A stretch of 62,199 bases of DNA, the filler included. It is 4 parts of 4 records of this genome, joined end to end, with 100 filler letters (N's around TTAATTAATTAA, not from the genome) between each part and the next. Parts side by side here need not be neighbours in the genome. Positions count along the whole stretch, not along the records: positions 17,906 to 30,325 come from SRR31156797_6225; 3 more parts are not named here. The stretch is one strand, 5' to 3'. Below are positions 1-62,199 of this stretch, one piece after another. The notes beneath the pieces are model-generated. The model worked only from the letters and a program-made list of their open reading frames with translations. It was not told the origin of the DNA and searched no databases. The position numbers were made by a program, and so were the translations under genes. Every line of letters starts with the position of its first letter. The first letter of the stretch is position 1.

Positions 1-62
1 ATGATGCAGTATCATTAAAATCTGGTATGAATGCTTGGACTGGCGACGTTGTAACTGATTAG
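1..62 (+). CDS. 3' end of a gene cut by the window edge, possibly a rhodanese-domain protein
   Basis: The frame from nt 3 reads DAVSLKSGMNAWTGDVVTD*, resembling the rhodanese C-terminal signature (V..L.GG...W). A terminator follows. Confidence 0.4.
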   Translation, partial: DAVSLKSGMNAWTGDVVTD

Positions 63-69
63 TAAATTT

Positions 70-105
70 AAGAGAGCCCTTATTATTAGGGCTTTCTTTT
101 TTTCT
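70..105 (+). terminator. Rho-independent terminator
   Basis: Hairpin AGAGAGCCCT-TATTATT-AGGGCTTTCT followed by a T-run, directly after a stop codon. Confidence 0.8.
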
Positions 106-146
106 CTACTATGATAATATATTCATAGAAAGGAAAGGAGCATGAT

Positions 147-1712
147 TTGTACAATAAAGCAAAAATAATTAAGAATAAAATGAGCGTATATCTTCTCGTG
201 TATATCGCTTTTTATTTTGTTGTTAATTGTTTTTTTCTAGGAAAATTCCCGCTTATGCATTCGGATGAGTCATGGCTTTCTGGATTGACTAGAAGTATGA
301 TGAGTGAGGGCTTTGGTGCAACTGAATACTTCTTTGATATTTTTCCCAGATATCCACATGCAATTAAATCAATATTTCATTTGCTTCAAATGGTGTTTAT
401 ACTAGTATTCGGGTATAGTTTGTTTACTGTAAGGCTTTTGTCATTGATTTTTGGCTGTATCTCATTAGTTTTGATATATAGATTGCTACTGAAGCTAACT
501 AAATCAAACATTATCTCTTTTATAGGAATGATAATAATTTCATTGGATATCCAATTTGTTTATGCATCTCATTTTGCCAGACAGGAGATAGTAATCCTAT
601 TCATAATGCTTTTTGGTATCTGCTATATAGTCACAAATGCTTCAAAATGGAGTATAAAAAAGGACATAGTAGCAGCGTCAGCTATTGGAGTATCAATAGG
701 AATACATCCGAACAGTTTCATAGTTGCGATGGTTTTAGGCTCAATTTATCTTTATTATTTAATAGCGTATAAAAAATTCAGGATAAAAAATCTACTGATT
801 TTGATTCTGACTACCACAGGCTTTGCCCTGCTTTTTGTAGGTGCAAGCTATATAATGAATGATAATTTTATTTATGATTATTTAAAATATGGAGACAATC
901 TGGGAGTAACCGTTAGCGGTATAATGAAATTTATCGCATTTCCAGATTATTATAGAAAATTATTTAATGGCTTTAGCGTTACTTACTATCTGCCGGATAT
1001 TAGATTTCAATTAATACTATTTGCAATAAGTATTGTGACTGGGATTCTTAGTCTGGCATTTAACAAAAGAAATAAATTGATTTTATTAATGATTCTACCT
1101 GTCATTGCAATAAATATTAGTTTTATAATTATTAGTAGATATGCACAGCCCTATATAATATTTATCTTTCCATTATGTTATATTCTTGTCTTTATGCTGT
1201 TGAGTAAATTCAAAAAACTGCAGATGATTTTCATTTCATTGTTGGGAATTGCAACACTTGCTAATACACTGATGGGTATAATACCGTATCTAAATAATGA
1301 TTATAATGATTATAATGATTACTTAAGTGAAATAGAGGAGGTAGTGCCATCTGATGCCGAGGTATTGGCAAATCTAAATACAGAGTATGCGTTTGAATAT
1401 GACAACTTGCATGATTACCGCAATCTGGCATATTTAGATGAAAAAAGTCTTGAGGACTATATTAAACAGAATGAAATAGAATATATTATTTATCCTGAGG
1501 AGATGGATTTTATATACAAAAATCGTCCTGTATGGAATGTTGTGTATGGTAATGTTTATCCGTATTACGATGATATGCAGGAGTTTCTTGATAATGATTG
1601 CGAATTAATAAAGGATTTTGCTTCACCATATGCGATGCGTATTTTGATGTATTCACAGAGCAAGCCATGGGAAGTAAAGATATACAGAGTATTGGAGGGA
1701 GAAAATAGTTAA
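147..1712 (+). CDS. Polytopic membrane glycosyltransferase, ArnT/PMT (GT-C, GT39/GT83-like)
   Basis: About 11-12 hydrophobic segments, a 'DE' motif after TM1 (HSDESW), 'RLLSLIFG', 'ARQE', and a soluble C-terminal domain. RBS AGGAAAGGAG precedes a TTG start. Confidence 0.75.
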   Translation: MYNKAKIIKNKMSVYLLVYIAFYFVVNCFFLGKFPLMHSDESWLSGLTRSMMSEGFGATEYFFDIFPRYPHAIKSIFHLLQMVFILVFGYSLFTVRLLSLIFGCISLVLIYRLLLKLTKSNIISFIGMIIISLDIQFVYASHFARQEIVILFIMLFGICYIVTNASKWSIKKDIVAASAIGVSIGIHPNSFIVAMVLGSIYLYYLIAYKKFRIKNLLILILTTTGFALLFVGASYIMNDNFIYDYLKYGDNLGVTVSGIMKFIAFPDYYRKLFNGFSVTYYLPDIRFQLILFAISIVTGILSLAFNKRNKLILLMILPVIAINISFIIISRYAQPYIIFIFPLCYILVFMLLSKFKKLQMIFISLLGIATLANTLMGIIPYLNNDYNDYNDYLSEIEEVVPSDAEVLANLNTEYAFEYDNLHDYRNLAYLDEKSLEDYIKQNEIEYIIYPEEMDFIYKNRPVWNVVYGNVYPYYDDMQEFLDNDCELIKDFASPYAMRILMYSQSKPWEVKIYRVLEGENS

Positions 1713-1740
1713 GCTTATTGAGTTTGCTATTAAATGTTAT

Positions 1741-3015
1741 ATGAAAATAATGATATTAGGCGGAGGCAGCAATCAAATAGATTTGATTAAAAAAGTAAAG
1801 GATTCAGGGGATGAAGCAATACTGATTGATTATCTTAAAGATTGCCCGGGAAAAGAATATGCAGATATACACCTTCTGATTTCAACATTTGATATTGAAG
1901 GGATAATTGATGCTGCGAAGAAATACAATGTTGAGGCAATAGTTACAGCTGGTACAGATCAGCCGGTTTATTCTGCAGCTGCAGCAAGCGATGAATTGGG
2001 CTTGAAATTCTATGTAGATAAAGAGACAGCAAAAGCAGTAACCAATAAAATCATTATGAAGGAAACTTTTAAGAAGAATAATATTCCATCAGTAGATTAT
2101 AGATTAATAAAATCCGGTTTTACTGACGAAGATATTAATGAGCTTAAATTCCCTGCAGTAATAAAGCCAGTTGATTCTCAGGGACAGCGGGGCATTTTCT
2201 TGGTAAATAGTATTTATGAAGTTCGAGAGCATATTGATGAAACTTTATCATTCTCCAGAGAAGATACAGCTCTCATTGAAGAGTACTACGAAAACGATGA
2301 AATCACAGTCAATGGCTGGGTAAATGAAGGTGAAGTAATAATTATCTCCGTAGTGGACAGAGTAACAATAAAAAGGGACAATCACATTGGCATTTGCTTA
2401 TGTCATAATTTCCCATCAGTTCATCTTGCTAAAAATTATAATGATTTTGAGAAAATTACAAATGATATTGTTAAGGCTTTTAATATCAAGAACGGTCCTT
2501 TATATTTTCAGTATCTTGTAGGAAATGAAGGCATCAAAGTTAATGAAATTGCTATGCGGGTGGGCGGTGCATATGAAGGTATAACAATTCCCATAATTGC
2601 AGATATTGATATCTTGGGAATGGTTATAGAATATGCAAAGTACGGCAGCGCAGATAATAGAAAACTGCTGAGATATTCACTTAGCAATAATAATATATGC
2701 TTATCAACTCAATTATTTTATTGTAATGAGGGACAAATCAGCTTCATGACGCCTTTAGAAGATATTAAAAATATGCCTTGTGTAAGAGCAGCATTCTATG
2801 AATACAAAGCAGGTGACTGGATCAAGCCTATTAAAAATGCAACAGTAAGAGCAGGATATCTGATAATCCAAGGAAGCAGCTTCCAAAACATGATAGAAAA
2901 TGTTAATATAGTATTTGATAAGATAAATATTTGTGATGATAACGGCAGGAATCTGACAATTAAATACAGAGATTATAAAGATAAATATATTTACTATAGT
3001 GAAGATACAGAATAG
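1741..3015 (+). CDS. ATP-grasp domain ligase
   Basis: N-terminal ILGGG, then NKxxMK, 'FPAVIKPVDSQGQRGI', 'IEEY' and 'NEIAMRVGG' ATP-grasp motifs. Confidence 0.85.
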   Translation: MKIMILGGGSNQIDLIKKVKDSGDEAILIDYLKDCPGKEYADIHLLISTFDIEGIIDAAKKYNVEAIVTAGTDQPVYSAAAASDELGLKFYVDKETAKAVTNKIIMKETFKKNNIPSVDYRLIKSGFTDEDINELKFPAVIKPVDSQGQRGIFLVNSIYEVREHIDETLSFSREDTALIEEYYENDEITVNGWVNEGEVIIISVVDRVTIKRDNHIGICLCHNFPSVHLAKNYNDFEKITNDIVKAFNIKNGPLYFQYLVGNEGIKVNEIAMRVGGAYEGITIPIIADIDILGMVIEYAKYGSADNRKLLRYSLSNNNICLSTQLFYCNEGQISFMTPLEDIKNMPCVRAAFYEYKAGDWIKPIKNATVRAGYLIIQGSSFQNMIENVNIVFDKINICDDNGRNLTIKYRDYKDKYIYYSEDTE

Positions 3016-3055
3016 ATTTCACATAGCAATATTAGACACTTAGTACAGGTGAGTA

Positions 3056-4351
3056 ATGAAGAGAAATTTGAAATGGTACAGACTGGACACGTCTGCAAAA
3101 ATATATCCTGCACTGGAATCAATACGCAATCCGGCGCTATTTCGGGTTAGTATATCATTAGATGAGGATGTCAATCCAGATATTTTACTCAAGGTGCTAA
3201 ATTCGGTTAAGGATCGTTTTCCATATTACAATGTTCATATGAAAAAAGGCTTGTTCTGGAATTATCTAGAACAGAATAAAAGCAGCTTAAGAGTATGGAA
3301 GGATGCGGTATCTCCATGCCAGAGAATTTATCCCATATTTAATCACGGTTATCTGTACAAAATTATGTACTATCGAAATAAAATCTCATTGGATATATTC
3401 CATGTCCTAACTGATGGCACTGGTGCTATTGAATTCTTGAAATGTATTGTTAATCAGTATTTGCTGGAGCGTGGATTAATTGATACGACGGAGGAAGGCA
3501 TTATTGATGCTTCAAAGAATCCAAGCGAAGAAGAAGAGCAAGATGGTTTTGTACAGCTTCTATATGCATACAAAGATGATATACCAAAGGAAAAGAAAAG
3601 AACGCTTATATCCAACAAGCATAATTTCATTATAAAGGACAAGCATCTGCCTCCAGGTAAGTACAAAGTGGTAACTGGAATAGTACAAATAGATGAAATA
3701 AAGATTCTTAGTAAGAAATATAATGCAACAATTACTCAGCTTCTGACTGCGCTGTATATGGATACTCTTATAGCTGAACAGAAAAAGCAGAATAAAAAAA
3801 GAGATAAAGTAAGAAATATAGCAATACAAATACCTGTAAATATGAGGAAGTATTATGATGTAAAGTGCATGAGGAATTTTTCACTTTTTGTTATTCCTGA
3901 GGTCAATCCCAAAAAGGCAAAGGGACTAAAGGATATTATCGAAGCTGTGAAGCAATTTATGTCTGAACATCTTACTATGGAGCATTTGTTAACAATGGCT
4001 GATGATAATAGCGTATTAGCATCAAATCCTTTTATCAAATACACACCTGTAGGATTAAAGAATATTATTATTCGGTTTTTTGCAAATACAAAGGGATCAA
4101 CTCAATTTTCTGGTACAATATCCAATCTTGGATTGATAAAATTACCCCAAAATGTATCAAAACATGTAAAAGATGTTGAATTTGTTTTGGGACCATCAAA
4201 TCATAACAAATGCTCATGTGCCGTTGCAGGATATGATGGTAAATTATATATTACGTTTGGCAGAAGTGTGAATGATGCAATAGTGTCAAGAGGAATGTTT
4301 GGCAGATTGGTTGAGATGGGTGTCGGCGTTGAGGTAAGAAGCAATTACTAA
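3056..4351 (+). CDS. Alcohol acetyltransferase / condensation-fold CoA-dependent acyltransferase
   Basis: HxxxDG catalytic motif (FHVLTDGTG), plus 'IPVNMR', 'MRNF' and 'SNLG', typical of Firmicute alcohol acetyltransferase-like proteins. Confidence 0.75.
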   Translation: MKRNLKWYRLDTSAKIYPALESIRNPALFRVSISLDEDVNPDILLKVLNSVKDRFPYYNVHMKKGLFWNYLEQNKSSLRVWKDAVSPCQRIYPIFNHGYLYKIMYYRNKISLDIFHVLTDGTGAIEFLKCIVNQYLLERGLIDTTEEGIIDASKNPSEEEEQDGFVQLLYAYKDDIPKEKKRTLISNKHNFIIKDKHLPPGKYKVVTGIVQIDEIKILSKKYNATITQLLTALYMDTLIAEQKKQNKKRDKVRNIAIQIPVNMRKYYDVKCMRNFSLFVIPEVNPKKAKGLKDIIEAVKQFMSEHLTMEHLLTMADDNSVLASNPFIKYTPVGLKNIIIRFFANTKGSTQFSGTISNLGLIKLPQNVSKHVKDVEFVLGPSNHNKCSCAVAGYDGKLYITFGRSVNDAIVSRGMFGRLVEMGVGVEVRSNY

Positions 4352-4366
4352 GTTAAAGGAGACAAT

Positions 4367-5245
4367 ATGTCATACTGTGTTGAATGCGGTGTAAAACTGG
4401 CAGATTATAATAAGGAATGTCCGTTATGCGGAACAGCGGTGATTAATCCTAATAAGAAAGTAAAAGTAAGAAATGATCACTATCCTAACTATGAGGTCGT
4501 TGAGCCAAATGAAAAAAAGATAGTCAATAGATATGTTACAGGACTGATACTTACAATACAGGTTTTGGTATATTCTACTATTTTGCTTGGTTTGAATTTA
4601 TTGATAGAGAAGAAAGTCAGCTGGTCAGTTATTCCGATATTATCTCTGGGACTTGTTTGGATTACTGTTGCATACCCATTTTTCAGGAAACGTAATTCAT
4701 TTTTCAGATTGTTTACATATGATTGTATTACAGTATCAGTATATTTGCTGAGTCTTAATTATGTAATATCTAGGAATTTTATTTGGTCTAAATTTGCATG
4801 TGTAGGTATTTTGTTCTTGTGGGTAATCATAGCAGGCATATTTTTGACCGAGAGGATTAGAAAAGCATTTCCTGTAACTATTTTTTACCTGCTGTCAGCG
4901 GTTATTCTGTCATTTGTCCTTCTTAGCTTCTTCAAAAACAGTGGTAATATTATGAGAATTGGTATTCCGATTATTGTAGTGTTTTTAGTTTTAGGTGTGA
5001 TATCCTATATCCTGATAAAATCCACAAAACATGCAAATACCGGACTTATTACTATATTGTTAGCGAATATTACAATCATGTGCCTTGCAATTGACTTTAT
5101 TACTCATTATTATTTGTATGATAAATTTACATTATCTTGGTCTGTAATAATATTGATTATGGCTGTTCCTGCAATAGTTACTTTGTTTTCCTTGAAAAGA
5201 GTAACTGAACTAAGGGCATATATTTCTAGGAAAATGCATAATTAG
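4367..5245 (+). CDS. Zinc-ribbon membrane protein (DUF6320-like)
   Basis: N-terminal CxxC...CPLC zinc ribbon followed by about 8 TM helices, with a short basic tail. Confidence 0.65.
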   Translation: MSYCVECGVKLADYNKECPLCGTAVINPNKKVKVRNDHYPNYEVVEPNEKKIVNRYVTGLILTIQVLVYSTILLGLNLLIEKKVSWSVIPILSLGLVWITVAYPFFRKRNSFFRLFTYDCITVSVYLLSLNYVISRNFIWSKFACVGILFLWVIIAGIFLTERIRKAFPVTIFYLLSAVILSFVLLSFFKNSGNIMRIGIPIIVVFLVLGVISYILIKSTKHANTGLITILLANITIMCLAIDFITHYYLYDKFTLSWSVIILIMAVPAIVTLFSLKRVTELRAYISRKMHN

Positions 5246-5347
5246 TTATTGTATATTATGTGGTAACGGAAGACTTATATCAGGAAATTTCTTTAAGTAT
5301 AGTAGTAATTAATCAGTAAAAACCAAACAATTATGTTATTGTGCATA

Positions 5348-5376
5348 TTGATTATTAATTTTTCATGTATTATAAT
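5348..5376 (+). promoter_or_regulatory. Sigma-70/SigA promoter of the cobalamin operon
   Basis: TTGATT-N17-TATAAT immediately upstream of the riboswitch. Confidence 0.65.
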
Positions 5377-5391
5377 GCCTACAATTGAATA

Positions 5392-5556
5392 GATTATTTA
5401 CGGTTATTAAAGAATATTAATAGGGAAATTGGTTAAAATCCAATACAGCCCCCGCTGCTGTGATGTGGAGATTTTATCATAGCTTAAGCTAAGCCACTGT
5501 TTATATGGGGAGGCGATAAAATTGATGAAGCGAAGTCAGAAGACCTATCGTAAGTT
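5392..5556 (+). ncRNA. Cobalamin (B12) riboswitch
   Basis: Conserved elements AATAGGGAA..GGT.AAAATCC..ACAGCCCCCGCTGCTGT, GCCACTG...GGGAGG and the B12 box AAGTCAGAAGACCT, upstream of cobalamin genes. Ends are approximate. Confidence 0.9.
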
Positions 5557-5620
5557 TTGATTTGACGTTTGTTTCGGTGGGAAGCTAAGGGGTTTTTTAC
5601 GTTTGTAGTTTCGAATGTAT

Positions 5621-5652
5621 TGCCTTGCTGAAGCATCAGCAGGGCATTTATA
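5621..5652 (+). terminator. Putative riboswitch attenuator hairpin
   Basis: GCCTTGCTGA-AGCA-TCAGCAGGGC stem followed by ATTTATATT, between the riboswitch and the first gene. The U-tract is weak. Confidence 0.5.
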
Positions 5653-5723
5653 TTAGTGAAAATAGGAAAATTAATAATTATTTTCCATTAGTACTAAAAA
5701 GTAAAAGAGAAGGATTGTGAATA

Positions 5724-6290
5724 ATGAGAATTTATACGAAAACAGGAGATGACGGCAAGACTAGTTTAATTGGTGACAGACGCAAAAAGTATGATATTCG
5801 GGTTGAGGCATACGGTACAATTGATGAACTTAATTCATTTGTACAATTGTGCATATCACTGATGGATGAAAATTGTGTAGAAATAGCCGAAACATTTAAT
5901 ATAATTTCACATCTTCTTTTTAACTGTGCAGGTGATTTGGCTGATGCAAATATGAGAATAGAACAGAAAATAAGTTCTGAAAATATAGTATGGCTGGAGG
6001 GACTTATTGATGAGTACATCAGCCAGCAGGAGAAGCTGAAGCATTTTGTTTTGCCGGGAGGGTGTCAGCTGTCAGCTAGTATTCATGTATGCAGAACTAT
6101 AGCCAGACGTGCCGAAAGGAGAATAGTTGAGCTTGCTGATAGTGAAGCGATTAATAAAAATGTGCAGATTTTCATTAATAGATTATCTGATTATTTCTTT
6201 GTTGCAGCTAGAAAAGCTAACCAGATAAAAGGCTGTACTGATGCAGTGTATGAGGGACGCAAATCGGTTTTTCGAGGGAAAAGGAAATGA
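5724..6290 (+). CDS. pduO: ATP:cob(I)alamin adenosyltransferase, PduO type
   Basis: IYTKTGDDGKT, AYGTIDELNS, FVLPGG, RTIARRAER and NRLSDYFF motifs. Confidence 0.95.
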   Translation: MRIYTKTGDDGKTSLIGDRRKKYDIRVEAYGTIDELNSFVQLCISLMDENCVEIAETFNIISHLLFNCAGDLADANMRIEQKISSENIVWLEGLIDEYISQQEKLKHFVLPGGCQLSASIHVCRTIARRAERRIVELADSEAINKNVQIFINRLSDYFFVAARKANQIKGCTDAVYEGRKSVFRGKRK

Positions 6291-7219
6291 TTGCAATAAT
6301 AGCTGCTATTGTTCTGGATATTATTCTGGGTGACCCATTATGGTTTCCCCATCCGATAATATTTATTGGTAAATTAATATCTATGCTTGAAAAATGGTTA
6401 TACAAAAAGGAAAGCAAGCTAAGAGGCTTACTGCTGGTAATATTGTGCTGTACAGTAGTTTTTGCTGTGATACAGGTAATTGTATACCTTTCATCAGTAA
6501 TTAACATTGATAAATATATAATGACATTCTTCCTCTACACATCTTTAGCCATAAAGTCTCTCGCAAAGGCTGGCAAGGAGATATCAGATGCTCTTAATAT
6601 TGGAATTGATAAAGCAAGATTAAAGCTATCATATATCATTGGCAGAGATACAAATCAGCTGGATGAGCAGGAAATACTAAAAGCCACAGTAGAAACAATT
6701 GCAGAGAATACCATTGACGGCATAATTGCTCCGATTTTTTACATGTTGATTGGTTTGATTTTTAATATGCCGCTTCAGTTTGTTTTTGTTTACAAAGCTG
6801 TAAATACTATGGACTCTATGATTGGCTATAAGAATGATAAATATAGTAACTTTGGCTTCTTTGCAGCAAAGCTGGATGATGTGCTAAACTTCATACCAGC
6901 ACGAATTGGAAGTATAATAATGCTAATTGCAGGTCTTTTATCAGGCTATGATTTTAGGAATGGATGCAGAGTATTTGCAAGAGATAGAAAGAATCATAAA
7001 AGTCCGAATTCAGCTCATCCAGAAAGTGCAGTGGCAGGTCTGCTGAATATTCGCCTTGGCGGTCCGAATTTCTATTTTGGTAAATTAGTAGACAAACCAT
7101 ATATCGGCGATGGCGAAAGGAAGCTGAATGCAAATGATATCATAAATACAAATAAAATATTGTATATAAGCACTATAATAGTTCTTATCAGTTTAGTTGT
7201 TACAGAGGTGATTATATGA
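6287..7219 (+). CDS. cbiB: Adenosylcobinamide-phosphate synthase
   Basis: GDP..HP, IGRDT, ETIAEN.IDG, YKAVNTMDSMIGY, DDVLNFIPAR and SPNS motifs. Overlaps pduO by ATGA. Confidence 0.95.
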   Translation: MIAIIAAIVLDIILGDPLWFPHPIIFIGKLISMLEKWLYKKESKLRGLLLVILCCTVVFAVIQVIVYLSSVINIDKYIMTFFLYTSLAIKSLAKAGKEISDALNIGIDKARLKLSYIIGRDTNQLDEQEILKATVETIAENTIDGIIAPIFYMLIGLIFNMPLQFVFVYKAVNTMDSMIGYKNDKYSNFGFFAAKLDDVLNFIPARIGSIIMLIAGLLSGYDFRNGCRVFARDRKNHKSPNSAHPESAVAGLLNIRLGGPNFYFGKLVDKPYIGDGERKLNANDIINTNKILYISTIIVLISLVVTEVII

Positions 7220-8238
7220 AGTGGAGAAGTCATGGTGCTAATCCGGATAAGGTATATAAACAATTTAATATCCCTATACCTGAAAATGTTATTGATTTTA
7301 GCACAAATACAAATGTAATCACAAAGGATTTTTCTGGCGGGTTGGATTTCAAAAGACTAATAGCTGATTACCCTGATGATGAATGCATTGAACTAAGGAA
7401 GGCTATTGCAGAAAAGAATAACATAAGTATTGAAAAGATTCTGTGTGTAAATGGTACAAATGAAGCCATTTACAGTATTATTTCAATGTATAATTCTATC
7501 GGGATATTGCATCCAACATACTCAGAATATGAACGAGCAGCAAAAATATTTGGCAAAAGTGTTACTTATATTTATGATGTAAATAGTATTCCGGATAAAA
7601 TTGACTTATTTATTCTATGTAATCCCAATAATCCAACTGGGAAGTATTATGGCAGAGGTGTTATTGATAAATTGGCAAGACACTGTGCCGAAAAAAATAT
7701 TGTTCTGGTAATTGATGAAGCATATATTGATTTTTTGTTGGTTGAACATAGAATGATAAATATCAATGATTATGGTAATGTATATATCCTGCGTTCTCTG
7801 ACAAAGAGCTATTCTCTGGCTGGTATCAGGCTTGGGTATGTATTGGCAGACTGCTCGAAAATAGAAAGTCTTAAGATGCGTCAGCCAACATGGAGCGTGA
7901 ATTCAATTGCACAGGAAATTGGTAGGAAGTGCATCCTAGATACTGAATTGCTTAAGGAAACCAGAGAATTTTACAGTAGTGAAACTCTGGAACTTATATC
8001 TGAAATAGAAAGATTAGATTATAAAATACTTCCTACTGATGTTCATTATTTTTTGATGGAGACAGAGAATGATAAAAAATTGATAAAATTTATGTTGAAT
8101 AAAGGAATTGTGCTAAGACATACTAGGAATTTTCCAAAACTTGACTGCAAATACGTACGTATCTGTACAAGGGATAAAAGTAGTAATAATATGCTGATTG
8201 AAGCATTAAGAGCATACAGCAGAGAGGACAAGATATGA
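7216..8238 (+). CDS. cobD: L-threonine-O-3-phosphate decarboxylase (PLP class I/II aminotransferase fold)
   Basis: HGAN...DFSTN, CNPNNPTG, IDEAYIDF and RSLTKSYSLAGIRLGY, plus operon context. Confidence 0.85.
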   Translation: MKWRSHGANPDKVYKQFNIPIPENVIDFSTNTNVITKDFSGGLDFKRLIADYPDDECIELRKAIAEKNNISIEKILCVNGTNEAIYSIISMYNSIGILHPTYSEYERAAKIFGKSVTYIYDVNSIPDKIDLFILCNPNNPTGKYYGRGVIDKLARHCAEKNIVLVIDEAYIDFLLVEHRMININDYGNVYILRSLTKSYSLAGIRLGYVLADCSKIESLKMRQPTWSVNSIAQEIGRKCILDTELLKETREFYSSETLELISEIERLDYKILPTDVHYFLMETENDKKLIKFMLNKGIVLRHTRNFPKLDCKYVRICTRDKSSNNMLIEALRAYSREDKI

Positions 8239-9770
8239 GTATTGATAAAAATAAATATAATGTCATGCTGCAGGGGTGCGTATCATCGGTTGGTAAGAGT
8301 CTATTGTCTGCTGGTCTTTGCAGGATAATAATGCAGGACGGACACAGCGTTGCACCTTTTAAGAGCCAGAATATGGCGTTAAATTCATATATAACTGAAC
8401 AAGGATTTGAGATGGGAAGAGCACAGGTAGTGCAGGCAGAAGCAAGTGGTATTGCACCTACTGTTGAGATGAATCCAATTCTGCTTAAACCAACCAGTGA
8501 TAAAAAAAGTCAGATTATAGTAAATGGCAAAGTAGCTGACAATCTTAACTTCATTGAATACCATAAACTAAAGCCTCAGCTAGCGAATATGATACGTGAT
8601 ACATATAAATCATTAGAATCAAAATACGATTATATAGTTATTGAAGGAGCAGGCTCGCCTGCAGAAATCAATCTAAATGACGGTGATATTGTGAATATGG
8701 GCATGGCAGATATTTCTGACAGTCCGGTAATACTAATTGGTGATATTGACAAAGGGGGAGTTTTCGCTTTTCTTTATGGCACCATAGCTCTTTTGGATGA
8801 TGAGCATAAAAAGCGTGTTAAGGGAGTGATAATTAATAAATTCCGTGGTGATAAGAAGATACTTGAGCCGGGGTTAAAAATGCTGGAGAAACGTATTGGA
8901 GTACCTGTTCTGGGCGTAGTGCCTTATATGGATATTGATGTTGAGGATGAAGATAGTGTGTCGGAGAGGCTAAAAAGAACAGTTAACAATGGTGTAGTAG
9001 AAGTGGCTGTTATTAAGCTTCCACACATGTCAAACTACACAGATTTTAATGCATTCTCCTTAGAAAAGTCAGTAACTATGCGTTACGTCGATAGTGTAGA
9101 AGATTTAGGTTCGCCTGATATAATAATCCTGCCTGGTACTAAAAACACTATCGAGGATTTGCTCTATTTAAAGTCTATTGGTATAGATGAGGCTATTGTA
9201 CACCATGCAAAGTCAGGGAAGATAGTTATTGGGATATGTGGTGGTTATCAGATGCTAGCACATTCGCTGCATGACCCTAATTATACAGAATCACATTTGA
9301 AATCAATATCTGGTTTAGGACTTCTTGATATGTCTGTAGAATATATGATAGATAAAACAACCACACAATCTTTGGGCGAGGTAGTATCTGATATTGGAAT
9401 ATTGGAAGGTTTATCCGGATGCAAATTAGAAGGCTATGAGATACATATGGGTATAAATACTTTTGGCAGTGATATTCTAGAGTGTACTAGGATAACGTCA
9501 AGGAATAAAGTGAAAATCAGTAAAGCTGATGGTGTATCAAATCTGCAGGGTAATGTGTTTGGCTCATATATTCATGGAGTATTTGACAGTGGTCCATTTA
9601 TGCGAGGCATTATTAATAATTTAAGAATAACCAAGGGCTACAAAAAAGATAACAGCAAGACAATAACCTATAAAGAGTATAAAGAAATGCAGTACGATAA
9701 GTTAGCTGATATTATGAGAAATTCACTGGATATGGATATGATTTATAAGATAATAAGAAGAGAAGTGTGA
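8235..9770 (+). CDS. cbiP: Cobyric acid synthase
   Basis: SSVGKS P-loop, PFKSQNMALNS, MNPILLKP, IEGAGSPAEINL, and glutamine amidotransferase motifs GICGGYQML, GYEIHMG and YIHG. Confidence 0.95.
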   Translation: MSIDKNKYNVMLQGCVSSVGKSLLSAGLCRIIMQDGHSVAPFKSQNMALNSYITEQGFEMGRAQVVQAEASGIAPTVEMNPILLKPTSDKKSQIIVNGKVADNLNFIEYHKLKPQLANMIRDTYKSLESKYDYIVIEGAGSPAEINLNDGDIVNMGMADISDSPVILIGDIDKGGVFAFLYGTIALLDDEHKKRVKGVIINKFRGDKKILEPGLKMLEKRIGVPVLGVVPYMDIDVEDEDSVSERLKRTVNNGVVEVAVIKLPHMSNYTDFNAFSLEKSVTMRYVDSVEDLGSPDIIILPGTKNTIEDLLYLKSIGIDEAIVHHAKSGKIVIGICGGYQMLAHSLHDPNYTESHLKSISGLGLLDMSVEYMIDKTTTQSLGEVVSDIGILEGLSGCKLEGYEIHMGINTFGSDILECTRITSRNKVKISKADGVSNLQGNVFGSYIHGVFDSGPFMRGIINNLRITKGYKKDNSKTITYKEYKEMQYDKLADIMRNSLDMDMIYKIIRREV

Positions 9771-9983
9771 AAAGACTATATATACATTTTGCAGGTTAAG
9801 TTATTTATGACTAGAGAGCATCTGTGAGTTTACTCGTAAAATATAATTTTTTTGACAATAACACGCTATTTTTCAAAGATATAATGTAATTATTACATCA
9901 TAGAAAGCAAAAACGTCATAAAATATGTTAAAATAGCTAAGTATGCATAGTGAAAGTTAAAATACTTGTTATATATAGGCAAA

Positions 9984-10012
9984 TTGACATGTATGGGGAT
10001 ATGTGCTAGTAT
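9984..10012 (+). promoter_or_regulatory. Sigma-70 promoter of the SPFH/ATPase operon, flanked by a 9-bp inverted repeat
   Basis: TTGACA-N17-TAGTAT with an extended -10 TG. TAGGCAAAT (9976-9984) and ATTTGCCTA (10011-10019) form a perfect inverted repeat. Confidence 0.65.
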
Positions 10013-10053
10013 TTGCCTAGTATTTATCACGGAGGCGTTGGGAGGAGGCAGGA

Positions 10054-11862
10054 GTGCCAAATACAAGAAATGAGATTATTAATAAAGATAAGGGAATAAT
10101 ATTTAGCATCTTAGTCAGTTGGATGGTAGGTATTGTTCTTGTTTTTTTAGGTAAGAAATATGCAGTAGACACTACATTGATTCTAGGAACACTACATTTA
10201 TTCTTTGGCAGTTTGCTTATATTACTGTTTATTGAGAAAATTGAGAAGATTGAATCGGATTCAAATAATTCATCAGAAGAAGATGAAGATGATAGTTTGT
10301 ACCTAAAAAATGAACCGGATACAACAGATGAATCATTAGTTAGTGAAGATGAACAAACTAGAGAAAAAGGATTGTTTCCTAATCGTTCTAAAATGCTTAG
10401 TAACTTTATTGATGTTGCATATTCTTTTAGTTTGTTACTAACTTCAGCAGGTTTTTTTATTGTTCAAATTTTATTATTTTTACGTAATTCTTCAATCAGC
10501 GAGAATATTAAACCTCCTATATGGGTTGGTGTTTTTGAGATTTTACTTTCTTTTATTTACCTTATGTTAGTGCATTGGTTTTTTTCAAAATCAAAGGGAA
10601 ATGATGAATATCAAATATATGGCTATATGTGCAAATCAAATCAGATTATTTCTTTTTTAGCTGGCACATCTGTTATATTGTGGGCTTTGGGCTATAATCA
10701 GCTTGAACGCATATTTATATATATAATAGCTTTATTTTGTATAATAGTTATTCTCGATTTTTTAATTGAAGCTATTCGCAGGATTATAAACACAGACTCA
10801 AATAATTTGAAAACAATAAAGCTAAGTATCCTTCCATTAATATTTGGCAATAGAAGCTCTGATACTTCCTTAATAGATGTAATAGAGGATAAAATTGGTG
10901 TTTCGTTACGCTCATCTTGGACAATAAAATTTGTCAGAAGAGTTATACCTGTTATTGTTCTAGTTATGGTATTCGCCTTTTGGGGTATGACATGCCTTGT
11001 AGAAGTTGGCCCGCAAAGCGAAGGAATTGTTTATAGATTTGGGAGAATAGTCAACGAAGAGCCGCTAACTCCTGGTCTTCATACCAAGCTGCCGTGGCCT
11101 ATCGATATATTAGAAACATATCCGGTATATAAAACTCAATATTTTACTGTAGGTTATGAATCTGGAGACAATGAAGATTATTTGTGGACAAGCGTTCATG
11201 GAGGCGAAGAGTACAAGCTCTTATTAGGAGACGGAAATGAGCTTGTTTCAATAAATATGACAGTTCATTACAGAATAAATGACCTGATAAATTATGTAAC
11301 AAACTATTCAAATCCTGAGGAAATTCTTCAAGCAATAGCTTATGATAAAATGATGAAGCTTATTGTAACATCTGATTTAGATGGGTTATTGAGCAAAGAC
11401 CGAGCATTGCTGGCCAATACGGTCACAGACCAGCTTCAGGAAGCCAGTGATAACGAAAAGTGCGGAATAGAAGTTATGGATGTAGCGATTACAAGTATAC
11501 ATCCACCTGTCGAAGTTGCTGCTAATTATCAGGAACTGGTAAGCGCAGAAATTCAGAAACAAATAATAATATTACAAGCCATGATGCAGCGTGAGGCAGC
11601 AATACCCTCTGCTGAACAAAAAAGAGACAAAATCATTAGTGATGCGATGATTGATTCTGTTGATAGAAACGGTGAGGCTATAAGTGAAGCAACACAGACA
11701 ATATCTGAAATGGAAGCTTTTGAATACAGTCCAGAAGCATATAAAACTCGTTTACAGCGAGATGCACTTGTAGAATTCTTATATTCAAAAAAATTCTATC
11801 TCATTGACGAATCTATAATTGATGGTGAAAGTGAAATATGGATAGATAACTACGAGTACTAG
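10054..11862 (+). CDS. HflK-like SPFH (band 7) protein with an N-terminal multi-TM domain
   Basis: The C-terminal half has 'GIVYRFGR...PGLHTKLPWPID', 'LLGDGNELV', 'IHPPVEVA' and a coiled coil. The N-terminal ~300 aa has about 7 hydrophobic segments and an acidic loop. Confidence 0.8.
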   Translation: MPNTRNEIINKDKGIIFSILVSWMVGIVLVFLGKKYAVDTTLILGTLHLFFGSLLILLFIEKIEKIESDSNNSSEEDEDDSLYLKNEPDTTDESLVSEDEQTREKGLFPNRSKMLSNFIDVAYSFSLLLTSAGFFIVQILLFLRNSSISENIKPPIWVGVFEILLSFIYLMLVHWFFSKSKGNDEYQIYGYMCKSNQIISFLAGTSVILWALGYNQLERIFIYIIALFCIIVILDFLIEAIRRIINTDSNNLKTIKLSILPLIFGNRSSDTSLIDVIEDKIGVSLRSSWTIKFVRRVIPVIVLVMVFAFWGMTCLVEVGPQSEGIVYRFGRIVNEEPLTPGLHTKLPWPIDILETYPVYKTQYFTVGYESGDNEDYLWTSVHGGEEYKLLLGDGNELVSINMTVHYRINDLINYVTNYSNPEEILQAIAYDKMMKLIVTSDLDGLLSKDRALLANTVTDQLQEASDNEKCGIEVMDVAITSIHPPVEVAANYQELVSAEIQKQIIILQAMMQREAAIPSAEQKRDKIISDAMIDSVDRNGEAISEATQTISEMEAFEYSPEAYKTRLQRDALVEFLYSKKFYLIDESIIDGESEIWIDNYEY

Positions 11863-11921
11863 GTGCAAGCAGATACTAGGAAATGCAGCAATTAAAGCGA
11901 AGTACGAGAGGATTGATAATA

Positions 11922-12821
11922 ATGAAAAATACATGGTTAAAGTGGATAGCAGCGGTAGTTGTTATTGTAGGAATATTGCTATACAGCGTTCTCTTTTCAG
12001 TATATGAGGGTGATGTGGCAGTTGTAACACGATTTGGGGCAGTTAGGCAGGTAATAAAAACATCAGGGTTACATGCAAAGCTTCCATGGCCATTTGAAAA
12101 AGTATATACATATGACGGTAGAAAGCAGTACTTTGATACCAGTTATATAGAAACTCTTACGAAGGATAAAAAAAATGTAGTAATACAGGCATATGTCGTT
12201 TGGTATATAAACGATCCGCAGAAATTTCTTCAAAGTACAGGAAATGAGGAAACGGCTATAGTACACCTAAATAGCCTTGTAACTAATGCAAAAAACACAG
12301 TGCTTGGTAAATACGATTTTTCTGCACTTGTTTCAACAGATGCTGATGAGCTAAAACTTGATGAAATTGAAGAAGCAATCCTGGATGATGTATGCGCTCA
12401 AGCTAATGAAAGATATGGATTGGAAGTAGAGCAGGTTGGTTTCAAACGAATAGGGTTACCCGAATCAAACATTGTTCAAGTGTTTGAACAAATGCGTTCT
12501 GAACGGCAAATCTACGTTTCTAAGCTTATAGCAGAGGGCGAAAGAGACGCAAGTATAATTACAAACGAAACAGATGTCGAGGTAGCTGAAATTATTGCAG
12601 AAGGACAGCAAGAAGCTTCGATTATTATGGGGGAAACAGAAAAAGAGATAGCAGAAATTTATGCAGATGCCCAAAATACAGACCCTGAATTCTATATGTT
12701 CCTTAAAGATATGGAGACATTAGAGCAAGTTACAGGATATAATGCAACATTAATATTTAGCACAAATCACGAGCTCTTCGATATACTAGATTGGAGCTTT
12801 GAGGAGGATAATGTTGAGTAG
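11922..12821 (+). CDS. HflC-like SPFH protein
   Basis: VVTRFG, GLHAKLPWPFE, TLTKDKKN, 'VFEQMRSER' and 'YADA..DPEFY.F' HflC signatures. Start moved to ATG 11922 because of the RBS GAGAGGA. Confidence 0.85.
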   Translation: MKNTWLKWIAAVVVIVGILLYSVLFSVYEGDVAVVTRFGAVRQVIKTSGLHAKLPWPFEKVYTYDGRKQYFDTSYIETLTKDKKNVVIQAYVVWYINDPQKFLQSTGNEETAIVHLNSLVTNAKNTVLGKYDFSALVSTDADELKLDEIEEAILDDVCAQANERYGLEVEQVGFKRIGLPESNIVQVFEQMRSERQIYVSKLIAEGERDASIITNETDVEVAEIIAEGQQEASIIMGETEKEIAEIYADAQNTDPEFYMFLKDMETLEQVTGYNATLIFSTNHELFDILDWSFEEDNVE

Positions 12822-13761
12822 AGAAAAGTATTCAGTAGAGTCAGGTATCAAAAAGATAATTCGTTATGTAAAATGGATAATGGTGCTTGTGGTATGTGCC
12901 ATATTGTTCTCCGGAGTGATTTTCGTTGAAGCTGATGAAGTAGCTATGGTAATTAGATTTGGCAAATTAGTAGGAGAGACAAGAGCAGAGCAGGTTCTGC
13001 AGCCTGGTTTGCATTTCACATTTCCCTATATTATTGATAACGTAGTAAAAGTACCTGTTAAGCGTGTTCATGAGATAAAGATAAATGATTTGTATACTGA
13101 TGATTATATAACTGATGTGATAGACAGCGGATACGCTATTACAGGAGATGGTAATGTTGTGGTGTTGGATGCTGTGATGAAGTATCAAATAATCGACCCT
13201 GTAAATTACGCTGTTGAGGTGAAAGATGCAGATAAAATTCTAAAAGAACTTGCAGTGGGTGAATTAGTAAAGGAGATTGCAGGGGTTACAGTTGATTATG
13301 CGCTTACAGATGGTAAAGAGGAACTTGCAGCAAATGTAATAGCAAATACTCAGAACCAAGCTGATAAACTTGGTTTGGGAGTACAGGTTGTAGCTATAGA
13401 ATTTACCGAGCTGCAGCCTCCTATTGAAGTAAAAGCCGATTTTGAAGAGGTAACTAGTGCATATGTAGAAAAAACTACTATGATACAAGAAGCGAATACA
13501 TATAAAGATGAAAATATTTTAGGAGCTACTGCAATAAAAGATCAAACTATCAACAACGCAAAGTCTGATCAAATAGAGAGAGTAGCACAAGCAGAAGCAG
13601 ATGTTACTCAGTTTTATGGATTGATTGATGAATATAGACAAAATCCTCGTGTGGTGGTTGAACGTATTTACCGCGATAGAATTAATGCTATATTAAACAA
13701 CTGCAATCAAACAATAATTGTGCCTGATGGAGAGACAGTAGACAACTTATATCTGAAATAA
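12811..13761 (+). CDS. HflK-like SPFH protein
   Basis: VIRFGK, PGLHFTFPYIID, ITGDGNVV and 'LQPPIEVKADFEEV' HflK signatures. RBS GAGGAGG precedes ATG 12811, which overlaps the hflC-like gene. Confidence 0.85.
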   Translation: MLSREKYSVESGIKKIIRYVKWIMVLVVCAILFSGVIFVEADEVAMVIRFGKLVGETRAEQVLQPGLHFTFPYIIDNVVKVPVKRVHEIKINDLYTDDYITDVIDSGYAITGDGNVVVLDAVMKYQIIDPVNYAVEVKDADKILKELAVGELVKEIAGVTVDYALTDGKEELAANVIANTQNQADKLGLGVQVVAIEFTELQPPIEVKADFEEVTSAYVEKTTMIQEANTYKDENILGATAIKDQTINNAKSDQIERVAQAEADVTQFYGLIDEYRQNPRVVVERIYRDRINAILNNCNQTIIVPDGETVDNLYLK

Positions 13762-13793
13762 TATATTAGAATTTGTAGATTAAAGGTAAATAG

Positions 13794-15719
13794 ATGAAAA
13801 GTAAAATAAATACAGTTACGCAGCAAATGAAAGAACTTGAGAGAGAAACGCTTTCGAGAGAAGAAAAACGCAAATTAGCAGCGCAGGTAATTTTCCCGCT
13901 TTTTGCAGTTGCCATATTAATTACAGGTCTTATTTTCAGGGCTTTATTTAAGGAACAAAAATCAATAGCAGAAGCAGGCTTTTTTATAGCTGGAGTAATA
14001 GCAAGTTTACCGGTATTCGTTTCCGCAATAAAGGGTTTAATGAATAAGGAAAAAACTTTTGTTATGGATCAACTGATAAGTGTTGCGCTTTTGGCAGCTA
14101 TGGCAAATGGAGAATTTATAACAGTTGTACTTATTCCTTTTATTATGTCTATAGTCCATTTTCTTGAAGAGAGAAGCATTCTTGGTGCACGTTCAGCTAT
14201 TGATGCTATTAAGACACTCCAAGCAAAACAGGCGTGCCTTATAACTGAAAATGGAGATTCTGTCGTTCCAACTGAAGACCTTAAGGTTTATAATCATATC
14301 AGAGTAAAACCAGGAGATATGTTTCCTGTTGACGGGAAAATAGTAAAGGGATATTCTTCCATTGATCAGAGTTCGCTTACAGGAGAGACAACGCCAGTAG
14401 AAGTTAAAGAAGGTGATGAAGTATTTGCAGGAACACTAAATCTTCAGGGGTATCTGGAGGTTGTGGTAACTAAGAGGGCAGATGAAACATCAATCAGTAA
14501 AATTGTAGAGATTATGCAGGAGGCTGAGAGCTCAAAACCACCTATTGTAAAGATAATTGATAAGTATGTTTATTACTACACACCAGTTATCTTAATAATA
14601 GCTGTAGCAGTATTGTTTGTGACTGGAAGTATTGACAGGGTAATAACTGTATTAGTTGCAAGCTGTCCATGTGCACTTTTACTGGTAAGCTCATCAGCTA
14701 TGGTATCAGCTATATCTGTTTCTTCAAAGAATGGGATACTGATAAAAAACAGTGCTTTTCTGGAAAAAGCAGGGCGAGTTAAAAATGTATTGTTTGATAA
14801 AACAGGAACTATTACAGAAGGCAAGCTAAAAGTATTAAACATTAAACCTAGTAATCAAACAACGAGTGATGAACTGATTTGGACTGCCTTTACTGCAGCT
14901 CAGGGGTCTAATCATCCTATATCAAAGGCGATAATTAACTATGTAAATGGAATGAATGATAAAAAGCAAGTATCCGTCGGGAAACTATTATCAATAGAGG
15001 AAGAACCAGGCTATGGAACTATTGCAAAAACTACAGATGGAGATATATACTTAGGAAGAAAGAGCTGGATAGAACTTCAAGGAATTAAAATTGAAGAGGA
15101 TCAGCATTCTGGTACTGAAGTCTGGGTTCTAAAAGACAAAAAAGTTCTGGGTAATATAATATTATCCGATACTTTGAGAGCAAATGCTCATGATACAATT
15201 GAACAAATAAGGAATATTGGCATAAATAGCGTTGTTATGGTAACTGGTGACCGCAGAAAAACAGCTGAAGAAATCAAAGAAAAGCTGGCACTTGACAGAG
15301 TTTACTTCGAATGTCTTCCATCAGATAAGCTTGATATTGTCGAAAGCGAAAAAGCTATGAGTGAACCTGTTATGATGATTGGTGACGGAGTTAATGATGC
15401 ATTGGCAATGGTTAAAGCGGATATATCCATTTCGATGGGAGCTATGGGATCTGAAATTGCTATAAGAAGTTCGGATATTGCCTTAATGACTAACGATTTA
15501 CGAAAAATACCTTTTATTATTAGATTATCCAGAAAAACAACAAGAGTTGTTTATAGAAATATTATAATTGCGTTTTTGACTAGTGCTATTATGCTGACAC
15601 TTGCGGTTACAGGAGTTATTTCACCGATATCAGGAGCAATATTCCATAATATTGGAGCAATATTGGTTATTATCAGCAGTGCGAGTCTTTTGAGTTTTGA
15701 AAAAAATAATGACAAATAG
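13794..15719 (+). CDS. Heavy-metal translocating P1B-type ATPase without an N-terminal metal-binding domain
   Basis: LTGET actuator, SCPC transmembrane motif, DKTGT phosphorylation site, SNHP, TGD and GDGVND. Confidence 0.9.
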   Translation: MKSKINTVTQQMKELERETLSREEKRKLAAQVIFPLFAVAILITGLIFRALFKEQKSIAEAGFFIAGVIASLPVFVSAIKGLMNKEKTFVMDQLISVALLAAMANGEFITVVLIPFIMSIVHFLEERSILGARSAIDAIKTLQAKQACLITENGDSVVPTEDLKVYNHIRVKPGDMFPVDGKIVKGYSSIDQSSLTGETTPVEVKEGDEVFAGTLNLQGYLEVVVTKRADETSISKIVEIMQEAESSKPPIVKIIDKYVYYYTPVILIIAVAVLFVTGSIDRVITVLVASCPCALLLVSSSAMVSAISVSSKNGILIKNSAFLEKAGRVKNVLFDKTGTITEGKLKVLNIKPSNQTTSDELIWTAFTAAQGSNHPISKAIINYVNGMNDKKQVSVGKLLSIEEEPGYGTIAKTTDGDIYLGRKSWIELQGIKIEEDQHSGTEVWVLKDKKVLGNIILSDTLRANAHDTIEQIRNIGINSVVMVTGDRRKTAEEIKEKLALDRVYFECLPSDKLDIVESEKAMSEPVMMIGDGVNDALAMVKADISISMGAMGSEIAIRSSDIALMTNDLRKIPFIIRLSRKTTRVVYRNIIIAFLTSAIMLTLAVTGVISPISGAIFHNIGAILVIISSASLLSFEKNNDK

Positions 15720-15851
15720 TATTTTTTACTCAAAATCATAATTTAGTTATACAAGGGATTTTACGTTGCTTTTCTTATATATCGTATTTGCAGTCTTTCG
15801 TATTGCACCTGAACCATATTAACTAAAAATTAGCATGTCGTATATTATTTA

Positions 15852-15880
15852 TTTACATTTTCAATATATAGTGTTAATAT
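15852..15880 (+). promoter_or_regulatory. Putative sigma-70 promoter
   Basis: TTTACA-N17-TAATAT with an extended -10 TG, upstream of the phosphatase. The AT-rich context lowers specificity. Confidence 0.4.
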
Positions 15881-15959
15881 ATTAATCGTTTAAAGGTGTT
15901 AGCATTTATATAGTCTTTTTTAAGTAAAACTGATTAGATTTTTTTGTGAAAGGAACTAC

Positions 15960-17570
15960 ATGAAGAGAGTAATAATTATAGTATTAATATTGGTTCTAGC
16001 ATTAACAGGGTGCAGGCAACTAGTAGATACTTCTGCCACAGACGAAAGATATTCAGGAGTCTTAGAGAGATTGGAAAGCACCGAAGAGCCCCCTGAGGAC
16101 ATGCAGGACATGCCAAACACTTTTACAGATGAAGATACTACAAATAATATAAATAACAAAGAAACTGAATCAGACCCATTAACTTCTACTTCTGAAGCTA
16201 CGATAGAGCCAACAGTAACTCCTGAACCAGTAAATGACAGTCAGATAAAATATATATTTATTGTTATTGCTGATGGTATGGGGGAAGGTCAGACTCTTTT
16301 GGGTCAGATATATGCAAGAATAGAAGGCGAGAGCATGGATAATGGTGCTGTGTGGGAGAGCTGGCCTCAGCAGAAATATGTAGAGGGCAGGTGGGAATCA
16401 GCCTGCGGAGGTACAGCAATTGCAACAGGATATGTTACTAATCTGAGTGCCATTGGAATGACACCTGATAAAGAACATCTGGTAACCATTATGGATAGAG
16501 CAAAAGAAGCAGGTATGAGTACTGGAGTTGTTACGAATTCTAGCCTTGTAGATGCTACACCAGCAGCATTTTATTCCCATAATGCTTATAGAATGAACTT
16601 CCAATCAATACAGGATGATTTACCAACTGGTAATATCGATTACTTTGCTGGCGGCGGAATGAATGATATAGTTTCAATATCCAGAGCAATAAACTATGAC
16701 AAAAGGGATGCATCGTCATTTGAGACAACCCCAAAATATGAGTACACATCATTGGTCACATTAGAAGATATGGGCTATGCGACATATATCGGGTATAATG
16801 ATGCAATAGAGTATTTAGATTTAGTAGAGCAGAATGAGTTCAAAGAAGAGAAGTCAATAAATATTTTTTCCGGCAGTGTAATGCCGTATGAGACATACAA
16901 GATGAAACCAAGCCGTGCAGAAAGTCTCCAGTATGTTCCTTCATTGATTGATATGACTGAAGCAGGTATTCAGACTCTATCTCAGAACCCTAATGGATTC
17001 TGTATGATGATAGAGGAAGCCAGCACAGATAAAACCGGTCATAACAGACTGCAGAGATCGACCGTAGCTCAGGTAACATTACTAAATGACACACTAAAGC
17101 TTTTGATGGAATTTTATGAAGAGCATCCTGATGAAACATTGATTGTATTAACTGCTGACCATGAGTGCGGCGGGTATGTGTGGGATATGGACCAATATAA
17201 TGAATGGCTTACCAAAGCTGACTTCAAATATAATAAGTATGGTGACAACTTAGCAAAATTCTTAAAAGACGAATGGGGTGTCATCATGAATGACTATGAC
17301 CTGCAGGAATATATTGATATCTACAGAGAAGGATATTGGGATACTGAGAGAGAAAATATTGCAAATCTTTATAACCGTATAGCTTATGAAACATCTTTAG
17401 CGATTGGCATTGAAAGAACTCTGGATGTTCACTCAGAACAACAGGTACCATGTTATTCAATCGGTCCGGATTGCGAAAAGTTAAATAGTTCTGAAGGGAT
17501 AGAAGATATACCAATAATTATTAGTGAGATAATGGGATGGGAAGCTCTTCCTGAAATAATGACTGAATAA
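15960..17570 (+). CDS. Alkaline phosphatase lipoprotein (PhoA family)
   Basis: Lipobox LTGC, a low-complexity linker, and PhoA metal/active-site motifs IADGMG, ESA (Ser nucleophile), DATPAAF..H...R, EE...DK.GH, TADHECGG and a late His. Confidence 0.85.
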   Translation: MKRVIIIVLILVLALTGCRQLVDTSATDERYSGVLERLESTEEPPEDMQDMPNTFTDEDTTNNINNKETESDPLTSTSEATIEPTVTPEPVNDSQIKYIFIVIADGMGEGQTLLGQIYARIEGESMDNGAVWESWPQQKYVEGRWESACGGTAIATGYVTNLSAIGMTPDKEHLVTIMDRAKEAGMSTGVVTNSSLVDATPAAFYSHNAYRMNFQSIQDDLPTGNIDYFAGGGMNDIVSISRAINYDKRDASSFETTPKYEYTSLVTLEDMGYATYIGYNDAIEYLDLVEQNEFKEEKSINIFSGSVMPYETYKMKPSRAESLQYVPSLIDMTEAGIQTLSQNPNGFCMMIEEASTDKTGHNRLQRSTVAQVTLLNDTLKLLMEFYEEHPDETLIVLTADHECGGYVWDMDQYNEWLTKADFKYNKYGDNLAKFLKDEWGVIMNDYDLQEYIDIYREGYWDTERENIANLYNRIAYETSLAIGIERTLDVHSEQQVPCYSIGPDCEKLNSSEGIEDIPIIISEIMGWEALPEIMTE

Positions 17571-17576
17571 ATAATA

Positions 17577-17616
17577 TAAAGAGGTCTGATGACAATACAT
17601 TAGACCTCTTTTTTTC
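17577..17616 (+). terminator. Rho-independent terminator
   Basis: AAAGAGGTCTGATG...CATTAGACCTCTTTTTTT hairpin with a T-run after the phosphatase stop. Confidence 0.85.
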
Positions 17617-17805
17617 TGCTTATCACATTGTATACTTGCAATCACATTAATAAATCATTTTTGAGATTTTATTTTAGTACATTTTGAGTATTTATTTAAT
17701 ACATAAATACCATTCTAGATATTTATTATATCGAATTTGTATACCTTTAAGTATCTTTCCGCATATTAAACTATTAGTCAGGAACTGTTGGCGTATTTCA
17801 GTAGT

Positions 17806-17905
17806 NNNNNNNNNNNNNNNNNNNNNNNNNNNNNNNNNNNNNNNNNNNNTTAATTAATTAANNNNNNNNNNNNNNNNNNNNNNNNNNNNNNNNNNNNNNN
17901 NNNNN
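17806..17905. other. Artificial contig linker
   Basis: 44 N + TTAATTAATTAA (stops in all six frames) + 44 N. Confidence 0.99.
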
Positions 17906-17934
17906 GACTGTCAGATCAAGTATGAACCACTACA
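17906..17934. mobile_element. Probable terminal inverted repeat of an IS (IS3-family-like) truncated by the contig break
   Basis: The reverse complement reads TGTAGTGGTTCATACTTGATCTGACAGTC, with a 5'-TG terminus resembling IS3-family ends. It lies at a contig edge and no transposase is visible. Confidence 0.4.
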
Positions 17935-17936
17935 AC

Positions 17937-18644
17937 TTAATCCTGAAATTCTTCAACCTTACCCTTTAAATCCTCAGAAAGAGCCATAGCCATTTTTGTA
18001 AAAGCGTCCAACTTTTTGATTCGCTCCAAAAGATTTTCCTTAGTTTCAGTATCACCAAAACGAGGCTTAAGTTCCTCACTTTCATCTTCAATAAATTTGA
18101 CTATTTTAAAATCTATCCCAGACCCTACCCCTGCATTTCTGGCTAGCTCAACCCATTCTTTGGACTGGTCTATGGCTGTACCCGCAGCCTGAACATACAA
18201 GGCATTGATGATCTGCTTTGCTGTATCATCAACACCATCAATCAACTCAAGCAATTCCTGGGTTTCATCATTCTCCGAAGAACTATCAATACTCTTCCGC
18301 ATGGCCTTATAGTAAAAATTACTCACATCTGGACTAAGACCTGCCAAATTTTCAGCAATTTTTTCAAATTCAACCATTGGTCTATGGGACTTATGCCACG
18401 AAAAACGATGCTCCCAAAGTTTTAAAATTGCATCAACACATTCTTTTTCAACGTTTAGACGTTCCTCTTCACCTGCACTTTCAACTCTCTCACTTAACTC
18501 AGCAATATAGTGAGCCATCCAACGCCCAAGAGTGTCATTACTCTCCTGCAGGCTAAACTCTTCAACTATTTTTTTACCAAGTTCCAAAATCTCCTGATGC
18601 CTGGTAGATTGTTCCGTCCGCTCTGAGCAGGATGATTCTGACAT
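17937..18644 (-). CDS. avs3b: Avs3b-like accessory protein of an AVAST type 3 anti-phage system
   Basis: Helical 235-aa protein with 'LGKKIVEE...DTLGRWMAHYIAEL...C.DAILKLWEHR'. It overlaps the 3' end of the large STAND gene by 71 nt. Confidence 0.75.
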   Translation of the reverse strand: MSESSCSERTEQSTRHQEILELGKKIVEEFSLQESNDTLGRWMAHYIAELSERVESAGEEERLNVEKECVDAILKLWEHRFSWHKSHRPMVEFEKIAENLAGLSPDVSNFYYKAMRKSIDSSSENDETQELLELIDGVDDTAKQIINALYVQAAGTAIDQSKEWVELARNAGVGSGIDFKIVKFIEDESEELKPRFGDTETKENLLERIKKLDAFTKMAMALSEDLKGKVEEFQD

Positions 18645-21600
18645 GTTTTCTCACCTCATTTTTTGAATAATCACGACTACTTCCAACTGTTTTTCTTACG
18701 AACACTTTACAGACTAAATCCATTTGCTGATCTTTCAAAAACTCACGCACAAAATCAGCCTTGGCCCAAAGCCTTCTTCCTTGTGACTGAGGAGCGTAAA
18801 CATAATAATTTTCTCGTTCGCTTTCAGGCTCATCGCACCAACTTTCATATTTCACAACAACTTCTTTTGACTCTTTACGCATCCACGCATTATCAGCCGG
18901 ATCCAAAGTTAATTTTTGGTTTAACTTGGTTCCAGGTAATACAGCTAACATACCAACTTCGTACCGCAAGGGGTCATGCTCATCAAATTTCAAATCATGA
19001 TTATTAAACCTAAGCCAACCAACAAACGAAAAAGGTAAGCTGTTTATAGCGAAAGACTCATCTTCAGCAGGAATTCCATAACTATAATGATTATCTGTTG
19101 ACTGTAGAGCTCTGACCAATGCAGGAGCTGTCTGTGGAGCAACTAAGGCAGTATTTATCTGTATTAAACACTCTCTATTTGGAGATTTAAAAGAATAATC
19201 AGCATTGATAGCTACCCACTCCTGAGATTCGTCGGCGGAAACACCTAAAAATTTAAAAAAATCATCATCTGAAGCTGTTTCAATCCACTCCTCATCCTCG
19301 TGAGGAGAAGGAAACCACAATTCACTCTCAAGAGGAGTTGCCCCTTTGTTATCGGAAATCCATCTATCAGGTTGTGACTGACGGCACTTTTCAAGCCATT
19401 CTTCAAAGCTGTAATAATAATCCTCATTCTTAAGAACTGAATGGGTTTGCAACAATTCACCGACTACGCAATGCATGGCATTCCATTCCAAATACCTTAC
19501 GTACACTTCTTTACGCGGATATGAGCCATGCCTATGATCTGTATATCTCCAATTTGGTCCTCGAAATCTGTTCTGTCGATTGTCTATAGCCCATCCATCG
19601 CCAGTCACTGGAGCTTGCCATTTATCAACAATCCAACTTTCAGCACTATTAAGAAAGTCTTCCTCAGTCACAGAAGGAAAAAGCGATAACGGAATATCAT
19701 ACCAATATTGCAAAGTATCAAGGGAATCAAAATGAAATCGCCTCCCTTTATTCGAGTCATGCCCAAATCCCCTACCATGATATGATTCTCCTTTAGACGT
19801 TCTTGCTATAGGAGAATTAACCTTATCTAGACTTTCATATTCAACAGCACTCAATTCAATAGCACCGACCTTATACAACTGCAGCAGTGTCCTTTTGGAA
19901 TACTCTCTTATTGCTACATGAGGCAGCTCTGATGATAATGCAAAATCTAACAGATCATTTTTAAATATGGAAAGATCCTCTGGAGTTTCGAAAGCAATCC
20001 TATGGAGCGAAATAACTAACCAAAGCTTAGCCGAAAGATGATAAAAAGGATTACCTGCCGCCAAAAAAGAGCCATCTGAATCTCTCGAATACTGAGCTAC
20101 CGTAGCCTTCAAAACGTCATGGCATCCAAGCCTTGCCAATTTCCTAAGAACATGAGCAGCTTCCCACCGAATATGCTTGTCGATATCCCCCATCATTACA
20201 AAAAGAAACCTTGCAACTGATTCAGTGACAGACTCGAAATCATTTAAAGACTCAGAGCAAAACCTGTCATCCTCAGGAATCTGCTTATGGATATGGCCCA
20301 AATACCATATAAACAGTTCATTGACCTCATCTGAATTGAGTTCTTGCACAAGCCTTCCGGCCAGCACAAAGAGCTGTCTGCTTGTCAAAGACTGCTTTGA
20401 ATTTATCAGGCTATCCCTAAAAACTTTAAAACGCCCATCGCTATCAAGCCCAGCCTTGTCGAGAAGATATAACCAACTTGAGTCACCATAATCCCACCAA
20501 GTATGATTCTCGAAAAATTTAACAAGGCCCTCTGGTAGACGGTCCATAATCCATTGTTGAACTGCAGGAGTCTTGCCCCACTCTTCAATAGCATTTCTAA
20601 ATAAATCGAGAACGGATTGTGCTTCAACATCATCAATTGGTAAATCAGCAACGGCATTAAGAAAAGCAGCACGGAAACGCGGCCCAGAAGAGCGAGTCAT
20701 CATTTCTGCAAGCAAACAGGACTCGAAAAGAGCGTCATCAAGATCAGACTTTCGGGCAATCTCTAAAACTTCAAGAATACGTTCAGCAGACGAAAAGTAT
20801 TTATCCTCAATTTCAAGTTTTGCCAGAGTCAATTCTTTTCTATCTGAGCCATACGACAAATGCCTAGCATCGTCTCTTGTATTTTTTTTACTATCACCAT
20901 GTTTATCTAAAAAATCGATGGTTTGCTCAAGCCGATCTCCCCACCGCCCCTTTGAACTTGAACTTTCGAGATATTGACTCAAAATCTCACGCCCAAAATC
21001 ATGTCTAGTGTTTTGCGGGCGATACAATAAGGTATCTTTCGCCATCTCTTCCAACAGCGGGCCCAGGCTATCTTCTTTGTCATGTGAACCGGATACTATT
21101 TCATCTCTCAACTCACTGGAGCACCCCCCGAAAAAAGTAGATAAACTATAGGCCAATTCTGGAGTTATTTTCTTTAGCTGAAGTGCTACAGAAATCCACT
21201 CAGGTAGGGTAAAACCAATTGAAACAACTCCACGGTCAGACCACCGTGATATGGCAGCAAGTGAGTAGACAATATTTATAGTTGATAATGTACGTGCAAA
21301 ATCCTCCCACGGTAAACGGTCAAGATAATCTGAGATATGACCAACAATATCAGCGAAATTGTCGCATAACACGGCACTGTCTTTAAGGTTATTAATCTTC
21401 GCATAAAGCGAAGCGGTTCCTAAAAAATTAACTTGGTCTAAGATTTCAGTATCAATACCACTGGCCATTTCCATGGATTCTTTAAAAAATATTTCTGCAT
21501 CATCCGGACTGGTGGGTAATAACAGCCAAGCAAGCTGCAGCCCTGATGCCATTTTATCGGAAACAACTTCCTTGTTCGTTTTAATTGTTTCAAAACACTT

Positions 21601-24600
21601 AGAGGACACATCTAAAACGTCTTCATACTCATCGACACGAAGAGCCATCAGAGGTATCAAATTCATACATTTAGTAACGGAATGACCTTCACACTTGATT
21701 CCTAGAATATCCTTGCATCTGCCAAAGAGCTCTACCCCTTTAAGCTCCTTCACACACAACAGACGCATTACACTTTGGGCTGCTTTTTCAGTTATACGCG
21801 AAGTCTCATAATCTCTATCCGGCCAATATCCAATTAAAGAAACCATTCCTTCCAAGGAATCTGAATCTATCGTTTCTCCAGATCTAAACTTCCGTAAAAT
21901 GTCCACCCGTCTTACATATATTGGGGTCACTCCACCAATGAATCTTTTTAATTCTTCAAAATCCGAAGATTGGTAACTTTGTTTTTGGTCATCTTCCGAG
22001 TCAGGCTTAAAAATGACCAGCCTATCATCAAAATTATCTTTACGTTTTTCATGCCCCCTAATGATATCACTCAAAAGCCAACACCTAATGAGTGCGTCTA
22101 TTCTAGGTATCTCTGATTTAAACAATCTATTTTTGAGAGCGGTCATTTTTTTTAAAATACGCTCAACGACCTGCAAAACAACTCCGGTATCCACCCCAAA
22201 AGCGTAAGCCTGTTCGCAAGCCAAAATAAAAACATCCAGTAAATCAGCTTTCCATGACATTCCATTGGACGACCACATATTATCAATATCAGGAATGGTG
22301 ATTGCGGATACTCTTCGCAAAGAGCTCTGAAGAATCTCCGGAGCTATATCTTCCCCGGCCATTAGCAAATTAACAATGAGCACTAAATCCCAAGGTTTCG
22401 GAACAATGCCACTATCAAGCAACTCTTTTAGTTCAAAAGCCTTGCCACTTGCGATAAGCCTTGGAACCAAAGAGATGGCAACCTTTAACTTCACATACAC
22501 AGGTCGCCATCGCATAAGGTAATGAAAAGCTTTAGCTGTTCCGCCCAACTCCAAAACAGTTTCGGTCAAGGCCGCAATATCATTATCTGTAATCGACCAA
22601 TTATTCCTTACTCCATCCGAGTCTGCATGTTTTCTCCTGCTATCCAACCACAATTCATAATAATGTAATTTTTCCCTTGCTAGAGCAGTTCTCCCCCTTC
22701 TTGCTTGCCTCAACGCCTCATGAGCTAAAAAAGATCCATGCTTATGGGCTAACTCGGAATCCATAAGCACTTTTCTATGAACAGAGTCATAAGCAAACTC
22801 CACTGAAAGTCCGAGATGTTCATCAAGCACCCGACTGATCATGCTGTCGCTATAGGTCGCCTGGGCACTGTGGAGAACAGTTTTTATTACATCAACTTTT
22901 GACCCTGAATTCTTATGCGAATGAAGTGACAATCTCATTCTATTTAACTGTATTTGATAAGACTCGACAGGATCAGTAACCGCTGAAATTTGGGGATCAT
23001 CCTCAAGTAGACCCAAAATTTCAGTAGCCCTATTAGCTTTAACCAAAAAATCAGCAATATGAACAGCACTGTATGAGCTATCTTTATTGGTTTTCAAAAA
23101 ATGACTTGCGGACTTTTCAATAATCTTCTGCCGATTAACAACTCCTCTGGTTCCTATAAAATCGGCATAATCTTCGTCAGCAATCGTGATGCTGTCTTCG
23201 CGAATTATCAAGCCGGGAGCGAGATCTGAAACAATGTCTTTGATCTCTCCTTTAGTAACTTCAAGCACCTCCGCTATTGCCTCCAATTCTATTGGAGCAG
23301 GAAGAACTGAAAGAGCTGAAACAAAATCATCAAAAATATCGGGCCGCCCCATCCTTTTCAAAGCTGTCTCAAAAATGGAATCAAACACATCATCCAGCCC
23401 CTTCCCCTTTGGCATAAGAGGAATCAAAAGATCTTCGAGTCCTTCCGAATATTCAAGCGCATAACCTTGAACCCGCGGCACTCCATTTGAAAGGAGATGC
23501 AATTGCTCAGCAAGCAACTGATCTGCCTCTGGATAGGATAGACTTAAATTTTCAACCGTCTCTTCCAATGAAAACGGTAGGCATTCTATCTCCACCCCAT
23601 TCTTAGGAAAAGAAATCAGATCTCTGCGGGCAGTTCTGCATGAAACGATAAATCTTATGTTCGCTGGAAGACGTTCCAAATTCGCTTTTAAAAAATCGTA
23701 AATAAACGGTTGCTCAGGCGGATCACAAAATTTAGCAGCAGCAACAGAATTATCTACTGCATCAATCATTATCGTGAGTGTCTTTTTAGGATCGACCTCA
23801 TGCAGTATATTACTAGCTATTTCAAGTTGATCAATAAACCTACTTATATCAAATGGGTATTTACTATTCCTCGGAAACTGAAGGGGTAAATTCAGACATA
23901 CAGAAACATCATTAACTATCTGCAAAAAAGCTTTCTTAGCCAAATGTCTCTTATCATCGGCATAAACATAACTCCCCCCGCCGAAACAGTCATAAATGAC
24001 CGAATATGAGTCCTCCATCGCAGCAGCGGCTTGCTGCAAAAGAGTTGTCTTTCCGCACCCTCCATCCCCATGGACAAGAATAAGTTTCTGGCCTTCATTA
24101 AGCGCGACTAGCAAATCATTTAGTGCTGCCCGTCCAACAACCAACCCTAAAGGTTTGAGAACTGGCTTACACGGGAAAAGCCCTTTTTCATCCCTTACAC
24201 CTAACCAAGACATTATAGTGGTTCTGGTAGCAACTCTTTGACTCTCAGGAAGCATCATTTCACGGGTATTCATATGAAGCTGCTTCATTTCCTGAAGAAA
24301 ATCGTCCCCAAGCTGATCGGCGAGAGATCCTAACACCTTCTCTTTATAAGCAAACCTTGAGTTTTTCCCACACTCACTAAAATCAAGGACCTTGAGGAAA
24401 TTCATAAATGCTTTTTTGCCAAGCCCAGAACCCTTTCGAAGCTTTTCATAATTAACACTGTCTTCTTCCGAACGAACTGAAATATCCCTGAAATTTAATA
24501 CTGCTCTAATGTCTTTAGCGGCCTGCTGATTGCTTACCAGCTGAATCCTTATATTCTCTACATCAATAGACTTGATAGCTTCTTTAAAATCATTTGCCAT

Positions 24601-24924
24601 TTTCCGAATTACGGAATTATTTTTACTTGTAGCAGAGCTGTCCACTAGTCGAGCAACAGACCATTTTCCTGCCGGGTTAGATGCTGAATATTTAAGCTGA
24701 ATAAACTCAACTTTATATGACGACTCTAGACTTTGCCCTCCATAGTAAAGCGTACAATCAACTCCAGCCCAATCGTGATCAGAGTTCTTGTCTGTCTCAA
24801 CACCTTCAACTCCCACCGCAGTCAGTTGCGTATTAGGTTGAAGAAGCTCTAGAATTTTAAGAAGAGCAAAAAGTTCATGATATTGGTCACCAGTATTTGA
24901 TCCGAGAGCACCTGAGTATTCCAT
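18574..24924 (-). CDS. avs3a: Avs3a-like anti-phage STAND NTPase with an N-terminal PD-(D/E)xK (Cap4-like) nuclease and a long helical sensor region
   Basis: 2116 aa. N-terminal 'GDQYH...D...QLKYS' nuclease, Walker A GDGGCGKTT, 'YDCFGGG', Walker B IDAVDN and 'SNGVPRVQ'. The size and the downstream small partner match Avs3. Confidence 0.8.
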   Translation of the reverse strand: MEYSGALGSNTGDQYHELFALLKILELLQPNTQLTAVGVEGVETDKNSDHDWAGVDCTLYYGGQSLESSYKVEFIQLKYSASNPAGKWSVARLVDSSATSKNNSVIRKMANDFKEAIKSIDVENIRIQLVSNQQAAKDIRAVLNFRDISVRSEEDSVNYEKLRKGSGLGKKAFMNFLKVLDFSECGKNSRFAYKEKVLGSLADQLGDDFLQEMKQLHMNTREMMLPESQRVATRTTIMSWLGVRDEKGLFPCKPVLKPLGLVVGRAALNDLLVALNEGQKLILVHGDGGCGKTTLLQQAAAAMEDSYSVIYDCFGGGSYVYADDKRHLAKKAFLQIVNDVSVCLNLPLQFPRNSKYPFDISRFIDQLEIASNILHEVDPKKTLTIMIDAVDNSVAAAKFCDPPEQPFIYDFLKANLERLPANIRFIVSCRTARRDLISFPKNGVEIECLPFSLEETVENLSLSYPEADQLLAEQLHLLSNGVPRVQGYALEYSEGLEDLLIPLMPKGKGLDDVFDSIFETALKRMGRPDIFDDFVSALSVLPAPIELEAIAEVLEVTKGEIKDIVSDLAPGLIIREDSITIADEDYADFIGTRGVVNRQKIIEKSASHFLKTNKDSSYSAVHIADFLVKANRATEILGLLEDDPQISAVTDPVESYQIQLNRMRLSLHSHKNSGSKVDVIKTVLHSAQATYSDSMISRVLDEHLGLSVEFAYDSVHRKVLMDSELAHKHGSFLAHEALRQARRGRTALAREKLHYYELWLDSRRKHADSDGVRNNWSITDNDIAALTETVLELGGTAKAFHYLMRWRPVYVKLKVAISLVPRLIASGKAFELKELLDSGIVPKPWDLVLIVNLLMAGEDIAPEILQSSLRRVSAITIPDIDNMWSSNGMSWKADLLDVFILACEQAYAFGVDTGVVLQVVERILKKMTALKNRLFKSEIPRIDALIRCWLLSDIIRGHEKRKDNFDDRLVIFKPDSEDDQKQSYQSSDFEELKRFIGGVTPIYVRRVDILRKFRSGETIDSDSLEGMVSLIGYWPDRDYETSRITEKAAQSVMRLLCVKELKGVELFGRCKDILGIKCEGHSVTKCMNLIPLMALRVDEYEDVLDVSSKCFETIKTNKEVVSDKMASGLQLAWLLLPTSPDDAEIFFKESMEMASGIDTEILDQVNFLGTASLYAKINNLKDSAVLCDNFADIVGHISDYLDRLPWEDFARTLSTINIVYSLAAISRWSDRGVVSIGFTLPEWISVALQLKKITPELAYSLSTFFGGCSSELRDEIVSGSHDKEDSLGPLLEEMAKDTLLYRPQNTRHDFGREILSQYLESSSSKGRWGDRLEQTIDFLDKHGDSKKNTRDDARHLSYGSDRKELTLAKLEIEDKYFSSAERILEVLEIARKSDLDDALFESCLLAEMMTRSSGPRFRAAFLNAVADLPIDDVEAQSVLDLFRNAIEEWGKTPAVQQWIMDRLPEGLVKFFENHTWWDYGDSSWLYLLDKAGLDSDGRFKVFRDSLINSKQSLTSRQLFVLAGRLVQELNSDEVNELFIWYLGHIHKQIPEDDRFCSESLNDFESVTESVARFLFVMMGDIDKHIRWEAAHVLRKLARLGCHDVLKATVAQYSRDSDGSFLAAGNPFYHLSAKLWLVISLHRIAFETPEDLSIFKNDLLDFALSSELPHVAIREYSKRTLLQLYKVGAIELSAVEYESLDKVNSPIARTSKGESYHGRGFGHDSNKGRRFHFDSLDTLQYWYDIPLSLFPSVTEEDFLNSAESWIVDKWQAPVTGDGWAIDNRQNRFRGPNWRYTDHRHGSYPRKEVYVRYLEWNAMHCVVGELLQTHSVLKNEDYYYSFEEWLEKCRQSQPDRWISDNKGATPLESELWFPSPHEDEEWIETASDDDFFKFLGVSADESQEWVAINADYSFKSPNRECLIQINTALVAPQTAPALVRALQSTDNHYSYGIPAEDESFAINSLPFSFVGWLRFNNHDLKFDEHDPLRYEVGMLAVLPGTKLNQKLTLDPADNAWMRKESKEVVVKYESWCDEPESERENYYVYAPQSQGRRLWAKADFVREFLKDQQMDLVCKVFVRKTVGSSRDYSKNEVRKHVRIILLRADGTIYQASGDFGTW

Positions 24925-24982
24925 TGCTAATTAACCCACTAGCTACAATTAAACTTAAAAAACACACTATCCATTTATATTA

Positions 24983-25831
24983 TCAAATCACATATGCTAA
25001 TGGCCCATTTAAACTTATAAAACCTCTAACATCGTTCAACTCAATCGGTACAATTATAGATCCCTCTGCTCCACATGCAACTTCATATTCAGAAAAACAA
25101 AGATACAAATAAGCTCCCTCATAGTAATACTTCTGATCATCTTCAACTGTATCAAAGTGATCCGCTATCCCCTTATCTTTGAACCACCTTTTGACTAGCT
25201 GATTAATTTTATCTTTATACCCCGACCTGAAAAGATCTTTAAATTCAACAATTTCACCATTATCAACATTCAAATTTACACACTCCAAAATATTGGCAGC
25301 CCCTCCAGCTCCATGTCCATAATAAGTACCCTCTGCAACAACACTTAAGAACATATCATCAACGGAAGCCTTCGCAATTATCATAGTTAGATCTTCTGTA
25401 CCGTCATACCTATCATGAGCACCTACGACTTCCTTAATAAGCCCATTGATCTTCTTTTCAACAATTTTATTATTTAACCCAGTTAATTGTATATAATCTA
25501 TGTTTATCGTTGCAACCTCAACATTAGTACCTGGGTTATTATCCGGAATCCTTCTTTCAAAACGATATTTTAATATTTTAGGACTTTCTTTACTTAAAGA
25601 AACACAATCTCTTGTATTATAAGAGACAAATTTATCTGTTATAAACAAAAACAAAACTACAAAAGTAAATAAATACATTGTGTGCATATATATTTTATAT
25701 GACTGTTCCTTATCAAAAGAAGCATGACCTTTATACTTAATTACACAGATCCCCAAAGAATAAACAGATACAACACACAGTCCGACAAACCCAGCTTTAG
25801 ACAAAATCATTTCAATAAAAGCAGAATTCAC
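24983..25831 (-). CDS. Two-TM membrane protein with a C-terminal RsiV/PdaC-like (DUF4163/DUF3298) domain
   Basis: Two hydrophobic helices in aa ~10-65. The C-terminus has 'IDYIQL....VEKKING', 'YYGHGAGG', 'NLNVDNGEIVEFKDLF' and 'LCFSEYEVACGAEG.I.VPI', which resemble DUF3298/RsiV. Confidence 0.6.
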   Translation of the reverse strand: MNSAFIEMILSKAGFVGLCVVSVYSLGICVIKYKGHASFDKEQSYKIYMHTMYLFTFVVLFLFITDKFVSYNTRDCVSLSKESPKILKYRFERRIPDNNPGTNVEVATINIDYIQLTGLNNKIVEKKINGLIKEVVGAHDRYDGTEDLTMIIAKASVDDMFLSVVAEGTYYGHGAGGAANILECVNLNVDNGEIVEFKDLFRSGYKDKINQLVKRWFKDKGIADHFDTVEDDQKYYYEGAYLYLCFSEYEVACGAEGSIIVPIELNDVRGFISLNGPLAYVI

Positions 25832-26048
25832 ACTAACGTCCTTAAATATTTACAAACAGCTCTCAAAAAAACACAATTCAACTACTATTACGATAACTTA
25901 CACACATAAGATAAAGAAATTGCGTTCAAATCACAAACTCAAATTTTTATGAAATTCATAGCCAATAAAGGTGACATTACTACCAAAGACGCTTAAATCA
26001 TAAAAAAACAATTATCTAAAAGTCAAAACCATATAACAATAAATATCA

Positions 26049-29000
26049 ATGCAAGACATCTTCGACATCACAGAAAAAGAAATCCAAGAGTTAACTGACT
26101 CAGACCTTCGCACACTCATTGGCCTTCTTTGCGAGGCAGAACTTGAACGTAACAACCTCCCAGTAACCGCTGCTAAGTGGGGTGGAAACCAACGCGCCGC
26201 TGATGGTGGCCTTGATGTCTATGTCGATCTGGAAAATCCAACGGAAGCAATAGGAGAAATCCCACGCTGGAAGACGGGCATTCAGGTCAAGCAAGAAAAA
26301 ATGCCTAGAAATAAAATCATTAAGGAAATGTGCCCAAAAGGCATTCCTCGTGCTGTTCTTACCGAACTCGCATCAAATAATGGTGCTTATTTAATAGCTT
26401 GCGGCAAGGAATCGACCTCACCGCCTATGCGAAAAGACAGACTAGAGGCTATGCATGAAGCTTGCAAAACCGTTCCGGGAATAAAGAACCTTAAACTGGA
26501 TTTTTTCGATAGCAGTAATATCAAATCATGGACCCGCAAACATCCCAGCCTAGTTTTATGGGTCAAGGCAAACCTAGGAACAAACTCTAGTGGATGGCAA
26601 CCACATGACAACTGGTCAGAATGTCCTGATGGAATATACGGGAAGTTCATTTTAGATGATTCATCCAAGATCTACGATGATCGCAGTAAAGACACAGACG
26701 GATTATCGGCAGAGGACGGACTAAACAGGATCAGAACGCTTCTGCATGAAGAGCGTAGCTGCATCCGGCTTGCAGGACTATCAGGTGTTGGTAAAACCAG
26801 ATTTGCTCAAGCTCTTTATGACGAACGCATTGGACAAAATCCCCTTCCAAAATCAATCGCCTGTTATACAGACATTGCTCATAGCCCATCCCCCACTCCG
26901 CGAGACATGGCTTTACAATTAATAGCCCTGAATAAAAGAGCTATCCTAATAGTGGATAACTGCCCGCCGGATTTGCACGATGAACTCAGCAAAGTTTGCA
27001 CCCGTGCTGATAGCAAAATAAGCCTGCTAACCGTTGAATACGATATTCGTGATGACAAGCCAGAACGGACAGATGTGTTTCGTATGGAACCGTCTTCCAA
27101 CGATCTCATTGAAAAACTTATTTCAAGCAGATTCAAGGACATCAATAATCTTGAAGCCAGACGAATAGCAGAATTTTCTGAAGGCAATGCTCGCATAGCA
27201 ATCGCTCTCGCTGAGACATTTGAAAAAGGCGATGCAATCCTTACTCTTGAAAACAACGAACTTTTCAAACGTCTCTTCCATCAGCGCAATACTGAAGATG
27301 ATAGTTTGATGCGAGCTGCTGAAGTCCTCTCACTTGTCTACTCATTCGATGGTGAAACGCTTGGCCCTCCGGAAAGTGAACTTGATAGACTGGCTGAACT
27401 GGCTGGCATGCCCGCTATGGAATTGTATCGCCACGTTGCAACTCTCCTAAAAAGAGGTTTAGCGCAGAAACGCTCAAAATGGCGTGCAGTACTTCCGCAT
27501 GCAATTGCCAACAGACTTGCTAAGCAGGCACTGGAGAATATACCTACACAATTGATTAAAAATGCTTTCGACAGAGATGAATCAGGAAGATTGATTAAGT
27601 CGTATACAAGAAGGTTGGGATATCTTCATGACTGCGAAGCCGCACAAAAGATCGTTAAGGGATGGCTACAGCCGGATAGTTGGCTTGGAAATATTTCAAA
27701 ACTGAACGAATTCGGAATTACATTACTTATTAATATTGCTCCTGCCGCTCAAGAAGAAACTCTTGAAGCAATAGAGCGTGCTGCCGATGGCTCAGAAGAA
27801 GCAACATTTGCGTCCAAACAAAACCCACACTACATTGAAATTACAAGATTACTCCAAAAGATAGCGTACGAGCCACACTTATTTAAACGCAGCTGCCTGA
27901 TTCTTTTGAAATTTGCAACGACCGAAAAGCCTAATGACAACTACAATTCGATCAAAGATCTAACATCATCACTATTTTACCTTAAACTATCAGGAACTCA
28001 TGCAAATGTTGACCAGCGTTTAGAAATTTTATCCGAGTGTATTGCCAAAGGATCGCTATTCTCTTCCATGGCAATACCAATATTAAATGGACTACTCCAA
28101 TCTAACTCTTTTACTTCAGGTGCTAGTTTCGAATTCGGAGCAAGACCTAGGGATTACGGATACCTCCCTAAGACATGGGGAGAAGTTACTAAATGGTATA
28201 GCACATCAATAATTTTCATTAAAAACGCAATCCTGAACAACTCTGAGTTTGCAGATGACTTTAAAGTCGTATTAGCAGACCACTTTAGATCGCTTTGGAC
28301 AAATGCAAACGCCATAGATGAACTTGAAAAAACTGCGATCGCAATCAACGACAAAAGATTCTGGAAAGAGGGCTGGATAGCCATACGTAGAACAATTTTT
28401 TATGACAGAAAAGAATTGCACCAAGAGTCGCTGTCGCGACTACTAGAACTTGAGAAAAGAATCTCAGCTAAAGACCTATTTGAAGAAGCTCAGATCTACG
28501 CACTCACGGAAAGATGGGGAGCTCTCGACTCACTTGAATATGAAGATGGAAAATCTCGTGATTTAGAACACGTAACAGAGCATACCCTCGAATTAGCTCA
28601 AAAAACGGCCATAAATATAGATGTTCTTCAGAAACTGCTTCCCAGCTTAGTATCGACGCACGGCAATACATCAACGTTCGGTCAGGGACTTGCTGTAGGA
28701 TGCTCCACACCTGACCTGATATGGAATCTACTTTTAAACGCTTCAGCAGATATTCAAAAAGAAAAAAGGGAGTATGCTATTTTTCTTGGATTCCTAAATG
28801 GAATGCGTAGCCGAGACGTACAGTGGTTTAACTCAAAACTAGATCACATAGTAAACGACAACATTCTTGCCCCATACTTCCCTAGTATCCAGTGTAACTT
28901 TGAAAATGATCAAAAAGCAGCAAGACGACTATTTGAAGCTTTAGAATTAAACATAGCTGCAACTTGGCAATATAATAGAATTTGGGCACTTGAAATTGAT

Positions 29001-29831
29001 AATTTAACCTTTGCAAATCTACTATCAAGAGTAATGGCAACCCCAGAAGGTACTAAAATTGCCATGGATATACTTGGGATGAGATTTTTCCACAAAAAGA
29101 AAAGCCACTTGGACTATCCGTTGCAAGCTCTCGGACGAAATCTTTGCATAGAATTATGTGAAATACAGATCAACGACAATGCTGCTTACCACATGGATAA
29201 AATAATCCAAAAATGCTTTGCATCTCACTCTTCGACTCCTAAGGCCAAAGAGTTCTGTCATAAAATAATAAAAAAATCAGAAGAAAACATAGCGGCAGCG
29301 TACCATTTGGAATCAACAATTGCTTCTCTAATAAAAGTTCAGCCCAAAACAGTACTAACCGAACTGCTACTCAACTATGAAAATGGAATTAGGTATTTTT
29401 CATGGAGAACTCACCATGAAAAAACTACAATCGATTTAGCACCATTAGAATCTGTAACTGAATGGTGTGAAGTTGACCCGTCGATACGCTATCCCTTGGT
29501 GACTCAAATAACACCACTTTTCGTTGAAAACCATGATGGCCGAGTAGAATCAATGTCTTCTGTAGCAATGATGCTGCTGGATAGATCAAAAGACTATCCT
29601 GAAATACTAGAATCCATTACGCCACACTTCTATCCAACCACGGGCTGGTCTGGTGAACTTTCAATTGTAGCTGCCACACGAATTCCCTTTTTGGAACAGC
29701 TAAAGGAGCATCAACATCAGTGTGTACGAAACTGGGCAAACGAACAACTAGCTGAATTAAAAAGACGCATTGCACGTCAAAAAATTGCTGAAGAAAAAGA
29801 AGCTAGAGCGAGACACGAATCCTTCGAGTAA
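26049..29831 (+). CDS. Putative anti-phage NLR-like protein: restriction-endonuclease-like N-terminus, STAND NTPase, alpha-helical C-terminal region
   Basis: 1260 aa. 'ADGGLDV...IQVK' Mrr/REase-type motif, Walker A GLSGVGKTR, Walker B LIVDNC, 'SEGNARIA' (GxP-equivalent), 'RAVLPHAIA', a long helical tail and a C-terminal 'GWSGE'. Confidence 0.7.
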   Translation: MQDIFDITEKEIQELTDSDLRTLIGLLCEAELERNNLPVTAAKWGGNQRAADGGLDVYVDLENPTEAIGEIPRWKTGIQVKQEKMPRNKIIKEMCPKGIPRAVLTELASNNGAYLIACGKESTSPPMRKDRLEAMHEACKTVPGIKNLKLDFFDSSNIKSWTRKHPSLVLWVKANLGTNSSGWQPHDNWSECPDGIYGKFILDDSSKIYDDRSKDTDGLSAEDGLNRIRTLLHEERSCIRLAGLSGVGKTRFAQALYDERIGQNPLPKSIACYTDIAHSPSPTPRDMALQLIALNKRAILIVDNCPPDLHDELSKVCTRADSKISLLTVEYDIRDDKPERTDVFRMEPSSNDLIEKLISSRFKDINNLEARRIAEFSEGNARIAIALAETFEKGDAILTLENNELFKRLFHQRNTEDDSLMRAAEVLSLVYSFDGETLGPPESELDRLAELAGMPAMELYRHVATLLKRGLAQKRSKWRAVLPHAIANRLAKQALENIPTQLIKNAFDRDESGRLIKSYTRRLGYLHDCEAAQKIVKGWLQPDSWLGNISKLNEFGITLLINIAPAAQEETLEAIERAADGSEEATFASKQNPHYIEITRLLQKIAYEPHLFKRSCLILLKFATTEKPNDNYNSIKDLTSSLFYLKLSGTHANVDQRLEILSECIAKGSLFSSMAIPILNGLLQSNSFTSGASFEFGARPRDYGYLPKTWGEVTKWYSTSIIFIKNAILNNSEFADDFKVVLADHFRSLWTNANAIDELEKTAIAINDKRFWKEGWIAIRRTIFYDRKELHQESLSRLLELEKRISAKDLFEEAQIYALTERWGALDSLEYEDGKSRDLEHVTEHTLELAQKTAINIDVLQKLLPSLVSTHGNTSTFGQGLAVGCSTPDLIWNLLLNASADIQKEKREYAIFLGFLNGMRSRDVQWFNSKLDHIVNDNILAPYFPSIQCNFENDQKAARRLFEALELNIAATWQYNRIWALEIDNLTFANLLSRVMATPEGTKIAMDILGMRFFHKKKSHLDYPLQALGRNLCIELCEIQINDNAAYHMDKIIQKCFASHSSTPKAKEFCHKIIKKSEENIAAAYHLESTIASLIKVQPKTVLTELLLNYENGIRYFSWRTHHEKTTIDLAPLESVTEWCEVDPSIRYPLVTQITPLFVENHDGRVESMSSVAMMLLDRSKDYPEILESITPHFYPTTGWSGELSIVAATRIPFLEQLKEHQHQCVRNWANEQLAELKRRIARQKIAEEKEARARHESFE

Positions 29832-29875
29832 GCATCCGGGAAACTAAGAAGGAGACGTACAACAGCCTCATAAAG

Positions 29876-30154
29876 CTACCAGATACGACTATCAACTCTC
29901 TCAACAAGAGCCTTTAATTTTTCATCTCCATATGAAAACCTATTGCAATCGTAAACATAGTAAAGCCCTCCGCTGTTCGGGACATCCTCATGACTAAGGT
30001 GAGGAGCAACATCTTCATACGGTTTCAGTCTAGCAATTACAGTATGGCCATGCCGCTCAGCGATTGTTTTGGTTCCTGCTAAAATAGCAACACCATGCTC
30101 AACGACAGAATCAACTGCATCATAAATATTATCACTCTCTCTAAAAATTTTCAT
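29876..30154 (-). CDS. Hypothetical protein (about 92 aa; the ORF track extends it to 30247)
   Basis: Open frame. ATG 30154 (MKIFRES) is preceded by a purine-rich GGGGGAAA. No recognisable motif. Confidence 0.45.
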   Translation of the reverse strand: MKIFRESDNIYDAVDSVVEHGVAILAGTKTIAERHGHTVIARLKPYEDVAPHLSHEDVPNSGGLYYVYDCNRFSYGDEKLKALVERVDSRIW

Positions 30155-30255
30155 AGCCAAATTTCCCCCATAAAGTTCAAAATATTTATTCCTAGAAACT
30201 AAAAAGACGACATACTCATCCTTACCCTCACACATCCTCACTAACAATCATCGAA

Positions 30256-30277
30256 AAAGTGGTGGGAAAGTGGTGGG
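30256..30277. repeat. Perfect 11-bp tandem direct repeat, possible integrase arm-type sites
   Basis: AAAGTGGTGGG twice, at 30256-30266 and 30267-30277. Confidence 0.6.
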
Positions 30278-30286
30278 ATTTTGCAG

Positions 30287-30325
30287 AAAAAGAAAAAGCC
30301 TCACAAAGAAAAATCTTCGTAAGGC
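30287..30325 (-). terminator. Rho-independent terminator of a minus-strand gene (possibly a tRNA) lying beyond the contig end
   Basis: Minus strand GCCTTACGAAGA-TTTT-TCTTTGTGAGGC-TTTTTCTTTT: a 12-bp stem with two G-U pairs and a U-tract. Confidence 0.65.
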
Positions 30326-30425
30326 NNNNNNNNNNNNNNNNNNNNNNNNNNNNNNNNNNNNNNNNNNNNTTAATTAATTAANNNNNNNNNNNNNNNNNNN
30401 NNNNNNNNNNNNNNNNNNNNNNNNN
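30326..30425. other. Artificial contig linker
   Basis: 44 N + TTAATTAATTAA + 44 N. Confidence 0.99.
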
Positions 30426-30472
30426 AAAAACAAATTATATATTCACACGTTTTTCAATCAAAGTTTTGAGCA

Positions 30473-30652
30473 ATGAAATTAAAAGTAGCCCTAATTGTTG
30501 TATCAATAATACTTATGATAGCCGGATTCGGGATGATTCACAATGGCAAACCCGTTATAGAATATACAGGCAGTGCCATGATTGGTCTGCCTGCAGTTTA
30601 TCTTTTAGTGCTTTTGTTTAGAGCTTATTCTAAAATGAGCAAGAATGATTAA
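30473..30652 (+). CDS. Small two-TM membrane protein (59 aa), absent from the ORF track
   Basis: MKLKVALIVVSIILMIAGFGMIHNGKPVIEYTGSAMIGLPAVYLLVLLFRAYSKMSKND*. Its stop overlaps the convergent gene's stop by 4 nt. Confidence 0.6.
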   Translation: MKLKVALIVVSIILMIAGFGMIHNGKPVIEYTGSAMIGLPAVYLLVLLFRAYSKMSKND

Positions 30653-31908
30653 TTAGCCGGGAAAAACATTGTCAAAGGCTCATCAATAAGCGCTCGCCAA
30701 TTACCCCACGAGTGACCTTCATTCACAGCTTTGTACTGATAAGTATATCCTTTTTCATCAAATATAGCTTTCAGCGCAAGAGCGTTGTCTTCAGTATCAA
30801 AAATTGTTCCTGTACTTAAGTAGAACTTATGACTTAAACCATTACTGTTTTGGTAACTGGTTAGTAGGTTTTCATCAAATGCCGGTGAATGAATTCCAAT
30901 TAAATGAAATGTTTCGGGTATCTGAATGCCGAAATAGCATGAGTTCCAACCGCCAAGGCTAGTTCCAAGAATAGCTCTTTTATCTGCGCTTGGGTTTGTT
31001 TTATAGTTTTGATCGATTTCTGGTACTAATTCATTGGACACAAAATTTGCAAAATTTGGATTAGCGGTATATTGAGTCATTCTTCGGTTTTCTCCCAGAT
31101 TATCAGGATTTCGAGGATCAATAAATACAGCAATAATTGGTTCAATAGTTCCTTCATAAATTAAGTTATCCAGAATAATAATCATGGCACCAAGCTCCCA
31201 ATTGGCATATTCTTGACCATCAGTTACATATATAACCGGCATATTTTCAACAGTTTCATAATTATAAGGAGTATATACGCGGTACTGTAAATCATATCCT
31301 AATGAGTCACTACTAATTCTAATTTCTTCTCCTAAAACACCACGTTCAACTCCTTCCCAAAGTTGCGTTTCTTCAGGGAAAACCCATTCGGGCATTCTCA
31401 ATTCAGAGTTGGGTCCAAATCCACTATATTGAATATAATTGTTTAATGGGTCAAGAATCCAGTTAGTACCTACTACAACTTTATAATCAAGTCGAGCATC
31501 CATTGGAAATGTTTTTTCTAACAGAAAAAGATCAGAGCCATTTAAATTGGTTCCTTCCCAGCCTGCAATAGAATGATTCCAACCGTTGAAATCACCAGCC
31601 CACTTCACAGTTTCAGCATCACCATAATAAATAAATGCTGCAGAGTCGCCTTTTACAAATGGAATTTTGTTCATTGATTTCATTGTATCAAGAAAAACGG
31701 TTATCATCTCTTCCCGTTGCACTGCGTCTTCTATATTGCTTAATTCATTTAATCGATCAATGAAATCACTATATGTATCAAAATGGTATAATACATTAGG
31801 AGTTTCAAAATAATAGGACTCATGAGTTGTATTAGTTAATTCTTCATTATCATTTTTTTTGCAAGAAATGACAGTTAGTGATACTAGAAATAATATAAAA
31901 TAATTCAT
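30649..31908 (-). CDS. Esterase lipoprotein (Fes/enterochelin-esterase-like alpha/beta hydrolase with a CBM48-like N-domain)
   Basis: Lipobox VISC, 'WAGDFNGWN...YKVVV..WILDPLN', 'VYTPYNY', nucleophile motif GTSLGG and catalytic His in 'GHSW'. Confidence 0.8.
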   Translation of the reverse strand: MNYFILFLVSLTVISCKKNDNEELTNTTHESYYFETPNVLYHFDTYSDFIDRLNELSNIEDAVQREEMITVFLDTMKSMNKIPFVKGDSAAFIYYGDAETVKWAGDFNGWNHSIAGWEGTNLNGSDLFLLEKTFPMDARLDYKVVVGTNWILDPLNNYIQYSGFGPNSELRMPEWVFPEETQLWEGVERGVLGEEIRISSDSLGYDLQYRVYTPYNYETVENMPVIYVTDGQEYANWELGAMIIILDNLIYEGTIEPIIAVFIDPRNPDNLGENRRMTQYTANPNFANFVSNELVPEIDQNYKTNPSADKRAILGTSLGGWNSCYFGIQIPETFHLIGIHSPAFDENLLTSYQNSNGLSHKFYLSTGTIFDTEDNALALKAIFDEKGYTYQYKAVNEGHSWGNWRALIDEPLTMFFPAN

Positions 31909-31941
31909 TTGATTTTTATTGGTTTAGATTTTTTGAGCAGA

Positions 31942-34479
31942 TTATTTTATTATAAGCTTAATACTTTCCCAATTATTTTTACCCCATACTCTAAGGTTGT
32001 AAATACCTTTATTTATGGGTTGGTCGTTCAAATTAATTGTATTTGTATTTGAGTTTTCAATTAGAAGCCTTCCTGACATATCAAACAATTGAATTTTTCT
32101 AATCTGAAAACCTGCGCTTACAATTATTTCGCCATTTAAATCAACCGGATTTGGATATACATTTAACAAATTACTTTGATGATTTCCAATTCCTGTTGCT
32201 TCAAATGTAATAGTCTGTGAGTTAGATGGGTCTGACTCGCCTGTTGTATAAGTCGCAGTAATGTAATAAGTATATGCAGTACCATTAATCAAGTTTTCGG
32301 AATCGTTAAACGACGTTTGATCGATTGAATTGATGGACTCTATTACAATACCATCTCTATAAACTTTATAATCAATAAAATTTGCCTCAACAACTGGTTG
32401 CCATATAAGTTGGATTTCATTTTCCCCCAAAGAAGCTTCTAACTGAGTAGGTGCTTCATTTGGATTATTTGCCTGTGCTTGAACCACTTCAACATTATCA
32501 AAGGCGGCATACCATGCCCAGGTATTATTGTCGTCGTATAAGAAGGCTATTTGTGTGGTTGCAGAAAATGCCTCCGAAGGAAGTTCAATGCTATGGTGTG
32601 TAAAGGCAGATGACTCACCTAAATTTTCAATCAATGTCCATGATTGATCAGTTGATGTTCTGTACATCAGTGAAAACTCGTCACTTGTATAATCACGGTA
32701 TCCATAATCAAATTCAAGGAATGCGACAGTTGCTGAGCCTAAATCAATTTGAGGAGAAATGGCATATCCTGCTGTATGGGTTCCATTTCCCACATCGTCT
32801 GAATCTATACTCATATAAGAGGAACTGTTGCCACTCAGGTTAACTGAAACATCCCACATCCAACCGGCTTCTTCGTTTTCAAATGTCCAGTCTTGCATTC
32901 CATTTTCAAAATCCCAAAAGTGTGTTTGTAATATACCAATGGTCAAATTTACAGTGTTTGAAGCGTTTGATTCCCCATTTATTGTCCCGGAATACATGGC
33001 CGTTACATAATATTCATAAGTACTTCCATTACTTACTTCAATATCTGTATATGTGGTATCTAAAATATCAGTAATAGAATCATATTTTACATTATTTTTA
33101 TAAATGTAGTATTTTGAAAAATCTGCAGGGTCCATTGGTGTGCTCCATGCTAATGATACTTCTTCATCTTCTTGTTCGGCTGTTAAATTCATGGGTGGAA
33201 ATAATCCATTAAATTCTTCAGCCATTGTGGCCATGAATGCAAGGCCTACTTGTGTAAATTTACGGGCCAACTCTGGGTTATTTACACTGGGACCAATAGT
33301 ATCTGCTGCGGAGTGAATATATGGACTATAATCATTTGAATCTTCAAATGGGAAAATTCCCATGTACCCATTATTGTTGAAAGATGTATGATCACTATCA
33401 CCACCAATCATTGTACCATCGTATACTATGAAGTCAGGCATATATTCTGCTGCAACTGCTTCATATATATCAACCAATGGCTGAGCTGATGAAGGAGCCA
33501 TCATGTCAGTATGGTATTCGCCACCTGGTTCCAGATAGCCAATCATATCCAGATTTAAATAACCAATAATATCCATGCCTTCTGTCGCAGCATTTGAAGC
33601 CCATTCACCACTTCCGTAAAGGCCAATCTCTTCTGCTGACCATGCACAATAAATTATGGTATAGTTAAATTGGTATTGACTTAAAATACGGGTAATTTCC
33701 ATCACTCCGGCAGTTCCTGAAGCATTATCGTCAGCTCCCGGAGCATCTCCACCATAACTGGTAGAGTCATAATGACCACCCACAACGACATATTTGTCAG
33801 AATAAACGAATCCGGGCTGAATGGCAATTACATTTTCTGATCCTGCAACACCCGCATAAGTTAACTCAGTAGTTAGACCATATGATTGAAAACGTGCTTG
33901 AATCCAATTTTGTGCTTCAACTGCTTCAGGAGTATCATATTTGCGTGTACCATAATCCTGCATATGCTGAATATAGGCCATTATTGTATCGGTTTGAACC
34001 TGGTCAACCATGTTTTCGATAGCGATACTTTTGATAATATCTTTTCTCTTAATTAGGTCAAGATCTTTAGTTTCTTTTATTGGGTTGGTTTTTAGCCTGA
34101 TTATTCCACTGTGTATGCCATGCGGAATGGTCTTAATGGTTTTAATATCAGCATCAATTACAGCTATATCATTATCAAAATATAGCAATGTTGATTTGTC
34201 TTTTAGCAAATTGATATAACTAACTTTTTCTTTTTTTGGTAGCCAAATTAGATAATAATCATTGGTTTGAGGTTCAAACCTGTCGGTGATTAGTTGCTCT
34301 TTTTTATACCCGTTCTGAGATAAACTCACAAGGGCGAAATCATCATTTTGATAGTATTTCTTAATTTTCTGGTTTTGTTCAATTCGTTTTAGCTCATCGT
34401 TCTGGATTTTATATAAACTTTGGCTAAATGCAGAAATAGAGATTAACAAAGCGAGAATAGGTAGTAGTAATTTAGTCAT
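31942..34479 (-). CDS. M28 family metallopeptidase with Fn3 and beta-sandwich domains and a T9SS C-terminal sorting domain
   Basis: Signal peptide, GGHYDS, GADDNASG, AEEIGLYGS, LNLDMIG and SDH. Two Fn3-like repeats. CTD 'VYPNPV...GIYNLRV...KLIIK'. Confidence 0.9.
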   Translation of the reverse strand: MTKLLLPILALLISISAFSQSLYKIQNDELKRIEQNQKIKKYYQNDDFALVSLSQNGYKKEQLITDRFEPQTNDYYLIWLPKKEKVSYINLLKDKSTLLYFDNDIAVIDADIKTIKTIPHGIHSGIIRLKTNPIKETKDLDLIKRKDIIKSIAIENMVDQVQTDTIMAYIQHMQDYGTRKYDTPEAVEAQNWIQARFQSYGLTTELTYAGVAGSENVIAIQPGFVYSDKYVVVGGHYDSTSYGGDAPGADDNASGTAGVMEITRILSQYQFNYTIIYCAWSAEEIGLYGSGEWASNAATEGMDIIGYLNLDMIGYLEPGGEYHTDMMAPSSAQPLVDIYEAVAAEYMPDFIVYDGTMIGGDSDHTSFNNNGYMGIFPFEDSNDYSPYIHSAADTIGPSVNNPELARKFTQVGLAFMATMAEEFNGLFPPMNLTAEQEDEEVSLAWSTPMDPADFSKYYIYKNNVKYDSITDILDTTYTDIEVSNGSTYEYYVTAMYSGTINGESNASNTVNLTIGILQTHFWDFENGMQDWTFENEEAGWMWDVSVNLSGNSSSYMSIDSDDVGNGTHTAGYAISPQIDLGSATVAFLEFDYGYRDYTSDEFSLMYRTSTDQSWTLIENLGESSAFTHHSIELPSEAFSATTQIAFLYDDNNTWAWYAAFDNVEVVQAQANNPNEAPTQLEASLGENEIQLIWQPVVEANFIDYKVYRDGIVIESINSIDQTSFNDSENLINGTAYTYYITATYTTGESDPSNSQTITFEATGIGNHQSNLLNVYPNPVDLNGEIIVSAGFQIRKIQLFDMSGRLLIENSNTNTINLNDQPINKGIYNLRVWGKNNWESIKLIIK

Positions 34480-34488
34480 GACGTCTGA

Positions 34489-35232
34489 TTAATTGGATTT
34501 AATATATTTCAGTGTAGTTAATGATTCAATTTTGATTAGATATATTCCCTTTGGTTGGTCTGAAATGTCAATAATATTTGAGTAAACATTTCTTATTTTT
34601 TTTCCAGCCAGGTTGTAAATGGAAATTTCACTTTTAGGAGTATAATTCAGATGAATAATTCCGTTTCCGGGGTTTGGAGATATATTAATACTCTTTTCAA
34701 CTACATTGCTGGTTCCCGTTTGATCAGCTGTCCATATAATTTCAACATCTGAAAAACTTGGGGCATTATCAGGATTTAAAGTAATATTTTCTGTTCCTTT
34801 TGTAAAGCTAAAAGAACTGTAATTACCGGTTGAGTTTTTGTCGGTAAGTTCCATCCATATGGTGTATTCCCCATCTGGCATATCATTTCCAATATAATCC
34901 GTTCCGTCCCAGGTGCAGGTTCTTGTGGTATGTGTATATTGAGTAGCTCCGGTTATAGCATCTACTACATTGTATTCACTTCCAGCATTGCTGGTTGAAG
35001 TCTGCCATGTATTTAAGTGTGTTTTTCTATTTGCTGCATAAACAAGAAGCGTTTTCACAAAATTACCTTGATCGTCTTCAACCCAAATAGCAACTACGTG
35101 GGCTGGAGCATAATTTCCTCCAGCATTGCTTGTTGAAACTGAAACGTTGAGTTCTCCTGTTGTTTGTGCTAATAATGTCCCTGAAATTAATAGTAAAAGC
35201 AATGCTTTTAATCCTTTGTGTATTGTCCCCAT
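34489..35232 (-). CDS. DUF2271-domain protein with a T9SS C-terminal sorting domain
   Basis: 'VAIWVED.QGNFVKTL', 'VDAITGAT' and 'WDGTD..G...PDGEY', then CTD 'ISPNPG...KGIYLIKI'. Confidence 0.7.
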   Translation of the reverse strand: MGTIHKGLKALLLLLISGTLLAQTTGELNVSVSTSNAGGNYAPAHVVAIWVEDDQGNFVKTLLVYAANRKTHLNTWQTSTSNAGSEYNVVDAITGATQYTHTTRTCTWDGTDYIGNDMPDGEYTIWMELTDKNSTGNYSSFSFTKGTENITLNPDNAPSFSDVEIIWTADQTGTSNVVEKSINISPNPGNGIIHLNYTPKSEISIYNLAGKKIRNVYSNIIDISDQPKGIYLIKIESLTTLKYIKSN

Positions 35233-35281
35233 AAAAATATTTTGAAATGATTTATGAATAAGCTGGCTTGTTTTTAGGTGT

Positions 35282-35508
35282 TTAACCCGAAAAATTCACC
35301 GCAAAACAATAGCTAGTAAGTTTACTTTCTGATATTTAATGCTTTGCATGGGAAGCTTGCCTCTTTTTAATAACCCAAAAATAGGTAATGCTTACCATAA
35401 TCTTTGTACATCTGCTTCGTTGCTAAGCCATTGAAATAGTCTACTATGTCTGCTGGCTTAGACGCCTTGCATATGCACAAAGCTTATGGCATGAATTTTC
35501 CGGGTTAA
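35282..35508. repeat. MITE/REP-like intergenic element with 18-bp terminal inverted repeats and a long internal hairpin
   Basis: TTAACCCGAAAAATTCAC (35282-35299) vs ATGAATTTTCCGGGTTAA (35491-35508) match at 16/18. Nested stems lie at 35395-35489. Confidence 0.55.
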
Positions 35509-35547
35509 GATAGTTAAATCTTTTGATTCCTCAAATTTGAATTATGA

Positions 35548-35584
35548 ACAAAAAAGCCACCATCAGCATGCTAATGGTGGCTTT
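35548..35584 (-). terminator. Rho-independent terminator of the efflux operon
   Basis: AAAGCCACCAT...ATGGTGGCTTT hairpin with an A-run on the + strand (U-run on the - strand), just past the RND stop. Confidence 0.85.
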
Positions 35585-35605
35585 AGATTTTATAAAATCA
35601 TTAAA

Positions 35606-38600
35606 TTATTGCATTCTTGCTATGGCCTTGCGTAATTTTCGGCGATCGCGTTTTACTTTTGATCTGTACCACATGTAATACATGGCCGGTACAACCACAA
35701 GTGTTAAGAATGTGGCGAAAGTTAAACCAAAAATAATGGTCCAGGCTAATGGTCCCCAAAAGGCTGCATTAATGCCTCCAAAGTAAATGTTTGGATCAAG
35801 GTTTTCCAACAATGAAACAAAGTCGATATTCATTCCAATTGCCAATGGCAACAATCCCATAATTGTTGAAGCTGCAGTAAGCAATACTGGTGTTAAACGT
35901 ACCCGACCAGCTTCAATAATTTTTTCGCGTACTTTAGCTTCTTTTGGATTCTCGGCTATTGAAATATCGGCATAATCAATCAAAATAATGGCATTTTTCA
36001 CCACAATACCGGCTACCGCAATAATTCCCATTCCGGTAAGAATGATGGAAATATCAATATTAAAGATGATAAAACCAAGCATTACACCAATGATACTGAA
36101 AAGCACCTGCACAAGAATAATTAATGGCTTTGTGATATTATTAAATTGTGTAACCAAAATGATAAAGATCAATCCAACAGCCATGAATAGTGCAAATCCT
36201 AAGAAAGCCGCATTTTCTTCCTGGTCTTCTTGTTCTCCAGTGAATTTCCATTTATAACCTTCTGGCATTGGATAGTTTGCTAATTCTGCTTTTAATTGCT
36301 GTACAATCTCATTGGCATTATATCCATCCAAAATATTTGAAGATAAGGTAATTACACGATTATTGTCTTTGCGAATTATTCCACCATAGCTTGATTCAAA
36401 TTTTACATCTACCACAGATGAAATTGGAATATTATTTACGCCATTTTGTCCCGGAACCATTAATGTTTGATCCAACAACGCTTGAATATCATTTCTGTAT
36501 TGTTTGTCTAAACGAACCATAATTGGATATTCATCTTCACCTTCGCGGAATTTTGACACTTCACTTCCGTAAATCGCTGTACGCAATGTTGATCCAATAT
36601 ATCCAGTACTTAGACCAAGCTCACGGGCTTTGCGTCTGTTAATATTCACTAATATTTCAGGTTTTGAAACTTCCATATCGCTCTTCAGCTCCTCAATACC
36701 ATCAACTCTCAATGTGTCGACAATGTAGCTTAGCATATTTTCTGATATGGTTACTAACTGATCAATATCTTCCCCAGAGATTTCAAGATTCACAGGCTTA
36801 CCGGTAGGAGGCCCCATGGCTTCTACATCTACAATTATTTCAGCACCGGCAATTCCTTCTAATGCTTCGCGGAATTTATTCACATACACAATGGTATGCG
36901 GACCGGTTCTAAATTCGTATTCAACAAACCCGATGGTTAATTTGGCTAATTTAGCTTGCGTAGTTCTTTCGAATACATCCATACCAGCGTTAGTAGCCAC
37001 GTTGGAAATAACGTAATCTACGTCAGGATTATCTTCTCCCAATACATCCATTACACGGTCTTCAATTACTTTTGTAACAGAATCGGTTACACTTAGGTCA
37101 GTTCCCGAAGGCATTGAAAGATAAACCATTACGCGATCCGGATCTTTACTGTCAGGGAAAAATACAACTTTTGGTCCAAATACTCCGGCTAACCAAAATG
37201 TGAAGAACAATAAAACAACTGTAGAACCAACAATTATAAATGCGCCATTTCCTTTAAGAAGAAAACGCAATGTTTTTTGGTATCCCTTCATCATTTGAGG
37301 AATTACCTTCTTCTGGAACTTCTCAATTAATCCCATTAATACGTATCTGGTTAAAAGGAAAAGTAACACAGCGGCAATAATCAAATTAGCTAAAATTGGC
37401 ACGCCTGCTAAATGGAATAATACTCCTAATGCAGCTCCAACTATCACTAATAAAATATTTTTCCTGTGGTTAACTTTTATTTCTTTGTCGCCTCGGTAAC
37501 GCATAAATGTTACAGCAAATACAGGGTTCATCGTATAAGCAACTAGCATTGATGCGGCCAGGGTTATAATAATTGTAATTGGAATGTACATCATAAACTG
37601 ACCAACAATACCGCCCCAGAATACCAATGGGAAGAATGGAGCCATAGTAGTTAGCGTTCCAGTGAATACCGGAATTGCTACTTCTCCTACTCCTCTTTTT
37701 ACTGCGGGTCCTATAGGGAGGTTTGGTGTAAACATGTAGTGACGATACACATTCTCAACCACCACAATGGAATTATCTACAACAATACCAAGCACTAAAA
37801 TCAGCGCCATCAGGGTTACCATGTTCATGGTAAAGCCAATAATAGGCAAGAATATAAATGCAATGAGCATTGATAAAGGAATAGCTACAGCTACAAATAA
37901 AGCATTGTCAACTCCCATGAAAAACATCAGTACCAATACAACCACAAGGAAACCTAAAATAATGGTATTGAATAGGTTACTTACGTTATTTCTGGTCATT
38001 GTACTTTGATCACCGGTAGCTGTAATTTCAAGGCTTTCAGGGGCTGTTTCTTCAAATTCAGCCAACATTGGCTTAATTTTATCAATAGCTTCGATAAGGT
38101 TTTTTCCAGAACGTTTAATTACATTGAGCGTAATTACGTCTTCCTGGTTCAGCCTTGAGTAATCTTCACGATCTTCGAATCCATCTTTAATATTGGCTAC
38201 ATCTTTAAGGTACACCCCATCACGTAATACAATATTATCAATTTCACTTACATCTTTGAACTCACCTACAATGCGCATGGTACGCTCCATTTTTCCCATT
38301 TCAATTTGTCCGCCTGAAATGGTCATGTTTTCCATGGCTACCGCTTCGCTAATAGTTTGGAAATTCACACCAGCAGCTTGCATTTTATACAAATCCACAT
38401 TGATCTGGATTTCGCGGTTCAATGCACCTACGATATCCACACGTGTGATTTCTTCGAGTCCTTCAATATCATCTTGTAAATCTTCTGCCAGTTCTTTGAT
38501 GCGCACAAGACTCAAGTCGCCTGATAAGTTAATATTCAGGATTGGAAATTCTGAAAGATCAATTTCTGTAACTTCAGGGTCATCCAACAATCCATTTGGA

Positions 38601-38971
38601 AGATCTGGTTTTGCTTTATCAACAGCATCTTTTACTTCCTGACTGGCTTCCTGTTGGTTTACATTGGTTTCAAATTCAACTACAATGAGCGAAACATCCT
38701 GTAGGGATTTACTATTGAGGTTCTTAATTCCACTAATACTTTTCAATTGTTTCTCGATAGGTCGTGAAACAAGGTTTTCCATATCTGAAGGCGATGTTCC
38801 CGGATAAATAGTTGTAACCATAAAATAAGGGAAGGTTACTTCAGGAAACTGCTCTTTGGGTGTGCTTTGGTAAGCCCATATTCCGGAGATAATCATCAGC
38901 ACAGTGAAAAAATACACAGTGATGCGGTTATCAACGGAGAAATTGGTGAGTTTAAAATTTCTATTACTCAT
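35606..38971 (-). CDS. RND efflux permease (AcrB/AcrD/AcrF family)
   Basis: 1121 aa, 12-TM pattern, 'GIVVDNSIVVVEN', 'GIVVKNAIILID' and 'RLTPVLLTA'. Confidence 0.95.
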   Translation of the reverse strand: MSNRNFKLTNFSVDNRITVYFFTVLMIISGIWAYQSTPKEQFPEVTFPYFMVTTIYPGTSPSDMENLVSRPIEKQLKSISGIKNLNSKSLQDVSLIVVEFETNVNQQEASQEVKDAVDKAKPDLPNGLLDDPEVTEIDLSEFPILNINLSGDLSLVRIKELAEDLQDDIEGLEEITRVDIVGALNREIQINVDLYKMQAAGVNFQTISEAVAMENMTISGGQIEMGKMERTMRIVGEFKDVSEIDNIVLRDGVYLKDVANIKDGFEDREDYSRLNQEDVITLNVIKRSGKNLIEAIDKIKPMLAEFEETAPESLEITATGDQSTMTRNNVSNLFNTIILGFLVVVLVLMFFMGVDNALFVAVAIPLSMLIAFIFLPIIGFTMNMVTLMALILVLGIVVDNSIVVVENVYRHYMFTPNLPIGPAVKRGVGEVAIPVFTGTLTTMAPFFPLVFWGGIVGQFMMYIPITIIITLAASMLVAYTMNPVFAVTFMRYRGDKEIKVNHRKNILLVIVGAALGVLFHLAGVPILANLIIAAVLLFLLTRYVLMGLIEKFQKKVIPQMMKGYQKTLRFLLKGNGAFIIVGSTVVLLFFTFWLAGVFGPKVVFFPDSKDPDRVMVYLSMPSGTDLSVTDSVTKVIEDRVMDVLGEDNPDVDYVISNVATNAGMDVFERTTQAKLAKLTIGFVEYEFRTGPHTIVYVNKFREALEGIAGAEIIVDVEAMGPPTGKPVNLEISGEDIDQLVTISENMLSYIVDTLRVDGIEELKSDMEVSKPEILVNINRRKARELGLSTGYIGSTLRTAIYGSEVSKFREGEDEYPIMVRLDKQYRNDIQALLDQTLMVPGQNGVNNIPISSVVDVKFESSYGGIIRKDNNRVITLSSNILDGYNANEIVQQLKAELANYPMPEGYKWKFTGEQEDQEENAAFLGFALFMAVGLIFIILVTQFNNITKPLIILVQVLFSIIGVMLGFIIFNIDISIILTGMGIIAVAGIVVKNAIILIDYADISIAENPKEAKVREKIIEAGRVRLTPVLLTAASTIMGLLPLAIGMNIDFVSLLENLDPNIYFGGINAAFWGPLAWTIIFGLTFATFLTLVVVPAMYYMWYRSKVKRDRRKLRKAIARMQ

Positions 38972-38991
38972 AATGGTTCAATTAAGGGTTT

Positions 38992-40104
38992 TTACTGAAG
39001 GGTTACTTTCTGACCATTCGACACATTTTGATATCCAGCAGTAACCAATTGGTCGCCAGCGTTTAATCCCTGTAGGATTTCTACTTTTCCATTATAGGAT
39101 TTTCCTGTCAACACATCACGTTTTACTGTAATGGTATTTCCATCTTTTTCCTGAATGATAAATAAGAAACTACCTTTATTATCAGTTTGTACAATATTTT
39201 GAGGCACTACAATGGCATCTTTAATTGTATAATCATTTACAGTAACCACAGCCAACATGTTAGGAGATAGCTTAATGTTTGCAGGTGGACGAATATCAAT
39301 TCCAAAAGTTCTGTTTGCAGCATCAATTGCTTTAGCAACCGCAAAAATTGGTTTTTCGAAGTCTACATTTTGATTTGGAATCTCAACTTTAGCAATGTCT
39401 CCTTTATTAACTTCGCCATAATACTTTTCAGAAAGGTTAGCCTTTATTTTAAGGTTTCCTGTTCCAACAATTCTAATTCCTGATACTCCGGCTGCTGCCA
39501 TTTCACCTTCTTTCATTTTAATCTCGTCGACTAATCCGCTTAACGGGGCATAGATTTTAGTTTTTGATAGTTGAACTTTAAGGGCATCAATATTTTGCTC
39601 TAAAGCTTCTTTGTTGGTTTTTGATGTTAAATATTCAATCTCTGAACCTATTTCCTTTTCCCATAAACGTTTTTGACGTTCGTAAACGGTAGTGGCTAGC
39701 TCAAGTTGTGTTTCCAGAGGAGCCAACTGACTTTTAATCATAGCATCATCAATGGTGGCTAAAAGCTGTCCTTTGCTCACGCTTTGGCCTTCTTTAACTT
39801 TGATTGATGTAACAACACCAGGCATTTCTGCAGGTACCATTACATTATTATCACTTACAACGGTTCCTTTTACATCTATAAAGTGCTGAAAGGTTTCAGG
39901 TTGAATTTGAACAACCTCCACATAGGTTTTATTTTCGTGTACAACTTTCTCACCTGAATCGTTCAATTCTTTTTCGAGTTGAGCAATTTGAGCATTAATT
40001 TGGTCTCTCTCAGCCTTAAGCTGTTTTAGCTGAGCAGTTTTATCTGTAGAGCATGCAGCTACTACAAATACAGATAATGTTAATATGGCTAATATGTTTT
40101 TCAT
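38992..40104 (-). CDS. RND periplasmic adaptor (membrane fusion protein), lipoprotein
   Basis: Lipobox AAC, lipoyl half-motifs 'GVVTSIKVKEGQSVSKGQLL' and 'IYAPLSGLV', and 'VEILQGLNAGDQLV'. Confidence 0.9.
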   Translation of the reverse strand: MKNILAILTLSVFVVAACSTDKTAQLKQLKAERDQINAQIAQLEKELNDSGEKVVHENKTYVEVVQIQPETFQHFIDVKGTVVSDNNVMVPAEMPGVVTSIKVKEGQSVSKGQLLATIDDAMIKSQLAPLETQLELATTVYERQKRLWEKEIGSEIEYLTSKTNKEALEQNIDALKVQLSKTKIYAPLSGLVDEIKMKEGEMAAAGVSGIRIVGTGNLKIKANLSEKYYGEVNKGDIAKVEIPNQNVDFEKPIFAVAKAIDAANRTFGIDIRPPANIKLSPNMLAVVTVNDYTIKDAIVVPQNIVQTDNKGSFLFIIQEKDGNTITVKRDVLTGKSYNGKVEILQGLNAGDQLVTAGYQNVSNGQKVTLQ

Positions 40105-40134
40105 CTTAATAAATTTTCAAGGTTATATTTTGGG

Positions 40135-41571
40135 TTAATTGTTTATTGGTTCATATTGGTGCAAGAGTTTGTCTAGAGCTGATTTCGCTGAAATTAAAGC
40201 CATTGTTGATTGAAAATAAGCACTTTGAGCCTGAAGATATTGACCCTGTGCCTGGGATAAATCAAAACTAGTTGAAACACCTTCTTTATATTTCATTTCA
40301 GTTTTTTCATAAATCTTTTTGGCCAGTTCCATATTACTTTTGTTATTTTCATATGTATTGCGAGCTGTAAAATAAGTAGCTAAGGTATTATTATGCTGAA
40401 TTTTCAATCCGTTGGTAGCATTGGCCTTATCTAAACGGGTTTGCTCCAAAGCAATTTCTTTTTGCCTCAAAACAGATACTCGGCTCCAGCTTGTGAAAAT
40501 TGGAATTGTAACATTTACACCAACAACATCAGGTGGTTGAAGAATAAAAGCATTTTCGTTAAAACTTTCCTGGTGGTTATAATAGGCTGCTATAGTTGGT
40601 AAAAATTCTGATTTTGAGCGCTTAACGTCCAGTTCACCCAATTTTTCCTGTGTTTCAAGTAGTTGATATTGAATATTTTGTGTTACATCGAACTCTAAAC
40701 CTTTAGCATCAGTTACATTATTGGTCAACATCACTGTATTTAAGTCATCTTCCAATTTGATAGGACTTTCCAAATCCATTCCCATTGAAAGCTTAAGCAT
40801 CTCTTTAGCAATTTTTGATTGCAACTCAAGATTTTTCAGGTTTGTTTCAATGGTGGCAGCTGTCAATTTTAACTGATCTACATCGGTATTTTCAACAAAG
40901 CCTTCTTCCAATAGAGCCCCCATCTCTTTAATGCTGTTGTTTGTAGATGTTAAAATATCCTGTAGTACTTTTTTGCTTTCCTCAGCAATTAGCACACCTG
41001 CGTAAGCGTTGGTTACTGTTTCTCTTAAATCAATTACAGATTGTTGTTCCATAAACTTAGAAAGATTTTGGTAAGTTTTGGATGCTTGCAATCCTACAAT
41101 GTATGATCCACTGAAGATCAATTGTGATACTGAAATGTCCAGAGTAGCTCCCCAACGGATATCATCAGTTGATACTGTTTCTGTACCAAACCCCTCAATT
41201 ATACTGTTCATTTCATCTTCACTTATTAAGCCAATTCCATCGTATTCTGGAGGTCCTAGACTATAAAAAATGGGCGCATAAATTGCACTTAAGTTTGAAA
41301 ATTGCTCTAGAGTTTCTGGTACTACCAACATATAATTGGCATCAAATGTGGCATTTACCTGCGGTAATCCAATGGCAGTGGTTTCCCATACTTTCTTTTT
41401 AGCTTTAATTACCTCAAGCTCTGCTTTTTGCACATCGTAATTATGCTCCATGGCATAGTCAATGGCGGTTTGTAATGTGAACACACTGTCTGTTGGTTGC
41501 TGGGTTGCTTCTTGTGCCCAACTAGCCACTGCAAACAGTGCGAACATGTGTAATACGATTAATTTTCTCAT
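40135..41571 (-). CDS. TolC family outer membrane efflux protein
   Basis: Signal peptide from MRKLIV (ATG 41571), 'TLQTAIDYAMEHN', duplicated OEP motifs, and 'YKEGVSTSFDL'. Confidence 0.9.
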   Translation of the reverse strand: MRKLIVLHMFALFAVASWAQEATQQPTDSVFTLQTAIDYAMEHNYDVQKAELEVIKAKKKVWETTAIGLPQVNATFDANYMLVVPETLEQFSNLSAIYAPIFYSLGPPEYDGIGLISEDEMNSIIEGFGTETVSTDDIRWGATLDISVSQLIFSGSYIVGLQASKTYQNLSKFMEQQSVIDLRETVTNAYAGVLIAEESKKVLQDILTSTNNSIKEMGALLEEGFVENTDVDQLKLTAATIETNLKNLELQSKIAKEMLKLSMGMDLESPIKLEDDLNTVMLTNNVTDAKGLEFDVTQNIQYQLLETQEKLGELDVKRSKSEFLPTIAAYYNHQESFNENAFILQPPDVVGVNVTIPIFTSWSRVSVLRQKEIALEQTRLDKANATNGLKIQHNNTLATYFTARNTYENNKSNMELAKKIYEKTEMKYKEGVSTSFDLSQAQGQYLQAQSAYFQSTMALISAKSALDKLLHQYEPINN

Positions 41572-41581
41572 GGTTTTATGG

Positions 41582-42196
41582 TTATAATTGATAATCTTTT
41601 CTTCGTTTTTCAAAATATGCGATTCCTTTTTCGTTGCTTATTCCTCTGATGTGATTTTCAAACATGGTTTCAAAAATCAGTTCAAATGATATGTCTTTAT
41701 CAGAATAATACTCCTGATCATGCAAATCCTCTATTTTGTTAACGTAGAGTGTAGCCACAATTTCCGGATTTATCTCTTTGCGAAATAAGCCTTGCTCTAT
41801 TCCATATTCAAGATTTTTAAAAACAGCTTCATAAGCACACTTCTGAGATTTTTCCATATGTTTTTTGAAAATTTCCGGGTAGAATTTTTTAAGGTCGAAT
41901 GTGACTGAAGGTGAAAACAGTTTAATTTGTTCACTAATAAAAACGCTCACATCTAATAATGCATCAATGGCATTCACCTCTGGTCTTCCTTTTTCTTCAA
42001 AGAATGCTAATTCATTTTCAAAAGTAAAATCCAGTATCTTCTCCACAAGCTCATTCTTGTTTTTGACATGCTGATAAAGTGTTTTTTTGGAGATACCCAT
42101 TTCACGTGAAATATCATCCATCGAAACACTGCGCACGCCAAACTGCCGAAAGAGTTCTGCTGATTTGTAAATGATTTCTTCGAGTTTTTTATCCAT
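41582..42196 (-). CDS. TetR/AcrR family transcriptional regulator
   Basis: 'ELFRQFGVRSVSMDDISREMGISKKTLYQHVKNKNEL' HTH. It heads the efflux operon. Confidence 0.95.
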   Translation of the reverse strand: MDKKLEEIIYKSAELFRQFGVRSVSMDDISREMGISKKTLYQHVKNKNELVEKILDFTFENELAFFEEKGRPEVNAIDALLDVSVFISEQIKLFSPSVTFDLKKFYPEIFKKHMEKSQKCAYEAVFKNLEYGIEQGLFRKEINPEIVATLYVNKIEDLHDQEYYSDKDISFELIFETMFENHIRGISNEKGIAYFEKRRKDYQL

Positions 42197-42210
42197 ATTT
42201 TTAGATATTT

Positions 42211-42240
42211 TGGAAACGTTTTACACAATAAACGTTTCCA
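42211..42240. promoter_or_regulatory. Palindromic operator, probable TetR binding site
   Basis: TGGAAACGTTT-N8-AAACGTTTCCA, a perfect 11-bp inverted repeat 14 nt upstream of the TetR start. An extra half-site AAATGTTTCCA lies at about 42248. Confidence 0.65.
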
Positions 42241-42418
42241 GTGAATAAAATGTTTCCAAATTTCAGGCCAAAGTCAGATTTTCATCATAAATAAATTGTG
42301 AAGGAAAGGTTAACGATTGGTATTCTAGGAGTTTCTGTGTAAGAAAAAACAATTGGTATAACCACGTCGGTTTCTTTAAAGCCAAAAATGTCCTTATTTT
42401 TGTCTCAGACAATTCACT

Positions 42419-43042
42419 ATGACAAAAGAATCTATTCAGTTAAAAAGTTACCACACACTCAACACGATCGAGGCAGGCTGTGATGAAGCCGGCCGTGGTT
42501 GTTTGGCCGGACCGGTGGTGGCTGCAGCAGTAATTTTGCCAGCTGATTTTACACATGACCAATTGACAGACTCTAAAAAACTGACAGATGTGCAGCGCCG
42601 TAAACTACGTCCTTTTGTGGAAGAAAATGCTTTAGCCTGGGCCGTCGGAATAGTTTCAAATGAAGAAATAGATGAAATCAATATCCTAAACGCATCTTTT
42701 CTGGCTATGCACCGTGCCTTAGATCAAATCAAGCAAGCGCCTGAGCACATTATAGTGGATGGCAATCGCTTTAAACCTTACAAAGAAATTCCCTATGATT
42801 GTATTATAAAAGGTGATGGAAAATATTTGTCTATTGCCGCAGCTTCAATTCTGGCTAAAACATACCGTGACGATATCATGATTGAGCTTCACGAAAAATA
42901 TCCCGTTTACGATTGGCACAAGAACATGGGATACCCCACTCAAAAACACCGAGACGCTATTCAAGTTCATGGTATTACCCCGTTACACCGAAGATCTTTC
43001 AACCTTATTGACCGGCAACAAAAGATTGAGTTTCCTGAATAA
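42419..43042 (+). CDS. rnhB: Ribonuclease HII
   Basis: [37 protein letters not shown] and GYPT..H. Confidence 0.97.
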
Positions 43043-43056
43043 CTTTTGGATTTTGA

Positions 43057-43614
43057 TTATTGGAATTTGTTATTTGATAAAATTACCATATCTAGCTTAA
43101 AATCATGTGCTTCCGTTGGTACCGTATCCACAATTTGCTCATCGAAGCAAACACCAATTAGTTTGGCTGACAATTCATGCTTGGCTAAGAATCGGTCATA
43201 AAAACCTTTACCTCTTCCAAGTCTGTTACAACTTGAATCAAAAGCTACTCCCGGAATAATAATTAAATCAGGATTTGGATTCTGAACAGTTTTTCCGGTT
43301 GGTTCAGGTATTTTGAACCGTGGATCAGGTTTCATATTTTCAAGCCCGGTGAAAGGTTTAATAATTAAATCGTTACCATCAATAACGGGAAGCAATATAT
43401 GTTTTTTTACAGACCAGCGTTCGATGCATGCGTGTGTTGGAATTTCATCTGGGAGTGACCAATAATGCATGATTCTATGCGCCTTTTTAAACTCCGGAAG
43501 TTCCTCAATTTTGCTAAAAACAGCATCGGCTTGTTGCTGCTTTTCATTTGTTGACAGTAATTTAATATGTGCTCTAACCTTTTTGCGAACTTCTTTTTTC
43601 TTTTCTTGCATCAT
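43057..43614 (-). CDS. 5-formyltetrahydrofolate cyclo-ligase
   Basis: 'IPEP', 'DLIIIPGVAFD...RLGRGKGFYDRFL' and 'EAHD'. Confidence 0.95.
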   Translation of the reverse strand: MMQEKKKEVRKKVRAHIKLLSTNEKQQQADAVFSKIEELPEFKKAHRIMHYWSLPDEIPTHACIERWSVKKHILLPVIDGNDLIIKPFTGLENMKPDPRFKIPEPTGKTVQNPNPDLIIIPGVAFDSSCNRLGRGKGFYDRFLAKHELSAKLIGVCFDEQIVDTVPTEAHDFKLDMVILSNNKFQ

Positions 43615-44636
43615 GGGTTATAACCGGATTGAAGTAATATTTTTTGATAGTCGTCATTGGCCATAAGTTCCGGTATGGTGACTTCATGGTTTTTTTTCAT
43701 ATATGAGCGAACTATTTGCCAACCAATCCATTGGCCAACTCTACCGGGACTTTGTTGTCCAAAGGGACCTGTAAAAGGAGCGTCAGAAATAAAACGGCGC
43801 ACCATCATTTCATCGTTGTCAAACAGTATTTTTTTGTCCATCATGTAAAGCCAAACATCATCTTCTGATTTTTTACACCAGGTTATATTTTCATTTGTGA
43901 AGGCTATTTTTGCACTGTCCGGCTCATTAGGGTAGAGTGCATCCATTAAATATAGAATTTTACCATGATAAACCATATTTGAGATAAGGTTGTCAATGCT
44001 ATCGTTAAAAGGAATTTCTGAAGTAACCCAGCCTTTTACGGCTTCAAATGGCATTATTTCAGGGCTCATTCTTTTACGCAAGTATTTTGAAATTTGTAAT
44101 TGATCATAAAAACGTACATCTGAACCTAAAAATTTGTCAACGCCCACACCTAAAATCCCATCTGCAACCACAATACTTTGATTGAATCCAGTCATCATCA
44201 GATAAATATCAGGCACTTGTTTTTCAGGATAATAATATTTATATCGCTTAAATGCAGCATTGATTTTTTGATGGTAGGGGGCGAAATCTGAGAATGCATT
44301 TTGGCTTTCCTGGTATGCTGATCGAATATCATAGTCTGATAAAAATAATGTAAAAAGGTCATAAAAGTCTTTGCTATAGGGTGATCCAACTTTTATAATT
44401 TTGTAGAAATATAAGTCGCTGAATTCAGGGTATTTGCTTACTATTTTGGTAATATTTTTGGCAACGGTATCAGGATGTTCAGTAAATAACAGGCTGTCAA
44501 ATCGATTAACCTCAATGTTCACTGTAATATTATCTGTGTCAACATCGAAACGTGAACTGCTGCAAGAATTGAAAATGATGCCTATTACTATGAAAAGAGA
44601 AGCAATTGAGACTTTAAAGAAGTTTTTTATCTTCAT
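43611..44636 (-). CDS. gldB: Gliding motility lipoprotein GldB
   Basis: Lipoprotein signal (NSC), 'RFD', 'DKFLG', 'MVYHGKILY' and 'APFT...SPGRVGQWIGWQIVRSYM'. Confidence 0.85.
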   Translation of the reverse strand: MKIKNFFKVSIASLFIVIGIIFNSCSSSRFDVDTDNITVNIEVNRFDSLLFTEHPDTVAKNITKIVSKYPEFSDLYFYKIIKVGSPYSKDFYDLFTLFLSDYDIRSAYQESQNAFSDFAPYHQKINAAFKRYKYYYPEKQVPDIYLMMTGFNQSIVVADGILGVGVDKFLGSDVRFYDQLQISKYLRKRMSPEIMPFEAVKGWVTSEIPFNDSIDNLISNMVYHGKILYLMDALYPNEPDSAKIAFTNENITWCKKSEDDVWLYMMDKKILFDNDEMMVRRFISDAPFTGPFGQQSPGRVGQWIGWQIVRSYMKKNHEVTIPELMANDDYQKILLQSGYNP

Positions 44637-44776
44637 TTTGAATAAATTTTATACAAAAAAACAAAAAATATCGTTCACCCACTATGATTATCTTTTTTTA
44701 ATGAAAATATGGAATTTTCATCAGTTATGTGTTATTTTACATATAGACAACAAACTTTAACCTTATTCATAAAAAT

Positions 44777-45445
44777 ATGAAATACCTGGTAACCCTTATT
44801 ATGATCATGTTTGCTATAAGTCTTTATAGCCAGAAACAAAAAAAATATTCTTTTGGATTCGAAGTTGTGCCAAACGTGAACTGGGCTGTTAGTAACACTA
44901 AGCGAGTTGAAAACAATGGTGCCCAAATGGGTATTAAATATGGATTACGTGGCGATCAATTCTTTGGGAAAAACTATGCTATCACTTCTGGTTTAATGAT
45001 TTCTCATTCTGCCATTGATTTACATTACAACAATTCCATTGAATTAAACACTGTAGACAGCACATATACTTTAAATGACTCCGATGTAAAATACAACTTT
45101 CAACATTTTGAAATTCCTATTGGAATGAAGTTCCAATCAAACGAAATAGGATATTTTCGTGTGCTTATTGAGGGTGGATTTATAAATGGAATTCAGATTA
45201 GAAGTAAGGTTTCAAGCGATGAACCTGAAATTGATAAAGAAGAACTGGAAGAAGGTGTTAGTCTATACTCGTTATCATACTATTTTGAAGGAGGTATAAC
45301 ATACTCTCTGGGAGCTCAAGTTTCACTGAAAGGGACAGTATATTTCAGTAGCGGAATACTGGATATGACTCCCGATAAATATACTTCGGAAGCCGATAGA
45401 ATTACACAGAATAGTGTTGGTATGAAAATTGGATTGGTTTTTTAA
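44777..45445 (+). CDS. Outer membrane beta-barrel protein (PorT/OMP_b-brl_2-like)
   Basis: Signal peptide, alternating amphipathic strands, 'FEIPIGMKF' and a terminal Phe. Confidence 0.75.
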   Translation: MKYLVTLIMIMFAISLYSQKQKKYSFGFEVVPNVNWAVSNTKRVENNGAQMGIKYGLRGDQFFGKNYAITSGLMISHSAIDLHYNNSIELNTVDSTYTLNDSDVKYNFQHFEIPIGMKFQSNEIGYFRVLIEGGFINGIQIRSKVSSDEPEIDKEELEEGVSLYSLSYYFEGGITYSLGAQVSLKGTVYFSSGILDMTPDKYTSEADRITQNSVGMKIGLVF

Positions 45446-45494
45446 CCTAAGCCATACCCAATATCAGAAAATATAAATTTCAAAATTTCTTTAG

Positions 45495-47153
45495 ATGAAA
45501 ATTGCTATTGCGCAGCATAATTATCATGTAGGTAATATTACCAACAATACTCAAAAGATTATTGAAAGCATAGAGAAGGCAAAATCCCAATCTGCTGACT
45601 TGATTGTTTTTTCTGAACTGGCTGTTTGTGGGTATCCACCACAAGATTTATTGGAACAGAAGGGATTTATAGAATTAGCTCAAAAAGCAATTAATGATAT
45701 CTTATTGCATACCCAAGGTATTACTGCAATTGTTGGGGCACCAAGCATTAATAACGCAGAAGAAGGAAAGCGTTTATATAATTCAGCATATGTACTGCAA
45801 GATGAGCAGATAAAAAAAATAGTGCATAAAAGCTTGCTGCCTACATATGATATTTTCGATGAATACAGGTACTTTGAACCTAATGATATACCTGAAACAG
45901 TTAATATAAACGGGCATATAATTGCGATTACAATTTGTGAAGATTTATGGGACGAACAGCCTGTTGATCAGCCTTTTGCCCAGTCGAGGTTGTATAAGAA
46001 AGCTCCAATGAAAAAGCTGATATCGAATAAGCCGGAGTTAATTATAAATATTGCAGCTTCACCATTTTCATACAATCAGGAAGAGAAGAGAAAAGATATA
46101 TTGAGGCGAAATGCTTATGAGTACCAATTACCATTGATTTATGTGAACCAAACAGGAGCAAATACCGACATTATTTTCGATGGTGCTTCAAAAGTATTAA
46201 ACAGCGATGGAGAGATTGTTTTGCAGTTGAAACGTTTCGAAGATGATTTCCAAATGGTTTCTATGCAACGCATTGAAAAAATGAAGAAGGCAAAACCATA
46301 TGACCACGATAGTCGAATTAAGCAAATCTATGATGCACTGGTGTTAGGAATTCGTGATTATTTTCAAAAGTCGGGATTCCAAAAAGCCGTTTTGGGATTG
46401 TCAGGAGGTATTGATTCTGCATTAGTAGCAGCTATTGCTTCTGAAGCGTTAGGTGGAGAAAATGTAGATGCACTATTAATGCCATCAAAATTTTCATCTG
46501 ATCATTCTATCAAAGATGCCGAACAGCTTGCACAAAAGCTGGGTATGCCATATCATATTGTACCTATTAAAGACATTTATTCCAGTATCAACGATGCTAT
46601 GCAACCCGTCTTCCCGGAAAATAATGAATTTGATGTAACGGAAGAAAATATGCAGGCGCGCTCCAGAGGATTGTTGCTCATGGCTTATTCCAATAAATAT
46701 GGTAATATGCTACTTAATACATCAAATAAAAGTGAAGCTGCTGTGGGTTATTCAACTTTATATGGTGATACAAATGGTGGATTGTCGCCCATAGGTGATG
46801 TATACAAAACAGATGTGTATGAGTTATGCCGTTATATCAATAAGGATGAAGAAATCATACCATGGAATACCATTAATAAGCCACCATCAGCTGAGCTAAG
46901 ACCTGATCAGCAAGATTCTGACAGTTTGCCAGAGTATGATATATTGGATAAAATGCTTTTTGAATTTATTGAGCGTAAACAATCTATTGACGATATTATT
47001 AGACAAGGTTTTAAAAGTAGTGATGTGGAGAAAGTTACTCGTTTAGTAAATATGAGTGAATATAAGCGTTTTCAGTTTCCTCCTATTTTGCGTGTATCTT
47101 CAAAAGCCTTTGGATTAGGACGACGATATCCTATTGTAGCAAAATTTGAATAA
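45495..47153 (+). CDS. nadE: Glutamine-dependent NAD+ synthetase
   Basis: Nitrilase triad (FSEL, K in HKSLLP, ICEDLW) plus synthetase motifs GLSGGIDS, ENMQAR, NKSE..VGYSTLYGD and PPSAELR. Confidence 0.97.
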   Translation: MKIAIAQHNYHVGNITNNTQKIIESIEKAKSQSADLIVFSELAVCGYPPQDLLEQKGFIELAQKAINDILLHTQGITAIVGAPSINNAEEGKRLYNSAYVLQDEQIKKIVHKSLLPTYDIFDEYRYFEPNDIPETVNINGHIIAITICEDLWDEQPVDQPFAQSRLYKKAPMKKLISNKPELIINIAASPFSYNQEEKRKDILRRNAYEYQLPLIYVNQTGANTDIIFDGASKVLNSDGEIVLQLKRFEDDFQMVSMQRIEKMKKAKPYDHDSRIKQIYDALVLGIRDYFQKSGFQKAVLGLSGGIDSALVAAIASEALGGENVDALLMPSKFSSDHSIKDAEQLAQKLGMPYHIVPIKDIYSSINDAMQPVFPENNEFDVTEENMQARSRGLLLMAYSNKYGNMLLNTSNKSEAAVGYSTLYGDTNGGLSPIGDVYKTDVYELCRYINKDEEIIPWNTINKPPSAELRPDQQDSDSLPEYDILDKMLFEFIERKQSIDDIIRQGFKSSDVEKVTRLVNMSEYKRFQFPPILRVSSKAFGLGRRYPIVAKFE

Positions 47154-47170
47154 TATACTTTCATTGTATA

Positions 47171-47197
47171 AGGTTTCAAGTTGAGAACCCGAAACCT
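47171..47197. terminator. Possible hairpin terminator between convergent genes
   Basis: AGGTTTC...GAAACCT inverted repeat between nadE and the sugar transferase. The U-tracts are weak. Confidence 0.35.
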
Positions 47198-47206
47198 GGA
47201 ATTTGT

Positions 47207-48622
47207 TTACTTTCCGGATGCTTCGAAGATAGTTTTGATGGTGTAGATCATGATTTTAAAATCTACATAAAGCGACATGTTTTCAATGTAGATAATATCG
47301 TAACGAAGTCGCTCGATCATTTGATCCACATTTTCAGCATAACCGTATTTAACCTGTCCCAATGAGGTAATTCCGGGTCGCACCCTAAGCAGGTGATTAT
47401 AGTGTGGTGCTCTTTCAACAATTTGATCGATAAAGAATTGACGCTCCGGACGAGGTCCAACAAGTGACATATTACCAACAATTACGTTGTAAAATTGAGG
47501 TAATTCATCCATACGGGTTTTTCGTAAGAATTTCCCTACTGATGTAATTCTGCTATCTGTTTTATTGGATAATTGTGGGCCATCTTTCTCTGCATCAACA
47601 ACCATCGATCGAAATTTAAATATTGTAAATGGTTTTCCAAATCTGCCGATACGTGTATGCGAATAAAAAATGGGACCTTTTGAGTTTGATTTTACTGCTA
47701 TGGCAATTCCTATATAAAGTGGAATTAAAATAGTCATAGCTACAATTGATAGAATAACGTCGAGGAAACGTTTCACATTTTCTTGCCATGGAGGCATTAA
47801 CTCATGCGTTACTTCAAGTAGTGGAATACCATAAAGTGACGTTGTATTCACATTACCGGTTAAAATGTCATATAGATCTGGCTGCATTAAAGTTCTTGTG
47901 TGAAGCAGTTCAAGCTTTGCGATTACACGTTCCAGTTTATCTTTTTCCTGATAGTCTAATGCAATAATAACCTCGTCTATTTTATGTTTTTTTACAATCT
48001 TATTAATCTCATCTAAAGAGCTGCCCAGTTTCGGTAAAAATTCTTCTAAAGGTGGTTTATCCTGAGGTTCAACAGCAATAAAACCGATGAATTTATTCCC
48101 GCTTGATTTAGGTTTGCTATTGAGTTCTGTGATGAGTTTAACCGCTTTTTCCTGTGCACCAATAATCAATGTGCTAAAATATAATTTCCCGTTTCTAATT
48201 TTTTTAATGGTAGAGCTTGTAATGAAAAGTCTGGGGAAATAAGTAATTATTGACTGTAAAGTAAACAGCGTTAAAAAAGAGTTATAGTAGTTTTTGTAAG
48301 AAGTGATATAATCATCAAGAATAAGGATGAAAAATAAAATAACCGAACCAACTAATGTAAGTTTAAAGGTGGCTGCTAACTCCTGCAACCTTGATTTTCG
48401 CATTAAATTTCGATATTCACCAGCAAAATAATACAGACCTACCCAAAACACAGGGATTATAGTTAACCCAAGAAAAAATGTCGTATTGTTTAAAAAATCA
48501 AGGTTATCCAGGTTGTAGTTTTCAACGTATACCTTGCGGTAAGTATAGAATAAACCCCAGCTAATGGCTGCTGCAATAAAGTCTGATACTATATATTTTA
48601 GGGCAAGTATACGTTTATTCAT
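47207..48622 (-). CDS. Undecaprenyl-phosphate sugar phosphotransferase (WcaJ/WbaP-like)
   Basis: N-terminal TMs, a CoA-binding-like domain, and 'KRFLD', 'FKFRSM', 'DELPQFYNV..GNMSLVGPRPER' and 'RPGIT'. Confidence 0.92.
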   Translation of the reverse strand: MNKRILALKYIVSDFIAAAISWGLFYTYRKVYVENYNLDNLDFLNNTTFFLGLTIIPVFWVGLYYFAGEYRNLMRKSRLQELAATFKLTLVGSVILFFILILDDYITSYKNYYNSFLTLFTLQSIITYFPRLFITSSTIKKIRNGKLYFSTLIIGAQEKAVKLITELNSKPKSSGNKFIGFIAVEPQDKPPLEEFLPKLGSSLDEINKIVKKHKIDEVIIALDYQEKDKLERVIAKLELLHTRTLMQPDLYDILTGNVNTTSLYGIPLLEVTHELMPPWQENVKRFLDVILSIVAMTILIPLYIGIAIAVKSNSKGPIFYSHTRIGRFGKPFTIFKFRSMVVDAEKDGPQLSNKTDSRITSVGKFLRKTRMDELPQFYNVIVGNMSLVGPRPERQFFIDQIVERAPHYNHLLRVRPGITSLGQVKYGYAENVDQMIERLRYDIIYIENMSLYVDFKIMIYTIKTIFEASGK

Positions 48623-48623
48623 A

Positions 48624-49478
48624 TTAATTGGAATGAATTAGTTTTATGTTATCAACATAGATATACTGACTTTCATCTTCAAGATTGAATGCACCAATTA
48701 AAAACTGAAAACGGTTAACGTCACCAGGGTATTCTGCAACAAAATTTGTTAGATAAATGTATATGTGTTGCCATTCATCAGTTGTGTTAAACTGGTATAA
48801 TCTATTATTGTATATGACTCCGGTTTCGATGTTTTCAACATTCCAGGCCAATTCAAATGGGATATCGCATTTGTATGATAATTCAAGATATACAGCGCCA
48901 CTAGTAGGTAAATCAAATTTATCGATGGTCTGAACTGTGAAAATAGATTCAACGCCTATCTCAGCAACTCCAACTTTGCCTGTTGATGAATCAGATACGG
49001 TATCTGTTTTTGTGAAATTTTGGGTTAGCGTGTCATATGGTTCCAGCGACAGTGCTATTGTTTCAAAATCTTCATCCCATTGAATGTCAAGACCACTAGT
49101 ATATTCAGTTACAGGATTTATTACAGTAGTTTCTCCCTCCTTAAGGTTTATTTCATCATTTTCCCATATTTCATAAAATGGATAATATCCTCTGGTTACT
49201 GCTATACCATTTACACGAATACCAGGTCGCACAGAAATCTTCACATCTCCATTATATAATACAGGGAAATGTGCCGGCAAATCATATGATCCAACCAAAT
49301 AATCATTTATATAAACCCACGCATCAGTTACGGCACTGGCATCTTCATTTACTACAATATCATTGATTTCAATGTATGCCGGTATTTGTTCATCAGGATT
49401 TATAATATCGCAACCAGCGAATAATAAAATTATACCAACAAAAAATGGAATAATCAATAACTTCTTGGAATTAAGCAT
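48624..49478 (-). CDS. Hypothetical lipoprotein
   Basis: Lipobox FAGC followed by a beta-rich sequence. Tightly linked to the sugar transferase. Confidence 0.7.
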   Translation of the reverse strand: MLNSKKLLIIPFFVGIILLFAGCDIINPDEQIPAYIEINDIVVNEDASAVTDAWVYINDYLVGSYDLPAHFPVLYNGDVKISVRPGIRVNGIAVTRGYYPFYEIWENDEINLKEGETTVINPVTEYTSGLDIQWDEDFETIALSLEPYDTLTQNFTKTDTVSDSSTGKVGVAEIGVESIFTVQTIDKFDLPTSGAVYLELSYKCDIPFELAWNVENIETGVIYNNRLYQFNTTDEWQHIYIYLTNFVAEYPGDVNRFQFLIGAFNLEDESQYIYVDNIKLIHSN

Positions 49479-49567
49479 TTTGTATATTAAGTTAATATTA
49501 ACTAACTGATATATGATGCAAAGAAAATAAAAATAATGGCTTAAATAAGGAAAATAATGAATTTCCT

Positions 49568-50362
49568 TTACTGAAATGATTTCTCTTCTAATTTTTGCAT
49601 CAATTCCGCCACAGCAACACCTTCTGTTAAATCTGCCAGTTGCTTATTTATGTATAACGAATCTAACTGAGCTTTTAATATTTTAGGATCGTTAAAAAAT
49701 TTGTTTAACGGAATGATACTTTCTCTGAGTTGCTGATGATCAATTAGCTGTAACTTGTTTATTTTTTTAGGGTATTTCCCTATCAAGATATTGACTTGTT
49801 GCCCTTTTAAGTTTGTTAAAGACACATTGATGGCTCTTATTTCTTCATATGATTTTATTATGTTGAAATTTGATCTTGTATTGGAGCAGTTCAAGTATAA
49901 ATATGCAAAAAGTAAGTATTTGTATATTTCAGCTTTAGGGTCTATTTGGGCTGAAACTAAACGAATGTATATTTGATTATTGTCATTGGTATTTCCTTCT
50001 ATTTTTGATTGAAGCATCAAGTATGGATTAATATTGAAGGTGACCTTGCAGCCGGCTTCTTCCTGGTAAGCTATACATTTATTAAATGTACTCTTAGAAA
50101 GTGGTGATTGAACATCTAAAAATACATAATTAGCTTTTTTAATGGTGTGATACATCAAAGGTTTGTTTTGAGTAGCATTATGGCCATAAAATATTAGGTC
50201 AGAGTTTTGTACAAGCTCTTCTACTGTCTGAAATCCATTGGGTTTGTCTACATCAATTGTGGATTTTAGAATTGATACACCTGCTTTACCATAAAGCTTT
50301 TTAAGTATATGATATCGTTGTTGAATATCATTCTGATCGCCTATAAATCCTATTGATTGCAT
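49568..50362 (-). CDS. Hypothetical protein, possibly a degenerate Gfo/Idh/MocA Rossmann-fold protein
   Basis: N-terminal 'IGFIG' strand and 'VEELVQNSDLIF' without the full GxGxxG or EKP motifs. Confidence 0.5.
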   Translation of the reverse strand: MQSIGFIGDQNDIQQRYHILKKLYGKAGVSILKSTIDVDKPNGFQTVEELVQNSDLIFYGHNATQNKPLMYHTIKKANYVFLDVQSPLSKSTFNKCIAYQEEAGCKVTFNINPYLMLQSKIEGNTNDNNQIYIRLVSAQIDPKAEIYKYLLFAYLYLNCSNTRSNFNIIKSYEEIRAINVSLTNLKGQQVNILIGKYPKKINKLQLIDHQQLRESIIPLNKFFNDPKILKAQLDSLYINKQLADLTEGVAVAELMQKLEEKSFQ

Positions 50363-50459
50363 ACTATGGAGTCTTTTTGTAAAAAAAAGAATAAAAGTGC
50401 AATCATTAAAGAAAAATTAGAATGAGTTATGAACTTTTAGATGTTAGTTATGAATAGTC

Positions 50460-51449
50460 TTATACGATTCCTTCTCGCAGAATATCATGTAAATGAATCA
50501 TCCCCTTGTATATACCATTTTTAGCCACAGCTAATTGGGTAATGCTATTATCCTCCATAATATTGAAGGCTTTTATTGCCATAGCCTCGGGTTCAATTGT
50601 TTTGGGGTTTTTACTCATTATATCAGTTGCATTGATGGCAGACAAATCTAATTTTTGCTGCATCATTCGCCTTAAGTCACCATCAGTAATAATACCCAAA
50701 ACTTTATTGCCTTTATCAACCACTACTGCAGCACCCAATCTTTTCTCTGATATTTCAAGTATTACATTTTCAATTGAAGTATCCTGCGACACCTTCGGTT
50801 GTGGGTTATTTTTGTAGATATCACTAACCCGCATGTAAAGTTTTTTACCAAGGGCTCCTCCCGGGTGAAAACGCGCAAAATCTTCTTTGCTGAAATCACG
50901 ATATTCAATTAATGCAATGGCCAACGCATCACCTATAACTAACTGAGCTGTTGTGCTGGAAGTTGGGGCCAGGTTGTTGGGGCAAGCTTCTTTTTCGACT
51001 GTGCTTTTTAAGACATAATCAGCGTTTATGCCTAAAAATGAGTCAACTTCAGAAACCATACCGATTAATGTATTTCCACGACTTTTAATTAATGGAACCA
51101 ATACTTTGATTTCTGGTGTATTACCGCTTTTCGAGATGCAAATAACCACATCATGTTCTTGTACAATACCCAAATCACCATGAATAGCATCCGCAGCGTG
51201 CATAAATACGGCAGGTGTTCCGGTTGAGTTCAACGTCGCTACAATTTTATTGGCAATATTGGCACTCTTTCCAATACCGGTAATGATTACACGACCTTCG
51301 GATTTGTATATTAATTCAACAATTTTTGCAAAATCATCATCGATATAATCGGCCAGTTTGCTTATGGCATTGGCTTCATGTATGATAGATTGTTTGGCAA
51401 GGGCAATTATTTTATCTGGAGTACGGTTTGATTGAGTCATTTTATGCAC
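50460..51449 (-). CDS. kdsD: Arabinose-5-phosphate isomerase (KpsF/GutQ; SIS + 2 CBS)
   Basis: TGIGKSA, HGDLG, ISKSGNT, EACPNNLAPTSST, FHPGGALG and the CBS motif 'GIITDGDLRR'. Confidence 0.93.
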   Translation of the reverse strand: MHKMTQSNRTPDKIIALAKQSIIHEANAISKLADYIDDDFAKIVELIYKSEGRVIITGIGKSANIANKIVATLNSTGTPAVFMHAADAIHGDLGIVQEHDVVICISKSGNTPEIKVLVPLIKSRGNTLIGMVSEVDSFLGINADYVLKSTVEKEACPNNLAPTSSTTAQLVIGDALAIALIEYRDFSKEDFARFHPGGALGKKLYMRVSDIYKNNPQPKVSQDTSIENVILEISEKRLGAAVVVDKGNKVLGIITDGDLRRMMQQKLDLSAINATDIMSKNPKTIEPEAMAIKAFNIMEDNSITQLAVAKNGIYKGMIHLHDILREGIV

Positions 51450-51632
51450 AGTTTTTGATTAAAGCATATTGATCAGGCAAAAATAGTAGTTTTATATGTA
51501 TAGTTTATAAAAAACGAAGGTGTTAATCACTAATTACTTGTTTTGGTCCTCTTTTTTTACGAATAATGATAACTATTGTACTGGAATTTTAGTAACTTAG
51601 TGTAAGTAATATATTGAAAAATAGTCTGAAGA

Positions 51633-53822
51633 ATGGATAGAAACTATAATGAATTAAGTGCTGCATTGAAGAAACACTTCGGGTTTAATACTTTCAAAGG
51701 GAATCAGGAAGAAATAATCCAAAATTTACTAAATAATAACGATACATTTGTTTTAATGCCAACCGGTGGTGGTAAATCTTTATGTTATCAATTGCCATCG
51801 TTACTTCAGCCTGGTACAGCAATAGTTATTTCACCGCTAATAGCCCTTATGAAGAATCAGGTTGATGCCATGAGAAATTATGCCGGTGACGACAGTATTG
51901 CACACTTTTTAAACTCATCACTCAATAAAACGGAGATGAATAAGGTGAGGGAAGATGTGTTAAAGGAAAAAACACGCTTACTTTACGTTGCTCCTGAATC
52001 TCTTACTAAAGAGGAGAATATACTTTTTCTGAAAAAAGCGAAAATCCAATTTTTCGCCATTGATGAGGCGCACTGTATCTCAGAATGGGGGCACGATTTT
52101 AGGCCAGAATATAGAAGAATTCGACCAATTGTTGAAGCCATTGGAAGAGCTCCAATTATTGCCTTAACTGCAACAGCCACGCCCAAAGTACAACACGATA
52201 TTCAGAAAAACCTTGGAATGTTAGAAGCAAAGGTTTTTAAATCTTCATTTCGTCGTCATAATTTATATTACGAAGTTCGCCCAAAGAAAAACATCAATAA
52301 ACAAATCATAAAGTTCCTTAGAGATAATCAGGGTAAATCAGGAATAATATATTGTTTGAGCCGTAAGAAAGTTGAGGAGCTGGCTGAAACATTGCGTGTA
52401 AATGGATTTAAAGCATTAGCCTATCATGCGGGTATGGATGCAGCTACAAGAAGTGGTAATCAGGATAAATTTTTGATGGAAGAGGTAGATGTTATTGTGG
52501 CAACCATTGCTTTTGGTATGGGAATCGACAAACCGGATGTGCGGTTTGTGATTCATTATGATATTCCCAAGAGCCTGGAAAGTTATTACCAGGAAACCGG
52601 GCGCGCCGGACGAGATGGTGGCGAAGGGTTGTGCATTTCATTTTATGCCTATAAAGACATTCAAAAGCTGGAGAAATTCATGCAGGGTAAACCTGTAGCC
52701 GAACAGGAAATTGGCAGCCAACTACTCAATGAGGTTGTTACCTATGCTGAATCAGGTGTTTGTCGGGTGCAATTATTATTAAATTATTTTGGTGAAACTT
52801 TGAATGAACCATGCGGTAATTGCGATAACTGCCTTAACCCTAAAGATACTTTTGAAGGCAAAGATTACATCGTTACTGTTATTGAAACCATTCAGAAAAT
52901 CAAGGAAGGTTTCAAAGCAGATTATATGTCGAAATTAATTGCAGGAGAATCTGATTCTGCCATAAAATCCTATAAACATCATAAATCACCATTGTTTGGA
53001 ATTGGAAATGAGCATGATTCTCGTTTCTGGAATGGTATTATCAGACAAGCTTTAATTAAGAAATTACTACATAAAGGAATCGAAAATTATGGATTACTTT
53101 CTGTAACAGAAGAAGGAGAGAAATTCCTTAAGAAACCTTTTTCAGTTACTTTATATAAAGAGCATGAGTTTCCTGAAGGAGAAGATGAAGATGATATAAA
53201 AGTTGCCAGTGGCGGCTCTGCATCAGCTGATCCCGCATTATTTAGCATGCTCAAAGACTTGCGAAAAGAAATAGCTAAAAAACAAGATATTCCACCATTT
53301 GTTATTTTCCAGGACCCTTCATTGCAAGATATGGCTATTCATTATCCTATCTCAATAGAGGAAATGCAAAATATGACTGGTGTAGGACAAGGAAAAGCCA
53401 GACGATATGGTAAAGAGTTTATTGAGCTCATTAAGAAATATGTAGATGAGAATGAGATTGAACGACCCGAAGATATGGTTGTTAAATCAGTAGTAAATAA
53501 ATCGGGCTTGAAAGTATATATCATCCAAAGTATTGACCGAAAAATTCCATTGGACGATATTGCAGCTGCCAAAAACATGGAAATGCGAGACTTAATTAAA
53601 GAGATTGAAGCTATCGTATATTCCGGAACTAAACTCAATATCAACTATTACATCGATCAGGTGATAGATGAAGAACACCAGGAAGATATTTATGCATATT
53701 TCATGGAGGATGCTGAGAATGAGTCTATAAAGGCTGCGCTTAAAGAATTAGGCGAGGACGTTTACAGTGAAGAGGATATACGATTGATGAGGATTAAATT
53801 CTTTGCAGAAGTAGCGAACTAA
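51633..53822 (+). CDS. recQ: ATP-dependent DNA helicase RecQ
   Basis: MPTGGGKSLCYQLP, DEAHCISEWGHDFRP, ALTATA, QETGRAGRDG, Zn site CGNCDNC, and RQC and HRDC domains. Confidence 0.97.
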   Translation: MDRNYNELSAALKKHFGFNTFKGNQEEIIQNLLNNNDTFVLMPTGGGKSLCYQLPSLLQPGTAIVISPLIALMKNQVDAMRNYAGDDSIAHFLNSSLNKTEMNKVREDVLKEKTRLLYVAPESLTKEENILFLKKAKIQFFAIDEAHCISEWGHDFRPEYRRIRPIVEAIGRAPIIALTATATPKVQHDIQKNLGMLEAKVFKSSFRRHNLYYEVRPKKNINKQIIKFLRDNQGKSGIIYCLSRKKVEELAETLRVNGFKALAYHAGMDAATRSGNQDKFLMEEVDVIVATIAFGMGIDKPDVRFVIHYDIPKSLESYYQETGRAGRDGGEGLCISFYAYKDIQKLEKFMQGKPVAEQEIGSQLLNEVVTYAESGVCRVQLLLNYFGETLNEPCGNCDNCLNPKDTFEGKDYIVTVIETIQKIKEGFKADYMSKLIAGESDSAIKSYKHHKSPLFGIGNEHDSRFWNGIIRQALIKKLLHKGIENYGLLSVTEEGEKFLKKPFSVTLYKEHEFPEGEDEDDIKVASGGSASADPALFSMLKDLRKEIAKKQDIPPFVIFQDPSLQDMAIHYPISIEEMQNMTGVGQGKARRYGKEFIELIKKYVDENEIERPEDMVVKSVVNKSGLKVYIIQSIDRKIPLDDIAAAKNMEMRDLIKEIEAIVYSGTKLNINYYIDQVIDEEHQEDIYAYFMEDAENESIKAALKELGEDVYSEEDIRLMRIKFFAEVAN

Positions 53823-54008
53823 TCTCTTAGTCTTTTCAAGAACCTTCCGATAACTGCATTTCGACAAGCTCAATGTATCACGTTACGTTCGCATTTTTTT
53901 CTAAGGCGGATAATACTCATCTGATTTAAAGATAATTTAACAGTCTGTTTTTATTCTTGTAGAAATGAAGCGTTGAATTTCTAGGGATCGACCTTAGCAA
54001 TTTTAGCG

Positions 54009-54108
54009 NNNNNNNNNNNNNNNNNNNNNNNNNNNNNNNNNNNNNNNNNNNNTTAATTAATTAANNNNNNNNNNNNNNNNNNNNNNNNNNNNNNNNNNNN
54101 NNNNNNNN
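54009..54108. other. Artificial contig linker
   Basis: 44 N + TTAATTAATTAA + 44 N. Confidence 0.99.
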
Positions 54109-55300
54109 CGTTCATGATAAAATTGGTCATCATCATGATGAAAAAGGCAATGCTCATGACAAAAACAAACCAATGGGATTCCTTGAATATAGCCAGCCAG
54201 TTGATGGCCAGCCATTCTGCCGCCCCTGTTTCCCAGAGGCAGAATCCGATACTCATGGCACCGCCGAAAAGCAGCATGATATTCCAGGGCACTGTTTCAA
54301 GATCTTTTATATCCAGCAGACGGAAGACAAAAAACAGGATGGTGGACACCAGGATGATGCCGTTTTTATCGAGAGCGTCTAAGGCAGGAATAAATTGTTT
54401 AATGGACATGATAAAAATGCAGGAAAAAATAATAACGCCGGCTATAATCTCATCCCGGGTGATCTTGCCCATGGCCTTATTTAGTTTTTTTGCTTTTTCC
54501 CGAAGTCCAGGGATGGTCTTTTGTTCCGGCTTGAAAAACACCATGAAAAATCCCCACAAAATAAAAGTCATGGCCCATCCAATGGGAAACATATAAAAGG
54601 TCAGCTCAAAAAAACTGACATCCCGGCCTACGATGTCTGAATAAAACCCCAGAGCAACGGCACCCCTGGCAGCCCCTAACAAAGTAACAATACTGCCTGC
54701 ACCGGCAACAAAGGCCATTCCCATGAATAGCCCCTTCCCGAATTTACTGGGTTTGTCATCCTCGGAATACATGGCATAGATGGTCATGAGCAAAGGAAAC
54801 ATGGTTGCCGCCACTGCCGTGTGAGCCATGATATGGGTGAGGGCGGCTGTTACCACAAAACAGCCCAGATAGATCATGCTTGTTTTTTCCCCCACTATGA
54901 TCAGCATTTTATATGCAAGCCGTTTGGTAAGGCCTGTCTTGGTAAACACCATACCAATGACAAGGGAGGCAAAAATAAAGAGCACCGAGGGGGTCATGAA
55001 GTCTGTGAAGGCTTTGGATGCCGGCCGGATCATGAATAACACCTGCAATACGCCGATGGTAAGGCTGGTCACACCGATGGGAACCACTTCAAAAATCCAC
55101 CAGGTTCCAGCCAGAAGAAAGACCGCCAGGGCTCCCTTTGCTTGCTGGCTGAGGATAAAATGTTTGCCGCTGGGATCAACGGCATCGGGCCAGGGCGGAG
55201 AAAAGTTTACAACTGCGAACAGGATAACGCCTGTCAGCAGAAACAAGATTCGTTTCCAGTCAATCTGAGTTTTATGAAGATCAATGCTTTGAGTAGTCAT
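54109..55300 (-). CDS. SLC13/DASS family anion:sodium symporter, 3'-truncated by the contig end
   Basis: 'WWIFEVVPIGVT', 'TGLTKRLA', 'MAHTAVAATMFP' and 'VPWNIMLLFGGAMSIG'. The frame runs into the linker. Confidence 0.88.
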
Positions 55301-55321
55301 TATTATTTTTAGCTCCTGTAA

Positions 55322-55750
55322 TTACCAGCCCCGGGTCCGTAGAATGTTGTTTATTTCAGCCTGACGAATACGTTCTTCATGGGCATGTTTATGGTCATGT
55401 GCCTGTTTGATTTTGTCTGCGAGACGGTCAGTTTCCGTGGGTTTGATCAAAAAATCAAAGGCTCCGAGCTTCATCCCCTGGATCGCATTCTCCACGGTTG
55501 CTTCTCCTGTCAGCATGATCACCGGCACCAGGGGGGTTGCTGCTTTTATTGTTTTTAGGGCGTCAATGCCGCTTATTTCAGGCATCTGGACGTCCAGAAT
55601 GATAACATCAAAATGAATTTTCTCCGCTATTTCAATGGCCGCACCGCCTGACTCTACGGTGGTCACATCAAAATCTCTCATTTCAAGCCGTTGGGCCAGG
55701 GTTTCGATGAATTCTTTTTCATCGTCCGCGATCAATACTTTTATTTTCAT
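55322..55750 (-). CDS. Stand-alone response regulator receiver
   Basis: ADDE, LDVQMP (phospho-Asp), MLTG and FLIKP. Confidence 0.9.
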   Translation of the reverse strand: MKIKVLIADDEKEFIETLAQRLEMRDFDVTTVESGGAAIEIAEKIHFDVIILDVQMPEISGIDALKTIKAATPLVPVIMLTGEATVENAIQGMKLGAFDFLIKPTETDRLADKIKQAHDHKHAHEERIRQAEINNILRTRGW

Positions 55751-56967
55751 TATTTTTCCCTTTCGGCTTCTATTTTTTCATAGGCTTTTTTCATGGTCTG
55801 GGTAATTAAATCAACATCAGCAGGTTTCTGGAGATAGGCAAATGCCCCCAGATCCATACAGGTTTTTCGATCCGACTCGGATCCGTGGCCGGTGAGGATG
55901 ATGACTTCAATATGGGGCTTGGTCTCCTTGATGGTTTTCAACACTTCAAAACCGTCAATTCCGGGCATTTTCAAGTCCAGAAGAATAACTTCCGTGTCCT
56001 CTTCTTTCGTAAAATCCAAGGCTTCCTGGCCGCTATAGGCGATTTCACTTGTGAACTGCCGCATTTTGAGACGCTCAGACAAGGACTGGACAAATTCCTT
56101 TTCATCGTCCACCAGAAGAATTCGCAAAGGGGTCTCAAATTCATAGTTGTGGATGATATTGCCCTTGTAATAATTGCGGCCGATTTTTGTTTCCACCGAA
56201 ACAACCCCCGGAACCGCCTCGGCTATTTGAATGATCTTTTGCTGAAATTTTGAGAGCAGCATCACTTTCTTCTCAATGGTGAGTACCACATTTCCTTTGC
56301 TGGCCTCCACCGAAAGTCCCTGGCCGATGTGGCTCAGTGCCAGCTCAACATCCGCAACCACTTTAAAGTCAGACACTTCCTGCAAAATAAGGTCTTCCAG
56401 GGTAAAGGGCTGTTTATTTAAATGTTCTGAAACAAGATCAACGGCTTCCTGTGTGTCAAGTTTGCCCGAAGGAATCACAATATCATATAGGGATTCATCC
56501 CAGGCTTTTTTATTAAACAGGGCCGAGGTCCATAAAAAAGCATGTTTATCAGACAGCTTAATTTCTTTGGTTATCTCTTTTTCCGAGACATTTTTTTTGG
56601 CCATGCCGTTTTTAATTCTCTGATCTTTTTCGTCAATAATAAGCACCCGCATGACATGGGTGATGGCTTTGGGTATCAGATGCCCCATGAGCCCATGGAT
56701 AATGCAATTGCCGTCACTGACCAAATCCGAGAGGGTTTTTTTCAGGGCAGACAGACATTTTTCCCGTTCGTGGGTAAAATCATTAAAGGCGATTTGTCTG
56801 CTTTCCAAAACCTTTCGCAGTGTCGACCTGTCGATATTATGGGTGAGATGTGTTGTTTTCAGGATATCTGCATCGCTGACGATGCGGCAATTGAACTTTT
56901 TAGATAGCTCCTGGACAATTTCTTCTGAATTTGCATGTAAACCGTTTGTTATGGTTATAACGGACAT
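55750..56967 (-). CDS. Cytidylate-kinase-like domain fused to a C-terminal receiver domain
   Basis: N-terminal 'VITIT', 'MRVLII' and 'SLYDIVI' of the cytidylate-kinase-like family, a possible BON-like middle, and REC motifs VDDE, LDLKMP, LTGH and QKP. Confidence 0.8.
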   Translation of the reverse strand: MSVITITNGLHANSEEIVQELSKKFNCRIVSDADILKTTHLTHNIDRSTLRKVLESRQIAFNDFTHEREKCLSALKKTLSDLVSDGNCIIHGLMGHLIPKAITHVMRVLIIDEKDQRIKNGMAKKNVSEKEITKEIKLSDKHAFLWTSALFNKKAWDESLYDIVIPSGKLDTQEAVDLVSEHLNKQPFTLEDLILQEVSDFKVVADVELALSHIGQGLSVEASKGNVVLTIEKKVMLLSKFQQKIIQIAEAVPGVVSVETKIGRNYYKGNIIHNYEFETPLRILLVDDEKEFVQSLSERLKMRQFTSEIAYSGQEALDFTKEEDTEVILLDLKMPGIDGFEVLKTIKETKPHIEVIILTGHGSESDRKTCMDLGAFAYLQKPADVDLITQTMKKAYEKIEAEREK

Positions 56968-57052
56968 ATTAATCTCCCAGTTTTTGGTTGTTTTATTTCA
57001 CTCTTTACTATCTACATAATAGCAAAGCCACATAACCGCTAAACCACATAAA

Positions 57053-57069
57053 AGCAAACAATGTGCCAG
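57053..57069 (-). promoter_or_regulatory. Sigma-54 (-24/-12) promoter
   Basis: Minus strand CTGGCACATTGTTTGCT = TGGCAC-N5-TTGC with exact GG-N10-GC spacing, about 85 nt upstream of the start at 56967. Confidence 0.85.
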
Positions 57070-57130
57070 TAAATTTAATTCAGCAAATTAAGGCTATTAC
57101 GAGATGGGAGAATAACTCAAGAGATAATGA

Positions 57131-57179
57131 GAAACAAAATGAAACTGATTAAATGGAACTATTTGAAACAAAATGACAC
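57131..57179. promoter_or_regulatory. Putative enhancer sites (UAS) for a sigma-54 activator
   Basis: GAAACAAAATGAAAC (57131-57145) and GAAACAAAATGACAC (57165-57179), 60-110 nt upstream of the -24 box. Confidence 0.55.
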
Positions 57180-57199
57180 ATATAGATCGGGATACAGGC

Positions 57200-57401
57200 A
57201 TCCAACAAAATACGAATACCCACGGACATCTGCCCAGTGAGGCTTGGCGTCAGGTTTAGCCGTTTGCAGTTCGCTTGGATGTCGGCCCATTTTGCTGTGA
57301 GGCCTGTGTCTTCTTTAATAATGACCAGTATATTCCGGAGTTCGTGGGGGTGCTTGCCGTTACCTTTCCGAAAAAGCAGCCTGCTCTCCTCTGTCCTTCA
57401 C
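57200..57401 (-). pseudogene. Frameshifted, internally deleted histidine kinase remnant (HisKA H-box)
   Basis: A GTG overlaps the receiver stop. 'FFGKVTAST' is in one frame and 'HELRNILVIIKEDTGL' in another. No ATPase domain follows. The left boundary is approximate. Confidence 0.65.
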
Positions 57402-57790
57402 GGTTTCACCTCTGGGGCTTTGGTTTCCAGGGCTATTTTGATTTTATCAATCAGGGTGTAGATATCCAGAGGCTTGATCAAAAAATCAAAGGCCCCTATG
57501 CGCATACCTTCCATACCATCTTTGGTGGAACCATGGCCGGTCAGCAATATGACCGGCAGGCCCGGGTTGATTTTTTTAATTTGTCTGAGGGTGTCCATAC
57601 CGCTCAGCCCTGGCATCATCAGGTCCACAATTGCGATATCAAAAGGTTCATCTTCAACCATTTGAATACCGGATTGACCATCTCCAGCTGTCTTACAAAG
57701 GAATTCCCTCAACTCCAGGCGTTCAGCAAGGGTTGAGATAAATGCCTCTTCATCGTCAATCAGGAGAATTTTAATTTGCTGAGTTTTCAT
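57398..57790 (-). CDS. Stand-alone response regulator receiver
   Basis: MKTQQIKILLIDDE, VDLMMP, LLTGH and FLIKP. The true start is probably ATG 57790. Confidence 0.85.
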   Translation of the reverse strand: MKTQQIKILLIDDEEAFISTLAERLELREFLCKTAGDGQSGIQMVEDEPFDIAIVDLMMPGLSGMDTLRQIKKINPGLPVILLTGHGSTKDGMEGMRIGAFDFLIKPLDIYTLIDKIKIALETKAPEVKP

Positions 57791-57949
57791 GTTCTTATTC
57801 CAAATGATTTGTTTTTCCGGGAGAACAATTGTAAAGACAAATCCGTGTCCCTGGGTGCTGCCCACATAGATTTTCCCTCCCAGTTTTGTTATGATGCCGT
57901 AACTGATTGAAAGACCAAGACCGGTGCCTTTTTCTTTTTTGTTGGATGT
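57791..57949 (-). pseudogene. C-terminal remnant of a histidine kinase (HATPase_c G2 box)
   Basis: The frame reads TSNKKEKGTGLGLSISYGIITKLGGKIYVGSTQGHGFVFTIVLPEK with no start, beginning directly after the upstream gene's stop. Confidence 0.8.
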
Positions 57950-58309
57950 TTAAACATGTTTTCCCTCAATCATCCGGTCTGTAAGAACATCTCCCGGATT
58001 CAAGGTGTTTTCAATCCAGTTTTGAAAGACCAACTGCCAATTTCCAACGACTGAATCAAAAATATTAATCTTTTTCCATTTCAAAAATTGATAATATTCT
58101 TCTTCTATGCCGCCGCATATTAAGGTGTTGATATTTTCCGACAGCAGCAAATGGCAGAGCTCATCGGCTGAAGATCTGGGAAGAACAATAGATCTTTTTT
58201 CTTCGATGACCGAGTGATTCGATATTAGAATGATTAAAATCTCAGTGGTCAAATCAAAGCGGGGTGAAATATGATTTCGATGAACCGTGATGGTTAGTTT
58301 ATGTATCAT
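57950..58309 (-). CDS. NifB/NifX-like (dinitrogenase FeMo-cofactor biosynthesis domain) small protein
   Basis: 'ISPRFD' and 'INTLICGGI' motifs, 119 aa, downstream of a sigma-54 activator. Confidence 0.7.
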   Translation of the reverse strand: MIHKLTITVHRNHISPRFDLTTEILIILISNHSVIEEKRSIVLPRSSADELCHLLLSENINTLICGGIEEEYYQFLKWKKINIFDSVVGNWQLVFQNWIENTLNPGDVLTDRMIEGKHV

Positions 58310-58351
58310 AAATATAAAAGATGTTTTTATGGCCGTTTTGTTTCAAGCGGA

Positions 58352-59803
58352 TCATGGGTCTATTTTGTATTGTTTTATTTTTCTCCACAGCGTGCTTCTG
58401 CCCCATCCCAGAATTCTGGCGGCATCACTTTTTTTCCCGTTTGCCTGTTTGAGTGCATCTATTATCATTTCACGCTGGATGGAGGACCATGTTTCATTTT
58501 TGTTTTTGCCGGAATTTTCAACCGGAATCGGCCTTGTTCCCGAAGGGGGCTGGTTTTTTAAACCGGACAACGGGTCTTCTGATGGTAGGGAGCAATGTAA
58601 TTGGTCCCCTTGATTAAATAAATAGGAGGGCAGATTGTCCGGCTCTATCATTGTGCTGTTTGCAACATTAACCGCATATTCCACAATATTTTTTAACTCC
58701 CGGATGTTTCCTTCATACCCATAGTCCATGAGCTTCATCAAGGCGGTTTGAGAAAACCCCTTTATCTTTTTATCCAGCTGTCGGGTATAATTGTTAAAAA
58801 AAAAGTCAAGCAACAGCCTGATGTCCCCCTCCCTTTCCCGCAAGGGCGGCAGGTGTATCCTTGCCACATTCAGCCTGAAAAGAAGATCTTTTCTAAAGAG
58901 GCCTTGTTTTACCATCTGTTCAAGATTTCTGTGGGTTGCAGCGATGATTCTAACATTCACATTAAATCCTTTGGTACTGCCCAAGGGGAAAATAATTTTG
59001 TCATCCAGAAAGGTGAGTAGTTTTACCTGAAGGGAAAGCGGAAGATCTCCTATCTCCGTTAAAAAAATAGTTCCGTTGTGGGCCAGTTTAAATCTGCCGG
59101 GTTTGTTTTCTACGGCCCCGGTGAACGCCCCTTTCTGGTGGCCGAATATCTCAGACTCCAAAAGGGTTTCAGGAAGGGCGCCGCAATTAATTTTTACAAA
59201 AGGACCCGAGGCACGTCCTGATGTTTGATGAATGGCTTCAGCAACAAGGTCCTTTCCGGTTCCGGTTTCGCCAGTGATCAGAACCGAGGTGTCGCTTTGT
59301 GCAAAAATGGGCAGGGTCTGGAATATCTTCTCCATCTTCGGGCTTCGCCCGATGATATTGGCAAAACTAAAGGCCATACTTTTTTTTGGATCCAAAGTTT
59401 CAGCCATCCGCAAATTTTCTATGGTTTCAACATATCCGGTAGTGTTGCCGTCAATGTCGAGTAAGGGGCCCAGAGTCATGCGGATAGGCAGCTTCTGCCG
59501 GTCCATATTGATCATGTCGCTTTCACAGGAGAAGGACGTGTTCTCATTTTTCATGGCAAGGATCGGACAATGGGTGACACAAGCCGAACTTCTCAAAATG
59601 TTGTAACACTCAACGCCGTATGCCCTTTCTAAAGAAACGCCTGAAAGAGCTTGGAAAAATCTGTTCAGGTGAACCACCCTGCGATCGCGATCCAGCACAA
59701 GAATCCCCAAGGGGATTTCATCCATCATGTGGATAAAATCCAGGGGTTTTTTAAAGAGCGCATGGATATGGGCAAGTTGGGTCATAATCTGTTTTCCTGA
59801 CAA
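58352..59803 (-). CDS. PAS-domain sigma-54-dependent transcriptional activator
   Basis: PAS with C..CP, GETGTGKD, ESEIFGH.KGAFTGA, FRKDLLFRL, GNIREL and a Fis-type HTH (ARILGWGRSTLWRK). Confidence 0.95.
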   Translation of the reverse strand: MSGKQIMTQLAHIHALFKKPLDFIHMMDEIPLGILVLDRDRRVVHLNRFFQALSGVSLERAYGVECYNILRSSACVTHCPILAMKNENTSFSCESDMINMDRQKLPIRMTLGPLLDIDGNTTGYVETIENLRMAETLDPKKSMAFSFANIIGRSPKMEKIFQTLPIFAQSDTSVLITGETGTGKDLVAEAIHQTSGRASGPFVKINCGALPETLLESEIFGHQKGAFTGAVENKPGRFKLAHNGTIFLTEIGDLPLSLQVKLLTFLDDKIIFPLGSTKGFNVNVRIIAATHRNLEQMVKQGLFRKDLLFRLNVARIHLPPLREREGDIRLLLDFFFNNYTRQLDKKIKGFSQTALMKLMDYGYEGNIRELKNIVEYAVNVANSTMIEPDNLPSYLFNQGDQLHCSLPSEDPLSGLKNQPPSGTRPIPVENSGKNKNETWSSIQREMIIDALKQANGKKSDAARILGWGRSTLWRKIKQYKIDP

Positions 59804-59969
59804 TAAAGGTGGTTTTTATATTAAATCCACTGAAAAATTTACCACCTTGTATCTGTTTAATCAAATAAATCTCTTTTTCATCAAAGCCGTGGACCGTCTA
59901 TCCATTTTTATGTTAAAATTCGGTTGGATTGAATGTTCTTTATCAGAACTAACGTAAAAAAGTAATAAG

Positions 59970-62111
59970 GTGTTTGACATGTTAACCAAAATACTGCCGT
60001 TCATAGAGTGGTTCAAGGATTACTCCCTGGGCAAATTCAAAATTGATTTTGTTGCAGGGCTCACCGTGGCCCTGGTGCTTATTCCCCAGTCCATGGCCTA
60101 TGCCCAGCTTGCAGGTCTGCCGGCCTATTACGGCCTTTATGCAGCTTTTTTACCCCCCATGATAGCTTCATTGTTCGGGTCCAGCCGCCAGCTGGCAACC
60201 GGTCCTGTAGCCGTGGTCTCTTTGATGACCGCAGCAAGTCTTGAACCTTTGGCATCAGCCGGAAGTGAAGCCTTTATTGCCTATGCAATTGTCCTGGCGC
60301 TCACTGTTGGTATTTTCCAACTGCTGCTTGGAATTCTTCGCCTGGGCCTTATTGTTAATTTTCTATCCCATCCTGTTGTTAACGGTTTTACCAATGCTGC
60401 GGCAATTATCATCGGCACCTCCCAGCTGTCCAAGCTGTTCGGCGTATATGTGGACAAGGCACCTCACCATTATGAAACCATTATACGGGTAATTGAAAGT
60501 GCCTTTCACTACACCCATATGCCCACCCTTGCCATGGGGATTTTATCCATTGCCATCATGGTGGGGTTAAAACGGTTGAATCCAAGACTTCCGTTCGTAC
60601 TTGTTGCGGTTGCCGTCACCACTATCATTTCCTGGGCCACCGGGTTCCAGCATAGTGCCACGGTGACAAATACCAAGATCATGGATGAGCAGGTCCAGCA
60701 GGATATTTTATCGTTTAACCATGCAATTGAATCCATTGCCGGTTTAAGTGTTGAACGGACAAAGCTGACATCCAAGATAGAAAGCAGTCATGAGGGCTCC
60801 CTTGACCGACTGGATCTCGAATACCAGGCCAGGGTATTTACGGCTAAAATAAATACGGCCAAAAGCCAGGCGTCCCAAATTCGTACTCGGCTTAGGCAGA
60901 TGCAATTCAGCGCGGTTGAGGATAAGGATAAAGGCATTGTATTTTACACAAAAGGTGGCCCAATGCCCGATGCCAGGGTGGATGACAGGGTATACCGTAT
61001 CCGGATAGGCAATAAACCTCTTGATACGGAATCCCTGCTGTTGTCCGGTGGCGGTGCTGTGGTGGGTGAAATTCCAAAAGGACTGCCAAAACTTGGCATG
61101 CCGCCAATTAATATTTCCGTGTTCCTGCAGCTTTTACCCTATGCCATTATCATCTCTTTGTTAGGTTTCATGGAAGCCATTGCCATTGCCAAAGCCATGG
61201 CGGCCAAAACCGGACAGAGGCTTGATCCCAACCAGGAACTCATTGGCCAGGGACTTGCCAATATTCTGGGCTCTATCGGTAAAAGTTATCCGGTATCCGG
61301 CTCTTTTTCCAGAAGTGCCGTCAACCTCCAGGCCGGCGCTGTTTCCGGTCTTTCCAGTGTCATTACAAGCATTATGGTCATCATCACCCTGCTGTTTTTC
61401 ACACCGTTACTTTACCACCTGCCCCAGGCTGTCCTTGCTTCGGTTATCATGATGGCGGTTATCGGGCTTGTGAACGTTTCCGGTTTTATTCATTCCTGGA
61501 AAGCACAGTGGTATGACGGCCTGATTTCTGTAATTACCTTTGTTGTCACCCTGGCTGTGGCACCTCATCTGGAAAGCGGTATCTACGTTGGTGTTAGTCT
61601 GTCTTTGGCCGTGTTCTTGTATAAAAGTATGCGCCCCAAAATCAGCACCCTTTCAAGAGGCGAAGATCAGGCGTTGAAAGATTCGTGTGTACATGAACTT
61701 GCCACTTGTGATCATATACAAATGATCCGTTTTGAAGGCCCGCTGTTTTTTGCCAATGCCAGCTACCTTGAAGATGAAATAAACGACCGTATCCAAAAGG
61801 CATCTGATCTAAGACACTTTATTATTGCCTGTAACGGTATTAACGATATCGACGCCTCCGGCCAAGAAACGCTGGCCCTTGTTATTCAACGTTTAAGAAG
61901 TGCCGGATACGGTGTGTCGTTAAGCGGCGTCAATGATGCAGTTTACCGGGTGCTTGCACGTACGCATTTGCTTGAAGAAATCGGTGTCAACAACATTTAC
62001 CCCACCATGGAAAAAGCACTGGCAATCGTTCATGAACTAACCCATGACAATACCGAGGAAGGTGAGTGTCCATTACTCGTAAACTGCCTGGAAACCAAAT
62101 CAACTAGATAA
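59970..62111 (+). CDS. SulP/SLC26 family inorganic anion (sulfate) transporter with STAS domain
   Basis: AGLTVALVLIPQSMAYAQLAGLP..YGLY, NQELIGQGLAN and GSFSRSA, then STAS motifs 'GPLFFANA' and 'IDASG'. Confidence 0.95.
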   Translation: MFDMLTKILPFIEWFKDYSLGKFKIDFVAGLTVALVLIPQSMAYAQLAGLPAYYGLYAAFLPPMIASLFGSSRQLATGPVAVVSLMTAASLEPLASAGSEAFIAYAIVLALTVGIFQLLLGILRLGLIVNFLSHPVVNGFTNAAAIIIGTSQLSKLFGVYVDKAPHHYETIIRVIESAFHYTHMPTLAMGILSIAIMVGLKRLNPRLPFVLVAVAVTTIISWATGFQHSATVTNTKIMDEQVQQDILSFNHAIESIAGLSVERTKLTSKIESSHEGSLDRLDLEYQARVFTAKINTAKSQASQIRTRLRQMQFSAVEDKDKGIVFYTKGGPMPDARVDDRVYRIRIGNKPLDTESLLLSGGGAVVGEIPKGLPKLGMPPINISVFLQLLPYAIIISLLGFMEAIAIAKAMAAKTGQRLDPNQELIGQGLANILGSIGKSYPVSGSFSRSAVNLQAGAVSGLSSVITSIMVIITLLFFTPLLYHLPQAVLASVIMMAVIGLVNVSGFIHSWKAQWYDGLISVITFVVTLAVAPHLESGIYVGVSLSLAVFLYKSMRPKISTLSRGEDQALKDSCVHELATCDHIQMIRFEGPLFFANASYLEDEINDRIQKASDLRHFIIACNGINDIDASGQETLALVIQRLRSAGYGVSLSGVNDAVYRVLARTHLLEEIGVNNIYPTMEKALAIVHELTHDNTEEGECPLLVNCLETKSTR

Positions 62112-62199
62112 CGGCCATGGCCGGCATGTTCTTTCACCGAGGTTAGGTCACAAAAAATCATAAAAGAACCTAACCGGTTAGTTCAGTTCTTTCATATAA

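Follow-up and report, generated by a model that had tools for sequence, protein, structure and literature searches.

A probable orthologue of the STAND receptor Avs8A (PD-lambda-4A) beside Avs3 in a Maridesulfovibrio-like deltaproteobacterium

The Avs8A-like gene and its genomic setting

The window analysed here, a stretch of 62,199 nucleotides, consists of four contigs linked by artificial joiners (Table 1), and the genuine context of the gene under study is the contig at positions 17906-30325 only, the other parts being unrelated Bacteroidales contigs. This 12.4 kb contig shows about 90% DNA identity to a Maridesulfovibrio genome and carries an open reading frame of 1260 aa with an ATG start and zero internal stops. 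The gene had been described as lying next to Avs3, and both Avs3a and Avs3b were indeed found on the same contig, with one gene for a DUF3298 protein between Avs3a and the 1260-aa gene. Among the Maridesulfovibrio relatives, tRNA-Arg(CCT) adjoins Avs8A in loci L004 and L006, and in L004 and L005 the gene is found among Wadjet (JetA), Lamassu-like, Nsn and AbiE genes together with an integrase. The gene and Avs3 share a defence-island setting, and in the Maridesulfovibrio relatives a tRNA-Arg hotspot is close by.

Table 1. Positions of genes, domains, motifs and joiners in the window; residue counts refer to an alignment of 122 family sequences.
Feature	Position	Strand	Basis
Artificial contig joiner N44-TTAATTAATTAA-N44	17806..17905		sequence
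Avs3b	17937..18644	-	PADLOC Avs3b E=1e-58; NCBIfam NF041817 204.5 bits, cut-off 200
Avs3a, 2116 aa	18574..24924	-	PADLOC Avs3a E=1e-191, 637.7 bits
DUF3298 protein, Avs3a-Avs8A interval	24983..25831	-	Pfam DUF3298 E=1.6e-8; 95.7% identical same-place protein in L005
Avs8A-like gene, 1260 aa plus stop	26049..29831	+	ORF; PADLOC PD-Lambda-4_A; E. coli Avs8A alignment
N-terminal candidate Mrr-type PD-(D/E)xK nuclease domain, aa 1-195	26049..26633	+	motif, AF2 model, atlas features
DGGLD motif, aa 52-56 (D52, D56)	26202..26216	+	D52, D56 each 120/122
IQVKQ, aa 78-82, with QxK motif (Q79, K81)	26280..26294	+	Q79 121/122, K81 119/122
STAND NTPase module, about aa 196-545	26634..27683	+	Foldseek, VIA-align
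Walker A GLSGVGKT, aa 243-250 (K249)	26775..26798	+	K249 121/122
Walker B LIVDNC, aa 300-305 (D303)	26946..26963	+	D303 122/122
Family signature EYDIRDDKP, after the strand following Walker B	27036..27062	+	E330, D332 122/122; R334 111/122
Predicted alpha-solenoid sensor, aa 546-1223	27684..29717	+	AF2 all-helical; PADLOC C-terminal models
Most variable sensor stretch among close alleles, aa 661-1080	28029..29288	+	allele identities; blastn
Conserved loop FEFGARPRDYGY in sensor	28128..28163	+	F696, R701, G704 122/122; G697 121/122; non-helical insert
GWSG motif, aa 1199-1202	29643..29654	+	P1196 121/122, W1200 115/122, G1202 112/122
Long C-terminal helix, aa 1224-1260	29718..29828	+	helix 684-719 of sensor model
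Small convergent ORF, probably about 92 aa from ATG at 30154	29876..30247	-	no Pfam, PADLOC, NCBIfam or atlas match
Artificial contig joiner N44-TTAATTAATTAA-N44	30326..30425		sequence
Artificial contig joiner N44-TTAATTAATTAA-N44	54009..54108		sequence

Family assignment and protein modules

The earlier note had regarded the gene as unassigned and as a candidate new Avs/NLR-like family, naming a strong full-length hit to an already characterised family as the result that removes the novelty. When the PADLOC check that it asked for was run, the PD-Lambda-4_A model (PDLC03991) matched strongly over the full length (E=0, 1016.3 bits, aa 4-1260 on profile positions 3-1283 of 1283), and BLASTP against E. 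coli WP_000963924.1 gave a single alignment spanning aa 4-1222, with 411/1249 identical residues (33%) and 637 bits. This accession corresponds to the Avs8A of ECOR07, according to the annotated E. coli record checked against the accession list provided with bioRxiv 10.1101/2025.07.02.662641; on the same model, E. coli Avs8A scores 2531.7 bits and an Enterobacter plasmid copy 1764.1 bits. The novelty claim therefore falls: on the strength of these alignments, the 1260-aa gene is intact and belongs to Avs8 (PD-lambda-4), a family already described together with its trigger and effector activity, and not to a new one. Relatives of equal length share 77-86% identity, which points to purifying selection.

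Other resources were silent on the whole protein. The Avs1-5 models of PADLOC 2.0 gave no match at E<=0.01 (the neighbouring genes did match Avs3a and Avs3b), the sole Pfam match, RapZ-like_N, scored 16.1 bits where the cut-off is 25.4, the Pfam STAND models remaining below significance, NCBIfam returned zero matches, and a PDB sequence search gave none at E<=0.01; likewise, zero homologues were found in 50,697 phage genome records. Close relatives in NCBI and JGI, among the matches listed, are all named 'hypothetical protein' or 'ATP-binding protein'. With Pfam and NCBIfam silent and such names uninformative, genes of this kind keep looking new unless PADLOC-type models are used.

The tripartite motif layout noticed earlier was recovered in full within the intact frame, where DGGLD, QxK, Walker A, Walker B and GWSG were all located, and the near-invariance of their residues across the 122 aligned sequences (including G54 of DGGLD, conserved in 120/122) argues that they are not due to chance. 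In the nuclease region, D52, G54, D56, Q79, K81 and E93 were recorded as invariant. The AF2 model of the N-terminal part (mean pLDDT 83.9) predicts here helix 17-34, strands 42-44, 57-60 and 75-81, helix 87-94 and strand 113-118, a helix-strand-strand-strand-helix-strand order in which D56 precedes strand 2 and QxK lies inside strand 3. A feature search of the atlas retrieved Mrr_cat clusters (0.92/0.91, 19/30 matches) with shared-feature counts of 159 and 156, below the 170 typical of same-family pairs. A profile of the nuclease domain found chance-level matches only among PDB sequences (E>=0.05), and Pfam searches of 22 nuclease domains at E<=10 found no family common to more than 5 members, with one DUF4365 match at E=0.011. 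An Mrr-type nuclease is consistent with the motif, the predicted topology, the sub-typical atlas match and the preprint statement that Avs8 is an Mrr-nuclease/STAND/helical-sensor protein (10.1101/2025.07.02.662641; 10.64898/2026.01.04.697583). With this family description agrees the previous reading of a single gene encoding a nuclease effector, a STAND NTPase and a helical sensor.

For the central module, the top Foldseek matches of the N-terminal model were Avs4 (8dgf_A, E 3.6e-8), CED-4, Avs3 (8dgc_A), NRC3, Apaf-1 and STAND-TPR 6mfv, and alignments of 350-700 columns were obtained with Avs4, CED-4, Apaf-1, plant NLRs, MalT and the STAND-TPR protein. VIA-align placed the same model with generic AAA+/ORC-type NTPases (Z about 10-11) over aa 180-407 and, dominated as it is by these, is therefore uninformative on the nuclease head. 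Conserved Walker A and B motifs, these long alignments to proteins with an NBD, a helical/winged-helix part and a repeat sensor in that order, and the predicted solenoid sensor place the protein in the STAND superfamily.

The C-terminal part had been described as about 750 aa of helical repeats, which was right within about 30 aa as judged from an AF2 model of aa 541-1260 (mean pLDDT 88.1), predicted to be nearly all alpha-helical with about 40 helices. Two PADLOC C-terminal models match this part of the protein (PDLC03990, aa 345-1260, E=9e-131; PDLC03989, aa 843-1260, E=1.2e-10). When the sensor was searched by itself, 638 cluster representatives came up at E<=1e-30; most of the 150 best of these are proteins of about 1250-1290 aa whose sensor begins around residue 540. 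Foldseek searches of the sensor model returned weak HEAT-like matches (SF3B1, karyopherins, E about 1e-3), with 1/500 at E<=0.001, and solved Avs sensors were not among the matches listed. Taken together, the profile matches and the model indicate a helical sensor homologous to that of Avs8.

Sensor variation and relation to known Avs receptors

Sequence conservation is unevenly distributed along the protein. Across the 122 family sequences it stands at about 0.7 in the front half, but past aa 720 it is down to 0.43-0.58. Measured in 60-aa blocks, identity to E. coli Avs8A is 15-35% beyond aa 660, with values of 15-25% for the blocks of aa 901-1200. Among the Maridesulfovibrio alleles, aa 1-540 are mostly 73-100% identical, less so over aa 61-180, a second variable block inside the nuclease domain, whereas aa 661-1080 of the same alleles are only 25-46% identical, with sharp block boundaries; blastn against L005 found no match between contig positions 10296 and 11009. 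Given such strong divergence of the sensor even among Maridesulfovibrio alleles, specificity could differ. That sensor cassettes are exchanged by recombination at the tRNA-Arg hotspot, resulting in a strain-specific capsid range or in a non-capsid trigger for this allele, is a speculative and rather unlikely extension of this pattern. The mosaic alleles provide natural material for mapping the parts of the sensor that govern capsid specificity.

The Avs8A of E. coli ECOR07 (WP_000963924.1) belongs to the same length class (1283 vs 1260 aa), is collinear with the present protein over 1249 aa, and shares the D...QxK nuclease motif of a candidate Mrr-type domain, Walker A/B and the helical sensor; it differs in overall identity (33%) and over most of the sensor (15-35%), in the presence of Avs8B, and in its host, an enterobacterium as opposed to the Maridesulfovibrio-like deltaproteobacterium of this contig, for which the capsid trigger is putative. 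Avs4 (EcAvs4, PDB 8DGF) came first in the Foldseek search with the N-terminal 560 aa (E 3.6e-8, 619 columns) and has the same order of nuclease, STAND NTPase and helical sensor, but it is a protein of about 1540 aa, a portal sensor according to its entry title, and the PADLOC Avs4 model was not matched at E<=0.01. Avs3, found in the same island, likewise couples a STAND NTPase to a PD-(D/E)xK-type nuclease at the N terminus, yet it has a Cap4/LmuA-like nuclease head, an Avs3b partner and a separate PADLOC family, and its solved structure (PDB 8DGC) is a complex with phage terminase. Avs7 and Avs10 are reported to have helical sensors that wrap the HK97-fold capsid protein (10.64898/2026.01.04.697583); they are nonetheless set apart by their descriptions as structurally distinct sensor families, Avs7 further having a Cap4 nuclease and using EF-Tu.

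Proposed activity and alternative readings

The name PD-lambda-4 comes from Vassallo et al. 2022, as cited in 10.1101/2025.07.02.662641 and 10.64898/2026.01.04.697583, and the E. coli system was first defined as a two-gene operon (bioRxiv 10.1101/2025.07.02.662641). According to the latter preprint, E. coli Avs8A alone provides defence against lambda, Avs8B being dispensable; the protein binds lambda gpE (KD 127 nM) and the Bas21 capsid protein (KD 14 nM), requires capsid protein, Mg and ATP to degrade dsDNA, loses defence when its nuclease active site is mutated, and recognises by their fold capsid proteins of <15% identity (10.1101/2025.07.02.662641). Capsid sensing by Avs8 (PD-lambda-4), with the receptor wrapped around the HK97 fold, was reported independently (10.64898/2026.01.04.697583). 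The published HK97-fold major capsid protein trigger agrees with the expectation of the earlier note that the receptor responds to something other than the triggers of Avs1-4, and its proposal of a phage-protein receptor leading to DNA degradation holds for the published Avs8 family, remaining an extrapolation for the 1260-aa orthologue.

We consider it likely that the protein is orthologous to Avs8A (PD-lambda-4A) and works by itself as an antiviral STAND receptor with a nuclease that, by analogy with E. coli, would be triggered by capsid protein. The capsid trigger, oligomerisation, DNase activity and protection would follow those of the E. coli homologue: late in infection, the C-terminal alpha-solenoid would bind monomeric HK97-fold major capsid protein, which may free Avs8A from autoinhibition and let the NTPase bind or use ATP; the protein would then oligomerise, E. 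coli Avs8A being predicted to form tetramers, and the candidate Mrr-type PD-(D/E)xK nuclease would degrade phage and host dsDNA, aborting the infection.

The divergence of the sensor invites a different reading, in which the same proposed STAND-gated Mrr nuclease serves an Avs8 receptor whose diverged sensor recognises a non-capsid protein or a narrow capsid lineage. The low identity to E. coli over aa 901-1200, the drop in family conservation beyond aa 720 and the contrast between similar front halves and dissimilar aa 661-1080 in Maridesulfovibrio alleles would all accord with it. However, collinearity with E. coli Avs8A holds along the entire sensor as far as aa 1222, both C-terminal PADLOC models still match, a number of sensor residues do not vary within the family, and fold recognition by E. 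coli Avs8A, as reported, tolerates capsid proteins of very low identity; we regard this reading as improbable.

A stand-alone Avs8A organisation was observed at this locus, with no adjacent Avs8B: tblastn with E. coli Avs8B against the window gave a best E of 3.8, and at E<=1e-3 only 10/58 genome loci had Avs8B beside them, the record titles of these 10 all being those of enterobacteria. Loss of Avs8B at the contig end was considered and rejected, because Avs8A is followed by an unrelated gene and Avs8B is missing from the syntenic L005 as well. Since Avs8B is dispensable in E. coli and accompanies so few loci, its lack is not disqualifying. The same two facts weigh against the idea of a two-gene system in which a partner not yet recognised, for instance the small convergent ORF, takes an Avs8B-like role. 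This idea is in keeping with the original operon definition, and two of the three Maridesulfovibrio loci (L005 and L006) keep the ORF downstream of Avs8A. The ORF is nevertheless absent from L004, has no match in Pfam, PADLOC (E<=1), NCBIfam or the atlas, and, being convergent, is not co-transcribed with Avs8A, so that a system of this kind appears very unlikely. Equally slight is the chance of an inactive or non-defence STAND protein, be it a decaying copy or a regulator: although a scan for promoters and terminators around the gene did no better than shuffles for promoters (11 found vs 9.5 +/- 3.2), the open frame is full-length, no catalytic or nucleotide-binding residue has been lost, and both the same-length relatives and the defence-island setting argue against this reading.

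For the favoured reading as an Avs8A orthologue, the contribution to discovery is small, because family, trigger and effector activity were already described, and the value lies in annotation, by extending Avs8 to sulfate-reducer-type deltaproteobacteria. HK97-type capsid genes of PF05065 were found in 0/3 related genomes, which counts against the capsid trigger, and the lambda-E-type PF03864 in 1/3; in the latter genome, that of the closest relative, a prophage head module includes a capsid gene of the lambda-E family, and this kind of trigger therefore exists in the host group. The island on the present contig would pair a terminase sensor (Avs3) with a putative capsid sensor (Avs8).

Assignment to the Avs8 family

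The protein studied had been taken in an earlier note for an unassigned protein of a candidate new Avs/NLR-like family. This is not borne out, as the PADLOC profile PD-Lambda-4_A (PDLC03991) matches it over its full length in a single stretch (aa 4-1260, profile 3-1283 of 1283; E=0, 1016.3 bits), and the protein is collinear with E. coli Avs8A over 1249 aa; two C-terminal PADLOC sub-models match it too (E=9e-131 and E=1.2e-10). Pfam and NCBIfam yield no usable match, which accounts for the difficulty in placing the protein. The experimentally studied Avs8A was reached through a plasmid homologue in Enterobacter mori and from there E. coli chromosomes, a partial DNA match being present in 176 of 5426 genomes; in NZ_CP009050.1 the Avs8A gene is annotated as WP_000963924.1, followed by WP_000443183.1, which are the accessions of ECOR07 Avs8A and Avs8B (bioRxiv 10.1101/2025.07.02.662641). 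By BLASTP, 411/1249 residues (33%; 637 bits) are identical to WP_000963924.1, and a single alignment runs collinearly through aa 4-1222. Judged by sequence, the protein is thus a further member of the already described Avs8 (PD-lambda-4) family: the architecture and mode of action proposed for it agree with those published for the family, and its novelty does not hold, given the end-to-end PADLOC match.

In a word-indexed search, 3490 of 8000 scored candidates reached E<=0.001. The best 120 of these measure 980-1286 aa, nearly all span 100% of the query, and their source names, where given, are 'hypothetical protein'. A sensor-only search recovered 1988 cluster representatives at E<=0.001 (638 at E<=1e-30), the sensor starting mostly near residue 540 in proteins of about 1250-1290 aa among the matches listed. 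Homologues were present on 43 plasmid records, and none was found in the phage records searched. Avs8B was not found in the window (tblastn best E 3.8; the ORF downstream of Avs8A has no PADLOC match), and it adjoins only 10 of 58 genome loci (tblastn E<=1e-3), all Enterobacterales by record title and one a 28-residue fragment; therefore, stand-alone Avs8A is the common form. The E. coli locus L003 also carries, divergent to Avs8A, a 1248-aa 'hypothetical protein' (WP_000871159.1; 1787-5533, - strand) with no PADLOC match at E<=1.

Domain architecture and proposed mechanism

All motifs listed in the earlier note were located: DGGLD at aa 52-56, Q79-x-K81, the Walker A motif GLSGVGKT at aa 243-250, the Walker B motif LIVDNC at aa 300-305 and GWSG at aa 1199-1202. 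When residues 1-560 were aligned with 38 homologues taken from genome loci, D52, G54, D56, Q79, K81 and E93 were invariant, and conservation was also seen in the Walker A block (G243-K249), at D303 and in the signature E330-P338. Of 122 sequences (E. coli Avs8A, the window protein and the 120 homologues listed), 120 retain D52 and D56, 121 retain Q79, 119 retain K81, 121 retain K249 and all 122 retain D303. The N-terminal model (pLDDT 83.9) displays the order of secondary structures expected for a PD-(D/E)xK core, with D56 immediately preceding the second strand and QxK within the third, and its best Foldseek matches were Avs4 (8dgf_A, E 3.6e-8), CED-4, Avs3, NRC3, Apaf-1 and other STAND or ORC-type NTPases. 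By sequence, the nuclease head had no significant match in Pfam or PDB; a language-model feature search returned Mrr_cat clusters (0.92 and 0.91; 19/30 hits), but fewer shared features than this tool normally gives within one family. The Mrr fold, stated for the family in print, is therefore putative for this protein. The helical C-terminal region anticipated earlier was recovered when aa 541-1260 were modelled with AlphaFold2 from a 36-sequence alignment: the model contains ~40 helices (mean pLDDT 88.1) and matches solved structures only weakly, as HEAT-like solenoids (Foldseek E about 1e-3). Two strongly conserved family signatures were observed: EYDIRDDKP, after the strand following Walker B (window 27036-27062), and the FEFGARPRDYGY loop within the sensor (window 28128-28163).

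Avs8, the new name of PD-lambda-4, is described as an Mrr nuclease plus P-loop NTPase (Avs8A), which alone protects against lambda, Avs8B being dispensable; Avs8A binds lambda gpE (KD 127 nM) and the Bas21 capsid protein (KD 14 nM), degrades linear dsDNA in a reaction requiring capsid protein, Mg and ATP, loses defence when its nuclease active site is mutated, and is not activated by assembled virions (bioRxiv 10.1101/2025.07.02.662641). A second preprint counts Avs8 among three capsid-sensing STAND families, its sensor target being the penton/hexon-forming face of the capsid A-domain (bioRxiv 10.64898/2026.01.04.697583). Beyond these two, a full-text literature search for 'Avs8' returned no relevant study except a mention in an Avs2 preprint. 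The system name is cited through the preprints because a term search did not find it in the main text of Vassallo et al. 2022 (PMC9519451).

On the best-supported reading, which borrows its trigger, oligomeric state and activity from the E. coli protein, the solenoid sensor would bind a capsid monomer, the STAND module would be activated in an ATP-dependent manner and oligomerise, and the putative Mrr-type head would cut dsDNA non-specifically, leading to abortive infection. What is established for the window protein comprises only family membership, residue conservation, folds and context. The closest relative genome carries a lambda-E-family capsid gene inside a prophage head module.

Source contig and defence hotspot

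Neighbourhoods are not readable across the joins, since the window consists of four joined contigs (GC 0.343, 0.401, 0.355 and 0.449, in order) rather than continuous DNA. The second, the 12,420-bp Avs contig, aligns to the Maridesulfovibrio MAG L005 with 89.8% identity over 10,279 nt and 82.9% over 1,242 nt, and shares with it the gene order Avs3b, Avs3a, DUF3298, Avs8A, small ORF; the closest three proteins among the matches listed are all from Maridesulfovibrio (86, 77 and 61% identical). Contig 30426-54008 had essentially no DNA match to Maridesulfovibrio genomes; it encodes an AcrB-type pump 80% identical to a Salinivirgaceae protein, its other named matches are Bacteroidales/Bacteroidota, and it contains T9SS sorting domains. 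Contig 54109-62199 reached only 66-74% identity to Maridesulfovibrio genomes. For these reasons, a Maridesulfovibrio-like organism is the most likely origin of the Avs contig, which would have been binned or joined with contigs unrelated to it. The pieces look like different organisms, and a mixed bin is the probable source.

Features of the Avs8A locus, the window and related loci (window coordinates unless a locus is named)
Feature	Position	Strand	Remarks
Avs contig	17906-30325		
Joiners	17806-17905, 30326-30425, 54009-54108		identical, N44-TTAATTAATTAA-N44; window = four contigs
Avs3b	17937-18644	-	NCBIfam 204.5 bits, cut-off 200
Avs3a	18574-24924	-	PADLOC E=1e-191
DUF3298 gene			Pfam; single gene separating Avs3 from Avs8A
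Avs8A ORF	26049-29831	+	ATG start, 1260 codons, stop-free
Variable nuclease-domain block	26229-26588		aa 61-180
Variable block, most of sensor	28029-29288		aa 661-1080
Small convergent ORF	29876-30247	-	probably about 92 aa, ATG at 30154
tRNA-Arg(CCT)	L004 13923-13999; L006 15300-15376		directly beside Avs8A locus

The Avs3 neighbour previously noticed corresponds to Avs3a and Avs3b on the same contig (PADLOC, NCBIfam). The small ORF, with no family match in Pfam, PADLOC, NCBIfam or the atlas, is kept downstream of Avs8A in 2 of 3 Maridesulfovibrio loci (82-89% identity). Avs8A, present in one copy in each of three related genomes, occupies a variable defence hotspot in these Maridesulfovibrio relatives: in L004 it is preceded by JetA, an nSTAND3 protein and a Lamassu-like/ABC-3C set, with the tRNA directly downstream, whereas in L005 NsnB/NsnC and Avs3 lie upstream, and AbiEii/AbiEi and an integrase downstream. 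The tRNA-Arg(CCT) in L004 and L006, against AbiE and an integrase beyond the gene in L005, suggests an integration hotspot, and the Avs contig ends approximately just before the expected tRNA start. The L004 nSTAND3 protein (1264 aa; 1647-5441, - strand) combines a Pfam nSTAND3 NTPase with an N-terminus that weakly resembles LmuA, and may represent a further STAND defence gene not yet characterised.

Allelic mosaicism

The window protein was compared in 60-aa blocks with the same-genus alleles P0004-P0007 and L006. Identity was mostly 73-100% over aa 1-540, with 56-76% at aa 61-180, and fell to 25-46% over aa 661-1080. Against L005, aa 1-480 were 93-98% identical, aa 661-1080 were 33-58% identical and aa 1081-1260 were 73-96% identical, and blastn of the Avs contig gave no match to L005 at contig positions 10296-11009. 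This mosaic fits diversification or exchange of the sensor, as expected of a receptor in an arms race. The Avs8 homologues P0002 and P0006, which share 86% and 60% identity with the window protein, are both recorded with a longest contig of 4,583,681 bp and may therefore be two alleles with different sensors in one Maridesulfovibrio genome.
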